Shown here: positions 1 through 64,000 of the stretch, one piece after another
How positions within the stretch are numbered: position 1 is the stretch's first letter
Layout of the letters: every line of letters starts with the position of its first letter
Source: Marsupella aquatica
Lineage: Eukaryota > Plantae > Marchantiophyta
DNA: 64,000 nucleotides
NCBI GenBank assembly: GCA_973895155.1
Contig: OZ316891.1
Coordinates: forward strand, 28,649,145 to 28,713,144
Direction of reading: 5' to 3'
The notes under the pieces: model-generated
What the model saw: only the letters and a program-made list of their open reading frames with translations
Database searches by the model: none
Told to the model about the DNA's origin: nothing
Position numbers and translations under genes: made by a program

Positions 1-44
1 ACTCTGCATAAATTCCAGAGTTATGATCTGACATTGTCTGTGAA

Positions 45-1993
45 ATGCAGATTTATGACAATGATATTGATGATTCTGATGGCAACAAACAATACTGGCT
101 GGAGGAACTTCGTGGCAACGTACTCAGAGTCTTTGATGTATCAAAGCCAAAATGGACTGATCATCCACAAGTTCATACAACCACAGTGTGGAATAACATG
201 GCAGCTGAGTGGGAGTATGTGGGTGGGGAATTTATTAACACCAAATTCCAGAGTCATTGTCGTGGCATATTGAAGAGAGAGCGCCATAAAATGCATGTTT
301 ATTGGAAGAAAGTTTGCAATGAGGATCCAACCAAACCTGGGCCATCTGGTGTTGATCCAAAGAAATGGGCAGCTTTGGTATCTCATTTTACCAGTCCAGC
401 ATTGATATCTTTGAGTAAACAGATGACTGATAAAAGAGCACGAGTGCAAGATACCTCTCACTTTGGAAGGGGAGGGCATGCTGCAGCAGCAAAGAGAATG
501 GTAAATTGTCTATCATTTTCACTATCAATTATGTCTTGTTTGTGAATCTTGATGAAAACAAACTCTATGATTTCTCATTCATTGTGTGTTTGAACAGAAG
601 CAGAAGAGAGGATCAAGCCCAGGTATATCTGACCTGAAAGAAAACCATGGTAGTCAGGGTTCATTGCCAAAGGTGACAATGAGCCCATCATTGGCAAGTG
701 CAGAAGGTCAGACTGGTAGTTTTGTGGGAGCAAAGGTGAGCCCATCATTGGCAAGTGGGGAGGGTAAAAGTGCTAGCTTACTGGGGCAAGGAAATAGACA
801 TGGATCAGCTGTGAGTATTGTCATACCAATTTGATTTGTACATCATTCTCCATTTGACAGAGCCAATGTTGTGTCGTTTGTAAGTTTGACAGTGAGACTG
901 TTGTGTTGGTTTGTGGTTCATTTACAGACCCCACATTCAAAAGAAGAGATCACTGCCATTGGGGCTGTGATATTGGATGTCGCTGAGTTGAAAGGCACTG
1001 TGAGGGAGTTGACAAACATGATGACTACATGGATGGCACATCACCCCAGTAATGCACAAGTTCCAACAGTTGTGCCTAGTCACAGTAAGTTGACTACAAC
1101 TACCAAACAAGGTAGTAGAAAGCGATCTCTTACTTTTTCAGGCGATAATGAAGGTAAAATTCTCTATCATGTATACACTGTCCATTCAATGTAATTATTG
1201 TGATGTGTATATGTCATTGCATGTTTATAATGTTCTTGCATGTTTTTAGTGTGATTATATGTTGCTGGTGTATACATGTTTGTTTATGCATTTCTTTTGT
1301 GTGTGTTTTATGACAGCATCTTTAGGGGAGCCTCCTGTGTCGCAGGGAAGACCAACTGACACAGCTAACAGTACTCTAAAGCAAACTGAATTGGAAGTGA
1401 ACCTTTTGCCATCTAAGTTGCCCAAAGAAGCCATTTCAGATGCCTTTCAGTTGCCAGAGGATAAGTCGACTCAGTTGACACCAGATGTAACCCCAGAATC
1501 ATCTGAGTTGCCAAAAGAAACTCCCATTCCAAGTGAACAGGATGACACTCCATCAACTAGAAAGGGAAAGAAGAAAAGGAAGAAAGGATCCTCAGCAAAT
1601 GCATCACCTGCACAGAAGAAACCAATGCAGTCTCCTAACCCCGTTGCAAAGGTAAATGTGTGTTTGATTTGAGTGTTCTTCTATCTTTCAATTTCTGTTT
1701 ATTGCATTTTTAACAAAATGTGTTGTTCACAGTTTGCAAGAGGAGATTTGGTGAAGATGAAGAGCGTTGTGGACAATTCCATGATAGTGGCAGAAGGTGA
1801 GGTGACAGGGCTGCCAGGAGAAGATAAGTTTCATTGTGCAGATTTTGAAAGCCCTTTCTTGCGAGTGCGTGTGATTGAAGTGTTTGTAGATGTGGCATTG
1901 CCATTTGCCAATTCAGGGGAGAACCAGTCTAAATTATCTGATGTGAAAGGGATGAATGCCCTATGGAACTCTAGATTGCTTAAGAAGCAATAG
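45..1993 (+). CDS. Spliced CACTA TnpA/ORF2-like protein, 3' exons (5' end may lie outside the window)
   Basis: ORFs 45-545, 586-834, 871-1194, 1259-1672 and 1673-1993 are separated by GT..AG, T-rich segments (e.g. ATG|GTAAAT at 501). 'KWAALVSHFTS..KRARVQDTSHFGRGG' is Ptta/En/Spm-like and 'VAEGEV..KFH..VRV..LPF..LW' is TNP1-like. Homologous to 35455-38119. Confidence 0.75.
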
Positions 1994-2339
1994 AAATAGC
2001 ACTCTATCAAGAAACAATAGACATGATAGAATGACAACTCTGTTTTTCTATAAACATGCAGAGTGATTGGTATGTCAGGTTGTAACAATTGACAATCTAA
2101 TATTATTGATGTCAATGTAATTTTGTTTCATAAATTTGCATTGAGTTCAATATTTACCGTGAGACTTATGAAGGTATCTTGTATGAATATCAATTGGATT
2201 TGTGATATATATCGAATGTTTCTTTAAGTTTTCATTTAGCAACTCTATTGAATGGTTTTGTAATGTATGATTTTTGATTGACATCAAGTTTTATCTATCA
2301 TGATCACTTAAATTTGAATTTCTCCAAATCATTGAATAC

Positions 2340-3060
2340 TTCGTCTGAATGACTGGCTTGAATGATTAAATGACTGGCTAGAATGACTGATGTAATGGTC
2401 ATTATTCACAACTATCTTTGTGACCAATATGACTCAACTCTGGTCATTAAAGACATAGACTAAATGATTCAAAGAATGACATATACAATGACCTTTCTCA
2501 TGGTCATTATAAACAAGTCCACTATGACTCACTTTATGTCATTCAAGACATGTCATTAATGACTAATGTGTATCTTTACGTGTCTTCTCCCAATTGAACC
2601 ACGTGTCTCAATATGACTTGTTTATACTGTAGTCATTTTGGACACGTCCAAAATGACCCAAATATATTGCCAAATGGTGAATCCTCTTTGAACCATGTGT
2701 CACTATTTGATTTGTTATATAATGTACGTCATTTTGGACAAGTCCAAAATGACCAATGTTATTTGTTTTTTTATTGCCACGTGTCGTTGTGTGATTGGGT
2801 ACGGGGACCATCGACGGTCAACGGCAATTGACCGTCGATGGTGATTTGTGTCGTCATTTTGGACCGTTCAACATTTATGACCATATCATAAAAACGGTCA
2901 TTTAGGATAGTATGAAATGACCACATGTTTTTAGCGTCATTTGTCCAAAAGGACCGTGACCAAAATGTCCGTTGTGACGTGTCTGGAAAGACGAGAACAA
3001 TTGCGTCATTGTTTTGTTAAAAAGACCTGATTAATAGTCATTGTTTCGGTCATAAAATAC
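2340..3060. repeat. CACTA subterminal repeats and palindromes
   Basis: GTCATTTTGGAC-NN-GTCCAAAATGAC at 2632-2657 and 2728-2753; a 15-bp-arm palindrome at 2807-2842; many ATGAC/GTCAT motifs. Confidence 0.8.
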
Positions 3061-3077
3061 ATTGTTTTCTACTAGTG

Positions 3078-3727
3078 ATACCTGGGCAGCGGGGAGCTCA
3101 GGGCCTCTTCTTTAGCAAGTTTTTAGTTTGCTCCAGCCGGGCTGGGATCAAGTAGTAAGAGAAGCTCTCGGTTAGTCATACCGTGACCTTGTGTATATTC
3201 ATGTTTCCTCATGCCTAAGAGCTGAATAGAGTTGGCCTCACAGCTTAGTTCGCAGAGCTTGTGTATGAGATGTACTGTTTGTATGGCAAGTGCATGGTAT
3301 GACTCAGTCAGAAGGAGTCATTTTGCTATTTGTGTGTCGCATTAACTTGTGTGAAGAGTGCCCACATCAACTAATAGAGGAAGGAAAGTAAGCAGGGGAG
3401 TGAGAGTTGGATGGGTCGAGCTGAGAGAGGTCTTAGCGGCTTAACCAAGCCTATTGGGGATCATTCTGGCGGCGGAATCCAAACATACCTAACAAGACGG
3501 AGGGGAAGACAAGGGAAGGCCTAGATTAGGCCGGCTACGTATCTCATGACCCGATGAAGGATCTGTCCAGTATATGTGTGTAAAATGTTAATAGTAGTAG
3601 TAGAAGGAGGTTAGCAGCGCCCCATGCCGCTAAGCCACAGAAACGGCCTCGCCAAGCGCGAAACCTGCGGGAATCGGCTTGCGCTGGGGGGGTTTCTTGG
3701 GTTTAGGGAGCCATGGGACGCACCACA
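3078..3727 (+). mobile_element. Family-1 LTR copy 1e (3' terminal ~650 bp), inserted inverted into the 3' LTR of element A
   Basis: Reverse complement of ~18916-19563; ends GGGACGCACCACA at 3727; interrupted on the left by CACTA 1. Confidence 0.9.
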
Positions 3728-4187
3728 TTCATCCTCGTAAGTCCCAATGTACTCAGTTTCCCGTTCGAACAGGCATCCCAAAAAATGTGCCGCTTGATTG
3801 ACGTTGCTCATACCCTTCTCGAGTTGATAGTCGGTATCTGTTCCCACCCTAAGCGCTTGCCTAAGCAGTTGACAGTAGTTGGCCGCCCGTAGTCGCCTGC
3901 CCAGTTCGTGCTTGCAAATGAGCCACTATTCCTTGCGAGCGGTCCTTACCCCTCTCCTCCTCTGGTTCTCCCTCCCGTTGGTTACCCCTAGCCGCCGGCA
4001 CTTAGCGTGCCCTAACCCTAATTGTGTTCTCTCCCCTGGCGTCCTTACTTCCGGCCTCGGCTCAGGTTCCATAGTCACCCTTAATTGTTTATATTTTCCT
4101 TATTTATGTAACTATACTAAGGTGTTTCTAGGGTACACTTCCCTTTTCCCCTTAAACTAGCCCAGTGATTCCTGGCTAGGCATCACA
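3728..4187 (-). repeat. 3' LTR of element A, first 460 bp (copy 1b)
   Basis: Begins TGTGATGCC on the - strand directly after the PPT; colinear with 23187-23646. Confidence 0.93.
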
Positions 4188-4443
4188 TAGTTCCCCACTT
4201 AATTGTGAAGCGTCCTCGTGAACAACTTCATCTTCGTTCATATAGTATTTCTTGAGGCGGTCGTAGTGAATACGAACTGGGTACACCTCTCCGGTAATGT
4301 TGGCCAATTGCACAGAGCCATTGGGGAACTTCTTTGATACCCTGAAAGGTCCTAACCAGCGAGTGTAAAGCTTCCCTGGAAACCTACTATACCTACTGTC
4401 ATAAAGTAATACAAGATCTCCTGTGTGAATACTAACTACATTC
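4176..4443 (-). pseudogene. Integrase C-terminus of element A
   Basis: Translates GDLVLLYDSRYSRFPGKLYTRWLGPF...IHYDRLKKYY...LSGELCDA*. Continues the ORF at 9971-10345 across the copia insertion. Confidence 0.88.
4191..4200 (-). promoter_or_regulatory. Polypurine tract of element A
   Basis: AAGTGGGGAA, then CTA, then the TG of the 3' LTR. Confidence 0.75.
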
Positions 4444-4583
4444 TGTCATAAACCATAGTTTACTTTAACCCTAGACTAGAGTAGGTTAACCTTAACCCAA
4501 TATGTTAACCTCTTAGGACTATATAAGTCCTTGATATAATGGAAGTGTGTGGAAGATTACAATCATCTACTTTGTTTACAACA
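4444..4583 (+). repeat. Short (140 bp) 5' LTR of the copia element
   Basis: TGTCATAAAC...GTTTACAACA imperfect inverted ends, internal TATATAA, followed by the PBS. Confidence 0.8.
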
Positions 4584-4596
4584 CGTTATTAGCACG
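4584..4596 (+). promoter_or_regulatory. Primer-binding site, half initiator-tRNA-Met type (Bianca/Hemivirus-like)
   Basis: CGTTATTAGCACG immediately follows the LTR; one mismatch from the CGTTATCAGCACG motif of Bianca elements. Confidence 0.75.
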
Positions 4597-5097
4597 ACTG
4601 GCTCAATGATTTTTTTTGCCTAGGCTGCCCCAACAGACATATTGAGAGATCGTAGTTTTTACATAGAAAATTACCAAGAATGTTGCGTTTTTGGCACCGG
4701 AATCCTATGTAACCGCCTAACTACCCCAAAATTGAGTACAATCCCACCTAAAAAGTGATGCTAGTTTACGCAAAAATTGAGCCCGGACATCAGATTGCTA
4801 TGAGGAAGGCATCCATTAGCGATCTCAATCTTCATTGCCGTAAGGACGGATTTGTCTAATGTTTTTGTTCCATCCAACTTATTTCATCAAGGAATCCAAT
4901 GCAGGATTTGGGAATGGCCGTTATGCCAAATTAGAAACAACAATGCTACGGTGAAATCCCGAAATTGGACTTATAGGTGCTTTGAACCAGCACCTATAAC
5001 TCCCCGAAGCATATATTTACCAATTGGATAGACCCAAGTATTATATATATACACCACCACACCGAGCATTACAATCCCGAGTACAAGCGCAATAAAT

Positions 5098-8000
5098 ATG
5101 GCAACATTGGAGAAATTGCATTTTCAGGCCCTTTCAGTAGACGGCAGCAACTACCTAACGTGGTCAGTAGATGCAGAAACATATTTTGCATCACTGGAAC
5201 TCGAAGATACTTTGATAACTGATAATAATCTGACACTACAACAGAAGGCTAAGGCCATTTTCTTATTACGCCAGCATTTGGCCCCTCCACTCAAAACCCA
5301 ATATATGAACGAGGTCAACCCACGCCTACTATGGGATAAATTAAAATCAAGATTCGACCATATGCGCGAAGTCTGGCTCCCAGAAGCCCGCCGTGATTGG
5401 TATAACCTGCGAGTGATGGACTACACATCAATAGCCAACTACAACAGCGCATTATTTAGAATCACATCCCAATTGGAGTTATGTGGCCATCCGGTCCCTG
5501 ATGCAGATATGATCGACAAAACACTAAGCACATTCCCAGAAGCAAATATAGCCCTCGGTACACAGTACAGAAATATGAGATTTACAGTCTACTCAGACCT
5601 CATTGCACATTTACTGGTAGAAGAGAAGCAGCAGACCGTTGCCCTGCAGAACGCTAGAAAACAACCTGCAGGATCAGCCCCACCACCACAAAAACCAGAT
5701 ACAAATTATAATATGAGAAACCAAAGGGGACGAGGCAGATCAAGAGGCAGAGGCGGATATCAAGACAGAAGCAGGAATCAAAATCCCAGAGGCCGAGGAA
5801 ATCGTTTTTCATACAACTCACGGGGTCGAGGAGCAAGCGGCCGAGACAGCAGACGAAACACCCCACCTGATAACATCAGAGAAGATAGGCTGTGTTACCG
5901 ATGTGGTAAAATAGGACACATAAAGAAGAACTGTTGGGCATCAGACCAAGCAGCTAAACGACATACAGAAGCAAGGGCCCAATTAAAGCAAAATCCAGAA
6001 GGCAACTATATGGAGATGGAGGAAGACTTAGCTAACTATCAGGACCCGGAAGAAACACCTACACAACAACCTGAAGAACAGGAGACCCATATGGTAACAC
6101 CAGCATCAATACACACCTCATTAGATGACCCCAACCTTGGGATAATTGACAGCGGAACATCACATACAATTCTTAAAGACAAGAAGTACTTCCACAGTAT
6201 CACCCCATCTACACGATCAATGACCACAATTTCGGGTATAAACCAGATAGAAGAAGGTAAGGGAGCCGCAACAGTGACATTCCCACAAGGAACAGTTATT
6301 GATATTGATGCAGCAATCTTTGCCCCACGAGCTACTCGAAATTTGATAAGCTTTCGGGACGTAGTCGCTAATAAATACCAACTGTGAACGGCAAAGACAG
6401 ATGAAGAGGACACACTACAAATTTTGGAGATTACCAATGATGGAACCAATATTAAAGAGACATTACCACTCATACCCCCCGGTCTCTATGCGACTCAAAT
6501 TACTATAAATTATTCTACAACTGAATCATCAGAAATAACACACCTATGGCACTACCGACTGGGACACCCAGGAGTAAATATGTACCGGAGAATTATCAAG
6601 GACTCCAGAGGAATCCCAAAAGGAGTCAACCCATCCACAATGAAACAACAATGCTTAGCCTGTTCTCAGGGGAAGCTGATTCCAAGACCACCAATACCGA
6701 AGACGATCCATGCTATCCCGAATTTTTTGGAACACCTGAACGCAGATGTATGTGGGCCAATACACCCACCCAGTGGACCATTTAAGTACTTCCTGGCCAT
6801 AATTGACTCATCGACTAAATGGTTACAAGTATCCCTCCTTTCTAGTCGAAACTTAGTCTTTGCACGAATCTTAGCCAATATATTAAAACTTAAAGCACAG
6901 TTCCCAGAAAATCCAATCCGGAAACTGAGAGTGGATGGAGCAGGGGAATTTACCTCCAAAGCATTCGATGATTTCTGCTGGACGGCGGGAATTGACACAG
7001 AATACTTAGTTCCCTACGTCCATTTTCAAAACGGAATTGCCGAATCCGTTATAAAGCGTATCCAAATGATTACTCGACCACTCCTACTGAACTCAAAGTT
7101 ACCCCTCTCCGCATGGGGACATGCAGTCCTCCACGCCACCACATTGCTGAAGTACAGGCCCTCGGCATTTAATACCAAAACTCCACACCACTTAGCGTTC
7201 GGATTACCCCCTGACCTGTCACATCTGCGCGTCTTTGGATGCAAAGTGATGGTCCCCATCCTTGGGCCAAAGCGCACTAAAATAGGACCTCAAAGACAGG
7301 AAGGCATCTACGTTGGCTACGACTCCTCATCCATAATCCGTTACCTGGAACCGACCACTGCAGACCTATTTAAAGCCAGATACGCAGACTGTCACTTCTA
7401 TGAAGATTCATTCCCCCAGTTACTTACAGAAAAACCATTGACGAGGGATACACTTCCACAAAGCATAAATTGGAACAGTCAAAACTTACTCAACCAGGAC
7501 CTGCGAACGAAGCGAGCGGATGAGGAAGTTCGCAGACTACTACACCTCCAAGAAATGTTGGACAAGATCCCCGACGCCTTTAATGATGCAGCCAACGTTA
7601 CAAGATCCCATGTAGAGGCAGCAAACGTACCAGCTCGAGTACAACCTGCCACAAAATCAGCAATGGAGACCACGGCAAAGAAAAAAAGAGGTAGGCCACC
7701 AGAACCTAGAGACTCCCGACCACGCCAGAGACTCCCTCATCAGGTACTACCTGAAACCACGATGCATGCTATTACTAATGAACCAGATAGATCTAACGTA
7801 CCAGATAATGAAGAAATGGCCATCCCATACCAATACACCGGACAAATCTATAAAAGACCCAATACTGTCGTTGATGCACAATTCGCCTATCACATAGCTC
7901 AGCAAATATCAACTGACACTCCGGACCCCCTAACCATTAAAGAAGCACAAGCGAGGTCGGATTGGCCATAATGGCAAGAGGCCATTAACACTGAAATGGA

Positions 8001-9708
8001 TGCATTGATCCGTAGGCATGTCTTTGGCCCGTTAAAACAAGTCCAACCTAACAATGATTACATAGACACCAGATTCACATTTGTCAGAAAGAGAAATGCC
8101 AAAGGAGATGTCATTAGATACCGCGCACGCTTAGTAGCGAAAGGCTACACTCAAATCCCGGGAAGGGATTATGATTTGACCTATTCACCTGTTATGGATG
8201 TGACTACATTCAGGTATCTTATAGCTTTCTCTCAAAAACACCAACTCTGTAATATACTAATGGACGTTGTAACAGCGTACCTATATGGAGTACTAGACTC
8301 CGAAATCTTCATGAAAGCCCCAAAAGAACTACTCGCAAGAGTGACAGAACATGTCCAAGGGAAACATTTCCAGAACTTGAGTAAGGACATGAAGTCGAGA
8401 ATACGACAGATTGTACCAGATGAGAAGCTCAAAGGCCTAGTGTTGAGCAGTGGCAACACAAATAAAGATCCACTCCAGCACCCCAGAAAAAGTGGGACTG
8501 GACAGCAGGCGTTTGCTGTGCAAGTCCTGAAATCCATCAATGGGTTAAAACAAAGTGGACGCATCTGGTACCAGAAGTTTAAAACTGAGATGCAAACCCT
8601 TGGATTTATCAACAACGATATCGCACCGTGCATATTCATCAAACACATCGATACAGAATTCGTCATCCTCGCCCTATACGTCGATGATGTCAACTTATTT
8701 GGTACTCCACAACTCTTACGCAAAACTATTAATACAATGAAGAGTATTTTCGAGATGAAAGAAATTGGAGAGCCGACATACTGCTTAGGACTACAATTTG
8801 AATACCTGCAAACTGGCACATTTATTAGTCAATCAACCTACACCAAGAAGATCATTCGACAATTTCATATGCACAATGCATATCCTGTGTCCACACCCAT
8901 GGAGATGCGGTCATTGGACACAGCTAAGGACATGTTCAGGCGACGATAGGAGAATGAACCAGCCCTTGACTCGGATAAGCCATACCTATCAGCCATTGGC
9001 GCCCTTCTATACCTGGCAAACAATACAAGACCGGATATCTCCTTCGCAGTAAGCTTACTGGCACCACACAGTGCACATCCAACTATTCGGCATTGGAACG
9101 GCGTGAAAAGGGTATTCCGCTACCTTCAAGGCTCAATAGATATGGGCCTTTTCTTCCCAAACGACAACCCAGATGAACTCATCGGTTATGCAGATGCGGG
9201 GTACCTCTCTGACCCACAGGACTCGAAGTCACAGACTGGCTACGTTTTCCTGCAAGGGAGAATTGCCATATCCTGGAGGAGTACAAAATAGAGCATGACC
9301 ACAACCTCCTCGAATCACGCAGAAGTCATCTCTCTCTATGAAGCATGTCGTGAGGCGATATGGCTCCGTAGTATTATCAACTATATCCTGAAACAAACAG
9401 GCAAAACGATATTGACCAAACCAACAATTATTTACGAAGACAATAAAGCATGCGTCGACCAAATTGTTGCAGGCTACATGAAGACAGATCGGACCAAACA
9501 TATTGATCCAAAATTCTTTTTTACGCACGAACAGAGTGGAAACCAGATCCAGGTGAAGTGGATCCGTTCACAAGACAATTGCGCCGATCTTTTTACGAAG
9601 CCCTTACCTGCGGGACCCCATCGACAGCACGTTACCGCCATCGGAATGTGTCGACTCTCTACCCTGCTTTCCCCCACTGCCGACGCACCCCGCCAAGCAG
9701 ATGCTTGA
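5098..9708 (+). pseudogene. gag-pol: Copia gag-pol polyprotein, single frame with 4 in-frame stops
   Basis: CCHC knuckle CYRCGKIGHIKKNC, protease IIDSGTSH, LWHYRLGHP, integrase core, RT (GLKQSGR, LYVDD), RNase H (GYADAGY, ADLFTK). ORFs starting at 5098, 6424, 7996, 9103 and 9295 share one frame. Confidence 0.95.
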
Positions 9709-9990
9709 AAAACGAAACAAGGACTTCGGAATTTGGGTTTCGACCTTTCCCCCCAACACCTCCCTGTTTACCAAATACCCGACCTAAGCTATACACATAT
9801 ACCTCCGACTTTACACCATTACTTTGATTCAATTAACCGTTCGGGCATAAGACATTACTTTTAGACATAGTGAACTACTCTTACTCTAAAGTTACCCTAA
9901 ATTTTAACATACCTTAGAATTTAACAGGATAATTCATCATATAGAACATACATTTTATGGACCACAAATTCTAATGATGGTAGTACAACA

Positions 9991-12900
9991 CATTCAACTT
10001 TTTATCATACTGCTGCTTCATGATATTCTGTCTATATTCTACTCTCTCGGCTGAAATCATTCTTGCCTCCTCTAAAGCTTCTAATCTATATTCTCGCTCC
10101 TTCAGGCTTTCCTCCTCTGAGACTCTTTCCTCAATTGTAACTTGAATTGTCGGTATCTCAAGTTGCATGGGTACCAGAGCTTCTTGTCCAAAGGTTAAGA
10201 AAAAGGGTGTATGTCCGGTGGTGGATTTATAGGCTAAATTGTAAGCAAAAATAGCAGCAAACAATTTATCATCCCAATCGAGTTTGTTCTGAGCTACTGT
10301 TTTGTTTAATATCTTTCCTATAATCCCATTGGCTCGTTCTGTCAATCCATTTGCGTTTGGGTGGTAAGGAGTAGTAGGCCTATGTCTAACTAAATACTGT
10401 TCATTTAAACGACTAATTATATCATTCAGAAAATGGGTTCCTCTATCACTAACTAATTCTAGGGGTGCTCCATACCTGGTGAAGATTTGCTCATACAGAA
10501 ATCAAGCTGTAGAATTGCATCATCCTTCGTTGTCGGTCTAGCCTCTACCTACTTAGTTGCATAATCCGTGGCCAGGATTATATACTTGTTTCTCCGAGGA
10601 TGGGTTAATGGTTTCAGCGGTCCAATGTAATCAATACCCCACTTCTCAAATGGTGCCAGAGGTAGAATAGGGTGCAATGGATGTCTTGTAGAGGCCCTTG
10701 GTCCTCCTGCTCGCTGACAAGGATCACATTGTTTGATGAACTGATAGACATCCTTGTGCAAGGTGGGCCACCAGTAACCGGCATTTAATATCTTTTTAGA
10801 CGTGGTTACTGGAGCAAAATGTCCGCTGGCTTCTTCTCCATGCATAGCCCGTAAGACTCGTTTTACCTCTCCCTTTTCTAAACACCTTTGAATAGTGCCG
10901 CTGATTCCATACCTGTGTAGTACACCCTTAATGTACTGATACTGTCTGACCTTCCGCAGAAAGACTGCGGCTTGTTCTCGGGTTAGCCCTGGCTGTAATC
11001 TGGACGTGCTGAGAAAGTGCAAAATCTCCGGGTACCATGTATCAGCTATTTCCACAACGAATAGCTCCTCGTCGGGGAATCAATCGTCGATGCAATCCGT
11101 GGCAGGTTCACCTGTGATCCTTGAAAAGAAGTCGGCATTGGCGTGTAGCTTCCCCGGTTTGATCTTTAGCTCGTAGTCAAACTCCTGTAATAGCAAAATC
11201 CATCTTGCTACCCTGCCTGTAAGGTCCGGCTTATTTACTAGGTACTTCAAACTTTCATGATCGGTATGAAAGATTACCTTGTACCCTAGCAAATAATGCC
11301 TAAACTTTTTACATGAATAAATGACTCCTAATGCTTCTCTTTCTGTGGTGGAGTAGTTCCATTCGACATCGGCAAGCTGGCAGCTTGCAAAGTATATGGG
11401 ATGGTCCCTCCCTTTCTCATCCAACTGACTTAGTACTGAGCCGATACAGAAGCCTGAGACATCTACAAAGACATGAAATTCCTTGTTCCAGTCCGGTGCT
11501 ATCATGACTGGGGCCTCTACTAACATCTGCTTCAATTCTACCACCGCTGTTACTCTTTCTTGGGTGGGTTCAAAGTCTGCGCCTGCCTTGAGCATGTTGG
11601 TTAATGGTAAAGCTAGTTTGGCAAAATCTTTAATAAACCAGCGATAATACCCAATGCAACCCAAGAAGGATCTTACATCCTTTATGTTCTTAGGTTGCAT
11701 GATGTCAAGCCATACTGCTAGCTTACCTTTGTCAATCTCGATGCCCTTCTTTGATACCTTGTGACCTAGTAGCACACCTTCTGTTACCCCAAAGAAACAT
11801 TTATCTGGATGTAACTTGAGACCTACCTCTCTGCATCTCATGAAGGTCTTCCTTAGGTATTTAGCATGTTTTGATGCCTTCCCAAATACTGCAAAGTCAT
11901 CAATGAAGATTTCCATGAACTTTCTCAAGTAATCATGGAAAATGTTCACCATCAATCGTTGAAACATAGCTGGTGCGTTACAGAGTCCAAACGGCATACG
12001 ATTGAAGACATAGATCCCCCATTCCGTGATGAAGGCCATCTTGATTTGGTCCTCCTGCCTAATCCTGATTTGGTTATAACCAGAGTACCCATCCATGAAT
12101 GAATATAGTTCATGACTGGCTACCATGTCTAGTACCGTATCAGTAAAGGGTAAAGGAAAATGGTCTTTTAACGTCGCTTCATTCAGCTTCCTGTAATCCT
12201 AACAAACCCGGATCTTGGTTTTACCATCGGGTCCAGCTTTCTTGGGAACTATCACAATTGGAGACACCCAGTCTGAATGCAGGACTGGAGTGATGAATCC
12301 GGCTTCTACTAATTTGTCGATTTCTGTTTTGACCATCAGGGAATACTTAGGATTCATCCTTCGAATTGGTTGTCTGAATGATTTGGCTCCTAACATTAGA
12401 TCAATTCGATGTTCCCCTAATGTTGGATCTACTCCCTTTAGATCTTGGTGACTCCATGCGAACACATCCTGAAATTCAATCAGTAAGTCACTGATCTCTT
12501 TCTCAAGCTCAGGTGCTAGGTCTCTCCCTAAGTTCAGTTCCCTTCCTTCTCCTAAGTCGAGCTTCCGGTATTGCCGTGCTTGGATCATATTAATCTGTTT
12601 CTTCAAATTCGGGTCCAGCTTGGCTTCCAGCCTCTCTAGTCTCATACCTCCATAAACTGGAATCTTGGCTGTACTAGCCGAATCGGTTTCTCCCTTGGTG
12701 CCCACAGATTGTCCCCTTGCCGGCCTATTCGGTTTTGAATTGGTAGTCGGTTTTCCTTCCGGCCTCGGCTCTGGATTGTGTCTATGCATCTCTTCCACCT
12801 CTTCCTCCTGAGGGTCCGGTCGCTGTGCTCTGCCGACTTCTAATAGGGCCTCAATTTGTTCTACCCTCGTAATTGGCTTGTATGCCGATCCCTTGGTATT

Positions 12901-15634
12901 TAATTGTTTGCCAATGATAGACGGCGTTGTGGATCCTTCCGGCTCTGCCACAACGCCTGAGGAAAATCCACCGTTACGGGTATAGCTCCCCCTTTAGCCG
13001 TTTCATCCAATTGGCTTACTTCTTGTGCTTCCTCCGGAATTGCAGCTAAAAAGGTGGACTCTATGGCAAAGCAGTCCTCGGCTTCGTCTTCACAATCCTT
13101 CAAGTCATTCTCCATAGGTTCTTGCCATAGTCCGCTAGGGGATACCTCTGGTCCAAAGACACTTTCTTCGGTTTGGTCAGCGAGGCATTCTAACCATCGT
13201 ACCTCATCGGCTGATTCCAGTCCACTGTCGTACCTGTCTACCTCCCTGATGTTTCTTCTGCGGTCATCCTTGGTATCCCAGGATACCGTGATAGAGGGGG
13301 TCCCAAAAGTGAACTCCTTCTTACCCCAATCTTCTATTACCTTGGCTAGGTATAGCCACGGTCTACCAATCAATAGCCGGAATGACGTAGGATTCACCGG
13401 CTTCATTACAACATAGTTAATGCTAAAGAAGATACCTCCTATCTTTGTCTTGATGCCGGTTAACACTCCCGTGGGAATGACCTAATACCCATTGGCCATA
13501 TTCAACACTCTTCCAGTCATTTCCGGTGTTAGACCCCACCCCTTTGTTGTTGAATCAATCATAATACATACCCCTGATCCTCCATCGATGGGTACCCGTA
13601 GTAATATTTCTCCTTGAATCATTAATGGTAATGCTGGGGCTCCTTGATCTTCTGTCGGATCTGGTCGCTACCTTGGCTAATCTTGGCTTGCCAAGGATCG
13701 CCTTTCTTAACTACTTCCGGAAGTACGAGCTATTTTTCAATAGTTGACCTACTATTGCCGAGACTCTAGATTCTAGTACATCTTTAGCCAGGTCATAGGG
13801 AACTATCGGTTTCTCCAGTGGTGTCTCTATCTTAGATTCGGCCTGTTTTTTCACGCTAGTCCCTACAGCCGTTGGATCTTCCGAAGCAAACAATGCTTTT
13901 GCTCGTTTCATATCGTTGGCTATGGCTTCAGTATTCTCCAGGGTTTCTAATTCTCGCAGTTGTTCCTTAACACTAGCCGTGATAGATGGGTAGAACAACT
14001 TAGGGTGGTCTCGATTGAAGTCGCTATCCTGTGAAGGATTGGGCTCACTGGTGGGCTCATGGCTTACCTGTGTTGACGGTGCCCTTCCTTCTCCTTCCGT
14101 TGATGTTGACGAAGAGTCGATCTTTTCTTCCTAAACCTTCCCTTTATTTTTGGCCAGCCCATCCCACCTTTCCTTCCTTCTGGTTGATCGAGTAGAGACC
14201 CGGTAGCAATCACGATCCATATCCTCTTCTGAAAATGTTGATAGGGCCTCGGTCTCATCATCAGATGGTCCAAATTCTGCCTCGGCATCCACTTGCCATC
14301 CGAGTTCGATGTGGTTGATTTGAACTCCTCCTGGGGTAGTACCTGGCGGCAAGACCTTGACCGGCAAGAGCTTATGATTTGCGGCCAATCCCGCCAACCA
14401 AGTAGGACATTGTCCTAGCATGTGACCCTCCTGTCGGCATCCCATACATAGCTGAGCTGGTTGTCCATCACCTTGTTTGCGTGCATTCGGGCATTCTCTA
14501 GCAAAATGGCCAGGTTGACCACAATTATAGCATGCCGCAAATCTTTGCACATTCGGCCTAGGAGGTACTGACGGATTCTGAATAATCCGAGGATACATCT
14601 CTCCTGGATTGTTCCTTAATCCTGACCAGAGAGATGCAGGTCGGTTGGATAGGTCTCGTGCTCCAGTCTCACTGATGCCGAAAACACTATCAGCTGCATC
14701 TCCTAGAAAGTACTCTACTTCTCCCTGACATGGTCTGACTTCAGCCACATGCCGAACATGACTAGTATTGAGCTTAGGACATGCATCTTTATGGTGTCCG
14801 GTGTTATAACATAAGGCACACCATACAGAGCTATCCTCCTGCACTACCTTCTTCTTTGGTTTTACCTCTGCTATTATAGCTTTAAGCTGCTCGGTAAGGG
14901 CTACGATGTTATCTGATGGTTTAGCCTCCAGCTTGACTTTCGTCTTTCCTCTTCTTTTGCCCTTCCTTTTCCTAGTTTTTTCTTCTTCAGAACTAGAGGA
15001 TGACTCACTCTTGCTACTTCCACTATCCGAGCTTGAGTTATCACTTCTTGACTTCTTAGAGTGTTTCTTTTTCTTATCCTTTTTCTTATGGGGTGATCCC
15101 TCCTCCGATGAGGAACTCTCAGACTTAAGCTGTTTCTTCCGGCTTGTGATATCTGCATTAATGTATAATTGAATATCTTTAATTGCCTCGGCTAAAGTCT
15201 CTGGGTTCTCCTTCCTAATTGCAAAACTCATCTTCTGTGGCAAAGCATTCACCAACCATTGAAGTTGCATACCTTCAGATGCATTGGTCTTTGTACGTCT
15301 TACCAGTTTCTGAAAGCGTTGCAAGAACTTCCTGAAGGATTTGTTCTCCTTGAACCGAAGTCGTCCCAACTTCAGCACTGCTAGTTCTGAAGTTCCAATG
15401 GGTCAAAACTCCTTAACAAATAGTGTTTTGAAGATATCCCAGATGGCTTGATCTTCCACATCCAATGCTCTGTACCAAGGCCTAGCCTCACCCTTGAACA
15501 GGCCGGGAAGAATCTGCATCTTGATGGCCGATTCTCCATTTGCTGCAGCGGTTCCCTTGAAATCATCCAACCATTCGTCCGGATCCTCATCTCCTCTTCC
15601 ATGAAATGCTTTGTAATGAATGCGCGACCGTTGG
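9991..15634 (-). pseudogene. gag-pol: Gypsy gag-pol of element A, degenerate
   Basis: Gag (EWLDDF..GEARPWY, three CCHC knuckles in 14131-15378), protease (LLIGRPWL), RT (FMDGYSGYNQI, FIDDF), RNase H (FVDVSG, TDH), integrase (GYWWPTLH, WGIDYIGP). Several stops. Confidence 0.95.
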
Positions 15635-18575
15635 TGTCAAACACTTGTCAAGGAGCTTAAGCATCTTTTCCCCTAAAAAACTACCTAATACTTGCTCCAT
15701 GTCATACCAGGGTCACAAAGGATTGACAAAACTTCTGAAATGTACATGCAAGGTCTAAGTACACCATACACAAGTAGTTTCAACTCTCTACTTCTAGAGA
15801 GGTAGTCACCTTGACTACTTTTGCACTCGCACTCTTTCTCTCTCCTCTACTCCAAGGATTAGCAAGGGGGATATCCACTCCAAGCTGTCACCTTAGAGTA
15901 GACCCTAAAAAAAACACCCAAGAACCCCAAGTACTTTTCTCTTCAAGCTTAAGTCCCCTCAAGATCCTCAAGGTAGTGTTACCCCTTAACCTTGCCCCCC
16001 CTGCCCTTGGTTTGGGTCCACACACCCCCTTGAGCTCTAGAAAAACTCTTCTTGCAAAGAACTCTTCCTCTTGGTTCTCACACAAAGCAAGGTACTTTCC
16101 ACCCTCAAGATACAATCCTCTCTAAACCCCAAAGTAGTGCTCCACCTTAACCTTGCCTCCCTGGCCTTGGTTGTGTACCAGCACATCCCCTTCACGATTA
16201 GACCAAGATTGCATCCTAGCATGGACTCTTCTCTTGCTCTCAAACACTTCACATTTAATCACACTTAGTGGTCACAATGAAGATTGGAAGAATCCTTTTA
16301 TTGTATACTCAATCCTTACATAAAAGGTCACTACACACTCTCCACACTAAGCATGGACCTCCTTCCCCTTCTCAATCTTAGCCCCAACTTGCAAGGTAGA
16401 GCTTACACTTAAGAATGAGACTTCTGGTCCTCAACAAATGAAATCTTCCACCTTCTATACTATTCTCCTTTCACACCACACCAAGCTTGACCTGGGGTCC
16501 AACTATACCTCCCCCAAGTCCTCCTAACACACCAAGTCCAAACTATAGTTCATAGCTCACTCTACAACCTATTGCTTGACTCCTTCCAAGCCCTGGAATA
16601 TGCCATACATGAGTTGCATACTTTGACCTCCAAACCTGCTCCCACTTATGGTCCTTTTCATCAGCTTTCCAACGCACTTGAAAGCTTGCAAAAAGAGTTC
16701 TTGAGTCCAAAGTTATGCCTAGTCAAAGTTGGCCTTATTTGACTTGTACCCCTTATACTACCCTAAGCAAACTACCCTCTATACTCACTTCTATTAACTT
16801 GATGGCCTTGCACCTTCGACCAAAGGTAAGTACCCTTCCCTAGAGCCTTACTAAAGTGGTATGGGTACCCAAAGTGTTTGGCCCTACATCTGGTATTCAT
16901 TCCCCCTTGGCAGCTCCCGTTTGCAAGCTAGCGGGACCCCCCATGGCGACGGTTTAAAATATCTCTGGGTATTTCTTTTCCTGGATTTCTATCTTCACTC
17001 AATGATGCTTTACCTTCCCTTGAATCGGCACAAAAAATATGGGCCTCAACGGATGCCCCTAGCTCAAGTTATGGCATTTTCCCTCTCTCAATCCCTTATG
17101 TGCAAAAGGGCTCCGAATTACACTGTCATAGGTCCCGGTTTACACTTATGTGTATACCAGGTGTCGACCTGAGAGAGTTCCTCATAAGGTCCAGTCTTTC
17201 CAGAAGCTATAGAGCTTAGCATCGTGCCTGATTGTGCAGCTGATTTGAGGATGATTCCTTGACTAATTGCTTGACTGATTTTTGCAGTAGCTTCTCCTCT
17301 GATTTATGACTGACTCCCTTCTAATTGTTGGGCTGGATTGTGATTGATTTGCTCAGGAGTAGCCATAGCTCACAACTGCTGTAAATTGCAGCAGCTGGTC
17401 AATTCTCAGCACATGGATTCTCAATTGCCAGCCATTCTCTTTTGAATTTACTCAGCACAAGCTTACCTACCCGCAGATTGAATCAGCCAACACATTGAAT
17501 CAGTCAGCACATTGAATCAGCCAGTAGAGTGAATCAGCCAGCAGCATCCACGTTTTCCTTGGCAGCAAGCTCTATAGTCTATGTAGTGCCTGCCCTTTCT
17601 CAATTTGTCAGCATCCAGGCAGAGATCATGTTTACTAGACAGCTGTTGCATCAATTTCACATTGCCTAAGTTAGCCGATCTCGTGCTGGAGTAACAATAG
17701 CCCACCATAGATTTTCCACCATGTGATTTCATAGTCTAATCACTCAACTCACAGCCGCCCTCGTGCTTAGACTCCTTCCTGCCTCGTGCTAGCCTCGTCG
17801 CAGCCGCATCGTCGAGTTTCCACACTTAGAAAAAATTTGGTTCTCTCGCGGGAGAAAACTTTGTACTAGCCCTTTTTAAAGCCATGCCAAAACTCACCCA
17901 TAGGTCTAAAAGAATTTCTGAGCATAGTTATGAGATCCTTGGACATAGGACTCCCTCCTGAATTTGTCAAACGCACTAAATACCCCGCAATGACTTTTCT
18001 AAAAATACCTAAGTTTGCCCATATCTATAGGTTGTATTACTTTTCCCAATCTTTGAGGTGCTCCCAAAAACTAACCAAAGTTGATAAACTACTTCTTAGA
18101 CTTTCAAGGGATATTATGGGCTATACTATACCCAATTTTAACCTCGAACCAAAAATATCTACCCCTTGGCTAATTTCTCCGGGATCCGCTAGATGGTTAT
18201 TTTAAGTTCAGCCAAAATACTCACAATTCCTAGGTTGAGACCCTACTTCACTTCATAATTTTTCAGGGTTCCCTAGGGACCTCCCCGCACCCATGGGAGA
18301 AATATTAGCCAAAAATGAGATGTCAGGTGTTGGGTCATTTTCCGGTCCCGACTTAGTCGCCTATCCTAACTAAGGAAAGAATATTTGCTGCCCTACCATA
18401 AAGACCTCACTTATCCCTTTACATCTTCTTAGAACAACATATTTTTCCCTTCCATGATTCCCTACTATCCTTCCTTAGTGACTTAGGGTTGCAAACCCTA
18501 AGTACTTTACTAATGCTAAAATGTATTTCTTACTATCCTTGTACAAAAAGCAAAAAAAATGATGAGTTTCTTACA
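15635..18575. other. 2.9-kb non-coding segment bounded by TG..CA; possible solo LTR of another family inside gag of element A
   Basis: Starts TGTCAAAC exactly where gag homology stops and ends TTTCTTACA beside an 88-aa ORF. Flanks GTTGG and TACCC do not form a TSD. Confidence 0.4.
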
Positions 18576-18579
18576 TACC

Positions 18580-18846
18580 CTATTTTGAGCTAGTCCACAG
18601 TCGGCTCAATCTGGTCCCTGGCCTCTCGTCTGGCCGTGCCTCTGGTTCCCCCATGTTGGTTGGGTACTCGTTTCTTCCTACCGACTCCTCTTCTGGTATG
18701 TCTTCTTCGACGCCACTTCCAGCTTCGGAGCTACCAGCTCTTTCTGCCCCTCTTAGTCGCTGTGTATCATGCCACCCGGCGAGCTGCTGCAGACGAGCTC
18801 TCTCCCGTTGAATCGCTCTTTCCTCCCTTGGTGTAGGTTCAGTCAT
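18580..18846 (-). CDS. 88-aa acidic ORF just after the PBS; probable detached gag N-terminus
   Basis: ATG about 50 nt downstream of the PBS, in sense with gag; low-complexity E/R-rich composition. Confidence 0.4.
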   Translation of the reverse strand: MTEPTPREERAIQRERARLQQLAGWHDTQRLRGAERAGSSEAGSGVEEDIPEEESVGRNEYPTNMGEPEARPDERPGTRLSRLWTSSK

Positions 18847-18893
18847 TACCTACGCTACTTTCCTAACTTCATATCTCACGGCTTAAGAAATGC

Positions 18894-18911
18894 CCCCTCC
18901 ATCTAGCGCCA
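18894..18911 (-). promoter_or_regulatory. Primer-binding site of element A (tRNA-Arg-type TGGCGCTAGA)
   Basis: TGGCGCTAGATGGAGGGG, 4 nt after the LTR terminal CA. Confidence 0.85.
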
Positions 18912-18915
18912 AAAA

Positions 18916-21900
18916 TGTGGTGCGTCCCATGGCTCCCTAAACCCCAGAAAACCCCCCTTCACAAGCCGATTCCCGCGGGTTTCGCGCTTGGCGAGGCCGT
19001 TTCCGCGGCTTAGTGGCATGGGACGCTGCTAACCTCCTTCTACTACTACTATTAACATTTTACACACATATACTGAACAGATCCTTCATCGGGTCATGAG
19101 ATACATAGCCGGCCTAATCTAGGCCTTCCCTTGTCTTCCCCTTGTCTTGTTAGGTATATTTGGATTCCGCCGCCGGAATGATCCCCAATAGGCTTGGTTA
19201 AGCCGCTAAGACCTCTCTCAGCTCGACACATCCAACTCTCACTCCCTTGCTTACTTTTCTTCCTCTATTAGTTGATGTGGGCACTCTTCACACAAGTTAA
19301 TGCGACACACAAATAGCAAAATGACTCCTTCTGACTGAGTCATACCATGCACTTGCCATACAAACAGTACATCTCATACACAAGCTCTGCGAACTAAGCC
19401 GTGAGGCCAACTCTATTCAGCTCTTAGGCATGAGGAAACATGAATATACACAAGGGTCACTGTATGACTAACAGAGAGCTTCTCTTACTACTTGATCCCA
19501 GCCCGGCTGGTGCAACTAAAAACTTGCTAAAGAAGAGGCCCTGAGCTCCCCGCTGCCCAGGTACTTATCCTGGTAGTGGATCCGCCTAATTCTTTGCAGC
19601 GTAAGCTTAATCTACCTAACTGAATCTACCTATGTACAGCAAGGCAGGAGTACAAGTGTTCCTCTTACCAGCGGAACCGCAATCCCACTAAGCTAAGTGT
19701 CAGGGCCGCCTCCTGGTCCTGATCCTAATCCTAAACTTAGAGATCTGAGCCCGCCCTGCCCACTCACGCCTCCTCCCTCCACGTCCGCCCTCCTTGAAAG
19801 GAGCGGCCCTCCACCACCGTCATGGCAGCGGTGTCTGTTCCTCAGTGGACGCCCCCAACGCTTCCACCTCAGCCACTGCCGTAGGTTCGTTCTCTGACAG
19901 ATTACCTGCCCTTGACTGAGTCAACTCTCCATCGGCTTGACTGGGTCCACCCCCGGCAACGGCATCGGCTTCAACATCAGCCTCGGCTACGGCCTCAGCC
20001 ACGGCTACGACCTCCCCTGCACACTCAAGTGGCGGATTGGGTACCTCGGCTTTATTACCGAGTATCCTGGCCTCGGCTTTGTCATCCCCTTCTTCTAGGG
20101 TAGTTGGATCCTCTGTCGTAACCCTGCCTGAGGTCGGTGCTGGGTTTACCTCCTTGCTCACCACGGCCTGTGGAGCCGTATTACTCCCCGACCCTGAAGG
20201 TTTCCGCTTCTTCTTCTTTTCTGGTTCGGCAGCTGGCCCCTTCCCCTTCCCACTTACTTCCGGCACTAGTGCAAATGGCACGGCTTGTCCTTCGGCCAGT
20301 ACCACTCCTGGTAACTTAGTGGCCTCAATTTGAGTTGGCCTTGATGAAGCCAAGCACTTAAATACTGCGGCTTGTTTCTTCAGCCGCTCCGTTTGGTTGT
20401 CGGCTCGTCATTGTAAGTTCTCTAGGTTCCGCATGCTTTCCTCCAACTCTTCCTGCACTTCGTCCAGGTCCTTGCGCGCCTCCTCCAGCTCCTTCTGGGC
20501 TTCCTCCAATTCCTGTTTAAACGCAGCTCTCTCCTCCCGGGTCGCTCTTAACTCCTTGTCGAGCTCTGCAATGATGACAGACTCCATCTGGTTCATCTTG
20601 GCGTAAGTCTAATCGAGCATATTGTCCTTCTCACGCAGGTCGGCCTTGAAGCTGGCCCTCAGGGACGCAAGCTCCTGCTGCAGCGCAATAATCCCTTGAT
20701 AGGATTTCCCTAACTCGGCCTCCTTCTTCTCAAGGGCTCCGCGGATAACCTCAAGCTCCCCCTTCAATGCCCTTTCCCTTCTCAGGGTCTCCGCCCTGGC
20801 CCGGTTGTTGGCTGTTATGTGGGCCTCCTCTGCATCCCTCAGCTCTCGCTTCCACTTCTCCCGCTCCTTGATCGCATCGGCCACCTCTTCTTGGGTTCGA
20901 GTCAATTTATTCTCGATAATCCGATTATCAGACTGTGCGGTATCCAATTGGCCCTGCATGATATTTAGCTCATGCCGCTTAATCCGTAGCTCATCTTGGG
21001 CTTTCTTGGCCGCCCCTAGGTCTTTGATTTTGGCTTCCCTTGCCCTGAGCCGACGGATCACCTCGTCCTTCTTGCTTCTTTCCAAAGCCACCGCTTCTTC
21101 TAATTGGCGCTTCTCCAACATCTCCCTCTGAAAAAAGGGTCCTTGCTCCAACTCCTCCCCAAAGATGCTGAGCGCCAGCTCTCCACACATTTCCCCGTAT
21201 TCCATGGCTCTATTCTTAGCATAGGTGGAGGAAGTAGAAGTCATCGGCATCATCCACCGCGGCCTCTGCTCCCAAGCCGTCTTGCGGATCTCTTCTATTG
21301 TGGCTGGAGGGATGCTTCGTTTTTCTGCAAGCCGCCTGATGTCCTCTGGCCATTCTCCTCCTGGTAAATCCTTTTCCCTAGCCAAGGCTGCCTCCTCTTC
21401 CTCCCTGATTCGCTCCTGAAATTCCTGCGCCGTTTGTTTTATGCCGTCAAAGCTCGGGGGAGCGACATCTGGTGGGGGAGACTCGGGGCTACTCTGCTGG
21501 CCTGGGTCTCCTCGAACTACTCTTGGGAGCGTGGGGATGAACCGGCCACAGGTCCTTACTCCTGGAACATGATGATCCGACCCGTAGCCGGAGTCATCAT
21601 TGCTGTAGTCCTCTACCGCCTCCTCCTCGGCTTGGACTACCGGCTTCTCCCGCTGTTCTCCTGGTTTTGTCGTGAACACGGCTTCACCTCTCACCGGTCT
21701 TGGTTCCTCCTCCGGCCCGTGTTGATCTCTTGTTCTCCTTGTCGTGGCCGGGAGCTACGGCCTGCTTTTCCTCGGCTTCGGGACTTGAGACTCCTACATA
21801 CATCCGGACTCCCGGCTCGTGTTCCGGCCTCCCTCTCTCCTTGACCCTAGTAAAGGGGTTTTCCCTTGTAAGCCGGCTTAGGCCCACCTCTGGAGCAGTG

Positions 21901-23646
21901 TCCTGTATTGGTGCCGTTGCCGTTGCCGTTCTCTTTTCCTTCTCCAGCAATTTCAGCAGATTCTGCATGCCTGGTTGCTGCATCGGCAAGTCCTCCGTCC
22001 TTGGCCTAAACACCTGCTCGATTGTAGGACTGTCGGGCGGGTTGGGTTTCTCCGTTGCCGGCCTTTTCTCCGGGACCTCCTCCGGTGCTCTTGCCGATAG
22101 GGGAAGTAATGGGGCAAAGATTTGACTTCTGACATACCGGCACAACAGCGGCATGTGATAGCCAAGCCGGGACACGCTTCCCACGCCGATCACCTGCTAT
22201 TCCTCCTTCAAGATCTTCTTCAGTTGGTTGAGGAGGTACCCGTTGTAATCCCGGCTTGGGTCTGGCCTTTCTGCCAGGTAGACCTGAGCCTTGCCGATCT
22301 CTGCCCTCGGCAAGTTACAGTGCATGGTCACCCACAAGAAATCGATCATCTCTCCGATGTGCGGGTTGGTGCAGGTGTTCTGGAAGAAGCCATTCTTTGT
22401 TGATAGTCCTGGGAACAACCAAAACTCCTTGTCAGGTAAGGTCTTCCTGGTATCAACCTTGGTCTTATTACCCATCGGCAAGCCAAACACTTCAGCAATC
22501 ACCCGGGGAGTGAGATAGAAATCCTTCCCATACACCCTTGTGGAATTGGTCTCGGACTCCCATGATCCCACGAATTCTAACAAGTCTGAGTCCGGCACCT
22601 CCGGCTTCAGCCATGGTAATCTTACGAAGGCTTCCAAGCCGGATGCGGCCATGAAGCCTTGGTACTTCTTGGTCTGCATAGCTGTAAAGCATGCATCCTC
22701 CTCCCGTGCAAAGTGTAATTGCACTTCCTCCGGTAGGGTCGCCGCCCAGCCTTTCCAGGTGTCATCGTTTGTTGGAATGGCATTGATGGGGTCGACCTCC
22801 TCCTCCTCGGCTTCTCTCTGCCTCTTGCTCTGCTATTCTGCTGGCTTCTTTGGTGCCGCCGACCTCGTTCTTTTTGCCGGGGTGGCCTCTTCGTTGTTGT
22901 TCCCCTTCCTCTTCATCTCGGCTCCCGTGGATGTCTCTCCTAGCACGGTTGCCTTTGTCCACCCCTCCGTGCTACCCTTCAACTCCCACTGTATGTCGTT
23001 GCAGCGTTTGATGGCTTCTCGGATGCCGATGACTCTATCTTCGCAAAATAGCAGGTCGTCTAGCTCGTTGCCAGTAGGCGTCCACAGGAATTCAACCTTG
23101 ATGAGTTCTCCTCCTAAGAAAGCAGCTTTCTGCAGCTCCCACAATCGGGTGAGCTCCTGTCGTTCTTGAGCTGCTCTCTCCGATTCTTCGTCCTCGTAAG
23201 TCCCAATGTACTCAGTTGCCCGTTCGAACAGGCATCCCCAAAAATGTGCCGCTTGATTGACGTTGCTCATACCCTTCTCGAGTTGATAGTCGGTATCTGT
23301 TCCCACCCTGAGCGCTTGCCTAAGCAGTTGACAGTAGTTGGCCGCCCGTAGTCGCCTGCCCAGTTCGTGCTTGCAAATGAGCCACTATTCCTCGCGAGCG
23401 GTCCTTAGCCCTCTCCTCCTCTGGTTCTCCCTCCCGTTGGTTACCCCTAGCCGCCGGCACTTAGCGTGCCCTAACCCTAATCGTGTTCTCTCCCCTGGCG
23501 TCCTTACTTCCGGCCTCGGCTTGGGGTCCATAGTCACCCTTAATTGTTTATATTTTCCTTATTTATGTAACTATACTAAGGTGTTTCTAGGGTACACTTC
23601 CCTTTTCCCCTTAAACTAGCCCAGTGATTCCTGGCTAGGCATCACA
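18916..23646 (-). repeat. 5' LTR of element A (family-1 copy 1a, 4731 bp)
   Basis: TGTGATGC...GCACCACA inverted termini; adjacent PBS; same boundaries as the TSD-flanked solo copies. Confidence 0.93.
19820..23270 (-). pseudogene. LTR-encoded protein, family 1 (PMD/plant-transposon-like domain + coiled coil), disrupted
   Basis: Colinear ORF pieces 22833-23306, 22197-22724, 21684-22193, 20609-21694, 20408-20596 and 19820-20353 match the intact reading in copy 1c. Confidence 0.85.
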
Positions 23647-26600
23647 ACGCCCCAACATAATTGGGAATGTTGATGGAGTGGAAGGTCTCAGAATCATATA
23701 ATCCAAAGGAAATTCCTTTCCCCCAATGACTGTTGGTATCTTCTCCAATATCCCTATTGGGGTTACTCTTGTCTGATCTGCCATCCTCAAAATGCGAGGG
23801 GTGGGTTTGAAGGACATATATCCTAGATCAAATGCTGTCTGTTCTGTCATGATGTTGACACTGGATCCTCCATCCACCGATACTCGATTTAAAATACATC
23901 CATCAATTTGAATCTCAATTTCTGGTGGTCCATGATCTACACATTCAATCTTCCATAATCCATCAATCTCCACCTCAGGCAATTTGTAAGGTCTCTTCCG
24001 AGAAGCCACGAGGGTTCTCATTTGCTTCCGGAATTGTGCATTGGTTTGTAATAATTCTCCAATAGTGATGTTGGCTTTGAGGTTACTTACATCATCCACA
24101 ATATCATAACCTCCCTGTCTTCCGTCAATCTTTAATTTCATAGGATTCATTTTGAATGTTACCTTCTTCTCAGGCTCTTTCGCATTCAAATTCTCAGGCT
24201 CTGTCCCCTTATTTCGCCCCTTATTCATTTCGCTTGCAATGATCTCTTTCACTTCCTTGGATATATCAGGCAAGAAATATTTTGGGTCATTCCGGTCAAA
24301 CAGGCTCGTCTCATCCACCTTAGTTTCTCTTTTGGTTTCCTAGGTCCTGTCTGGCTCCTTCCTCTGTTTCTTCTTTTCCGAGTGAGTGGTCATTTCCTCT
24401 TTCCAAGACTGAGACCGAGTTGCCGCAAACACATTCAAAATCCTGTCACGATTTCTAACCTGGGTATTGGGTTGATCATGTTCTTCCTTCTTAATCAAAT
24501 TTTTGTGGTAAGTGTCAAAAGTAACTCCAGACAAGGCACCCAACTGAATAACTGGATGTTTTTCCTCTGCCACACACCTTACATCCTCATGTACCTCCGT
24601 TCTCACCAATCTACATTGGTCAATCTCCTCCTCCTCATAAAAAACCATTCGTACTGCTGGTTCCGGTTGGGGGGTCTCTTTAACCGGGTCCTTCACATAT
24701 CTAACAAGCATCTTGGGCCTCTTTGGCTCGGGGCACTCTACAGGTAGATGGCCTCCCTTCCCACAATTTCTGCATAAGGGTTCATAACCTAAATCCCTCT
24801 TAGGCCACAGACAAGATGGAGAAAAGTGGTCTTTGGCACCACAATTCCAACAAACACCTCTGGTCAACTGGGTAACCTCCAGGAGGAGCCATAGGCGGTT
24901 TATATGTTGGTCTATTAGTGCTGGGGTGCGAGACTGGAGTTGTCGGTGGAAAATATTGGACTGGCCCTGCACCACTAGTCCCTGGTCCGGATTGCACCTG
25001 ATAAATATTATCAGGGTAATACATAGGGTATGCAGGGTCTTCTCCTTCCTCATATTCCCCATTGGTTACATAACTTACTGACTTCAGAAAAGGACACTCT
25101 TGTGGATAATGACCCATCTTCCGACATACTGTGCACCACACATTTGATCTCTGGGGGGTGGGTTGTCGTCTAGGCGGTCTGGCTGAAGCAACATGCACAA
25201 AAAGGTTCTTCATTTCCTTGGTGAGACTCGCTATTTGATCTGCCACTTTCCCATCTTTCTTTTTAACAATAACAACTTTCTTTTTCTTCGTCCTATTTTT
25301 ACTCTTTTCGTCGTCCGTTGAGGATTCTGAATCACTTGAGGAGGTAGAGGAAGATGAGGTACTGCTCTTAGTTGTGGTAGAACTCCCAGAAGAAGATGAA
25401 GACGAGAAGTCACGGTCTTTCTTAGCTTTCCTCTTATTTTTCTTCTTTTTCTTCTTACTGTCCTTCCTTAATTCTTTTAACAAATTCTTCCTTTGAGAAA
25501 GCTCGGAGTCAATATATGCTTGGGCAACTTCATAGGCCTCCTCTAGTGTTGTAGGATTATGTTGTCTAACAAATGCATTTAACTTTGTATAAAGTCCCTG
25601 GATGAACCATTCTTTGGTCATGTTGGCTGGTGGTGCGGGTGCAACTTTCTTAGCCAACTTGGTGACTTTCTGTAGATATGTTCGTAAAGATTCACCTCTT
25701 TTCATTGTTACAAAGCTGAGTCGAGTGAACGAGCTTGATGTAGCTCCCTCCTCACGGAAAACCTTAAGAAATTCTGTCTTAACGTTTGGCCAATTGGCCT
25801 TGTCCGCAAGTCCAGAGTGCCAAGTTCTTGCCTCTCCTTTCATCAAACCTCCAAATATTTTGGCTTTAAGATCCGGTGCATCATCCCCATTGGAGGTTGC
25901 CACTGCTTCAAAGTCATCCATCCAAGTTTCTGCATCCTCCTTCCTGCCACGAAAATTCTGGTACCATACTCTCGAACGACTAGCCATACTTGCTGTTTGA
26001 ATCTTATTAAAAGTAGGTGGGGTAATGGGCGGAACAGGTATTATTGTAGGTGATGTTGACAAGGAATTATTGGGCACCACAAGTTTTTGATTGGGTGAGT
26101 TATCTGATTCGGAAGTGTTCTGACTGCTGGACTCCCCTCCTGTATCAGTCGTGGTATTCCTGTATACCTCTCCTTGCCGGTCAAAACCCTCTTCCCTTAA
26201 TTGTTCTGGCGAGTCAAAGAATTCCTCAGGTGTAGTGTGAGCCAGGGTGGTTTCCAAAGTTGGCTCCCATGGGCTAACTTTAGAGGGCTGAGGTGACAAT
26301 ACGTGATCTTCACTCAATACTTCTGGCTCTCGGCCTTCATTTGGGCTTTGTTCTGAAATTTCTGATTCCCTTGTTTCAGCAACAACCGAAATTATTTCAT
26401 GTTCCACAACCTTTTTCACATTAGAAATACCATAAGCTGTAAACCCAGGTGACCCTGTGGTTATGTCTCCGTCTAGGCTAGTGGATCTCCTTAATGTGTT
26501 ACCTCACGGCTTTCGTGCTTTTCTAGGAATTATCTCCTTAGGTCCCGAGCGCAAGTTAACAAACAATGGTCTGCTAGCAGACGACTTTTCCAATGTGCCA

Positions 26601-27950
26601 CTTCCCTCCTGTTGCTGTAAGATTGACACCCGATTTGTGACGTTCCCAGGAGCTGGAAATTCTGGTGAGTGGAATTCGTTAATCAATTCTGGAGACTCTA
26701 ATGGTTTGTCAGGAAATCCTTCCCTCTTCTTCCAAATGTGTTTATTCTTATCAGTCATTCCTCATGATGGTTCCAAAGATTAGATTGGGAAATGGTATTC
26801 CTTGATCATGTAACTCGTTGTCCCTTCAGAACCCCTACAGGTACGTCCTTTGAGGGCCTTAGTGCCTTTAAAAGTCACAACGATTCCCCTGATACGACAC
26901 GGGTAGATGCAACGGGTTCCATCGTTTTGTTAGGAATTGGCCGGTTCAGACGGGTGTCCTTCTTTATTTCCGGTTCAGCCGGTTGGTTATGTATCCCTCC
27001 TGAATCCGGTTCAACCGGATTTTTACCGGCCTCGACCTCTATTCCTTCTTAGTGAAGCCCTGCTTAATTCTGGGATGGATATTACCATGTAATGTTCCCC
27101 TGTAATTCTTCCATTAAGTCTTAGGACCACCAAATGAAGATCAGCACCTTCCCACCATGTAATGGAAATTATGTGTATTCCTTGTCTCCCTCGTCTAATT
27201 AGAGTCCTGGTCTGGTTTGAAGCATTCCGCCCTGTTTTAAGATTGAGGCTCTTCCAGAGTTACAACTGCTCTTAATGGTGTGTGTTTGGGTTTCCCTTGA
27301 TAGGATTTGAGCACGTTCTCTTTTCCCAGGTCTATGTTGTCTCACCATTGGTGAAGCTTCCTGAATCCTTCAAATTGACTGGCTCTAATTTCATGCTCCG
27401 TCCTTCCTTGATCCTTCTCCTTGTACATGATTGACCATTCTAATTAATCTCCTATGTATTCTCCTTTCCGAGCCTTCTTCCAACAATGTCCAATCTTCCA
27501 AATTTGTAATAAGAGTCGGCAGAATTGCCCTTGGTGCATTAACCATGGAGAATGGTATCGTCCCAAATGCAAAAGCTTGTCCAAAGTTGAGTGTTTGAGG
27601 GGGAGTAGTACCATCAATACTTCCTTGATTAAATGCCGATTGGAATGAGTTAAGAGGATCCATAATCAACAAACCTTCAATCTCACTGATGTTGAAATGT
27701 TAATCCCCACTCCTATAATCTTCCTCTCCAGCAAATGCCTTATGCATCCCTGAAGGGGGTTGAGAGATCATGGAGGGTTGGGCATAACACCCCTTCATAT
27801 CTCAAGAAGGTCATTCTTTTGGCACCTTTTGCCTTTCTTCCTAGAATCAGAGAAGACTTGGGTTAGGTGATGATTTCCTCACAAGAGTTTCTTGCAAGAA
27901 TTCCTCTCCCACGTCAAGGTCCATTCTTCTCCTTCTGGCATTAACGTCCA
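23647..27950 (-). pseudogene. gag-pol: Gag-protease of element B, degenerate
   Basis: ORFs 24800-26419 (WMDDFE..GEARTW, CTVCRKMGHYPQEC), 24340-25062 (two knuckles) and 23635-24318 (protease). The 5' limit is approximate. Confidence 0.85.
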
Positions 27951-27983
27951 TTTCTTCTCTAAATCTTTCGGGTCTCAGGTCAC

Positions 27984-28001
27984 TCCCCGGCAGCGGCGCC
28001 A
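27984..28001 (-). promoter_or_regulatory. Primer-binding site of element B (tRNA-Asp, Athila type)
   Basis: TGGCGCCGCTGCCGGGGA, 3 nt after the LTR terminal CA at 28005. Confidence 0.9.
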
Positions 28002-28882
28002 AACTGTAGAGTAGGGTTTAGAGTAAGAATAACTATTCTTCTCTTTAATAGCCTAGATTCATTCCCGTTAAGAGCTATTGAGACCTAAAAGATTGTAATA
28101 TGATACTTTGAGTACTTTTGAGTAACATACTCAGGTTACAAGCCTTTTTAACATGCTCAGGTTTATGGAAGGAATTTTATGATACTTCCATGAAAGGTAT
28201 GACGTTTGTATCGTCCATAGTGCAATCAAAAGGGGTAAAAAGTGTTAAATAAAACCAAAAGCCAGCGGCGTGAAAACTGATAGAAGGCGAGTTATAGATG
28301 GAAATACACCTTATCACTACATAGTAACTCATGACCAGCGGTAGTACATTAAGAATCATCGGTGTAAAAACTCATATAAAACTGACGCCTACATATCCTC
28401 TTCAAACCAGCCATCTTTAGAAAATTATAAAAGATTAGCATAAGGTAGCCCGTATTGATTTTCTGACCTATGTCAAAGCAAGGTGGTACTAATCACTCCA
28501 AACCAACTTATTCTTTTATTCAATCCATCAGATTGTTCTTTTGGATCTATGCAATTTGTGGAATTCTAGTGGTGAATTTGTATCAGCTCCTTATTGAATA
28601 CAAGAGCTCTATAGTCAACACGAATCAATAGGCTTTTGCATGATCTCAAGCATGCGTTTCCAGTCAGCCTACGGGTCAACCAAGCATTACTAGTCACATC
28701 AAACAGCTTTTTCTAGTAAGGGATAATCACACACTAAGATTGAATCACAAACCATAGATTACCAAAAATTACTAAAATAGACTTCTCATTGATTAATTAC
28801 TTCAAAGAGAAGGAGACTTAAAGTTGAAAGCTAATTTCATGAAAGTCATATTAAGTCTGAGGTTCAAGGAAGAATCTCTCCC

Positions 28883-28892
28883 TTATATATAA
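28883..28892 (-). promoter_or_regulatory. Candidate TATA box of the family-2 LTR
   Basis: TTATATATAA, 230 nt downstream of the LTR ORF stop and about 880 nt before the LTR end. Confidence 0.55.
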
Positions 28893-29123
28893 GAGAGATC
28901 CGCTTGAAAAACTACATGAAAAGACATGCCTTTTCATTATGTAAAAACTAATAAGGTTAACTAGATAAAACTAACTATACTAGGTGAAAGGGGAGAGCAT
29001 ATCACTTCCTTCCTTTCCTACAAAACATGGAAAATGGTCGGAACAAAGGCGAAAATAAAATTTCCGGTTCAACCTCCTTTTGAAAATCAGAAGCCGGTTG
29101 AACCTGTTTTTACAGAATCCGGT

Positions 29124-30845
29124 TCATCCGTCTTGGTGTTTAACTATGGCTTCAGGAATTTCTGGCTCTTCAGGAATCTTTGGAGTGATATTGGGAGTAG
29201 GTGCTTGACTTTGGAGGGGTTCTATAACATAGGTTACTCCTGTGGAGGTAGTAACAATGTTGCCAGGGGCAACCGGGTTGGTAGGATACTTGCTCATGAG
29301 GGAAGTCCAATCGAAAGGTCCGGGAGTGGTGGTAGGAATGGTCCCTGAGGAAGAGGTGAAATCAGGAGCAGTAGTATCAAGAGTGGTAGGTTCTCCTGAT
29401 AGAGGGGATGGAGAATACTGAACTGGTGTCTCCCCATCATCCTTAGCCCAGATCTGGTGTAACTCATTCATTTGGCCCAAAATCTCCTTCATTGCATTCA
29501 GGCAGTCCTCAAGTTTATCTCCATGGTCTTGAGAGATACGAATGACAGTAGCAAGGCAAGTAGGATTGGGTACTTTTACAAAGTACTCTCGAAAGAGTTC
29601 TGTCTGGACCAAATCTCTACCTCTGGTGTTCAGGAAAGGGTCCAAACGATCCACTAAATCTTCCAGACTCTCAATGGCTTCTTCCTCCTTCTTACTCCTC
29701 TGTCTTCTCTCCTTCAGCTGGTTTTCACAATCTGATTCTCTAACAAACTTCTCCTTGAGGTCCTTTTCCATTCTCTCCACCTTCTCCTTGTTGCCAGCAG
29801 TCTGTATTACATGCTCAAAGTTTGCTACTAATTCTGAGACTGGAACACCTGCTACTCGAGCCATCTTGGCCAGGTTCTGTTCCATGATACCCATCTTCAC
29901 TTGTATTGCCTCCATCTCTCGCTGGATGACTGAGAAATGATTCTGAGAGGATTCTGAGAGCGAACCGGAAGTAGGAATACAGGTGCTGGCCGGTTGAACC
30001 GGATTCCCTCCTAAAGTTAACTTACGGTGCTTGGGAGGTTCAACAACTTGTACCTCTGCTTCCTCTTCGTCCTCTTCTGTGTCCTCTACCTTAACAATCT
30101 CTGGATCTGGGACTCCATAAAGGACATAACTGTTCTTTGTCCCCAAAAGATTCTTCTCCTGTTTGAACAGGACTCCTGCTTGGGCATACAAATGAATCAC
30201 GTAGGAAGACAAGGGGGTGGCCGATTTCCCATTGAGATTAGTTGCCAGCTTTTGTATCACATTATACAGGATGGTAGCCCAAGAAATAGTCTTCCCCTTG
30301 TAGAGGGCAGCAATGATAGTGCTCCCTACTCTCTGGATGACTCATTTTGGTTTCTCTGGGTATAACTGGGGAACCAGGAAAGCCAATACCCTTCTCAAGT
30401 CTCCATCTATGCACTGATTAACACTCCATCCTTCTTTCTCGTCCATCTTTCCTACAAAGTAATCTATGGTGAGGTTCTCTCCTCGGGGAAGTAGACTAGA
30501 GCCATCTGTACGCACTTGGTAAGCTTTGCCAATAGCCTCTTTGGTCCAAAGCTTAGGTTGGGCTCTGATGGTATTAGAAAACTCACTTGGGGCTTCTCCA
30601 GTGAGTATCTCTCGGATAACATCTTCACTCTGCCATGCCCAGGTCATCAGAAGTAGGTTGTGGCATCCCATCCTCTCTAGATCAATCCGCAACCTCTCCT
30701 TCTCTTCTGGTCCGGTTGGTAGTACAGGTCTTAGAGGCTTCAAAGCAATAGGTAAATCCTTCCTCTTAGACCGTCGAACCTCGCTCTTGACAGGGGTAGT
30801 GTCCGCCTTCGCCTTCTCAGCAGATTGGGGTCTCTGGTTCCTCAT
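29124..30845 (-). pseudogene. LTR-encoded protein, family 2 (~573 aa, one in-frame TGA)
   Basis: ORFs 30342-30845 and 29124-30260 are in the same frame. Homologous to 57898-59640 (LRP, RMGC, WQSED.IREI, DLRRV..FL.P.LYPEKP, TPLS.Y..HLY). Confidence 0.85.
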
Positions 30846-31222
30846 GGTGGCTCAACCGGTTCTCGTTAAGGTGAAATCCGGTTCAGAGCGGAAGCCGGTT
30901 CAACCTGTTTTGGTCTCAGATTCGGCTACAGGCTGATCCAAGACTTATGGTTTAGTGGTTAAGCCGCTCCTTGCATTGAGATCCTCCGGTGGAATGGACC
31001 GGACTTAGATCATTAGGGAAACCGGTTCCACGGGTTGGGGAGGTTAAAACGGCTTTCTTCTGTCGAACCGGCCATCTCAACCAAGCAACTTTTCCGGTTA
31101 GCACCTTAAAGTGCTCATAGGAGGCTAACAGGTCTAAAAGGTCATAAGAGTTAGTATTTCCAAGGGTTAAAATTTTAAAATTCCCCTTATTTCTTCTTTT
31201 ACCAAATAAACATCATCTCACA

Positions 31223-31846
31223 GTTGGACCTATGGTGGGGATCATGCACAGAGATGTTGCCCAGATCATAGAGGATCAGGGGGAGCATCAGCGACACTGT
31301 GATCACTGTGGAGCTCCTGGACACACCAAGGATAGGTGTTTCTCACTCCATCCTGAGTTACGGAGAGGAGGATCCCATACACATGATCAGGGAAGAGGAG
31401 GAGGAGGTAGAGGTGGTGGACGTGGTCGTGGCATGCCACATGCAAGGAGACAGGGAGGTGACACTGCCCCTACTGTAACCATAGATCCAAAGGATGCTAA
31501 GATTGCTCAATTGCAGCAACAACTAGCTGCCATGGCTAGTTCCGAGATGAGACCTACTTCTGGTGATGGGGCATCTACATCCTATGGACCTTCCACATCC
31601 CATGGTCTTTCCATAGCTTATGGAGCTGATGGAGACCTTGCCACCATGGGATTCATGTGTGGCACTGCACATATTGATGCATCAGCAGCTTTGACATGTG
31701 GGGCAGCCAAAGCTCTTGAGCCCCGAGGAGCAGTAGTGGAGTTAGATCCACAGACTGAGGGGGGATGCACGTCGGCAGACAAAGCTTCCTCAGTCTTTTA
31801 CATTGTCAGAGATAGTTCAGACTGCCTCTATGAACCCGATTGGGAC
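31223..31846 (+). pseudogene. Gag fragment of the oldest (host) gypsy element
   Basis: CDHCGAPGHTKDRC zinc knuckle and RGG tract; resumes at 50421 after the GGGAC TSD. Confidence 0.75.
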
Positions 31847-32682
31847 TGTGGTGCGTCCCATGGCTCCCTAAACCCAAGAAACCCCCCAGCTCAAGCCGAT
31901 TCCCGCAGGTTTCGCGCTTGGCGAGGCCGTTTCCGCGGCTTAGCGGCATGGGACGCTGCTAACCTTCTACTACTACTATTAACATTTTACACACATATAC
32001 TGGACAGATCCTTCATCGGGTCATGAGATACGTAGCCGGCCTAATCTAGGCCTTCCCCTGTCTTCCCCTCCGTCTTGTTAGGTATGTTTGGATTCCGCCG
32101 CCGGAATGATCCCCAATAGGCTTGGTTAAGCCGCTAAGACCTCTCTCAGCTCGACACATCCAACTCTCACTCCCCTGCTTACTTTCCTTCCTTCTGGTAG
32201 ATGTGGGCACTCTTCACACAAGTTAATGCGACACACAATTAGCAAAATGACTCATTCTGACTGAGTCATACCATGCACTTGCCATACAAACAGTACATCT
32301 CATACACAAGTTCTGCGAACTAAGCCGTGAGGCCAACTCTATTAAGCTCTTAGGCATGAGGAAACATGAATATACACAAGGGTCACTGTATGACTAACCG
32401 AGAGCTTCTCGTACTACTTGATCCCAGCCCGGCTGGTGCAAACTAAAAACTTGCTAAAGAAGAGGCCCTGAGCTCCCCGCTGCCCAGGTACTTATCCTGG
32501 TAGTGGATCCGCCATTCTTTGCATCGTAAGCCTAATCTACTTAACAGTAATCTACTTGCCCGAATCTACCTATGTACAACAAGGCAGGAGCACAAGTGTT
32601 GCTCCTACCAGTGGGACCGCAATCCCACTAAGCTAAGTGTCAGGGCAGCTCCTGGTCCTGACCCTAATCCTAAACTTGGAGA

Positions 32683-34704
32683 TCAGCACCCGCCCTGCCC
32701 ACTCACGCCTCCTCCCTCCACGTCCGCCCTCCCTAAAAGGAACGGCGCCCTTGCACCGTCACGACACCGGTGGTGGATCCTTAATGGACACCCCAACGCT
32801 TCCTCCTCAGCCACTGCCGTAGGCTCATTCTCTGACAGATTACCTGTCCTTGACTGAGTCAACTCTCCATCGGCCTGACTGGGTCCACCATCGGCGTCGG
32901 CATCGGCTCGGGAATCGGTTACGGCCTCAGCCTCGGCTATGGTCTCCCCGGCCTGCTCAAGAGGCGGATCTGAAATACCGGCCTCATTACTGAGTAGTTC
33001 GGCTTGGGCCGCACCACCCCCACCTGTGATGATAGCGGGATCTATTGCCATATTCATGCCGGAGGATGGTGCTGGTTCTACCTCCTTGGTCACCACGGCT
33101 TGTGGAGTCGGATTACTCCTTGACCCTGAAGGTTTCCGCTTTTTCTTCTTTTCTGGTTCGGCAGCTGGTCCCTTCCCCTTCCCACTTACTTCCGGCACTG
33201 GTGCAGTTGGCGCGGCTTTTTCTTCGGCCAGTACCACTCCTGGTAACTTGGTTGCCCCAATTGGAGTTGGGCCTGATGAAGACAAGCACTTAAATACTGC
33301 GGCTTGTTTCTTCAGCTGCTCCGTTTGGTTGTCGGCCCGCCGCTGGAGGTTCTCCATCTTCCTCGTGATTTCCTCCAACTCCTCCTGGGTCTCATCCAGG
33401 TCCTTGCGTGCCTCCTCTAGTTCCTTCTGGGCTTCCTCCCGTTCTTGTTTCAAGGTAGTCCTCTCCTCCTGGGTTTCTCTTAGTTCCTTGTCGAGCTCTG
33501 CAATGATGACAGACTCCATCTGGTTCATCTTGGCGTAAGTCTGTTCGAGCATCTCGTCCTTCTCCCTTAGGTCGGCCTTGAAGCTGGCCATCAGGGACGC
33601 AAGCTCCTGCTGCAGCGCCATAATCCCTTGATAGGATTTCCCTAACTCGACCTCCTTCTGCTCAAGGGCTCCGCGGATTTTCTCGAGCTCCCCCTTCAAC
33701 GCCCATTCCTTTCTTTGGGTCTCCGCCATGGCCCGGCTGTTGGCTATTATGTGGGCCTCCTCTGTATTCTTCAGCTCTTGCTTCCACTTCTCCCTCTCTT
33801 TGATCGTGTCGGCCAACTCTCCCTGCGTCTGAGTCAGTTTATCCTTGATATTCTGATTATCAGCCTGCGCGGTGTCCAATTGCCCCTGCATGATGTTCAG
33901 CTCATGTCGTTTAATCCGCAATTCATCTTGGGCTTTCTTGGCCGCCCTTAGATCTTCAATCTCGGCTTCCATCCTCCTAAGCCGCCGAATGACCTCGTCC
34001 TTCTTGCTTCTCTCTAAAGCCACCGCTTCTTCTAATTGGTGCTTCTCCAACTGCTCCCTATGGAAAAAGGGTCCTACCTCCAACTCCTCTCCAAAGATGC
34101 CGAGCGCAAGTTCCCCACACATCTCACCATACTCCATGGCTCTATTCTTAGCGTAGGTGGAGTAAGTAGAAGTGATCGGCATCGCCCATCGCGGCCTCTG
34201 CTCCCAAGCCGTCTTGCGGATCTCTTCAATCGTGGCTAGAGGTTTGCTTCCTTTTTTGGCTAGCCGCCTGATGTCCTCCGGCCAATCTCCTCCTGGTAAA
34301 TCCTTTTCCCTAGCCAGGGCTGCCTCCTCTTCCTGCTTGATTCGCTCTTGAAATTCCTGCACCGTCTGTTTTATGCCGTCGAAGCTCGGGGGAGCAACAT
34401 CTGGTGGGGGAGACTCAGGGCTACTCTGCTGGTTGGGGTCCCCTCGCACTACCCTTGGAAGTGTGGGGACAAACCAGCCACAGGTCCTTACTCCTGGGAC
34501 GTGATGGTCCGACCCATAGCCGGAATTATCATGGCTGCAGTCCTCCACTGCCTCCTCTACTTCTTGGCCGTCCGGCTTCTCCCTCTTCTCTTCGTCGGTA
34601 GGAGCTTCAGGCAATTCTGCCTCAGATTTGGAGCTTGAGATTCCCACATACATTCGAACACCTGGCTTGGATTCAGGCCTGATTCTCTCCTTGTCTCCAG
34701 CAAA
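32683..34704 (-). CDS. Family-1 LTR protein in copy 1c, C-terminal part (coiled coil, K-rich NLS-like motif)
   Basis: Open for 673 codons; joins 43948-45110 in frame once CACTA 2 and one TSD are removed. Confidence 0.85.
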   Translation of the reverse strand, partial: FAGDKERIRPESKPGVRMYVGISSSKSEAELPEAPTDEEKREKPDGQEVEEAVEDCSHDNSGYGSDHHVPGVRTCGWFVPTLPRVVRGDPNQQSSPESPPPDVAPPSFDGIKQTVQEFQERIKQEEEAALAREKDLPGGDWPEDIRRLAKKGSKPLATIEEIRKTAWEQRPRWAMPITSTYSTYAKNRAMEYGEMCGELALGIFGEELEVGPFFHREQLEKHQLEEAVALERSKKDEVIRRLRRMEAEIEDLRAAKKAQDELRIKRHELNIMQGQLDTAQADNQNIKDKLTQTQGELADTIKEREKWKQELKNTEEAHIIANSRAMAETQRKEWALKGELEKIRGALEQKEVELGKSYQGIMALQQELASLMASFKADLREKDEMLEQTYAKMNQMESVIIAELDKELRETQEERTTLKQEREEAQKELEEARKDLDETQEELEEITRKMENLQRRADNQTEQLKKQAAVFKCLSSSGPTPIGATKLPGVVLAEEKAAPTAPVPEVSGKGKGPAAEPEKKKKRKPSGSRSNPTPQAVVTKEVEPAPSSGMNMAIDPAIITGGGGAAQAELLSNEAGISDPPLEQAGETIAEAEAVTDSRADADADGGPSQADGELTQSRTGNLSENEPTAVAEEEALGCPLRIHHRCRDGARAPFLLGRADVEGGGVSGQGGC

Positions 34705-35454
34705 CACTAGTAGAAACCGGGGGGTATTTAGACCCCATTAAACGACTATGTAGTACCGTATAGGACTCGGAAACGACTGGGAAGGACTCCAGTCCTTTAT
34801 AGGACTGTGAGTCGTATGTTTTGTTACTATAATCAACTGAGTCCTTTATAGAACTGGTTCACGAGTCGTTTAATAGACTGGATTTTCAGTCTATTGTAGT
34901 CTTTGTTTGGGTAGCTTTGGTGAGTCATTTTCAGTCTTTTAAGGGGTGTGATGGCGAGTTGTTGGGAAGGACTAAACAGGTTATGGAGGGTAGTCTTTAA
35001 GTTTACTTTGTGGGTCTATAAAATGACTAAAGGAGATACTTAGTGGGGTATGTATAAGTCTTTCATGTCAACTCGAAATGAGTGATGAAGACCCCACTAT
35101 ACTACTTGGAATGTGCACAAATAAGACATTCCATTCATGTTTTTTTGTGTACTGTAAATGAACTCACTCTATAAGGTCACAAAGCATGAAACTACCATAC
35201 ACACTAATATTGAAATGATACAAAACAGATTCTAGTATCATCCAATGGTCACCTTACAGCCATAGTTTGACATCAATCACTTGTTTCATACATACACACA
35301 GAATTCAGAAATATATACATGTCACACATAATGATAACAAATCCTTCATCCTCTTTACCAAATGGAAAAATTGGTACAGATATTTCTTGGATCTTTCCAA
35401 GGCAATGTCAAAATGTAACACAATTCACATGGTTCTATCTACACTTGCATTCAG

Positions 35455-38400
35455 TCACTGCAGACTAACACACTCTGATGGCCAGAGCACAAGAGATCCT
35501 ACTGCATCTGCAATTATTTCCTGAGGTGGATCATCATCTCTATTCGGAAATGGCAAATTACAATCAGATACAATCACTATAGTCAACAACACTACTATAT
35601 GGTCATCGGGGACCACTTTGCCATGGAATTTAGCATGATCCGGTCACAAAATGCCTGTACCCACACATACCTGTGAGTCATCCTCCCATGATTGAAGATT
35701 ATGGACTGGCTCTGCTATGGCTATCACCTCCACCTTACCTTGGCTGTTTTTCTTGGCTTTCCTGGGTGGCTTATACATGACATTATTCATACCTTGGTTG
35801 CGAGTCATGACTTTGGCACGAGTGTTTTGTGCTGGTGATCGAGAATTGGCTACACTCTTCTTCAAAGAATCTGCATCCATATTTGACACTTCCGATTGTG
35901 TAGCACGATTTCCCTGCGACATCATCTCAGTATATGCCAACATTGTACTTGCTTCAATTGAAGCATCTACAATCTTACTTGCATCCAATGTTGCTCCCAA
36001 ATTTCGACGTCGCTTCACCCTGCTCCCACTTGGTTGAGAGTCTGACAACTCTGCATCAGCTACAATTCAGTGCCATTGTCCAACTTAAGTGAATCACTCA
36101 TCACATGTGCTACATGTACATGTCACCAACCACAAAGTTGTCACTATCTCCTTACCATTATGAACAGCCTTCTTCCCCTTCTTTGCCATTGCCATATCCT
36201 CCATGTCTGCTTCTGCTGATAAATAAACACACCACAATATTCAGGTTGAATCTATTAACCATTGAATTGTCTCTCAACATTCATATAGAGGAATTTAAAG
36301 CATCAGCTTACCTGATACCTCCTTGGCTATGGTCATTGAGGCACTGGGCACATCCTTTTCATTATTGCTCTTTGAGTCACCTGAAGCAAGTTAATCATGA
36401 TGTCACTTCAGATCCCAGTTGATCCAACCAGTTCTTACATAAAAGATTACCTCCAATCGGCTTAAGCTTCACAAAACTCCATGCACTTTTCAAATGTAAT
36501 CTACTGGATCATAGCAGATTACCTGTCTCAGCAACCTTCTTGCCCTTCTGCTTACTGATTACAGGGCCCTTCGATGCCTCCACTCTTCCTGCATTCAAAC
36601 CATTCACTCAATTCATGAAAACCCACTTCTAATATTTGAACATAGGACACAATGAACAATGGGCCGGTGTCATTTCCATACCTGTGTCAGATTTGCCAAT
36701 TCCCTTTTTTGTTAACAAGGGCACACTTTGTACAAGGTTGCCCTCATTGTTTGGCTGGGAACCACCCAATTTCTCAATCACAAGCTTGAAATTAGATTCC
36801 ACTGATGCAAGTAGGTTTGCTACAGATGCCTCCAAAATATCCAAACGATCACCCAATTTACTTTCCACTCGAGGAAGTCCACACTCTAATGACTTCAACC
36901 GTTCACACATCTCTGCAAGAGTTCTAACAGTTCCCTGTAATCACACAGCTTACATATCTCAGATAACTGTCCCCAAGAACTGGTTGCTTACTTCCTACTA
37001 CATTTCCTTCTGATGCTATCGAACATCACAGAATTACAACATAATCACCTGTTTGGAAGTCACACTTGTGACCTCACTCCTTTGTTTCATGAACTCCTCT
37101 CTCACTTCTTGTGCTGATGGTTCTTCACCTGTCAATTTCTTCTGTATGCCACATCAACATACATATGAATTAAAGCAACTGTTGATTGTCAATGAAAATG
37201 CAATAATAGTAGCAAGATGATTAGTGATAGGCTACGCTTACTATCAGACATGCCTTACCAGTTGTTCTTTCACTGGAGCATAACTTCCTCTCCCAGCCTG
37301 TGAAAGGTGTTTCACTTTGCCTTGAGCATTTGACATCAGTTCACTCTTGCTCTGCCCAGCCTCTGACATGAACCCTTTGATTAACCGTGTCCATTGATCT
37401 AGTTCCAATGATGGGGGTGCTGGCATTCTCCTGTTAGAACCATTGTCTATCCACATCCTTTTCAACCTATGTCTCTCTTGTTTCAAAATCCTCATTGCAT
37501 AATCTGATATGCAATCTTCAACTGGGCCCTTACCATCATTACCAACATACTCCCACCGTTCAAGAATGTCCTTGCAAATAGCAGCCCAATCGGCTTTGTT
37601 CTGACTCCTAAACTCTGTAATGCTCAAATCTAACCAGCTCAATACTTCTCCTCTCAAGTCAGAATGCCAGCGGTTCTTACCATCACATGTGGGAGTTATC
37701 CAACCATCGGAATTCACTTCTACTTTACCAAATTTGTTATTGTCTCCTGCCTTGGTACTCCCTGAAGCGCTACTAGGTGTCCCTCCGCGGCCTGGTGTCC
37801 CCCCACGGACTGGGCCCCCACGGCCTGCACCACGGCCTGGAGCGCATTGTGCAAACCTCCCTGGAGTCCCTGCACATTTACGGGAACCATTTTTTAAGTA
37901 TGAAGCATAAATTTTGCTGCCAAATATACACTGAACTTCAGAGGAATTTTGCAATGACCAAGTTACCTCTCCCTGGGCGCATAGATGGTTCTGGACCATC
38001 TGTCCAATTGCCTTGTCTTGATGAATTAGGGCCGTTTCTCTTGCCTGTGAATGATTGCCTCCTATCTGAACATGGATGGCCTTTGTTGTTTTCGTGATTG
38101 TCCCAATGAGAGTCTGCATTCACCAACAGGCACATGCCACACTCATGGACCGGTTAGATACACTCTTTGCCCTAGACATCAGATAATTCCATATTGAGCT
38201 ACAATTTCTACTACCATCACAAAATCACTAGCACAAAGCACTTACTTGTCCAATTATCCTCCTGATCTTTCCATTGCCCTCTGTACCCATCTCTACCACG
38301 CTCTGGGCATTCATATTCACCCCATCCATCTTCTGCTCCATCGTAGTCATCATCATAATCATCAGGCGTCCCTTGCCAATAACTCTGGCTCCTTCTAGGG

Positions 38401-38588
38401 TATGGATTACGTGATTTCTCTCTGGCTGCCCACCTACCTTGCACTTGATCAGGGCCCTGTGCATCCTGCACAGGTGCATTTTTTTGTGATCCCCCTACAT
38501 CTGGATGTCCATCCATATCCAATCTTTCCTCTTCACCCCACTCTCCAAGCCCCATGTCTGTCTCCATGTCTTCACCCTCTTCCCCCAT
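35455..38588 (-). pseudogene. Spliced CACTA TnpA/ORF2-like gene
   Basis: 37244-38119 aligns with 45-545 (W..L.G.V, WEYVG, ILK.ERH, GRG). Terminal exon reads VGTG..AKFHG..LPFPN..VGSLVLW with one in-frame TGA at 35644. Exon limits are approximate. Confidence 0.75.
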
Positions 38589-39394
38589 AGTTTCTGCACA
38601 GCATCCACAACCAAACCCAGGCTAAATAAGCACACTAAATTCAAAGTATCAATCAATTTCATGCATATGGACATGACCAAAACATCATTTCGGGAAGCAA
38701 TTCCCGTTCTGTGACTCTGTGCATGTAGTCATCCTTAACCTCATCAAAGTGAATCTTCAGCCGCTGCCTATTGCACATCATCAACCTCATCATATTGCAT
38801 CTCCCCAGGTTCATATGTCTCTCTCAATGTTAAAGGGATGTAGTCAGTCCCTACCCGAGTAACAACATTGGAATTAAGGGCTCAGAGAATTAAAACTGCG
38901 TCTTAAAGGTACTAGACAGACAGTAACAGTGAGGAAGGAAGCTGAGGTTTCGCAGGCATTCATTGTCTATTACATGAAGCGGGCCAAGGACATTGTCTAC
39001 AGGTTTAGCGCATGCAATAGGGGTTTTAGGAGCTAAGGAGGCAATGGAGTTCAAGAGCAACATTGTGGGTGCATTGGAGGCCGTGAGGGGAATGAAAGAA
39101 TGTTGACGAGTTACAAGATCGATGGAGCTTATAGATGGCTAAATAATGACCACCAGGAGGCCACATAACCTTATAACCACATGCAAGTGACAATATAGCA
39201 AGGCAGGGAAGAACAGGCAAAAACATGACAGAAAAAACAATTCAGCATGCAATTGAAAATGCAAGCACGTAGGACATTCATAAGAGAATTTCAAGTGCAA
39301 TTCCGGATTGCCGAGCTGCAAGCTCCAAAATACCTACAAGATTGCAGGCGTAAGGTTTTCCACTCCTGCTCTTCCACGACCAGCTTCCAATTGC

Positions 39395-40160
39395 TCAAGT
39401 GCTGTCCAATCGCAATCTAGAGGAATACCTTTGGCAGGCCTTTCGAGAGACTTCACACTTCAAGCCTTTCGAGTATTTACAACGCACCATGGCAACCAGA
39501 TTGACAACACATGAAAAACAGCCAAGACAAGGAGAGAAGTACTTGCAAGATATCACAACTACCAATAGAGCGTAGTGACAGGCAGACAACAACTTTGAAT
39601 ACTGGCATTTATTTTTAATGGGACCTGTTGGCAACTCAAGTTCATACGATAATTTTGGGACAACTTCACTCGGATCCCTATCGTACTGCATACCTTAGAG
39701 GTCTACAACAATCAAAGTTGTGATCTTTTTTTTTATAATTTTTTTTGTTTTTTTGTGACTCTTGTTGTCCATCTTGAGCAGGCACAACCAAGGGTTGGAG
39801 TGACGGGAAGGTCTCCTGCAGTTTCACGAGACACCCTCCACTTAGCGGTTTACTTCTCGTCTCCCCAATCCCATCATAACCGAAGCTTGAATTACAAACA
39901 GTGAATAGTTCCCTCAGAAGACGCAAATCTTGGTTATTGTCAACTCCATTATCATCCTCTGGAGAAAACCGAGATTTCATCAGCATGGCCCTGAGGGTCT
40001 TCTTAGATGCATGAGAGTATGAGCGATCATAAGACCATGTCTGTTCGTAGGTCCAAAATTGGAACAATATGAGGCAGATTACACCGAAGATTACCCAAAC
40101 GAGAAAACTCTGCCCTCTGGCGCTTGAGCGCCCTCCTCCAGCTACCTTTTGCACGGCCAT
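39395..40160 (-). pseudogene. Putative captured host-gene fragment (type II membrane protein N-terminus)
   Basis: Short basic N-tail, one hydrophobic helix FLVWVIFGVICLILFQFW, Cys-containing stem; overlapping ORF 39395-39691 suggests a frameshift. No resemblance to TE proteins that I recognise. Confidence 0.5.
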
Positions 40161-41517
40161 GCTTTACTTCAAAAGTAAGAACCGAAGGAAGGAGCTTGTC
40201 TTTGACAACGCTCAACTTTTCGTGAGACCTGTCAATGTCTCGCAGTGCCACAACTCTCTTCCGACTTCATTGACATCAAGAAGAGAGGAAACCTTGAAGA
40301 GGCTTGATCCTTGATCAGGAATCGACCGAATTATTTCCAGCTGACGTAAATGTAGACACGTCGAACAAAAAAGTGTCTTCAACAGCTCCGGCAGCCCTAT
40401 CAAGCGAAATCCAAGCAAAGATCCCCGATTCAAGACGTCAGAAATCAGGCCATCTACTCGCCCCTACATCAGAAACCAGGAGAGTGTCACTTCCGAATAA
40501 CCATCCTCAGTAATGATCAATCGAGAGACCTCCAATTTGTCAATTCGTCTGCAGGGCTGGACCTCAGAATTTTAGACCGCGGGTTTCAAGTGACGAATTG
40601 ATAAGGTTTCTGCCTTAAATAAAAAGGTCGCCCAATCAACCCGGAAACAAGCATGCCGGGCAGCTCTCTCTTGTCCCTCGCGGTGAATATTAATAATCCA
40701 GACGTGAAGCAGAAAACATATTTTGAGCAACTCTTCATCCATAGCCCCTCATCACCTCACTTCCCTCGTGCCTGCCCTCCTTTCAGTTGCCACAGACTCT
40801 CAGCGGAACCATAGGCGGGGAATTCGATCCTCATCATCAACTTCCCTCCCAGCAAATCCTCTGCCTGCTCAAGGAAAACGATAAAACGCTCCCATCCTCA
40901 CAAAGGAAAGAAAAGCACCATTTGCAAAGGACAGAGAGTCAGGATGGTGATCGGCGGGCAGATCGTGTCTAATGCGCACAGAATTACACACAGACGAGGA
41001 GCTGCCACAAGTTCTCGCCCTCCTCGCTCCCACAAAAAGTCTTCCATTGTCAACACTTCGCCGCAGTACAGGATGAGCTGCTACTGCTCCATTTGATTAC
41101 CGTGAGCAAGAAAGGGAAACAAAATCGGAATGATGCCAAAAACCTTTAGTGCATCACAGCAGGACGGGATGCCCGCACGAGAGAGATCATTTCATCTTTC
41201 ACTCGACGTCGTGCTGGTCCCGTGGAGGTCGTCCTTCGAAGATGACCATTACTGTGCGCAATTAATGTGCGCGCCGCCGTCCTTCCATGGAAATTGGAAT
41301 TTGGAAGTTGGAGATCGTGGCATGAGGATTGACGAGCTTTCGGTAGTGATGGCCGTGCGAGGATTTGCACGAGCAAATGCTCTCATTGAAGTGACACCAA
41401 AAGACCCAACTCGATGAAACGCAACGAAGACTCTTTCTTTCTTTCTTTCTGCTGCTGTGAATTTCTTCCGACGCTCGATTCTTCATGAATCAGTTCCCTA
41501 TCGAATCATGGGCACTA

Positions 41518-42011
41518 TGCCGAGCACTGCGCAAGAGACTGGGATAGACACTACAAACATGGGGACTTTTGTTTGGCAAGAAATCTGGACATCAAACCTT
41601 CAGCAGTGGCAACGGGAAGCATTACATCAGACGAGTGGACATCAAATGAGCCGTCCGGTTATAGGCAAACGGCGACTGACATAGCGGAGGGAAAAAATAT
41701 GCATTGACATAGCGGACATGCGCGCATTGACATAGCGGAGGGGAGCAAAACTACATAAGCCAACTAACCTTTTTAAGGCCCACAATTTCAAGGGGAGGGA
41801 CAAAGAGAGCAAGCACTCCAATCTCTTCAATCCCTTCCGCAAGTAGCCGCCAAAATCTACTTCTTGGGGTCCAGCCCACGGATGGAGATCATGCAAGGTG
41901 GTCAATCACAGTAAGTGCAATCAAATGCCGAGCATTGCGCAAGAGACTGGGACAGAGACTGCAAACATGGGGACTCACAGGCAAGAAATCTGGACATCAA
42001 ACCTTCAGCAG
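41518..42011. repeat. ~90-bp imperfect direct repeat inside CACTA 2
   Basis: ATGCCGAGCA.TGCGCAAGAGACTGGGA...GGCAAGAAATCTGGACATCAAACCTTCAGCAG at about 41518-41605 and 41925-42011. Confidence 0.8.
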
Positions 42012-43109
42012 CGGTCGATGGGCTTTGATTCACAGGTCGCCCGGCTCGGTCCCTTGTTGCAGCTCGCCCAGCTCCACAACACCATAGACAAGGAGTTCAC
42101 AGGTCCAGTTTCCACCACGCAGCGTTAGCAAAACGACAATGCTTGATCTTCGCCCTCCGCCCTTTGCCCGAACCCCAAAATATCACAAGCGCAGCTCCAA
42201 CGTCCAACCGGCAAACCTCCCCCAAGCTTTGTTAGACAAAAATCAGCACAGCACAGCTGAGCTCGACGGAAATAAGCTTAGCACCCACCGCAGCTGAACA
42301 AAGCTCACACAAGAGCTCATACGGGAGCTTGCTGTGGGAGTAAAAGAAAAATAGGAGGGCCGATGGCAGCCCGCAACTCCCACTGTACCCTGCTCCTTCA
42401 CAACTTTGGCGAGCTCCTTTGCAACTCCAATGCAAACTACTATCCACAATTGTAAATGCACATCGATCAGCCAAACCTAAACCCTCCCACTGAGCTCAGA
42501 CTCCCGCGCAGCACTCCCGCAGTAGCACTCTTGCAACAGCAGCGCAACCCTTTGCACTCCCGCAGCACTCCCGCAGCACATTGCACAGCCTCCCGCAACA
42601 CTTTGCACAGCGCTCCCGCAGCTCCTGGAGACCTGATTGAAGCCTTGATTGCACACTCTTGAGGCAAAACAGCAGCGCAACCTTGCTAAACCCCTCGACC
42701 CTCTCGCCCTAAACGCTGAGTGGCAGACACTAACCGCAACATTCAACGTTGAGCCTCGATACTTTGTGAGAAAAGTAAAACACGACTGAAAGGCGCGAGG
42801 GTGAAAAGGGTGCAAAGAGCTGTTTGGCGCCAACCTTACCATAACATGGCAGCCCCTAGAGTGATCTCAGCCATCCGGATGAAAAGAGATTGCCTTGAGT
42901 GATCTCGACCATCAATATGCAGGTTTCATGTTAACCCCAGGCCCCCATTCCGTCTACTTCAAGTGTATAAATTAATTACACTCCAAGCCTTGTCTAGCCC
43001 CTAAAAACTAGTGCTAAGTCATGACTACTCGGCCCTCTCAAAGTATTGCCCAGCTGAGTAAACTTCCAATATGCGACTTTTTGATGGTGGGGATCGATGG
43101 ACTCCATCC

Positions 43110-43610
43110 AATGGTCCCTAAACCCCCCATCCCCTTAACCCTAAACCCCCCACCCTTGACATCTCAACCGTCCACCCTTGACATGTAAACCCCCCCTAAA
43201 CCCCCTTTAGTGAAAACTCAGCCACCCCCACGCCTTGACATATAAACCCCCTAAACGTCTGGACAACTCGACTATGGCCAGACTGTTTTTGCAATGCCAG
43301 GGGCCATTTTAGAGCGCCGCTTGCAAGTTTAGGATCAATGAAGCATGTTGCCTCTAGCTCTCCAAAACCTCCCAAGGCAGCAAACAAGTTAGGGTCCACG
43401 GTCCCTGTTCGTTTACCCTAAATTGCTGCGTCACTATTTCAATTGAGTGTTCTCTGACCCGAAACCCCCTTTACTGACCCCCACCCCCTTGAGACCTAAC
43501 CGGCCCACCCTTGGCATATAAACCCCCCCAAACCCCTTTAGTGGTGAACCCCCACACCCTTCACATGTAACCGGCCCACCCTTGAGCCCTAAACCCCCCC
43601 AAACCCACTA
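43110..43610. repeat. C-rich degenerate repeat region (TAAACCCCCC / CCACCCTTG)
   Basis: Repeated CCCTAAACCCCC and CCACCCTTGA motifs near the right end of CACTA 2. Confidence 0.65.
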
Positions 43611-43944
43611 TGGAGTATATTCGAAATTAGGGAATTTCAACATGTACGCCGTTTGTCCGTGTTCAAGTTAGCGGGATGTTGGTAAAGAGGTCGTCAAATG
43701 AATTGTGCAACCCCCCCATATGCCCATTATCAAATTAAAGCCCACAACTAAACCCTACAACCCATCATGTGCTAGAGTGTTCATACTTTTCATAGTCTTA
43801 TCCAAAACCAAAAAGCACTCACAGTCTTTTGTAGTGTTCATGTGAACCGTGGCAATGGTTTCGAGTCATTTAAGGTTGCCAAAAAGGACTTAGTGGCCTT
43901 AGTCCTATAAGGTTTGGTCTAAATTGCCCCGGTTTCTACTAGTG

Positions 43945-45110
43945 AAAGGGGTTTTCTCTTGTGAGCCGGTGTAGGCCTACCTCTGTAGTAGTGTCCTGCA
44001 TTGTTGCCGTTGCCGTTGTTGTTGTCGATGCCGATTTCTTTTCTTTCTCCAGTAGTTTCAGCAGACTCTGCATGCCTGGTTGCTGCATCGGCAAGTCCTC
44101 CTTCCTAGGCCTAAACACCTGCTCGATCGTAGGGCTAACAGGTGGTTGAGGCTTCTCAGCCAACGGCCTCGGCGTTGGAGCTTCCTCGGGTGCCCTTACC
44201 TGCAGGGGAAGTACCGGGGCAAAAGTCTGACCTCTGGCATACCGGCACAACAGCGGCATGTGATAGCCAAGCCGCGACACGCTCCCCATGCCGATTACTT
44301 GCTGCTCCTCCTTTAAGATCTTCTTCAATTGGTTGAGAAGGTACCCGTTGTAGTCCCGGCTTGGGTCTGGCCTTTCTGCCAGATAGACCTGTGCCTTGCC
44401 GATCTCTGCCCTCGGCAAGTTACTATGCATGGTCACCCGCAAGAAGTCGATCATCTCTCTTATGTGCGGGTTGGTGCAGGTGTTCCGGAAGAAGCCATTC
44501 TTCGTTGATGGCCCGGGGAACGACCGGAACTCCTTGTCAGGCAAGGTCTTCCTGGTATCAACTTTGGTCTTATTGCCTATCGGCAAGCCAAACACTTCGG
44601 CAATTACCTTGGGAGTAAGATAGAAATCCTTCCCATATATCCTCGTGCAATTGGTCTCGGGTTCCCATGACCCCACGAATTCTAATAGGTCTGACTCCGG
44701 TACCTCCGGCTTCAGCCATGGTAATCTTACAAAGGCCTCTAAGCCGGATCCGGCCATGAAGCCTTGGTACTTCTTGGTCTGCATGGCCGTGAAGCATGCA
44801 TCCTCCTCCCGTGCAAAATGTAGTTGCACCTCCACCGGTAGGGTTGCCGCCCAGCCCTTCCAGGTGTCATCCCTGGTTGGAATGGCCTTGATGGGATCGA
44901 CCTCCTCCTCTTTGGCTTCTCCCTGCCTCCTGCTCTGCTGCTCGACTGGCTTCTTTGGTGCCGCCGACCTCGTTCTTTTTGCCGGGGTGGCTTCATCGTT
45001 GACGGCTCCCTTCCTCTTCATCTCTGCTACCGTGGAGGTTTCTCCTAGCACCATTGCCTGGGTCCACCTTTCCGTGCTACCCTTTAATTCCCAGTGTATG
45101 TCGTTGCAGT
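43945..45110 (-). CDS. Family-1 LTR protein in copy 1c, middle part (PMD-like domain)
   Basis: Open throughout (within ORF 43939-45213); contains GLEAFVRLPW..EFVGSWEPETNCTRIYGKDFYLTPKVIAEVFGLP. Confidence 0.85.
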
Positions 45111-48100
45111 TGTGGTGCGTCCCATGGCTCCCTAAACCCAAGAAACCCCCCAGCTCAAGCCGATTCCCGCAGGTTTCGTGCTTGGCGAGGCCGTTTCCGC
45201 GGCTTAGCGGCATGGAACGCTGCTAACCTTCTACTACTACTATTAACATTTTACACACATATACTGGACAGATCCTTCATCGGGTCATGAGATACGTAGC
45301 CGGCCTAATCTAGGCCTTCCCCTGTCTTCCCCTCCGTCTTGTTAGGTATGTTTGGATTCCGCCGCCGGAATGATCCCCAATAGGCTTGGTTAAGCCGCTA
45401 AGACCTCTCTCAGCTCGACACATCCAACTCTCACTCCCCTGCTTACTTTCCTTCCTTCTGGTAGATGTGGGCACTCTTCACACAAGTTAATGCGACACAC
45501 AATTAGCAAAATGACTCATTCTGACTGAGTCATACCATGCACTTGCCATACAAACAGTACATCTCATACACAAGTTCTGCGAACTAAGCCGTGAGGCCAA
45601 CTCTATTAAGCTCTTAGGCATGAGGAAACATGAATATACACAAGGGTCACTGTATGACTAACCGAGAGCTTCTCGTACTACTTGATCCCAGCCCGGCTGG
45701 TGCAAACTAAAAACTTGCTAAAGAAGAGGCCCTGAGCTCCCCGCTGCCCAGGTACTTATCCTGGTAGTGGATCCACCATTCTTTGCATCGTAAGCCTAAT
45801 CTACTTAACAGTAATCTACTTGCCCGAATCTACCTATGTACAGCAAGGCAGGAGCACAAGTGTTGCTCCTACCAGTGGGACCGCAATCCCACTAAGCTAA
45901 GTGTCAGGGCCGCTCCTGGTTCTGATCCTAATCCTAAACGTGGAGATCCGCGCCCGCCCTGCCCACTCACGCCTCCTCCCTCCACGTCCGCCCTCCCTAA
46001 AAGGAACGGCGCCCTTGCACCGTCACGACACCGGTGGTGGATCCTCAATGGACGCCCCCAACACTTCCTCCTCAGCCACTGCCGTTGGCCCGCCTACTGA
46101 CAGATTACCTGCCCTTGACCGAGTCAACTCTCCATCGGCCTGACTGGGTCCACCTTCGGCTTCAGCCTCGACACCGGCCTCGGCAATACCCACGGCTTCG
46201 GCCTCAGCCACTCCCACGGCTTCGGCTTCAGCCACTCCCTCGGCTTCGGCCTCAGCCACCCCCACGGCTTTGGCCTCCCCTTCCCCTAGGGTAGTTGGAT
46301 CCTTAGCCGTGACCCTGTCTGGGGTCGGTGCTGGGTCTACCTCCTTGATCACCACGGCCTGTGAAGTCGTATTACCCCTTGACCCTGAAGGTTTCCGCTT
46401 CTTCTTCGTTGGTGGCTCGGCAGCTGGTCCCTTCCCCTTCCCACTTACTTCCGGCACTGGTGCAGGTGGCGCGGCTTGTCCTTCGGCAATTACCACCCCT
46501 GGTAACTGGTTTGTCCCAACGGGAGATGGACCTGCTGCAGCTAAGCATTTAAATACTGCGGCTTGTTTCTTTAGCCGCTCTGTTTGGTTGTCGGCCCGCC
46601 GCTGTAGGTTCTCCATCTTCCTCGTGATTTCCTCCAACTCCTCTTGGGTTTCATCCAGGTCCTTACGTGCCCCCTCCAGCTCGTTTTTGGCCTCCTCCTG
46701 CTCCCTGTGGGCTTCCTCCAATTCCTTCTTCAAGGTAGCCCTCTCCTCCTGGGTTGCTCTTAGCTCCTTGTCGAGCACTGCAATGATGACAGACTCCATC
46801 TGGTTCATCTTGGCGTAAGTCTGTTCGAGCATCTCGTCCTTCTCCCTTAGGTCGGCCTTGAAGCTGGCCGTCAGGGACGCAAGCTCCTGCTGCAGCGCCA
46901 TAATCCCTTGATAGGATTTCCCTAACTCGACCTCCTTCTGCTCAAGGGCTCCGCGGATTTTCTCGAGCTCCCCTTTCAACGCCCATTCCTTTCTTTGGGT
47001 CTCCGCCATGGCCCGGCTGTTGGCTGTTATGTGGGCCTCCTCTGTATTCTTCAGCTCTTGCTTCCACTTTTCCCTCTCTTTGATCGTGTCGGCCAACTCT
47101 TCCTGCGTCTGAGTCAGTTTATCCTTGATATTCTGATTATCAGCCTGCGCGGCGTCCAACTGCCCCTACATGATGTTCAGCTCATGTCATTTAATCCGCA
47201 GTTCATCTTGGGCTTTCTTGGCCGCCCTTAGATCTTCAATCTCGGCTTCCATCCTCCTAAGCCGCCGAATGACCTCGTCCTTCTTGCTTCTCTCTAAAGC
47301 CACCGCTTCTTCTAATTGGTGCTTCTCCAGCTGCTCCCTATGGAAAAAGGGTCCTACCTCCAACTCCTCTCCAAAGATGCCGAGCGCAAGTTCCCCACAC
47401 ATCTCACCATACTCCATGGCTCTATTCTTAGCGTAGGTGGAGTAAGTAGAAGTGATCGGCATCGCCCATCGTGGCCTCTGCTCCCAAGCCGTCCTGCGGA
47501 TCTCTTCAATCGTGGCTAGAGGTTTGCTTCCTTTTTCGGCTAGCCGCCTGATGTCCTCCGGCCAATCTCCTCCTGGTAAATCCTTTTCCTTAGCCAGGGT
47601 GGCCTCTTCCTCCTGCTTGATTCGCTCCTGAAATTCCTGCACCGTCTGTTTTATGCCGTCGAAGCTCGGGGGAGCAACATCTGGTGGGGGAGACTCAGGG
47701 CTACTCTGCTGGTTGGGGTCCCCTCGCACTACCCTTGGAAGTGTGGGGACAAACCGGCCACAGGTCCTTACTCCTGGAACGTGATGGTCCGACCCATAGC
47801 CGGAATTATCATGGCTGCAGTCCTCCACTGCCTCCTCTACCTCTTGGACGTCCGGCTTCTCCCTCTCCTCTTCCTCGGTAGGAGCTTCAGGCAATTCTGC
47901 CTCAGATTCGGAGCTTGAGGTTCCCACGTACATTCGAACACCTGGCTTGGATTCCGGCCTGATTCTCTCCTTGTCTCCAGCAAAGGGGTTTTCTCTTGTG
48001 AGCCGGTGTAGGCCTACCTCTGTAGTAGTGTCCTGCATTGTTGCCGTTGCCGTTGTTGTTGTTGTTGCCGATGCCGATTTCTTTTCTTTCTCCAGTAGTT

Positions 48101-49769
48101 TCAGCAGACTCTGCATGCCTGGTTGCTGCATCGGCAAGTCTTCCTTCCTGGGCCTAAACACCTGCTCGATCGTAGGACTAACAGGTGGTTGAGGCTTCTC
48201 AGCCAACGGCCTCGGCGTTGGAGCTTCCTCGGGTGCCCTTACCTGCAGGGGAAGTACCGGGGCAAAAGTCTGACCTCTGGCATACCGGCACAACAGCGGC
48301 ATGTGATAGCCAAGCCGCGACACGCTCCCCATGCCGATTACCTGTTGCTCCTCCTTTAAGATCTTCTTCAATTGGTTGAGGAGGTACCCGTTGTAGTCCC
48401 GGCTTGGGTCTGGCCTTTCTGCCAGATAGACCTCGGCAAGTTACAATGCATGGTCACCCGCAAGAAGTCGATCATCTCTCCTATGTGCGGGTTGGTGCAG
48501 GTGTTCCGGAAGAAGCCATTCTTCGTTGATGGCCCGGGGAACGACCGGAACTCCTTGTCAGGCAAGGTCTTCCTGGTATCAACTTTGGTCTTATTGCCTA
48601 TCGGCAGGCCAAACACTTCGGCAATTACCTTGGGAGTAAGATAGAAATCCTTCCCATATATCCTCGTGCAATTGGTCTCGGGTTCCCATGACCCCACGAA
48701 TTCTAATAGGTCTGACTCCGGTACCTCCGGCTTCAGCCATGGTAATCTTACAAAGGCCTCCAAGCCGGATCCGGCCATGAAGCCTTGGTACTTCTTGGTC
48801 TGCATGGCCGTAAAGCATGCATCCTCCTCCCGTGCAAAATGTAGTTGCACCTCCACCGGTAGGGTTGCCGCCCAGCCCTTCCAGGTGTCATCCCTGGTTG
48901 GAATGGCCTTCATGGGATCGACCTCCTCCTCTTCGGCTTCTCCCTGCCTCCTGCTCTGCTGCTCGGCTGGCTTCTTTGGTGCCGCCGACCTCGTTCTTTT
49001 TGCCGGGCTGGCTTCATCGTTGACGGCTCCCTTCCTCTTCATCTCTGCTGCCGTGGAGGTTTCTCCTAGCACCGTTGCCTGGGTCCACCTTTCCGTGCTA
49101 CCCTTTAATTCCCAGTGTATGTCGTTGCAGTTCTTGATGGCCTCTCGGATGCCGACGACGCTGTCTTTGCAAAACAGAAGATCGTCGAGTTGATTGGAAG
49201 TAGGCGTCCACAGGAACTCGTCCTTGATGAGTTCGCCTCCTAAGAAAGCCGTCTTCTGCAGCTCCCACAATCGATCGAGCTCCTGCCGTTCTCGAGCTGC
49301 CCTTTCTGACTCCTCGTCCTCGTAAGTCTTGATGTACTCAGTTGCCCGTTCGAACAGGCATCCCCAGAAATGTGCCGCTTGATTGACGTTGCTCATACCC
49401 TCCTTAGGTCGATCGTTGGTATCTACTCTCTCCCCGAGTGCTTGCCTAAGCAGCTGACAGTAGTTGGCCTCCCGTAGTCGTCTGCCTAGTTCGTGCTCGC
49501 AAATGAGCCACCATCTCCTGCAAGCGCTCCTTACCCCTCTCCTCTGCCGGTCCTTCTTCCCGTTGATCCTTCCTAGCCGCCGACGCTTAACGCGCCCTAA
49601 CCCTAATCGGGTTTTCACCCTCAGCCTTACCTCCGGCCTCTGCCCGGGTTCCATGGTTGCCCCTAATTGTTTATATTTTCCTTGTTTTGTCACTATACTA
49701 AGGTGTTCCTAGGGTGCCTTCCTGCTTTACCCACTTAACCGGCCGAGTGATTCCTGTCTAGGCATCACA
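45111..49769 (-). mobile_element. Family-1 solo LTR copy 1d (4659 bp), nested in copy 1c
   Basis: TSD GCAGT at 45106-45110 and 49770-49774; complete termini. Confidence 0.96.
46023..49654 (-). pseudogene. Family-1 LTR protein in copy 1d
   Basis: ORFs 48368-49693, 47187-48371 and 46023-47159. A 22-nt deletion between CCT microhomologies at ~48433 and two stops near 47167-47189. Confidence 0.88.
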
Positions 49770-50300
49770 GCAGTTCTTGATGGCCTCTCGGATGCCGACG
49801 ACGCTGTCTTTGCAAAACAGAAGATCGTCGAGTTGATTGGAAGTAGGCGTCCACAGGAACTCGTCCTTGATGAGTTCGCCTCCTAAGAAAGCCGTCTTCT
49901 GCAGCTCCCACAATCGAGCGAGCTTCTGCCGTTCTCGAGCTGCCCTTTCTGATTCCTCATCCTCGTAAGTCTTGATGTACTCAGTTGCCCGTTCGAACAG
50001 GCATCCCCAGAAATGTGCCGCTTGATTGACGTTGCTCATACCCTCCTTAGGTCGATCGTCGGTATCTACTCTCTCCCCGAGTGCTTGCTTAAGCAGCTGA
50101 CAGTAGTTGGCCTCCCGTAGTCGTCTGCCTAGTTCGTGCTCGCAAATGAGCCACCATCTCCTGCAAGCGCTCCTTACCCCTCTCCTCTGCCGGTCCTTCT
50201 TCCCGTTGATCCTTCCTAGCCGCCGACGCTTAACGCGCCCTAACCCTAATCGAGTTTTCACCCTTAGCGTCCTTACCTCCGGCCTCGGCCCGGGTTCCAT
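49770..50300 (-). CDS. Family-1 LTR protein in copy 1c, N-terminal part
   Basis: ATG 115 nt inside the LTR (alternative start MSNV at 50039); joins 45110 in frame. Confidence 0.8.
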
Positions 50301-50420
50301 GGTTGCCCCTAATGGTTTATATTTTCCTTGTTTTGTCCCTATACTAAGGTGTTCCTAGGGTGCCTTCCTGCTTTACCCACTTAACTGGCCGAGTGATTCC
50401 TGTCTAGGCATCACAGGGAC

Positions 50421-51125
50421 AAACCCTGGCATGGGTAAGTTGGCAGAATCAGGTAGTGATGCAGCAAGGATGATAGGTACCCTCCTGGGGGTGGCTACTG
50501 CCATAGTATGCACCCCATTATTTTCAGCGACAAACATGCTGAACTTGGGAGTTGGTCTTGCAAAAGTATTCAGATTGGCAGCTACACTCTGTGAGGACAC
50601 TCCAGTGGTTGCTTCCCATGCAGAAGCAGCTTGCAGTGTTGAAGCAGTGAAGACCATGCCACTAGTGAGACATGGCATGCAACAGCAGCGAGGTTGGTGG
50701 ATTTACCAGCACGCCCTGCATTTGAGAGGACTAGGTTTAAACCTAGTGTTGTGTCATTGGATAATCAGAGTGGTATCTTCCGATTAGTTGGGCCTTCTGG
50801 GGCAATATACTAGCCAGCGAGTGTTACTGGATACTGGTGCTCAGCCCTTGATGTTGGGTAAGTCTACCATACATGGATTGGGATTGCGTCCAGAGGATTT
50901 GGAGGATTGTCCCTTTCCCATTCAGACTTCATTGGGGGTACCTACGCCTACACAACACATTACCAGGAGACCTCTTGATTTGAGGATTCAAGAAGGTCAT
51001 ACCACAGATAGCTCACAAATACAGGCGCAAGCTATTCTGACTAAGGTAGAGTCATATGATGTGTTGGTGGGATGTACAGTGCTCTACCCCATGGGATTAA
51101 TTTATTCTTGATTTTTGGGAGGAAT
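50421..51125 (+). pseudogene. Aspartic protease region of the host gypsy element
   Basis: RVLLDTGAQPLMLGK...SYDVLVG; continues 31223-31846. Confidence 0.8.
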
Positions 51126-52329
51126 TGTGATGCCTAGCCAGGAATCACTCGGCTAGTTAAGTGGGTAAGCAGGAGTACACCCTAGAAACACCTTAGTATA
51201 AGGACAAAACAAGGAAAATATAAACAATTAGGGGCGACTATGGAACCCGGGCCAAGGCCGGAGGTAAGGACGCTGGGGGTGAAAACAAGATTAGGGTTGG
51301 GCGCGCTAAGCATCGGCGGCTAGGAAAGATCAATGGGAGAAAGGACCGGAAGAGGAGAGGGGTAAGGAGCGCTTGCAGGAGATGGTGGCTCATTTGCGAG
51401 CACGAACTAGGCAGACGACTACGGGAGGCCAACTACTGTCAGCTACTTAGGCAAGCACGCGGGGTGGGAATAGATACCAACAATCGACTCAAGGAGGGTA
51501 TGAGCAACGTCAATCAAGCGGCACATTTCTGGGGATGCCTATTCAAACGGGCAACTGAGTACATCAAGACTTACGAGGACGAAGAATCAGAAAGGGCAGC
51601 TCGAGAACGACAGGAGCTCGCTCGATTGTGGGAGCTGCAGAAGACGGCTTTCTTAGGAGGCAAACTCATCAACGCCGAGTTCTTGTGGACTCCTACTTCC
51701 AATCAGCTCGACGATCTTCTGTTTTGTGAAGACAGAATCATCGGCATTTGAGAGGCCATCAAGAACTGCAACGACATACACTGGGAATTGAAGGGTAGCA
51801 CGGAAAGGTGGACCCCGGCAACGGTGCTAGGAGAAACCTCCACGGCAGCAGAGATGAAGAGGAAGGGAGCCGTCAACGATGAAGCCACCCCGGAAAAAAG
51901 AACGAGGTCGGCGGCACCAAGAAAGCCAGCTGAGCAGCAGAGCAGGAGGCAGGGAGAAGCCGAAGAGGAGGAGGACGATCCCATCAATGCCATTCCAACC
52001 AGGGATGACACCTGGAACGGCTGGGCGGCAACCCTACCGGTGGAGGTGCAACTACATTTTGCACGGGAGGAGGATGCATGCTTTACGGCCATGCAGACCA
52101 AGAAGTACCAAGGCTTCATGGCCGGATCCGGCTTAGAGGCCTTTGTAAGATTACCATGGCTGAAGCCGGAGGTACCGGATTCAGACCTATTAGAATTCGT
52201 GGGGTCATGGGAACCCGAGACCAATTGCACGAGGATATATGGGAAGGATTTCTATCTTAGTCCCAAGGTGATTGCCGAAGTGTTTGGCTTGCCGATAGGT
52301 AATAAGACCAAAGTTGATACCAGGAAGAC

Positions 52330-54628
52330 TGTGACGCCAATGACATGGTCCTTATTTTGTAATCTGATTAAGTAGGTTGCTGTATGCAAGGAGTAGCTAT
52401 TGATATTGCATAACAATTAGCAAGATGGCAAGAATAAGGGCAATCATGGCGTTAAGAGTAGGGAAATAAAAGCTATGTCGCAGGTGGTCGGTGACCATAT
52501 CTCTTTCAATATGTCACCAAATCCGAATCTGTAAAGAGCATTGGAAAGATCTGGTCAAGGCGAGTAAAATCGATATAAAACACTCGGGAAACAGAGGTGT
52601 ATTAAGAAAGATACGGCCTGATTAGTGTGACGGGTTAACTTGTGGCCGGAATTAGCGGATTCGGCTTCAGTTTCGGGTTAACCCAAGCTCGACCACGACT
52701 TAGCTTATGTGAGCACGGCTTCAGCTTAGCTCAGGTCAGCACGGCTTCAGCTTAGCTTAGGTAAGCACGGCTTCAGCTTATCTCAGGTAAGAACGGCTTC
52801 AGCTTAGCTCAGGTCAGCACGACTTCAGCTTAGCTCAGGTCAGCGCGGCCTCAGGTCACCCGGCTTACCTATGCTACCCGGCTTACCTATGCTACCCGGC
52901 TATCCTATCTAACCCGAGTAGAGCTAGGTTAGCCAAACTCGGGTTAGCTATGTAACTTGGGTTAGCGCAGCAGTGAGTACCCCCTCTCGGTTGCGGGGGC
53001 ATAACTCTCTATGTATTTGATCAAATCGGCTATAATTGACCTCGTTGGAAAGAGGAGCTCAAGCCGCTTCCAACGCTGCTATCCACGCAGAAAATGGTTA
53101 AATAGAGAAATCGGGAGAGGAGGCGCAAGCTCGCGAAAACCATGGAGGAGGGCCGAATCCGAAGTACATAGCCAATTCGAGATAGAAATAAAGTTGCGAG
53201 TTAGGGTTCAGTAGTTAGAGATAGTGGTGGCTCTGTTAGGGCTGGGATGGGGCTCCAGCAGCGTAGTATCCACCCATTTGGGCTCAGTATGAGAGAGTAT
53301 ATAGAGCATCCCTCCGGTAGAGGCAGGGGGGGACTTCAGTTGTGTGATCTCACTTAGACTGAGTAGCGGGGAGGAGCTCTGTGCAAGCAAGGCTGGACTT
53401 GGACGCTGCGTGTTGGGGAGAGCTTGGTTGTGCTATTACTCAGGGAGTAATCAGCCAAGCTTCACAGCAACGGGTTGCTAGGTTTGCGAGCTGGATTGTG
53501 GCTCTTTCTAGTGGGCAGCACAACTGGGTTCTTTTCCCCCGATACAGAGCCTTGGTGATAGGTGATGTATTGGTGATTGTAAACTGTGGGGAGGATTTCA
53601 ATTCGATTTGCGGTGGGCACATTAGGGAGGCTGAGGTACTGATTAAGGGGCAGCAGGAGGAGCATTTACAGTTCAGTCTGGCAAGGCTACGTGATCCATG
53701 GGGAGTCTCGGCCTTTGTCTGGTGGAGAGCACTAAGGGATCTATGGCCAGAGCTGAGCTTGCAGGGCAAGCGTGAGGCCGGGCCTCATTGCAGTCTGGGA
53801 TAGATCGCCGTTAGGCCTGGTACCAGCTTTGAAGTCGAGTCAACTGTGCATGCGTAACTTGACGTTCTGAATTGGAGGTGTGAGATCTGTATGTGCCCCC
53901 AAGAATGAAGTGCAGTGAAGGAGGTTGAGTTCAGGATTGAGCTTGCATGGCAAGCACGGGGCTTGCAGGGCAAGCACGTCACAATCTGGAGGAGACAGCC
54001 TTCGGCCCTAGTGTTCGGATCAAGTGTTCTCAGTGAACTATTGTGCACATCTTTGAATCTAATTGAGTTTTCCTCTCAGGCCTCATTTCTCTCATGGATG
54101 TGTGTGTGTGTGAGGCAATCTGAGTGTATGATGGAACTAGCAGCGCCACTGAGAGGTGTACCGGGTGCATTGAAGCGGGCTGGGTGAGGACTGTCATAGC
54201 TCTGATTGTTGAGAGTGGAATGGCAGAGTGGTGGGGCAATGGCTTAGAAGTCCCTAAGCCGGGAATCAGTCAGGAGTCACTGGTTTATGGGTACATTCCG
54301 GCAGCGGAATAGAAACATACCTATGACAGTAAGCATATGTATAGACCTATGCGCACCGTAGCGCTAGGCCCTGTGTGTACGGGCCCGATATGAAGACCCC
54401 TTCTCACCAGAACTATCATGAGCGCAGATCTGATCCCCAACCTTGGTTCCTTGGGATTGAGCTTGGGTGATGTGTGATAGAGTCTTGCTATGATAGTCTG
54501 GTGTTAAGGGCATAAACTGGTGTTTACCGGCATTCACAACATCCCTTCGTGATCCTCAGGTACAAGGAGATGGTTTTGGCACCCATAGTGACGTTTTTGG
54601 TGTTAAGACCCATGTCAATCGCGTGACA
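52330..54628. mobile_element. Solo LTR of an unrelated, non-coding family (2299 bp)
   Basis: TGTGACGC...GCGTGACA termini; TSD AAGAC at 52325-52329 and 54629-54633. Confidence 0.92.
52713..52915 (+). repeat. Tandem repeats inside the solo LTR
   Basis: Five 26-bp units GCACGGCTTCAGCTTAGCTCAGGTCA (52713-52842), then about three 18-bp units CCCGGCTTACCTATGCTA. Confidence 0.9.
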
Positions 54629-56918
54629 AAGACCTTGCCTGACAAGGAGTTCCGGTCGTTCCCCGGGCCATCAATGAAGAATGGCTTCTTCCGGAACACC
54701 TGCACCAACCCGCACATAGGAGAGATGATCGACTTCTTGCGGGTGATCATGCATTGTAACTTGCCGAGGGCAGAGATCAGCAAGGCACAGGTCTATCTGG
54801 CAGAGAGGCCAGACCCAAGCCGGGACTACAATGGGTACCTCCTCAACCAATTGAAGAAGATCTTAAAGGAGGAGCAGCAGGTAATCGGCATGGGGAGCGT
54901 GTCGCGGCTTGGCTATCACATGCCGCTGTTGTGCCGGTATGCCAGAGGTCAGACCTTTGCCCCAGTACTTCCCCTGCAGGTAAGGGCACTCAAGGAAGCC
55001 CCAGCACCAAGGCCGGTAGCAGAGAAGCCTCAACCACCTGTTAGCCCTACGATCGAGTAGGTGTTTAGGCCAAGGACGGAGGACTTGCCGATGCAGCAAC
55101 CAGGCATGCAGAATCTACTAAAACTACTGGAGAAAGAGAAGAGATCGGCATCGGCAATGACAACGGTAACGGCAACAATGCAGGTCACTACCCCAGAGGT
55201 CAACCTAAGCAGAATCAGGCCAGAATCCAAGCCGGGTGTTCGAATGTACGTGGGAGTCTCAAGCTCTGAATCTGAGCAGAATTGCCTGAAGCTCCTACCG
55301 ACGAAGAAGAGAGGGAGAAGCCGGAAATCCAAGAAGTAGAGGAGGCAGTGGAGGACTGCAGCCATGATAACTCCGGCTATGGGTCGGACCATCACGTTCC
55401 AGGAGTAAGGACCTGTGGCCGGTTTATCCCCACACTTCCAAGGGTAGTACGAGGGGACCCCAACCAGCAGAGTAGCCCTGAGTCTCCCCCACCAGATGTT
55501 GCTCCCCCGAGCTTTGACGGCATAAAACAGACGGCGCAGGAATTTCAGGAGCGAATCAGGCAAGAAGAGAAGGCAGTCCTGGCCAGGGAAAGGGATTTGC
55601 CAGGAGGAGATTGGCCGGAGGACATCAGGCGGCTAGCCGAAAAAGGAAGCAAACCTCTAGCCACGATTGAAGAGATCCGCAAGACGGCTTGGGAGCAGAG
55701 GCCGCGATGGGCGATGCCGATCACTTCTACCTACTCCACCTACGCTAAGAATAGAGCCATGGAGTATGGTGAGATGTGTGGGGAACTTGCGCTCGGCATC
55801 TTTGGGGAGGAGTTGGAGGTTGGACCCTTTTTCCATAGGGAGCAGTTGGAGAAGAACCAATTAGAAGAAGCGGTGGCTTTAGAGAGAAGCAAGAAGGACG
55901 AGGTCATCCGGCGGCTTAGGAGGATGGAAGCCAAGATTGAAGATCTAAAGGCGGCCAAGAAAGCCCAAGATGAACTGAGGATTAAGCGGCATGAGCTGAA
56001 CATCATGCAGGGGCAGTTGGACACAGCGCAGGCTGATAATCAGATTATCAAGGATAAACTGACTCAGACCCAGGGAGAATTGGCCGACGCAATCAAGGAC
56101 AGGGAGAAATGGAAGAAGGAGCTGAGAAACGCAGAGGAGGCCCATATAGCAGTCAACAACCGGGTCACGGCGGAGACTCAGAGAAGGGAGAGGGCGTTGA
56201 AGGGGGAGCTCGAGAAAATCCGTGGAGTCCTTGAGCAGAAGGAGGCCGAGTTAGGAAATCCTATCAAGGGATTATTGCACTACAGCAGGAGCTTGCGTCC
56301 CTGATGGCCAACTTCAAGGCCGACCTGCGGGAGAAGGACGCCCAGCTCGACCAGACTTATGCCAAGATGAATAACATGGAGTCTGAGGTCGTAGCGGAGC
56401 TCGACAAGGAGCTAAGAGCAACACGGGAGGAGAGGGCTACCTTGAAGAAAGAACTGGAGGAAGCCCACAGGGAACGGGAGGAAGCCCAGAAGGAACTAGA
56501 GGAGGCGCGCAAGGACCTGGATGAGACCCAGGAGGAGTTGGAGGAACTCACGAGGAAGATGGAGAACCTACAGCGGCGGGCCGACAACCAAACAGAGCGG
56601 CTGAAGAAACAAGCCGCAGTATTTAAGTGCTTGTCTTCATCAGGCCCAACTCCAATTGGGGCAACCAAGTTACCAGGAGTGGTACTGGCCGAAGAACAAG
56701 CCGCGCCACCTGCACCAGTGACGGAAGTAAGTGGGAAGGGGAAGGGACCAGCTGCCGAACTAGAAAAGAAGAAGAAGCGGAAACCTTCAGGGTCAAGGAG
56801 TAATACGACTCCACTGGCCGTGGTGACCAAGGAGGTAGACCCAGCACCAACCTCCGGCATGAACACGTCAATAGATTCCGCTATCACCAAAGGTGGGGAT
56901 GGCGCGGCCCAAGCCAGA

Positions 56919-59900
56919 TGTAGCAAGGTGATAAAGAGATAAATGACTATTTATTCCTTAACAACTCGATTTTGTTCCGGTTAGGAGTGGATAAGATCGA
57001 AAAGACCTAATTAACACAATTTGAGAAGTTTACACCAATATTCTTAGGTTGGAGAGATTTCTAATGATCTTCTTAACATAAGTGTTTAACCACAAACTCA
57101 AGTGGGTAATCCTTAGGATTCAATAATAAAGACTAGAATTAACAAAGATTGAAACTAGAGAGAGAGTAGATAGGAGTTTTCAAAGTGCAAGGGAATTGAA
57201 TTTCTGACCATCACCACTCCTTCAATAAGGATTATGGCCTAATTTAAGATTCAGAAATCAACATTTTCTATGCTTTTTGATTTCTCGTAGCAACTCTTCT
57301 CCATCTCTTGAATTTAGAAGATATGAACGTAAATCAACCCGGGATACTTTTCTGGTCCTGTTGAGGACGGTACTAGGATACTCGAATTGGCTTACTTCTC
57401 CTACAATCCTTAAGATTGCTTTGTTGAGTTTTGTGCAAATGTCAATTTCCTCTTTGGTGAATCTTCCAAATGTATTGGTCACAAATCTCATTGATCTTCC
57501 AATATCATTATAGGCACACTCTAGCATTCATTGAACATTTCACAACAACTCAAGGGTTGCTAAACTTCTTCCTTTTACTCAACCATGGTAAAAAGAAGGG
57601 AAGAAAGACAGATTCCTTCAAAGGCAATGAGGAAATCAAAATGTATGTTTTCTCTCTCTCGGTTGACTTTGGGTTCTTCTCCTTTTGTACTAAAAGTGGA
57701 GATTATGAAAAGACATGTCTCTTCAAAACCCAAGTCTAAAGAAGTATGTAAATAAAAGTAAACTATCCTAGTCAAAAATAGAGTAGAGACTACAATGGAT
57801 ACATCAACAAAATACTGGAGTCTACTTACTCATATACTAGTCTACATAGCCATTTCTAAGTCTAAACTAATGTGGCTCTAACTCTCTAAATATGACTCTA
57901 TTCTGATCCTAGCTTTTGGGAAGGAACCTCCTCAGGATTAGCCATGGCAAGGGGTTCTGGTCGAAGGAAAACTCCTTGCTGGCCAGTGGTAAAACGGATG
58001 GACGGGTCAATATCCATGTTCTCCTGATGGGCACTTGGGTCATGAGAATAGGTGTAAGAATGGGAGTGGAAGTGTGTACTGGGAGTGGGGAAACCAGGAG
58101 GGTTGAGGGGTGATGAGGGGCCAGTGGAATAGACTCCTTCATGAGGACTAGGAGAGAAAGATCTGGTAGTAAAGGGAGGAATCTCAGTATCAGCTAATAG
58201 CTCCTCTGTAGTCAAGTCACTCATCTCCCTTAAGGCTTCACAGGTCTTTGAGAGGCCTGTAAGTGCATCATCCACCTTGGTACTCACATCTACCACTAAA
58301 TGGTTAATCTTGGAGAAAAGGATGGGTGTGGTGTTCTTGGCCAAATACTCATCATAAATTTGGGCCTTAAGAAGATCCAGAGAAGCTATCTTAGTCAAAG
58401 ACTCAATCAGATCCAAAGATTGAGTGATACTGAGTTGGAGAGTATGCTCAAGCTCATTCTTCGTCTTACTCCTTTCCAACTGCTGTTTGAGTTCAGATAC
58501 CTTCTTCTTGAGGAACTCATTCTCCTTCTCCAACTTCTTCTTATCTGTGGCATCACTCATGGTGGAGATCTTCTCAAGAATCTGCCCTGGTTTCACTCCT
58601 AGCTTCTGCGAAATGTCGGTGATGACCTTCTCCATCACAGTGGTCTTCCTCTTCACCTTCTGGAACGTGTCTGAGATGATCTGGAAATCAGCTAGGGTGT
58701 CTTGGGAGGCATGGCCGGGTGCATCCGGACATTCAGCCGGGTCGACGAAGGCCGGGTCGGAAAAGTCCGGGTCGAGGTTCCGGGCAGCAGACCGGGTCTT
58801 TTGAGGATTTGTCTCTGCTGGTTCCTCATCCTCACTGTCATCAGAGGTGGCCTAGGTGATATCTGGATCTGTCTCTCCATACTTGATGAAGTTGTACTTG
58901 GCCAATAGTAATTTCTTCTTCTCTCTGAACAAAACTCCTTCAAAGCTATATAGATGTACCAGGTAGCAGGAGAGGGGAGTAGGACTCTTGTTGGATAGTA
59001 TCTGTACCAACTTCCTTATCAAATCAAAGATAAGCTTAGCCCAGTTGACTTTTCTTTCTCCCTTGTAAGCAGCAACAATGGTAGAGCCAACTCCAACAGT
59101 AACTCTTCTTGGCTTCTCAGGGTACAGCAGGGGTAGCAGAAAGCTGAAGACTCGTCTCAGATCAGGATCCAAACATTTAGAAACATTGAACCCGTCCTTA
59201 CTGTTGATGGCTCCTTTGAAGTAAGGAAGGATTAGGTTGACAGCTCTTCCCACTGGACCTTCTCCTTCATCTTCCAATACAAAAGCTCCTGCAATCATCA
59301 TCTGAGTCCATCGCTCAGGTCGGCCTCTAGAGGTATCCTTAAACTCAGCCGGATACTCCTTAGATCGGATCTCTCTGATCATATCTTCGCTCTGATAACT
59401 CCAAGGTAGCTCCATCAAAGACTCACAGCCCATCCTGAGCAAAGACTCCCTCAGTTTGACCTTCTCAGCTTCACTGTCCGGAATAGCTGGCCTCAGAATT
59501 TTCATGGCAATAGGGACCTCCTTTCTCTTCGATCGTCTCACAGGGGCTTTAACCGGAGTAGGTGCAGGTGATGTTGAGGTTGAATGCCCCTTAGAGACGC
59601 GAGAAGTGGACATTCCGGCTGGATCCGTCCCTTGCTCCATAGGACTTATAGAAGCAGAAAATGGATTCCAAATAAATGGCCTGCCTCCTCGTCGGCGAGC
59701 TCTACAATGCTGTGACTTCAGAATGGTCAATCTCTTCGGTGTCGACCAATGGTAGAAATGTCCGGGTCGACCTGGCTACGGCGTTTTTGATCAACTGACA
59801 AGAGCTTCTGGAAACGTTGATCAAGATCCCGTCAATAAAAATTCAGGTGCATCGAACGTGGGGCAAAGATAGACTCAAACGGGCCTGCAATGTGGATGTC

Positions 59901-60509
59901 CGGATCGACCTGGACTTCATTCTCATCACCGATATATGCACGATCAGAATCTCAAAATTCCTGCCTTCACTCCCAGCGGCGGAGTAGGCATTCCCCTTAC
60001 AATGAATCAGTCAGTACCCTCATATCCAGGCTCTCATCAAGAAATTCAAGATTGGTCCTATAATCCGGACCCAAGATCCTCTACCAAAAGGGTAGAGCCT
60101 CCTCACTCTACTGCTTTAACAGCCTAATGCGCTCGGGAACTCAAAACCTACGAAGTTCGGCTTTGAGAGGTGTGAGAGGCCGGATCGACTCTCCTTCCTT
60201 ATATCCGGATTCTGCTGTGGTCGTGCCTGTGTTTGACTTATGGTTTTAAAAACTTTGGCAATGGACAGCTGTTGTTGAGTAGAGTCTCGGTATAAGCTTT
60301 ATATCTCATTCCAGGTTTATAACAAAAAGGTCCGGGTCGATCCTCCTTCTCTAATATCAACCCGGGTTGACCTCAGATGGGCTTGAAAGTCTCATAACAC
60401 TTCATAGTAGTCTTCAGGTCCCTCTTTAGCCTCATTTGAGATCTTAAACTTAAAAATTCAAAAATTTATGGCTAATTAACCCTTCCTTCATAAACATCCT
60501 TATCTCACA
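56919..60509 (-). mobile_element. Family-2 solo LTR copy 2b (3591 bp), protein-coding
   Basis: TSD CCAGA at 56914-56918 and 60510-60514; - strand termini TGTGAGATA...GCTACA resemble LTR 2a. Confidence 0.94.
57898..59640 (-). pseudogene. LTR-encoded protein, family 2 (~580 aa, one in-frame TAG)
   Basis: ORFs 58852-59730 and 57898-58656 are in frame with an open linker; homologous to 29124-30845. Confidence 0.87.
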
Positions 60510-60865
60510 CCAGACTACTCAATAATGAGGCCGGTATCCCAGATCCACCTCTTGAGCAGGCCGGGGAGACAGTGGCTGAAGTCGAGGCTGAGGCCGTAGC
60601 CGAGAATGATTCCCGAGCCGATGCCGAAGCCGAGGGTGGGCCCAGTCATGCCGAAAACTTGACTCGGTCAGAGGCAGGTAATCTGTCAGAGGACGGACCA
60701 ACGGTAGTGGTTGCAGAGGAAGCATTGGGGGCGTGCATTGGGGGCGTCCATTGAGGATCCACCACCGGTGTCGTGACGGTGCAAGGGCGCCGTTCCTTTT
60801 AGGAAAGGCGGACGTGGAGGTAGGAGGCGTGAGTGGGCAGGGCGAGCGCTAATCTCCAAGTTTAG

Positions 60866-63800
60866 TGTCACGTCGTAGGCTTCGGCCTTAACTCAGACTT
60901 CAGCTTAGACGGGCACATCCCTCGTAAATCTGAGGGTTCGGGCAGGAAGGGAAGCACGTAATGCACCTTATTCTCGTAAACTAGCGCTAAGTGCGCATAC
61001 TGCTAAATACGGACACCTCCTAGGTATGGTTTGTGTTCCGCTGCCGGAACGTACCCTAGTCGATAGCAGGATCGACGGCTTAAGGGCTTCTAAGCCTTCG
61101 TGCTGTCCGCCTTCGATCCGGATTCGATGATACAGGTCCTCAACCCGTGCTTGCAACCACTTACCCGCAGGCTGCACCCTGTGCACGTCTCGGGTAGTGC
61201 GTTCGGCCCGGCGCTGCCACCCATATACGAGAAACCCACACACATATGCGCACACATGCATACAATCTCGATTTACACGAAGGAAAAATGATGGGAAAGG
61301 ATTTTTACTACAAAGGGAACATATGCGTACACTTAGTTGACACGACAGCCCTGGAATGCACAGGTTCAAGGCCAAGGGTGCACACTACAACGGAGCCCGG
61401 CTCCGCACTCGCCCGGCAAGCTTAGTCCTACCCCCTCCCCTTGGTACTCTGTCATTCCCAGAGGTCGGGACTCCCCGCATGTCCCGCGGATATCCGACTC
61501 TGAAACTAAAAACCCCCCTGCCTCTACCGAGGGGTGCACTAAATACTAAGAGCCGAGGAACGGGGTGTCCTCCCGCCGAAGATTCGCTGACCAAGGTCCT
61601 AACTAAGCTGACAGTCAGGCCGGAAAATGGCTGTGTCTTATTAGAAGATCCTAATCTATGCAGGCTGGACAGCAGGGCAGCGCTGCCGTACCTAAGGCAG
61701 GTGCCTGTCCCAAGAGCCTGACTAAGCCAATCCTAATCCTAATCTATTCCTACTCCGCCGCTAATGCCTGGCACGCTTGCCAGAGCCGCCCGAATGGGAA
61801 CGGCCATCCCGCTGCCTTCGAAGCCTGTCATTGTCCGCTTTGAGGAGCTGGACCTGGTCCAGCAGAGATTCGTTCTCTCGCCTCGCCGCGTCCGTCTCCT
61901 CTGCTGCCTCCTGACATGCCTCCTCCAGCTGCTGGGCGTCGCTCGCCAGTTTACTCGCCAGCTGGTCCTGCTTCTCGGCCTCGGTTTGGAGCCGCGCCAT
62001 CTCGGCCTGCAGCGTGGCTATCTCTGTCGCGTCCCGCTGGGCTCGCTCCTCGGCCTCCTCCAGGTCTTTCTGCCAGGTGACAGCTTGTTTCTTCAAACTG
62101 TCAATCTGGTTCCGGAGTCGTGTAATCTCGGCCTCGTTCCCAGCTTTGGCCTGTTCGGCTAGGGCGGTAAGAGCGTATGCCTTTGCTAACAACTCATCGG
62201 CGGTTGCAACCTTGGGTCGTAGTTGCAGAAGCTCAGCCTCTTGAGCCGCCACTTCGTTCTTTAGGTACACGGACTCCACCCGGTACCGCTCTATCCTCTG
62301 AAGGGCCTCCGACTGGGCCCGCCCTGCCTTTACGGCGGCAACCAACTCCTAATTGAAGAAACAGGCTACCTTCCGAGCCATGAACTCCCCGGTATCCCGG
62401 GCAATTTGATGAGAGAAATCTCCCAGAAGCCCGTTCAGAAACGTACCCTGTACGAAGAGTTCCGGGTGGTCCAAGTTGTGCCTGTCCGGATTTGGGCACG
62501 GGCAGACATCAACACGCGCAGGGGCCGGGGCAGTGACGTCCAGCCCTGGGGACATAACGTTGGAAGGGGCCGGAGTATCCTCCTGCAGCGATGTCCGGTT
62601 CTCCGGAATTGCCACCGGCGGGTCCTTGGGAGACCCGGGTTCGGGTAAGACCTCTGCCGTACCAACTTCTGTACTTAGCCCGGCTAGTTGGGTCGCATCA
62701 ACGGTTGCGACGACCGACCCCTCCGGCGCCTCCTCGGTTACGATTACAGCTATTTGTGGAGGTGGGGTGGGTGAAGCTGGCGTGTCCACTGGACTTCGGG
62801 CCTCGGGCTGGGGCCGTCTCTCCAATGCCGGAAAAACCCACCTAGCTGGGACCAGCTTTGTAACGTTGATGCGGGGAAGGGTTCGTCGATCAAACCGGGC
62901 GTACCACTCAAGAATGATTTCGATGTGGCTAGCGAAATACGCCTTCCCGCCAATGTACAGCGTCTTCCTTCGCCGCTCCATCTCTTCATGGAATTTCTTA
63001 GCGAAGTACGACGCCCACTTCCTAGGTCGATAGTTCTCGACCTGGATGACCTGGGCGGCGGAGATCTCCCCCCGGGGTTCCATCATGTGGAGAGCGTACC
63101 TCTGGAACTCCAGCCGCTCAGCTATCTCGGGCATGAGGCAGGTCCTCATCACGAACCCGTTGTCTACTGATCCCTCTGAGGGAAAACTTGAAGATTGGTA
63201 CTTGGCCCCCTTGCCCCCGGGAGCCCGTGAGTCGACTCGATGGTCACCTTCGGGTAACCCGAAGATCATCTTGAGCCGTTCTTCTGTGAGGGACATATTC
63301 CTTCCCCGCAGCCGAGTCTGTTGACGTACGTCGTCATAATTCTTGACAAATTCTGTCATGTCCTCCCCGTAGTACCTGCAAGTGTTCCAGGGGAGAGAGG
63401 CGAGGTGCTCAAATCCCTGAGTCTTCAGGTACACCGCATGCTTGGGATGGAGGATGTTGCTGTGAACGTTTTCCCCCATGCGATGCATCGTTACCTTGGC
63501 TACGGCTACCGTGGCCAACGGTAACCCGGATGCACTGGCGGATTCCTTCCTCTTCTTTCCCCGTGACTGACTCGGGGAAGGTGATACTTCCCCATCCTCC
63601 CGATCGGGCCTGGGGAGTGCCACTGCGGTTGGTAACGGGCCCGGGGCGGCCACGGTCACCATGTTGTCTGCTGGGGCCGCTCCTGGGGTCAGAGCAGGGG
63701 GTGGGGACGATATAGTGTCGGCCCCCTGAGCGCTTGTTCCTCTGGGCCGCCTGGTCAAGGGTGGGGTAGCCTCGTCGTCATCGCTAAGATCCACAGCGTT

Positions 63801-64000
63801 GATGACGGAGCGTACCTGTGCTGGCTGGGTGATAGGTGGTGGGGTTTGGCTAGGCTGCGGCTGAGGCTGAAGCTGAAGCTGAGGTTGCATGGGCACGGGT
63901 ACGGGTACGGGTACGGGTCCGGCTGAGTTGGTCATGTTGGTTGATGGCCGAGTTCCCATGAAGCTCTGTAGGTGCTGGTAGAAGTTCTCCGAAGCGAGTG
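60866..64000 (-). mobile_element. Family-3 LTR (3' portion), inserted in copy 1f; runs off the window
   Basis: Family-1 homology stops at TTTAG|TGTCACG. The ORF ends 895 nt from this terminus, as in family 1. The other end and the TSD are not visible. Confidence 0.7.
61761..64000 (-). pseudogene. Family-3 protein (>730 aa, one in-frame TAG), homologous to the family-1 LTR protein
   Basis: 62349-63959 and 61761-62345 are in frame and open to the window edge. Shared motifs LPW, EFV, TR..G...LT, FGLP.G...VD.R, NGF...TC..P.I.E, PR.EI..AQV; C-terminal coiled coil. Confidence 0.85.

Follow-up and report, generated by a model that had tools for sequence, protein, structure and literature searches.

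A long reading frame under purifying selection in the LTR of a liverwort Ty3/gypsy retrotransposon and its possible VANC-type product

The LTRs of plants are regarded as non-coding, and those of great length can exceed the limits of LTR finders. The locus studied here raises the question of whether an LTR of the liverwort Marsupella aquatica houses a large gene of its own and what the product of this gene could do for the retrotransposon. It lies in a 64-kb window of contig OZ316891.1 (the whole stretch of DNA analysed), in which we designated the retrotransposon as element A and the LTRs of its sequence group as family 1.

The 5′ LTR of element A occupies positions 18916..23646 of the minus strand (4,731 bp, TG…CA) and runs from 23646 to 18916 with the termini TGTGATG…GCACCACA. 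Behind it, after the 4-nt spacer TTTT, stands a PBS-like 18-mer, TGGCGCTAGATGGAGGGG (18911–18894, minus strand); no tRNA gene was found in the 64-kb window. At the other end of the element, the PPT is represented by the purine run AAGTGGGGAA (4200–4191, minus strand), which is located inside the last codons of the integrase, and a second LTR copy begins directly behind it at 4187. The first 460 bp of this 3′ LTR (3728..4187, minus strand) differ from the 5′ LTR by 10 mismatches (2.2%), and the remainder is absent from the window: the copy is truncated by an inverted family-1 LTR end, comprising the last 649 bp of another LTR inserted in reverse (3079..3727, plus strand), which is cut in turn by a CACTA end at 3077. 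Because the 3′ LTR is cut after 460 bp, its full length and the TSD of element A are not visible.

Two further family-1 copies stand alone between 5-bp TSDs. Solo LTR B (45111..49769, minus strand, 4,659 bp, TSD ACTGC) is nested in solo LTR E (31847..50415, minus strand, TSD GTCCC), which is interrupted twice, once by B and once by a 9.2-kb CACTA element (43944–34705, minus strand, TSD TTT). Copy D (51126..60865, plus strand) carries two inserted solo LTRs, and its 3′ end is not visible. Among four public runs, loose ends at the LTR 3′ end were heterogeneous in three (agreement 0.35–0.58), the PBS was read behind this end in the loose-end rows of three, and the summed contig depth, which does not represent a copy number, fell at both LTR ends in all four. 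Within the 4,731 bp we looked for terminal direct repeats, self-matches at E < 1e-3, and an inner PBS and found none, and a TRIM/LARD identity of the unit was rejected. The original prediction of a true LTR, with a PBS behind it, a PPT ahead of its second copy, and two solo copies, is borne out by these data together with the TG…CA ends and the varied 3′ flanks in the public runs, and we are close to certain of it.

The interior of element A is a gag-pol region (4176..18846, minus strand) with a zinc knuckle, RT, RH, and integrase in the order gag-PR-RT-RH-INT. It contains two later insertions. One, a non-coding solo LTR from a different family (15635..18599, minus strand, TSD with one mismatch), interrupts the beginning of gag and is skipped by the contigs of two of the four public runs; the other, a Ty1/copia element (4487..9990, plus strand, ends approximate), lies in the integrase gene. 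Without later insertions, the element would measure about 15–16 kb. The gag ATG is located 70 nt behind the LTR, the integrase ends about 25 codons past its last conserved block, and pol reads through the PPT to a stop at LTR nt 10–12, so that the interior is filled by gag-pol and the accessory gene is located in the LTR.

Element A is a Ty3/gypsy non-chromovirus retrotransposon: a chromodomain was not found in its gag-pol, and no RNase H domain besides RT_RNaseH was detected by Pfam in the pol segments scanned, by which the aRH-bearing Tat subclades are rejected. The dominant PBS type of the Athila clade is tRNA-Asp, and the PBS of family 2 (described below) is of what we take to be the Asp type. 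In a quick tree without labelled clade references (58 rows: the window RT and 57 of 120 matches, namely the top 45 and the named plant matches covering more than 270 residues), the RT of element A groups with Calypogeia fissa elements, apart from the angiosperm matches (SH-aLRT 99). The lack of aRH and the 5-bp TSD are both as in the Athila clade, and they also hold for the liverwort Tat Z1/Z2 elements (PMC10508981, PMC13468544). Phygy/Selgy identity was rejected, since the TSDs are 5 bp here versus 4 bp there (PMC6317226).

The LTR-borne reading frame is in sense with gag-pol. It has ATGs at LTR nt 116 and 377 and a stop at nt 3825–3827, 0.9 kb short of the LTR end; from the second ATG it covers 19820..23270 (minus strand), or about 1,150 codons. 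One long sense ORF had been anticipated here. The sense and the ATG and stop positions are confirmed, but a single open ORF is not present at 18916..23646, as copy A has four in-frame stops after the second ATG and a frame change. The frame is broken in every family-1 copy within the window: B has a frame-changing deletion and two stops, D has two stops, frame changes, and insertions, and E is divided by two insertions into three open pieces (528, 1,161, and 1,902 nt) with a frame change near the end.

Nevertheless, the frame of about 1,150 codons is under purifying selection. Over some 1,170 codons, dN/dS is 0.28 (0.23–0.34) for E–A, 0.43 (0.30–0.59) for E–B, and 0.38 (0.28–0.48) for E–D, versus 0.92–1.58 in the shifted control frames, which is most simply a record of selection on transposing lineages. 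The stretch between the two ATGs (23271..23531, minus strand) is likely a leader, unconstrained as protein: its 87 codons have a pN/pS of 1.18 against A, 0.99 against the 3′ LTR of A, and 0.60 against D. For this reason, of the predicted range of 1,150–1,240 aa, the lower value, with the start at nt 377, has better support than the upper one. The non-coding tail between the ORF stop and the LTR end (0.9 kb; 18916..19819, minus strand) includes the last ~750 nt of the LTR, which show 2–7% divergence between copies, while the ORFs of the same copies show 6–32% per 150-nt bin.

Homologous ORFs extend beyond family 1, and two further LTRs with such an ORF are well established. The 5′ LTR of family 2 (28005..31222, minus strand, 3,218 bp, AACCGG-rich) is followed by the PBS TGGCGCCGCTGCCGGGGA at 28001–27984 and carries an ORF of about 573 codons with one stop (30845–29124, minus strand), behind which a TATATAA is located. 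A solo LTR of family 2b (56919..60509, minus strand, 3,591 bp, TSD TCTGG, ACCCGG-rich) contains an ORF of about 580 codons, also with one stop (59640–57898, minus strand). A third LTR with a homologous ORF is probable: family 3 (60866..64000, minus strand, CGTACC-rich) has a …CGTGACA end, its 5′ end lies beyond the window, and its ORF of at least 745 codons, with one stop, is open at the window edge and ends 0.9 kb before …CGTGACA. The proteins of families 1 and 3 are 29% identical over 185 aa (E 5e-21), and both are related to the family-2 protein by HHalign (probability 94.6, E 6.6e-8).

The most conserved part of the family-1 protein is a core domain of about 200 aa (approximately 22100..22800, minus strand) with a pN/pS of 0.15. 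An E/K/R/Q/L/A-rich, Pro/Gly-poor stretch (approximately 20370..21110, minus strand) probably forms a coiled coil of about 250 aa and is followed by the basic run KKKKRK (composition read in copy E). No transmembrane segment was revealed in the seven open pieces scanned, where the maximal 19-residue hydropathy was 0.46–1.13 (0.83 for the putative coiled-coil stretch); an env-like protein was rejected on this ground. Neither a PDB sequence search nor a Pfam profile search (PF03078/PF20167/PF10536 and DUF1985/DUF287 included) gave a match for the LTR-borne protein, and the ESM Atlas leads PF20167 and PF03078 reached 0.86–0.88, under 0.9. With the family-1 N-terminal 428 aa or the family-2b domain as query, word-index protein searches found nothing. 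An exhaustive search gave 21 matches, one of which (P0129, a bacterial repeat protein) was left out as apparently spurious; of 10 examined, 4 are clusters named Calypogeia fissa and 6 are unnamed or “hypothetical”.

The core domain very probably has a VANC-type fold, judging from structure models. For the family-3 domain (pLDDT 89), Foldseek ranks the VANC21–DNA structure first (probability 0.99, with no other row above 0.02; TMq 0.54, rmsd 5.9, E 0.019), and VIA-align over 48,161 chains does the same (rmsd 5.2, 205 aligned) with a Z of 7.4, under the safe level stated for the tool, the next Z being 2.2; sequence identity in these matches is 9–11%. The LTR status of this family, which provides the strong VANC21 match, is the least certain. 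The family-1 core model is mediocre (pLDDT 67.6); it also ranks VANC21 first, at Z 4.1 (rmsd 4.8, 161 aligned), within 1 of unrelated chains, while Foldseek did not place VANC21 among its best 50 rows and gave nothing significant against PDB and BFVD. The family-1 domain is thus tied to the VANC fold through its sequence link to the family-3 domain.

Each ORF-bearing LTR family is enriched in its own CCG- or CG-containing word. Compared with dinucleotide shuffles, AAGCCG occurs 24 times in the LTR of A (2.6 expected), AACCGG 16 times in family 2 (0.7), and ACCCGG 10 times in family 2b (0.6), with z of 12–19 against 4–6 for the best control, the words being chosen from the same sequences in which they were tested. 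With synonymous-codon shuffles, AWGCCG is raised in the family-1 ORF (22 vs. 7.9, 0/1000) and in family-1 gag-pol (16 vs. 5.6, 0/1000), the latter test being not independent because W was set after seeing gag-pol; it is not raised in four other coding sets. The words are dispersed, largely in coding DNA, without tandem arrays, and in the non-coding parts of LTR A taken alone no word exceeds the control. Of the 25 positions of the word in the family-1 ORF, no more than 15 are conserved between A and B (0.41 for background 6-mers). None of the three words occurs in the Ty1/copia element or in the ORF-less leader LTR, and a non-coding 2.3-kb solo LTR (52330..54628, plus strand, TSD AAGAC) carries the family-1 word.

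We suggest, with a probability of about 0.5, that the LTR-borne gene of VANC/MAIN fold recognises the family word AWGCCG and shields its family from silencing. Since the PPT is located in the last integrase codons, everything downstream of pol, including the accessory gene, becomes part of both LTRs and of each solo LTR. The expected two gene copies per element follow from LTR replication, although the second was seen for 460 bp only; similarly, the expected survival of the gene in solo LTRs holds for the DNA, but both solo copies in the window are disrupted. The gene would occupy U3 and be expressed either through the 3′ LTR portion of the element RNA or by a promoter at the beginning of the LTR, for which a TATAAA at LTR nt 95 (23547..23552, minus strand), upstream of the ORF, is a candidate; if this promoter is used, a solo LTR may represent a self-contained gene. 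The predicted VANC21-fold core, coiled coil, and basic run, combined with the absence of a membrane segment, suggest that the product is a nuclear oligomer rather than an envelope protein. By analogy to VANC, this protein would bind the word of its own family and keep the element hypomethylated or transcribable. Binding is the part of this proposal that we somewhat favour, while an anti-silencing effect is slightly the more doubtful part: MAIN, which has the same fold, promotes silencing, and hence the common fold shows no function.

The LTR-borne gene and its fold may be as proposed while the protein has another role: it may activate transcription, handle RNA, or take part in chromatin tethering or integration targeting; or else the words have nothing to do with the ORF and are places where a host factor docks. 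We consider this rather unlikely, and it draws on the sharing of the fold by MAIN and the Athila domain, the TE-borne functions of which are given as unknown in the available parts of PMC13547354 and PMC8616336, on the words themselves, which in contrast to the targets of VANC fall for the most part within coding DNA, and on the family-1 word in a non-coding LTR. It agrees less readily with the distribution of the words, one for each ORF-bearing family and none of the three in either the copia element or the ORF-less leader LTR; besides, the one relative with a solved structure that we found binds DNA in a sequence-specific manner.

The position of the gene can also be read differently. If the TATAAA, which occurs once in the LTR of A and is kept in 5/5 LTR starts, were the main promoter, the ORF would belong to R/U5 as a first cistron, similar to an Ogre-like 5′ extra ORF with the PBS behind, and the unconstrained, leader-like stretch before the second ATG would fit. 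This arrangement requires a strong-stop DNA of ~4.6 kb, which would be unusual; moreover, the only TATA-like box of family 2 sits behind its ORF, the final 750 nt show an evolution separate from that of the ORF part, like a U5 or promoter block, and out-of-place ATGs occur in the leaders of B, E, and D, so we hold it to be improbable. Far less credible still is a separate element, TRIM/LARD-like or other, flanking gag-pol by chance. Indeed, nowhere in the window is an element complete, with both LTRs in full and a TSD, but such a coincidence would have to account for a PBS behind one copy and a PPT before the other, only 2.2% apart, for solo copies with 5-bp TSDs, for a unit without terminal direct repeats or an inner PBS, for the PBS following the same end in public runs, and for family 2 being built alike, with a PBS and a solo copy of its own.

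If the anti-silencing proposal is extended to all the families, one can suggest, as a speculation in which we have distinctly less confidence, that a liverwort retrotransposon lineage moved a VANC-type self-recognition gene into its LTR, thereby uniting the gene, promoter, and target words in one cassette. A distinct protein–word pair would belong to each family, solo LTRs would work in trans as self-contained anti-silencing genes, and non-coding LTR families would have adopted the word. In this view, the VANC/MAIN/Athila fold would have been present on non-seed-plant retrotransposons before the described angiosperm forms. In annotations, LTR-borne genes would pass for host “hypothetical proteins”, and the named homologues are indeed unnamed Calypogeia products. 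Homologous proteins with differing words across families offer a direct test of the counter-silencing proposal made for Gypsy-borne PMD/Athila-type proteins (PMC8616336, in excerpt); no experimental counter-silencing case for an LTR retrotransposon was found in the literature. These families also bear on a possible origin of the PMD/VANC fold on retrotransposons (PMC5418596), and the protein–word pairs, if true, would represent natural sequence-specific epigenome tools.

Our literature search, in which subscription journals were thinly covered, found no plant LTR with an accessory ORF inside; the known analogue is MMTV sag. In MMTV sag (in U3) and the HIV-1 nef overlap, as in element A, the LTR holds a whole ORF, which follows the PPT and is present twice, once at each end (PMC12789967, as far as its available text goes). 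Element A differs by its size (about 1,150 codons in a 4.7-kb LTR), its plant Ty3/gypsy nature, and a U3 position that is putative, and its product is a soluble predicted DNA-binding protein instead of a membrane superantigen.

Among plant elements, Athila ORF1/Transposase_32 (PF03078, PF20167) and the Gypsy-borne PMD extra ORFs of Athila, Ogre, and Retand are likewise sense accessory ORFs adjoining pol in non-chromoviruses, LTRs of up to ~5 kb being known in this group (PMC6317226, PMC7264820, PMC5418596, PMC11728184). They share with the LTR-borne ORF an embedding-level PF20167/PF03078 likeness and a basic NLS-like run; however, they are described between the LTRs, while element A has a gag-pol-only interior and its ORF in the LTR. 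PMD is angiosperm-only in the description available from PMC8616336, whereas the ORF reported here belongs to a liverwort element. Retrosat2/RIRE3/RIRE8 also combine LTRs over 3 kb with an extra ORF, but this ORF0 is upstream of gag-pol, is treated apart from the LTR, and belongs to a chromovirus-type lineage (PMC3485330, partial text). In Phygy and Selgy, which are non-seed-plant non-chromoviruses, the polyprotein fills nearly the whole interior, as in element A; they have 4-bp TSDs, 4–10 kb in total, and no extra ORF (PMC6317226), in contrast to the 5-bp TSDs and ~15–16 kb of element A.

The functional parallel that we propose is VANC21 of Arabidopsis VANDAL21 (PDB 9lnj/9lnk), with which the LTR-borne protein has in common the predicted core fold, a coiled coil, the status of an element-encoded accessory protein, and family-specific words (PMC5735166, in part). 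According to the available sections of PMC13547354, VANC is dicot-specific and structurally homologous to MAIN, and both VANC and the Athila domain oligomerise via coiled coils in models. VANC sits on a Mutator DNA transposon and the gene described here on a retrotransposon; no sequence similarity between the two proteins was detected, and binding and demethylation are predictions in our case. VANC binds short motifs and co-evolves with them (excerpt of PMC5735166), but these motifs form non-coding tandem repeats, while the words of the liverwort families are dispersed and largely coding.

The 4,731-bp unit on the minus strand (copy A, 23646 to 18916), which begins with TGTGATG and terminates in GCACCACA, is an LTR, as claimed in the original prediction. 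Self-comparison of the window, the dot-plot check proposed there, showed this repeat (family 1) to be present as five long copies and a fragment. Behind copy A, the 5' LTR of a Ty3/gypsy element (element A), come TTTT and a PBS-like 18-mer, and the second copy, beginning at 4187 immediately after a purine run, differs from A at 10 of 460 bases. Copies B and E are solo LTRs between 5-bp TSDs (ACTGC and GTCCC, respectively), with B and a CACTA element inserted in E. The short terminal direct repeats named in the prediction as evidence against an LTR were looked for in the unit and are absent, as is an inner PBS. Public contigs matching the family-1 LTR (four runs from four studies, the kind of run being unrecorded) agree with this status: in three of the four runs the LTR 3' end passes into unrelated flanks (agreement 0.35–0.58), in three of four it leads, among the loose ends listed, to the same PBS as in the window, and in two of four some of the contigs listed extend into the ORF past the break of the window's 3' LTR. 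This second copy is truncated by an inverted same-family LTR end and a CACTA end, so that neither the remainder of the 3' LTR nor the TSD of element A lies within the window.

Family-1 LTRs lie inside family-1 LTRs twice (B in E, in the 31847–50415 region, and an inverted copy in the 3' LTR of A), and copy D hosts three other LTRs; an insertion preference is possible. The inverted LTR is truncated by the end of a second CACTA element (1–3077, CACTAGTAGAAAA at 3077). The CACTA element at 34705–43944 (minus strand; 9,240 bp, ends CACTAGTAGAAA, TSD TTT) holds a 160-aa ORF (40160–39678) with an N-terminal hydrophobic segment, resembling a captured host gene fragment. The oldest layer is a gag-protease element remnant (31148–31846 and 50416–51125, plus strand), into which E, D and the family-2 element were all inserted.

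In element A, 70 nt separate the LTR from the start of gag, and the integrase frame passes through the PPT to a stop at LTR nt 10–12; therefore, the interior comprises gag-pol only, and the accessory gene lies after pol, beyond the PPT. A gene so placed would be duplicated into both LTRs by reverse transcription, the standard mechanism of which copies sequence beyond the PPT into both. Gag was later interrupted by a non-coding solo LTR and integrase by a copia element; the latter (Ty1/copia, 4487–9990, plus strand) is nearly open, with four stops and no frameshift, and its ends are not TG…CA at the positions tried. The RT of element A shares 70% identity with proteins of Calypogeia fissa and groups with them in a quick tree (support 99), making a liverwort the likely host; a domain search detected neither aRH nor a chromodomain. 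The element may belong to Athila or to the aRH-less liverwort Tat Z1/Z2, as far as the accessible parts of PMC10508981 and PMC13468544 describe them. Membership in Phygy/Selgy is ruled out by the 5-bp TSDs.

The predicted single long ORF stands as a constrained frame, but it is interrupted in every family-1 copy of the window: by a frame change and four stops downstream of the second ATG in A, two stops and a frame-changing deletion in B, insertions, frame changes and two stops in D, and, in E, insertions between three open pieces and a frame change near the end. Pairwise codon comparison of the separate pieces (~1,170 codons) gave dN/dS of 0.28 (E–A), 0.43 (E–B) and 0.38 (E–D), versus 0.92–1.58 in shifted control frames. 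The 87 codons following the first ATG (nt 116) are unconstrained and contain a stop common to both LTRs of A; constraint begins at the ATG at nt 377, so that of the predicted 1150–1240 aa only the ~1,150 codons from this point are upheld. A ~200-aa core is the most constrained part (pN/pS 0.15), a long inferred coiled coil shows about 0.3, and constraint is absent from the final ~150 codons (0.81). The protein carries a KKKKRK run, and a hydropathy scan of the open pieces revealed no membrane segment. Copies B and E are 0–5% apart over most of the LTR but 11–22% apart across the final ~750 nt of the ORF (46000–46800 in B, 32700–33500 in E), a stretch in which E is similar to D; these are mosaic LTRs, likely through template switching.

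An ORF in the LTR is not confined to one family. The family-2 LTR (31222–28005, minus strand; 3,218 bp), with its own PBS and gag behind it, and the family-2b solo LTR (60509–56919, minus strand; 3,591 bp, TSD TCTGG) each contain one ~575-codon frame with one stop, their cores being 50% identical over 151 aa. In family 3, at the window edge, the ORF stops 0.9 kb short of the …CGTGACA end; its LTR status is only probable since the 5' end lies outside the window. The cores are homologous between families 1 and 3 (E 5e-21) and between families 1/3 and 2 (HHalign probability 94.6). Two further solo LTRs are non-coding; therefore, ORFs are not a default of long LTRs here.

Over the final ~750 nt of the LTR, copy A diverges from the others by 2–7%, versus 6–32% per bin in the ORF part, a pattern consistent with a distinct promoter/R/U5 block preserved through constraint or recombination. 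Since, in addition, the sole TATA-like box of family 2 is located behind the ORF, a U3 position of the gene appears favoured. Family 1 has a single TATAAA (nt 95); located ahead of the unconstrained stretch and kept in five of five starts, it could be either the ORF promoter or the main promoter. Solo LTRs would express the gene only if this box acts as a promoter, and the original argument that the gene survives in them hinges on that.

Pfam and PDB sequence searches gave no match to the protein, and the named ones among 21 matches of an exhaustive protein search are all from C. fissa. For families 1 and 2b, ESM Atlas returned Transposase_32 and Athila ORF1 clusters with scores below the 0.9 line. 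The core of family 1 gave a mediocre model (pLDDT 67.6) without significant Foldseek matches in PDB and BFVD; in VIA-align, VANC21, the anti-silencing DNA-binding protein of Arabidopsis VANDAL21, was top but weak (Z 4.1, rmsd 4.8, 161 aligned; runner-up Z 3.3, 83 aligned). Confidence is high for the family-3 core model (pLDDT 89.2), and in both searches VANC21–DNA is the one match that stands out, in Foldseek with prob 0.99 (TMq 0.54, E 0.019) and in VIA-align with Z 7.4 (rmsd 5.2, 205/216 aligned; next Z 2.2). According to the accessible text of PMC13547354, VANC shares structural homology with MAIN, a PMD protein, and in models coiled coils mediate the oligomerisation of both VANC and the Athila domain; the predicted core plus coiled coil matches this plan.

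Because VANC binds short motifs different in each family (accessible part of PMC5735166), we counted 6-mers in the LTR families. LTR A holds 24 occurrences of AAGCCG against 2.6 expected, family 2 has 16 of AACCGG (0.7) and family 2b has 10 of ACCCGG (0.6), with z of 12–19 versus 4–6 for the best control; the excess persists under synonymous-codon shuffling of own-family ORFs (0, 0 and 1 of 500). Family 3 contains CGTACC 10 times. The broader AWGCCG has a density of 4–7 per kb in the LTR pieces of family 1 and of 2.8 per kb in family-1 gag-pol (16 vs. 5.6, 0 of 1000, the W having been picked post hoc from these gag-pol data); in the remaining elements it does not exceed 1.3 per kb, apart from one non-coding solo LTR (4.3 per kb). 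Recognition of its family's words is a candidate role of the protein, by analogy with VANC; however, the words are scattered, largely within coding DNA, which counts against a VANC-like target role, and, taken alone, neither the non-coding portions of LTR A nor the tail of family 3 yielded a word beating control. The non-coding solo LTR at 52330–54628 (plus strand, 2.3 kb), which terminates in CGTGACA as family 3 does, contains nine AAGCCG sites (four within a 26-bp tandem array) and is a candidate hitch-hiker on the family-1 protein. The family-2 leader (26501–28004, minus strand) has AACCGG 5 times versus 0.5 expected.

The LTR-borne gene architecture is real. Extra ORFs of plant elements have been reported to lie between the LTRs (PMC7264820; also the accessible parts of PMC6317226, section 9 and supplement 3, PMC3485330 and PMC11728184), and the gene-in-LTR layout is absent from the accessible text of PMC12885004 and PMC12844716. 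Our literature search, with many journals outside its coverage, brought up no gene located inside the LTR of a plant element. Plant LTRs of up to ~5 kb are on record (PMC6317226, in part), as are Gypsy-borne PMDs in angiosperms (PMC5418596, in part), the counter-silencing role of which is a suggestion only in the accessible part of PMC8616336. The MMTV sag gene is a whole ORF in U3 (PMC12789967, in part); the LTR gene of element A resembles it in position, but the element is not a sag member. The likeness to VANC, by analogy, is probably functional, although the protein itself is not a VANC member.
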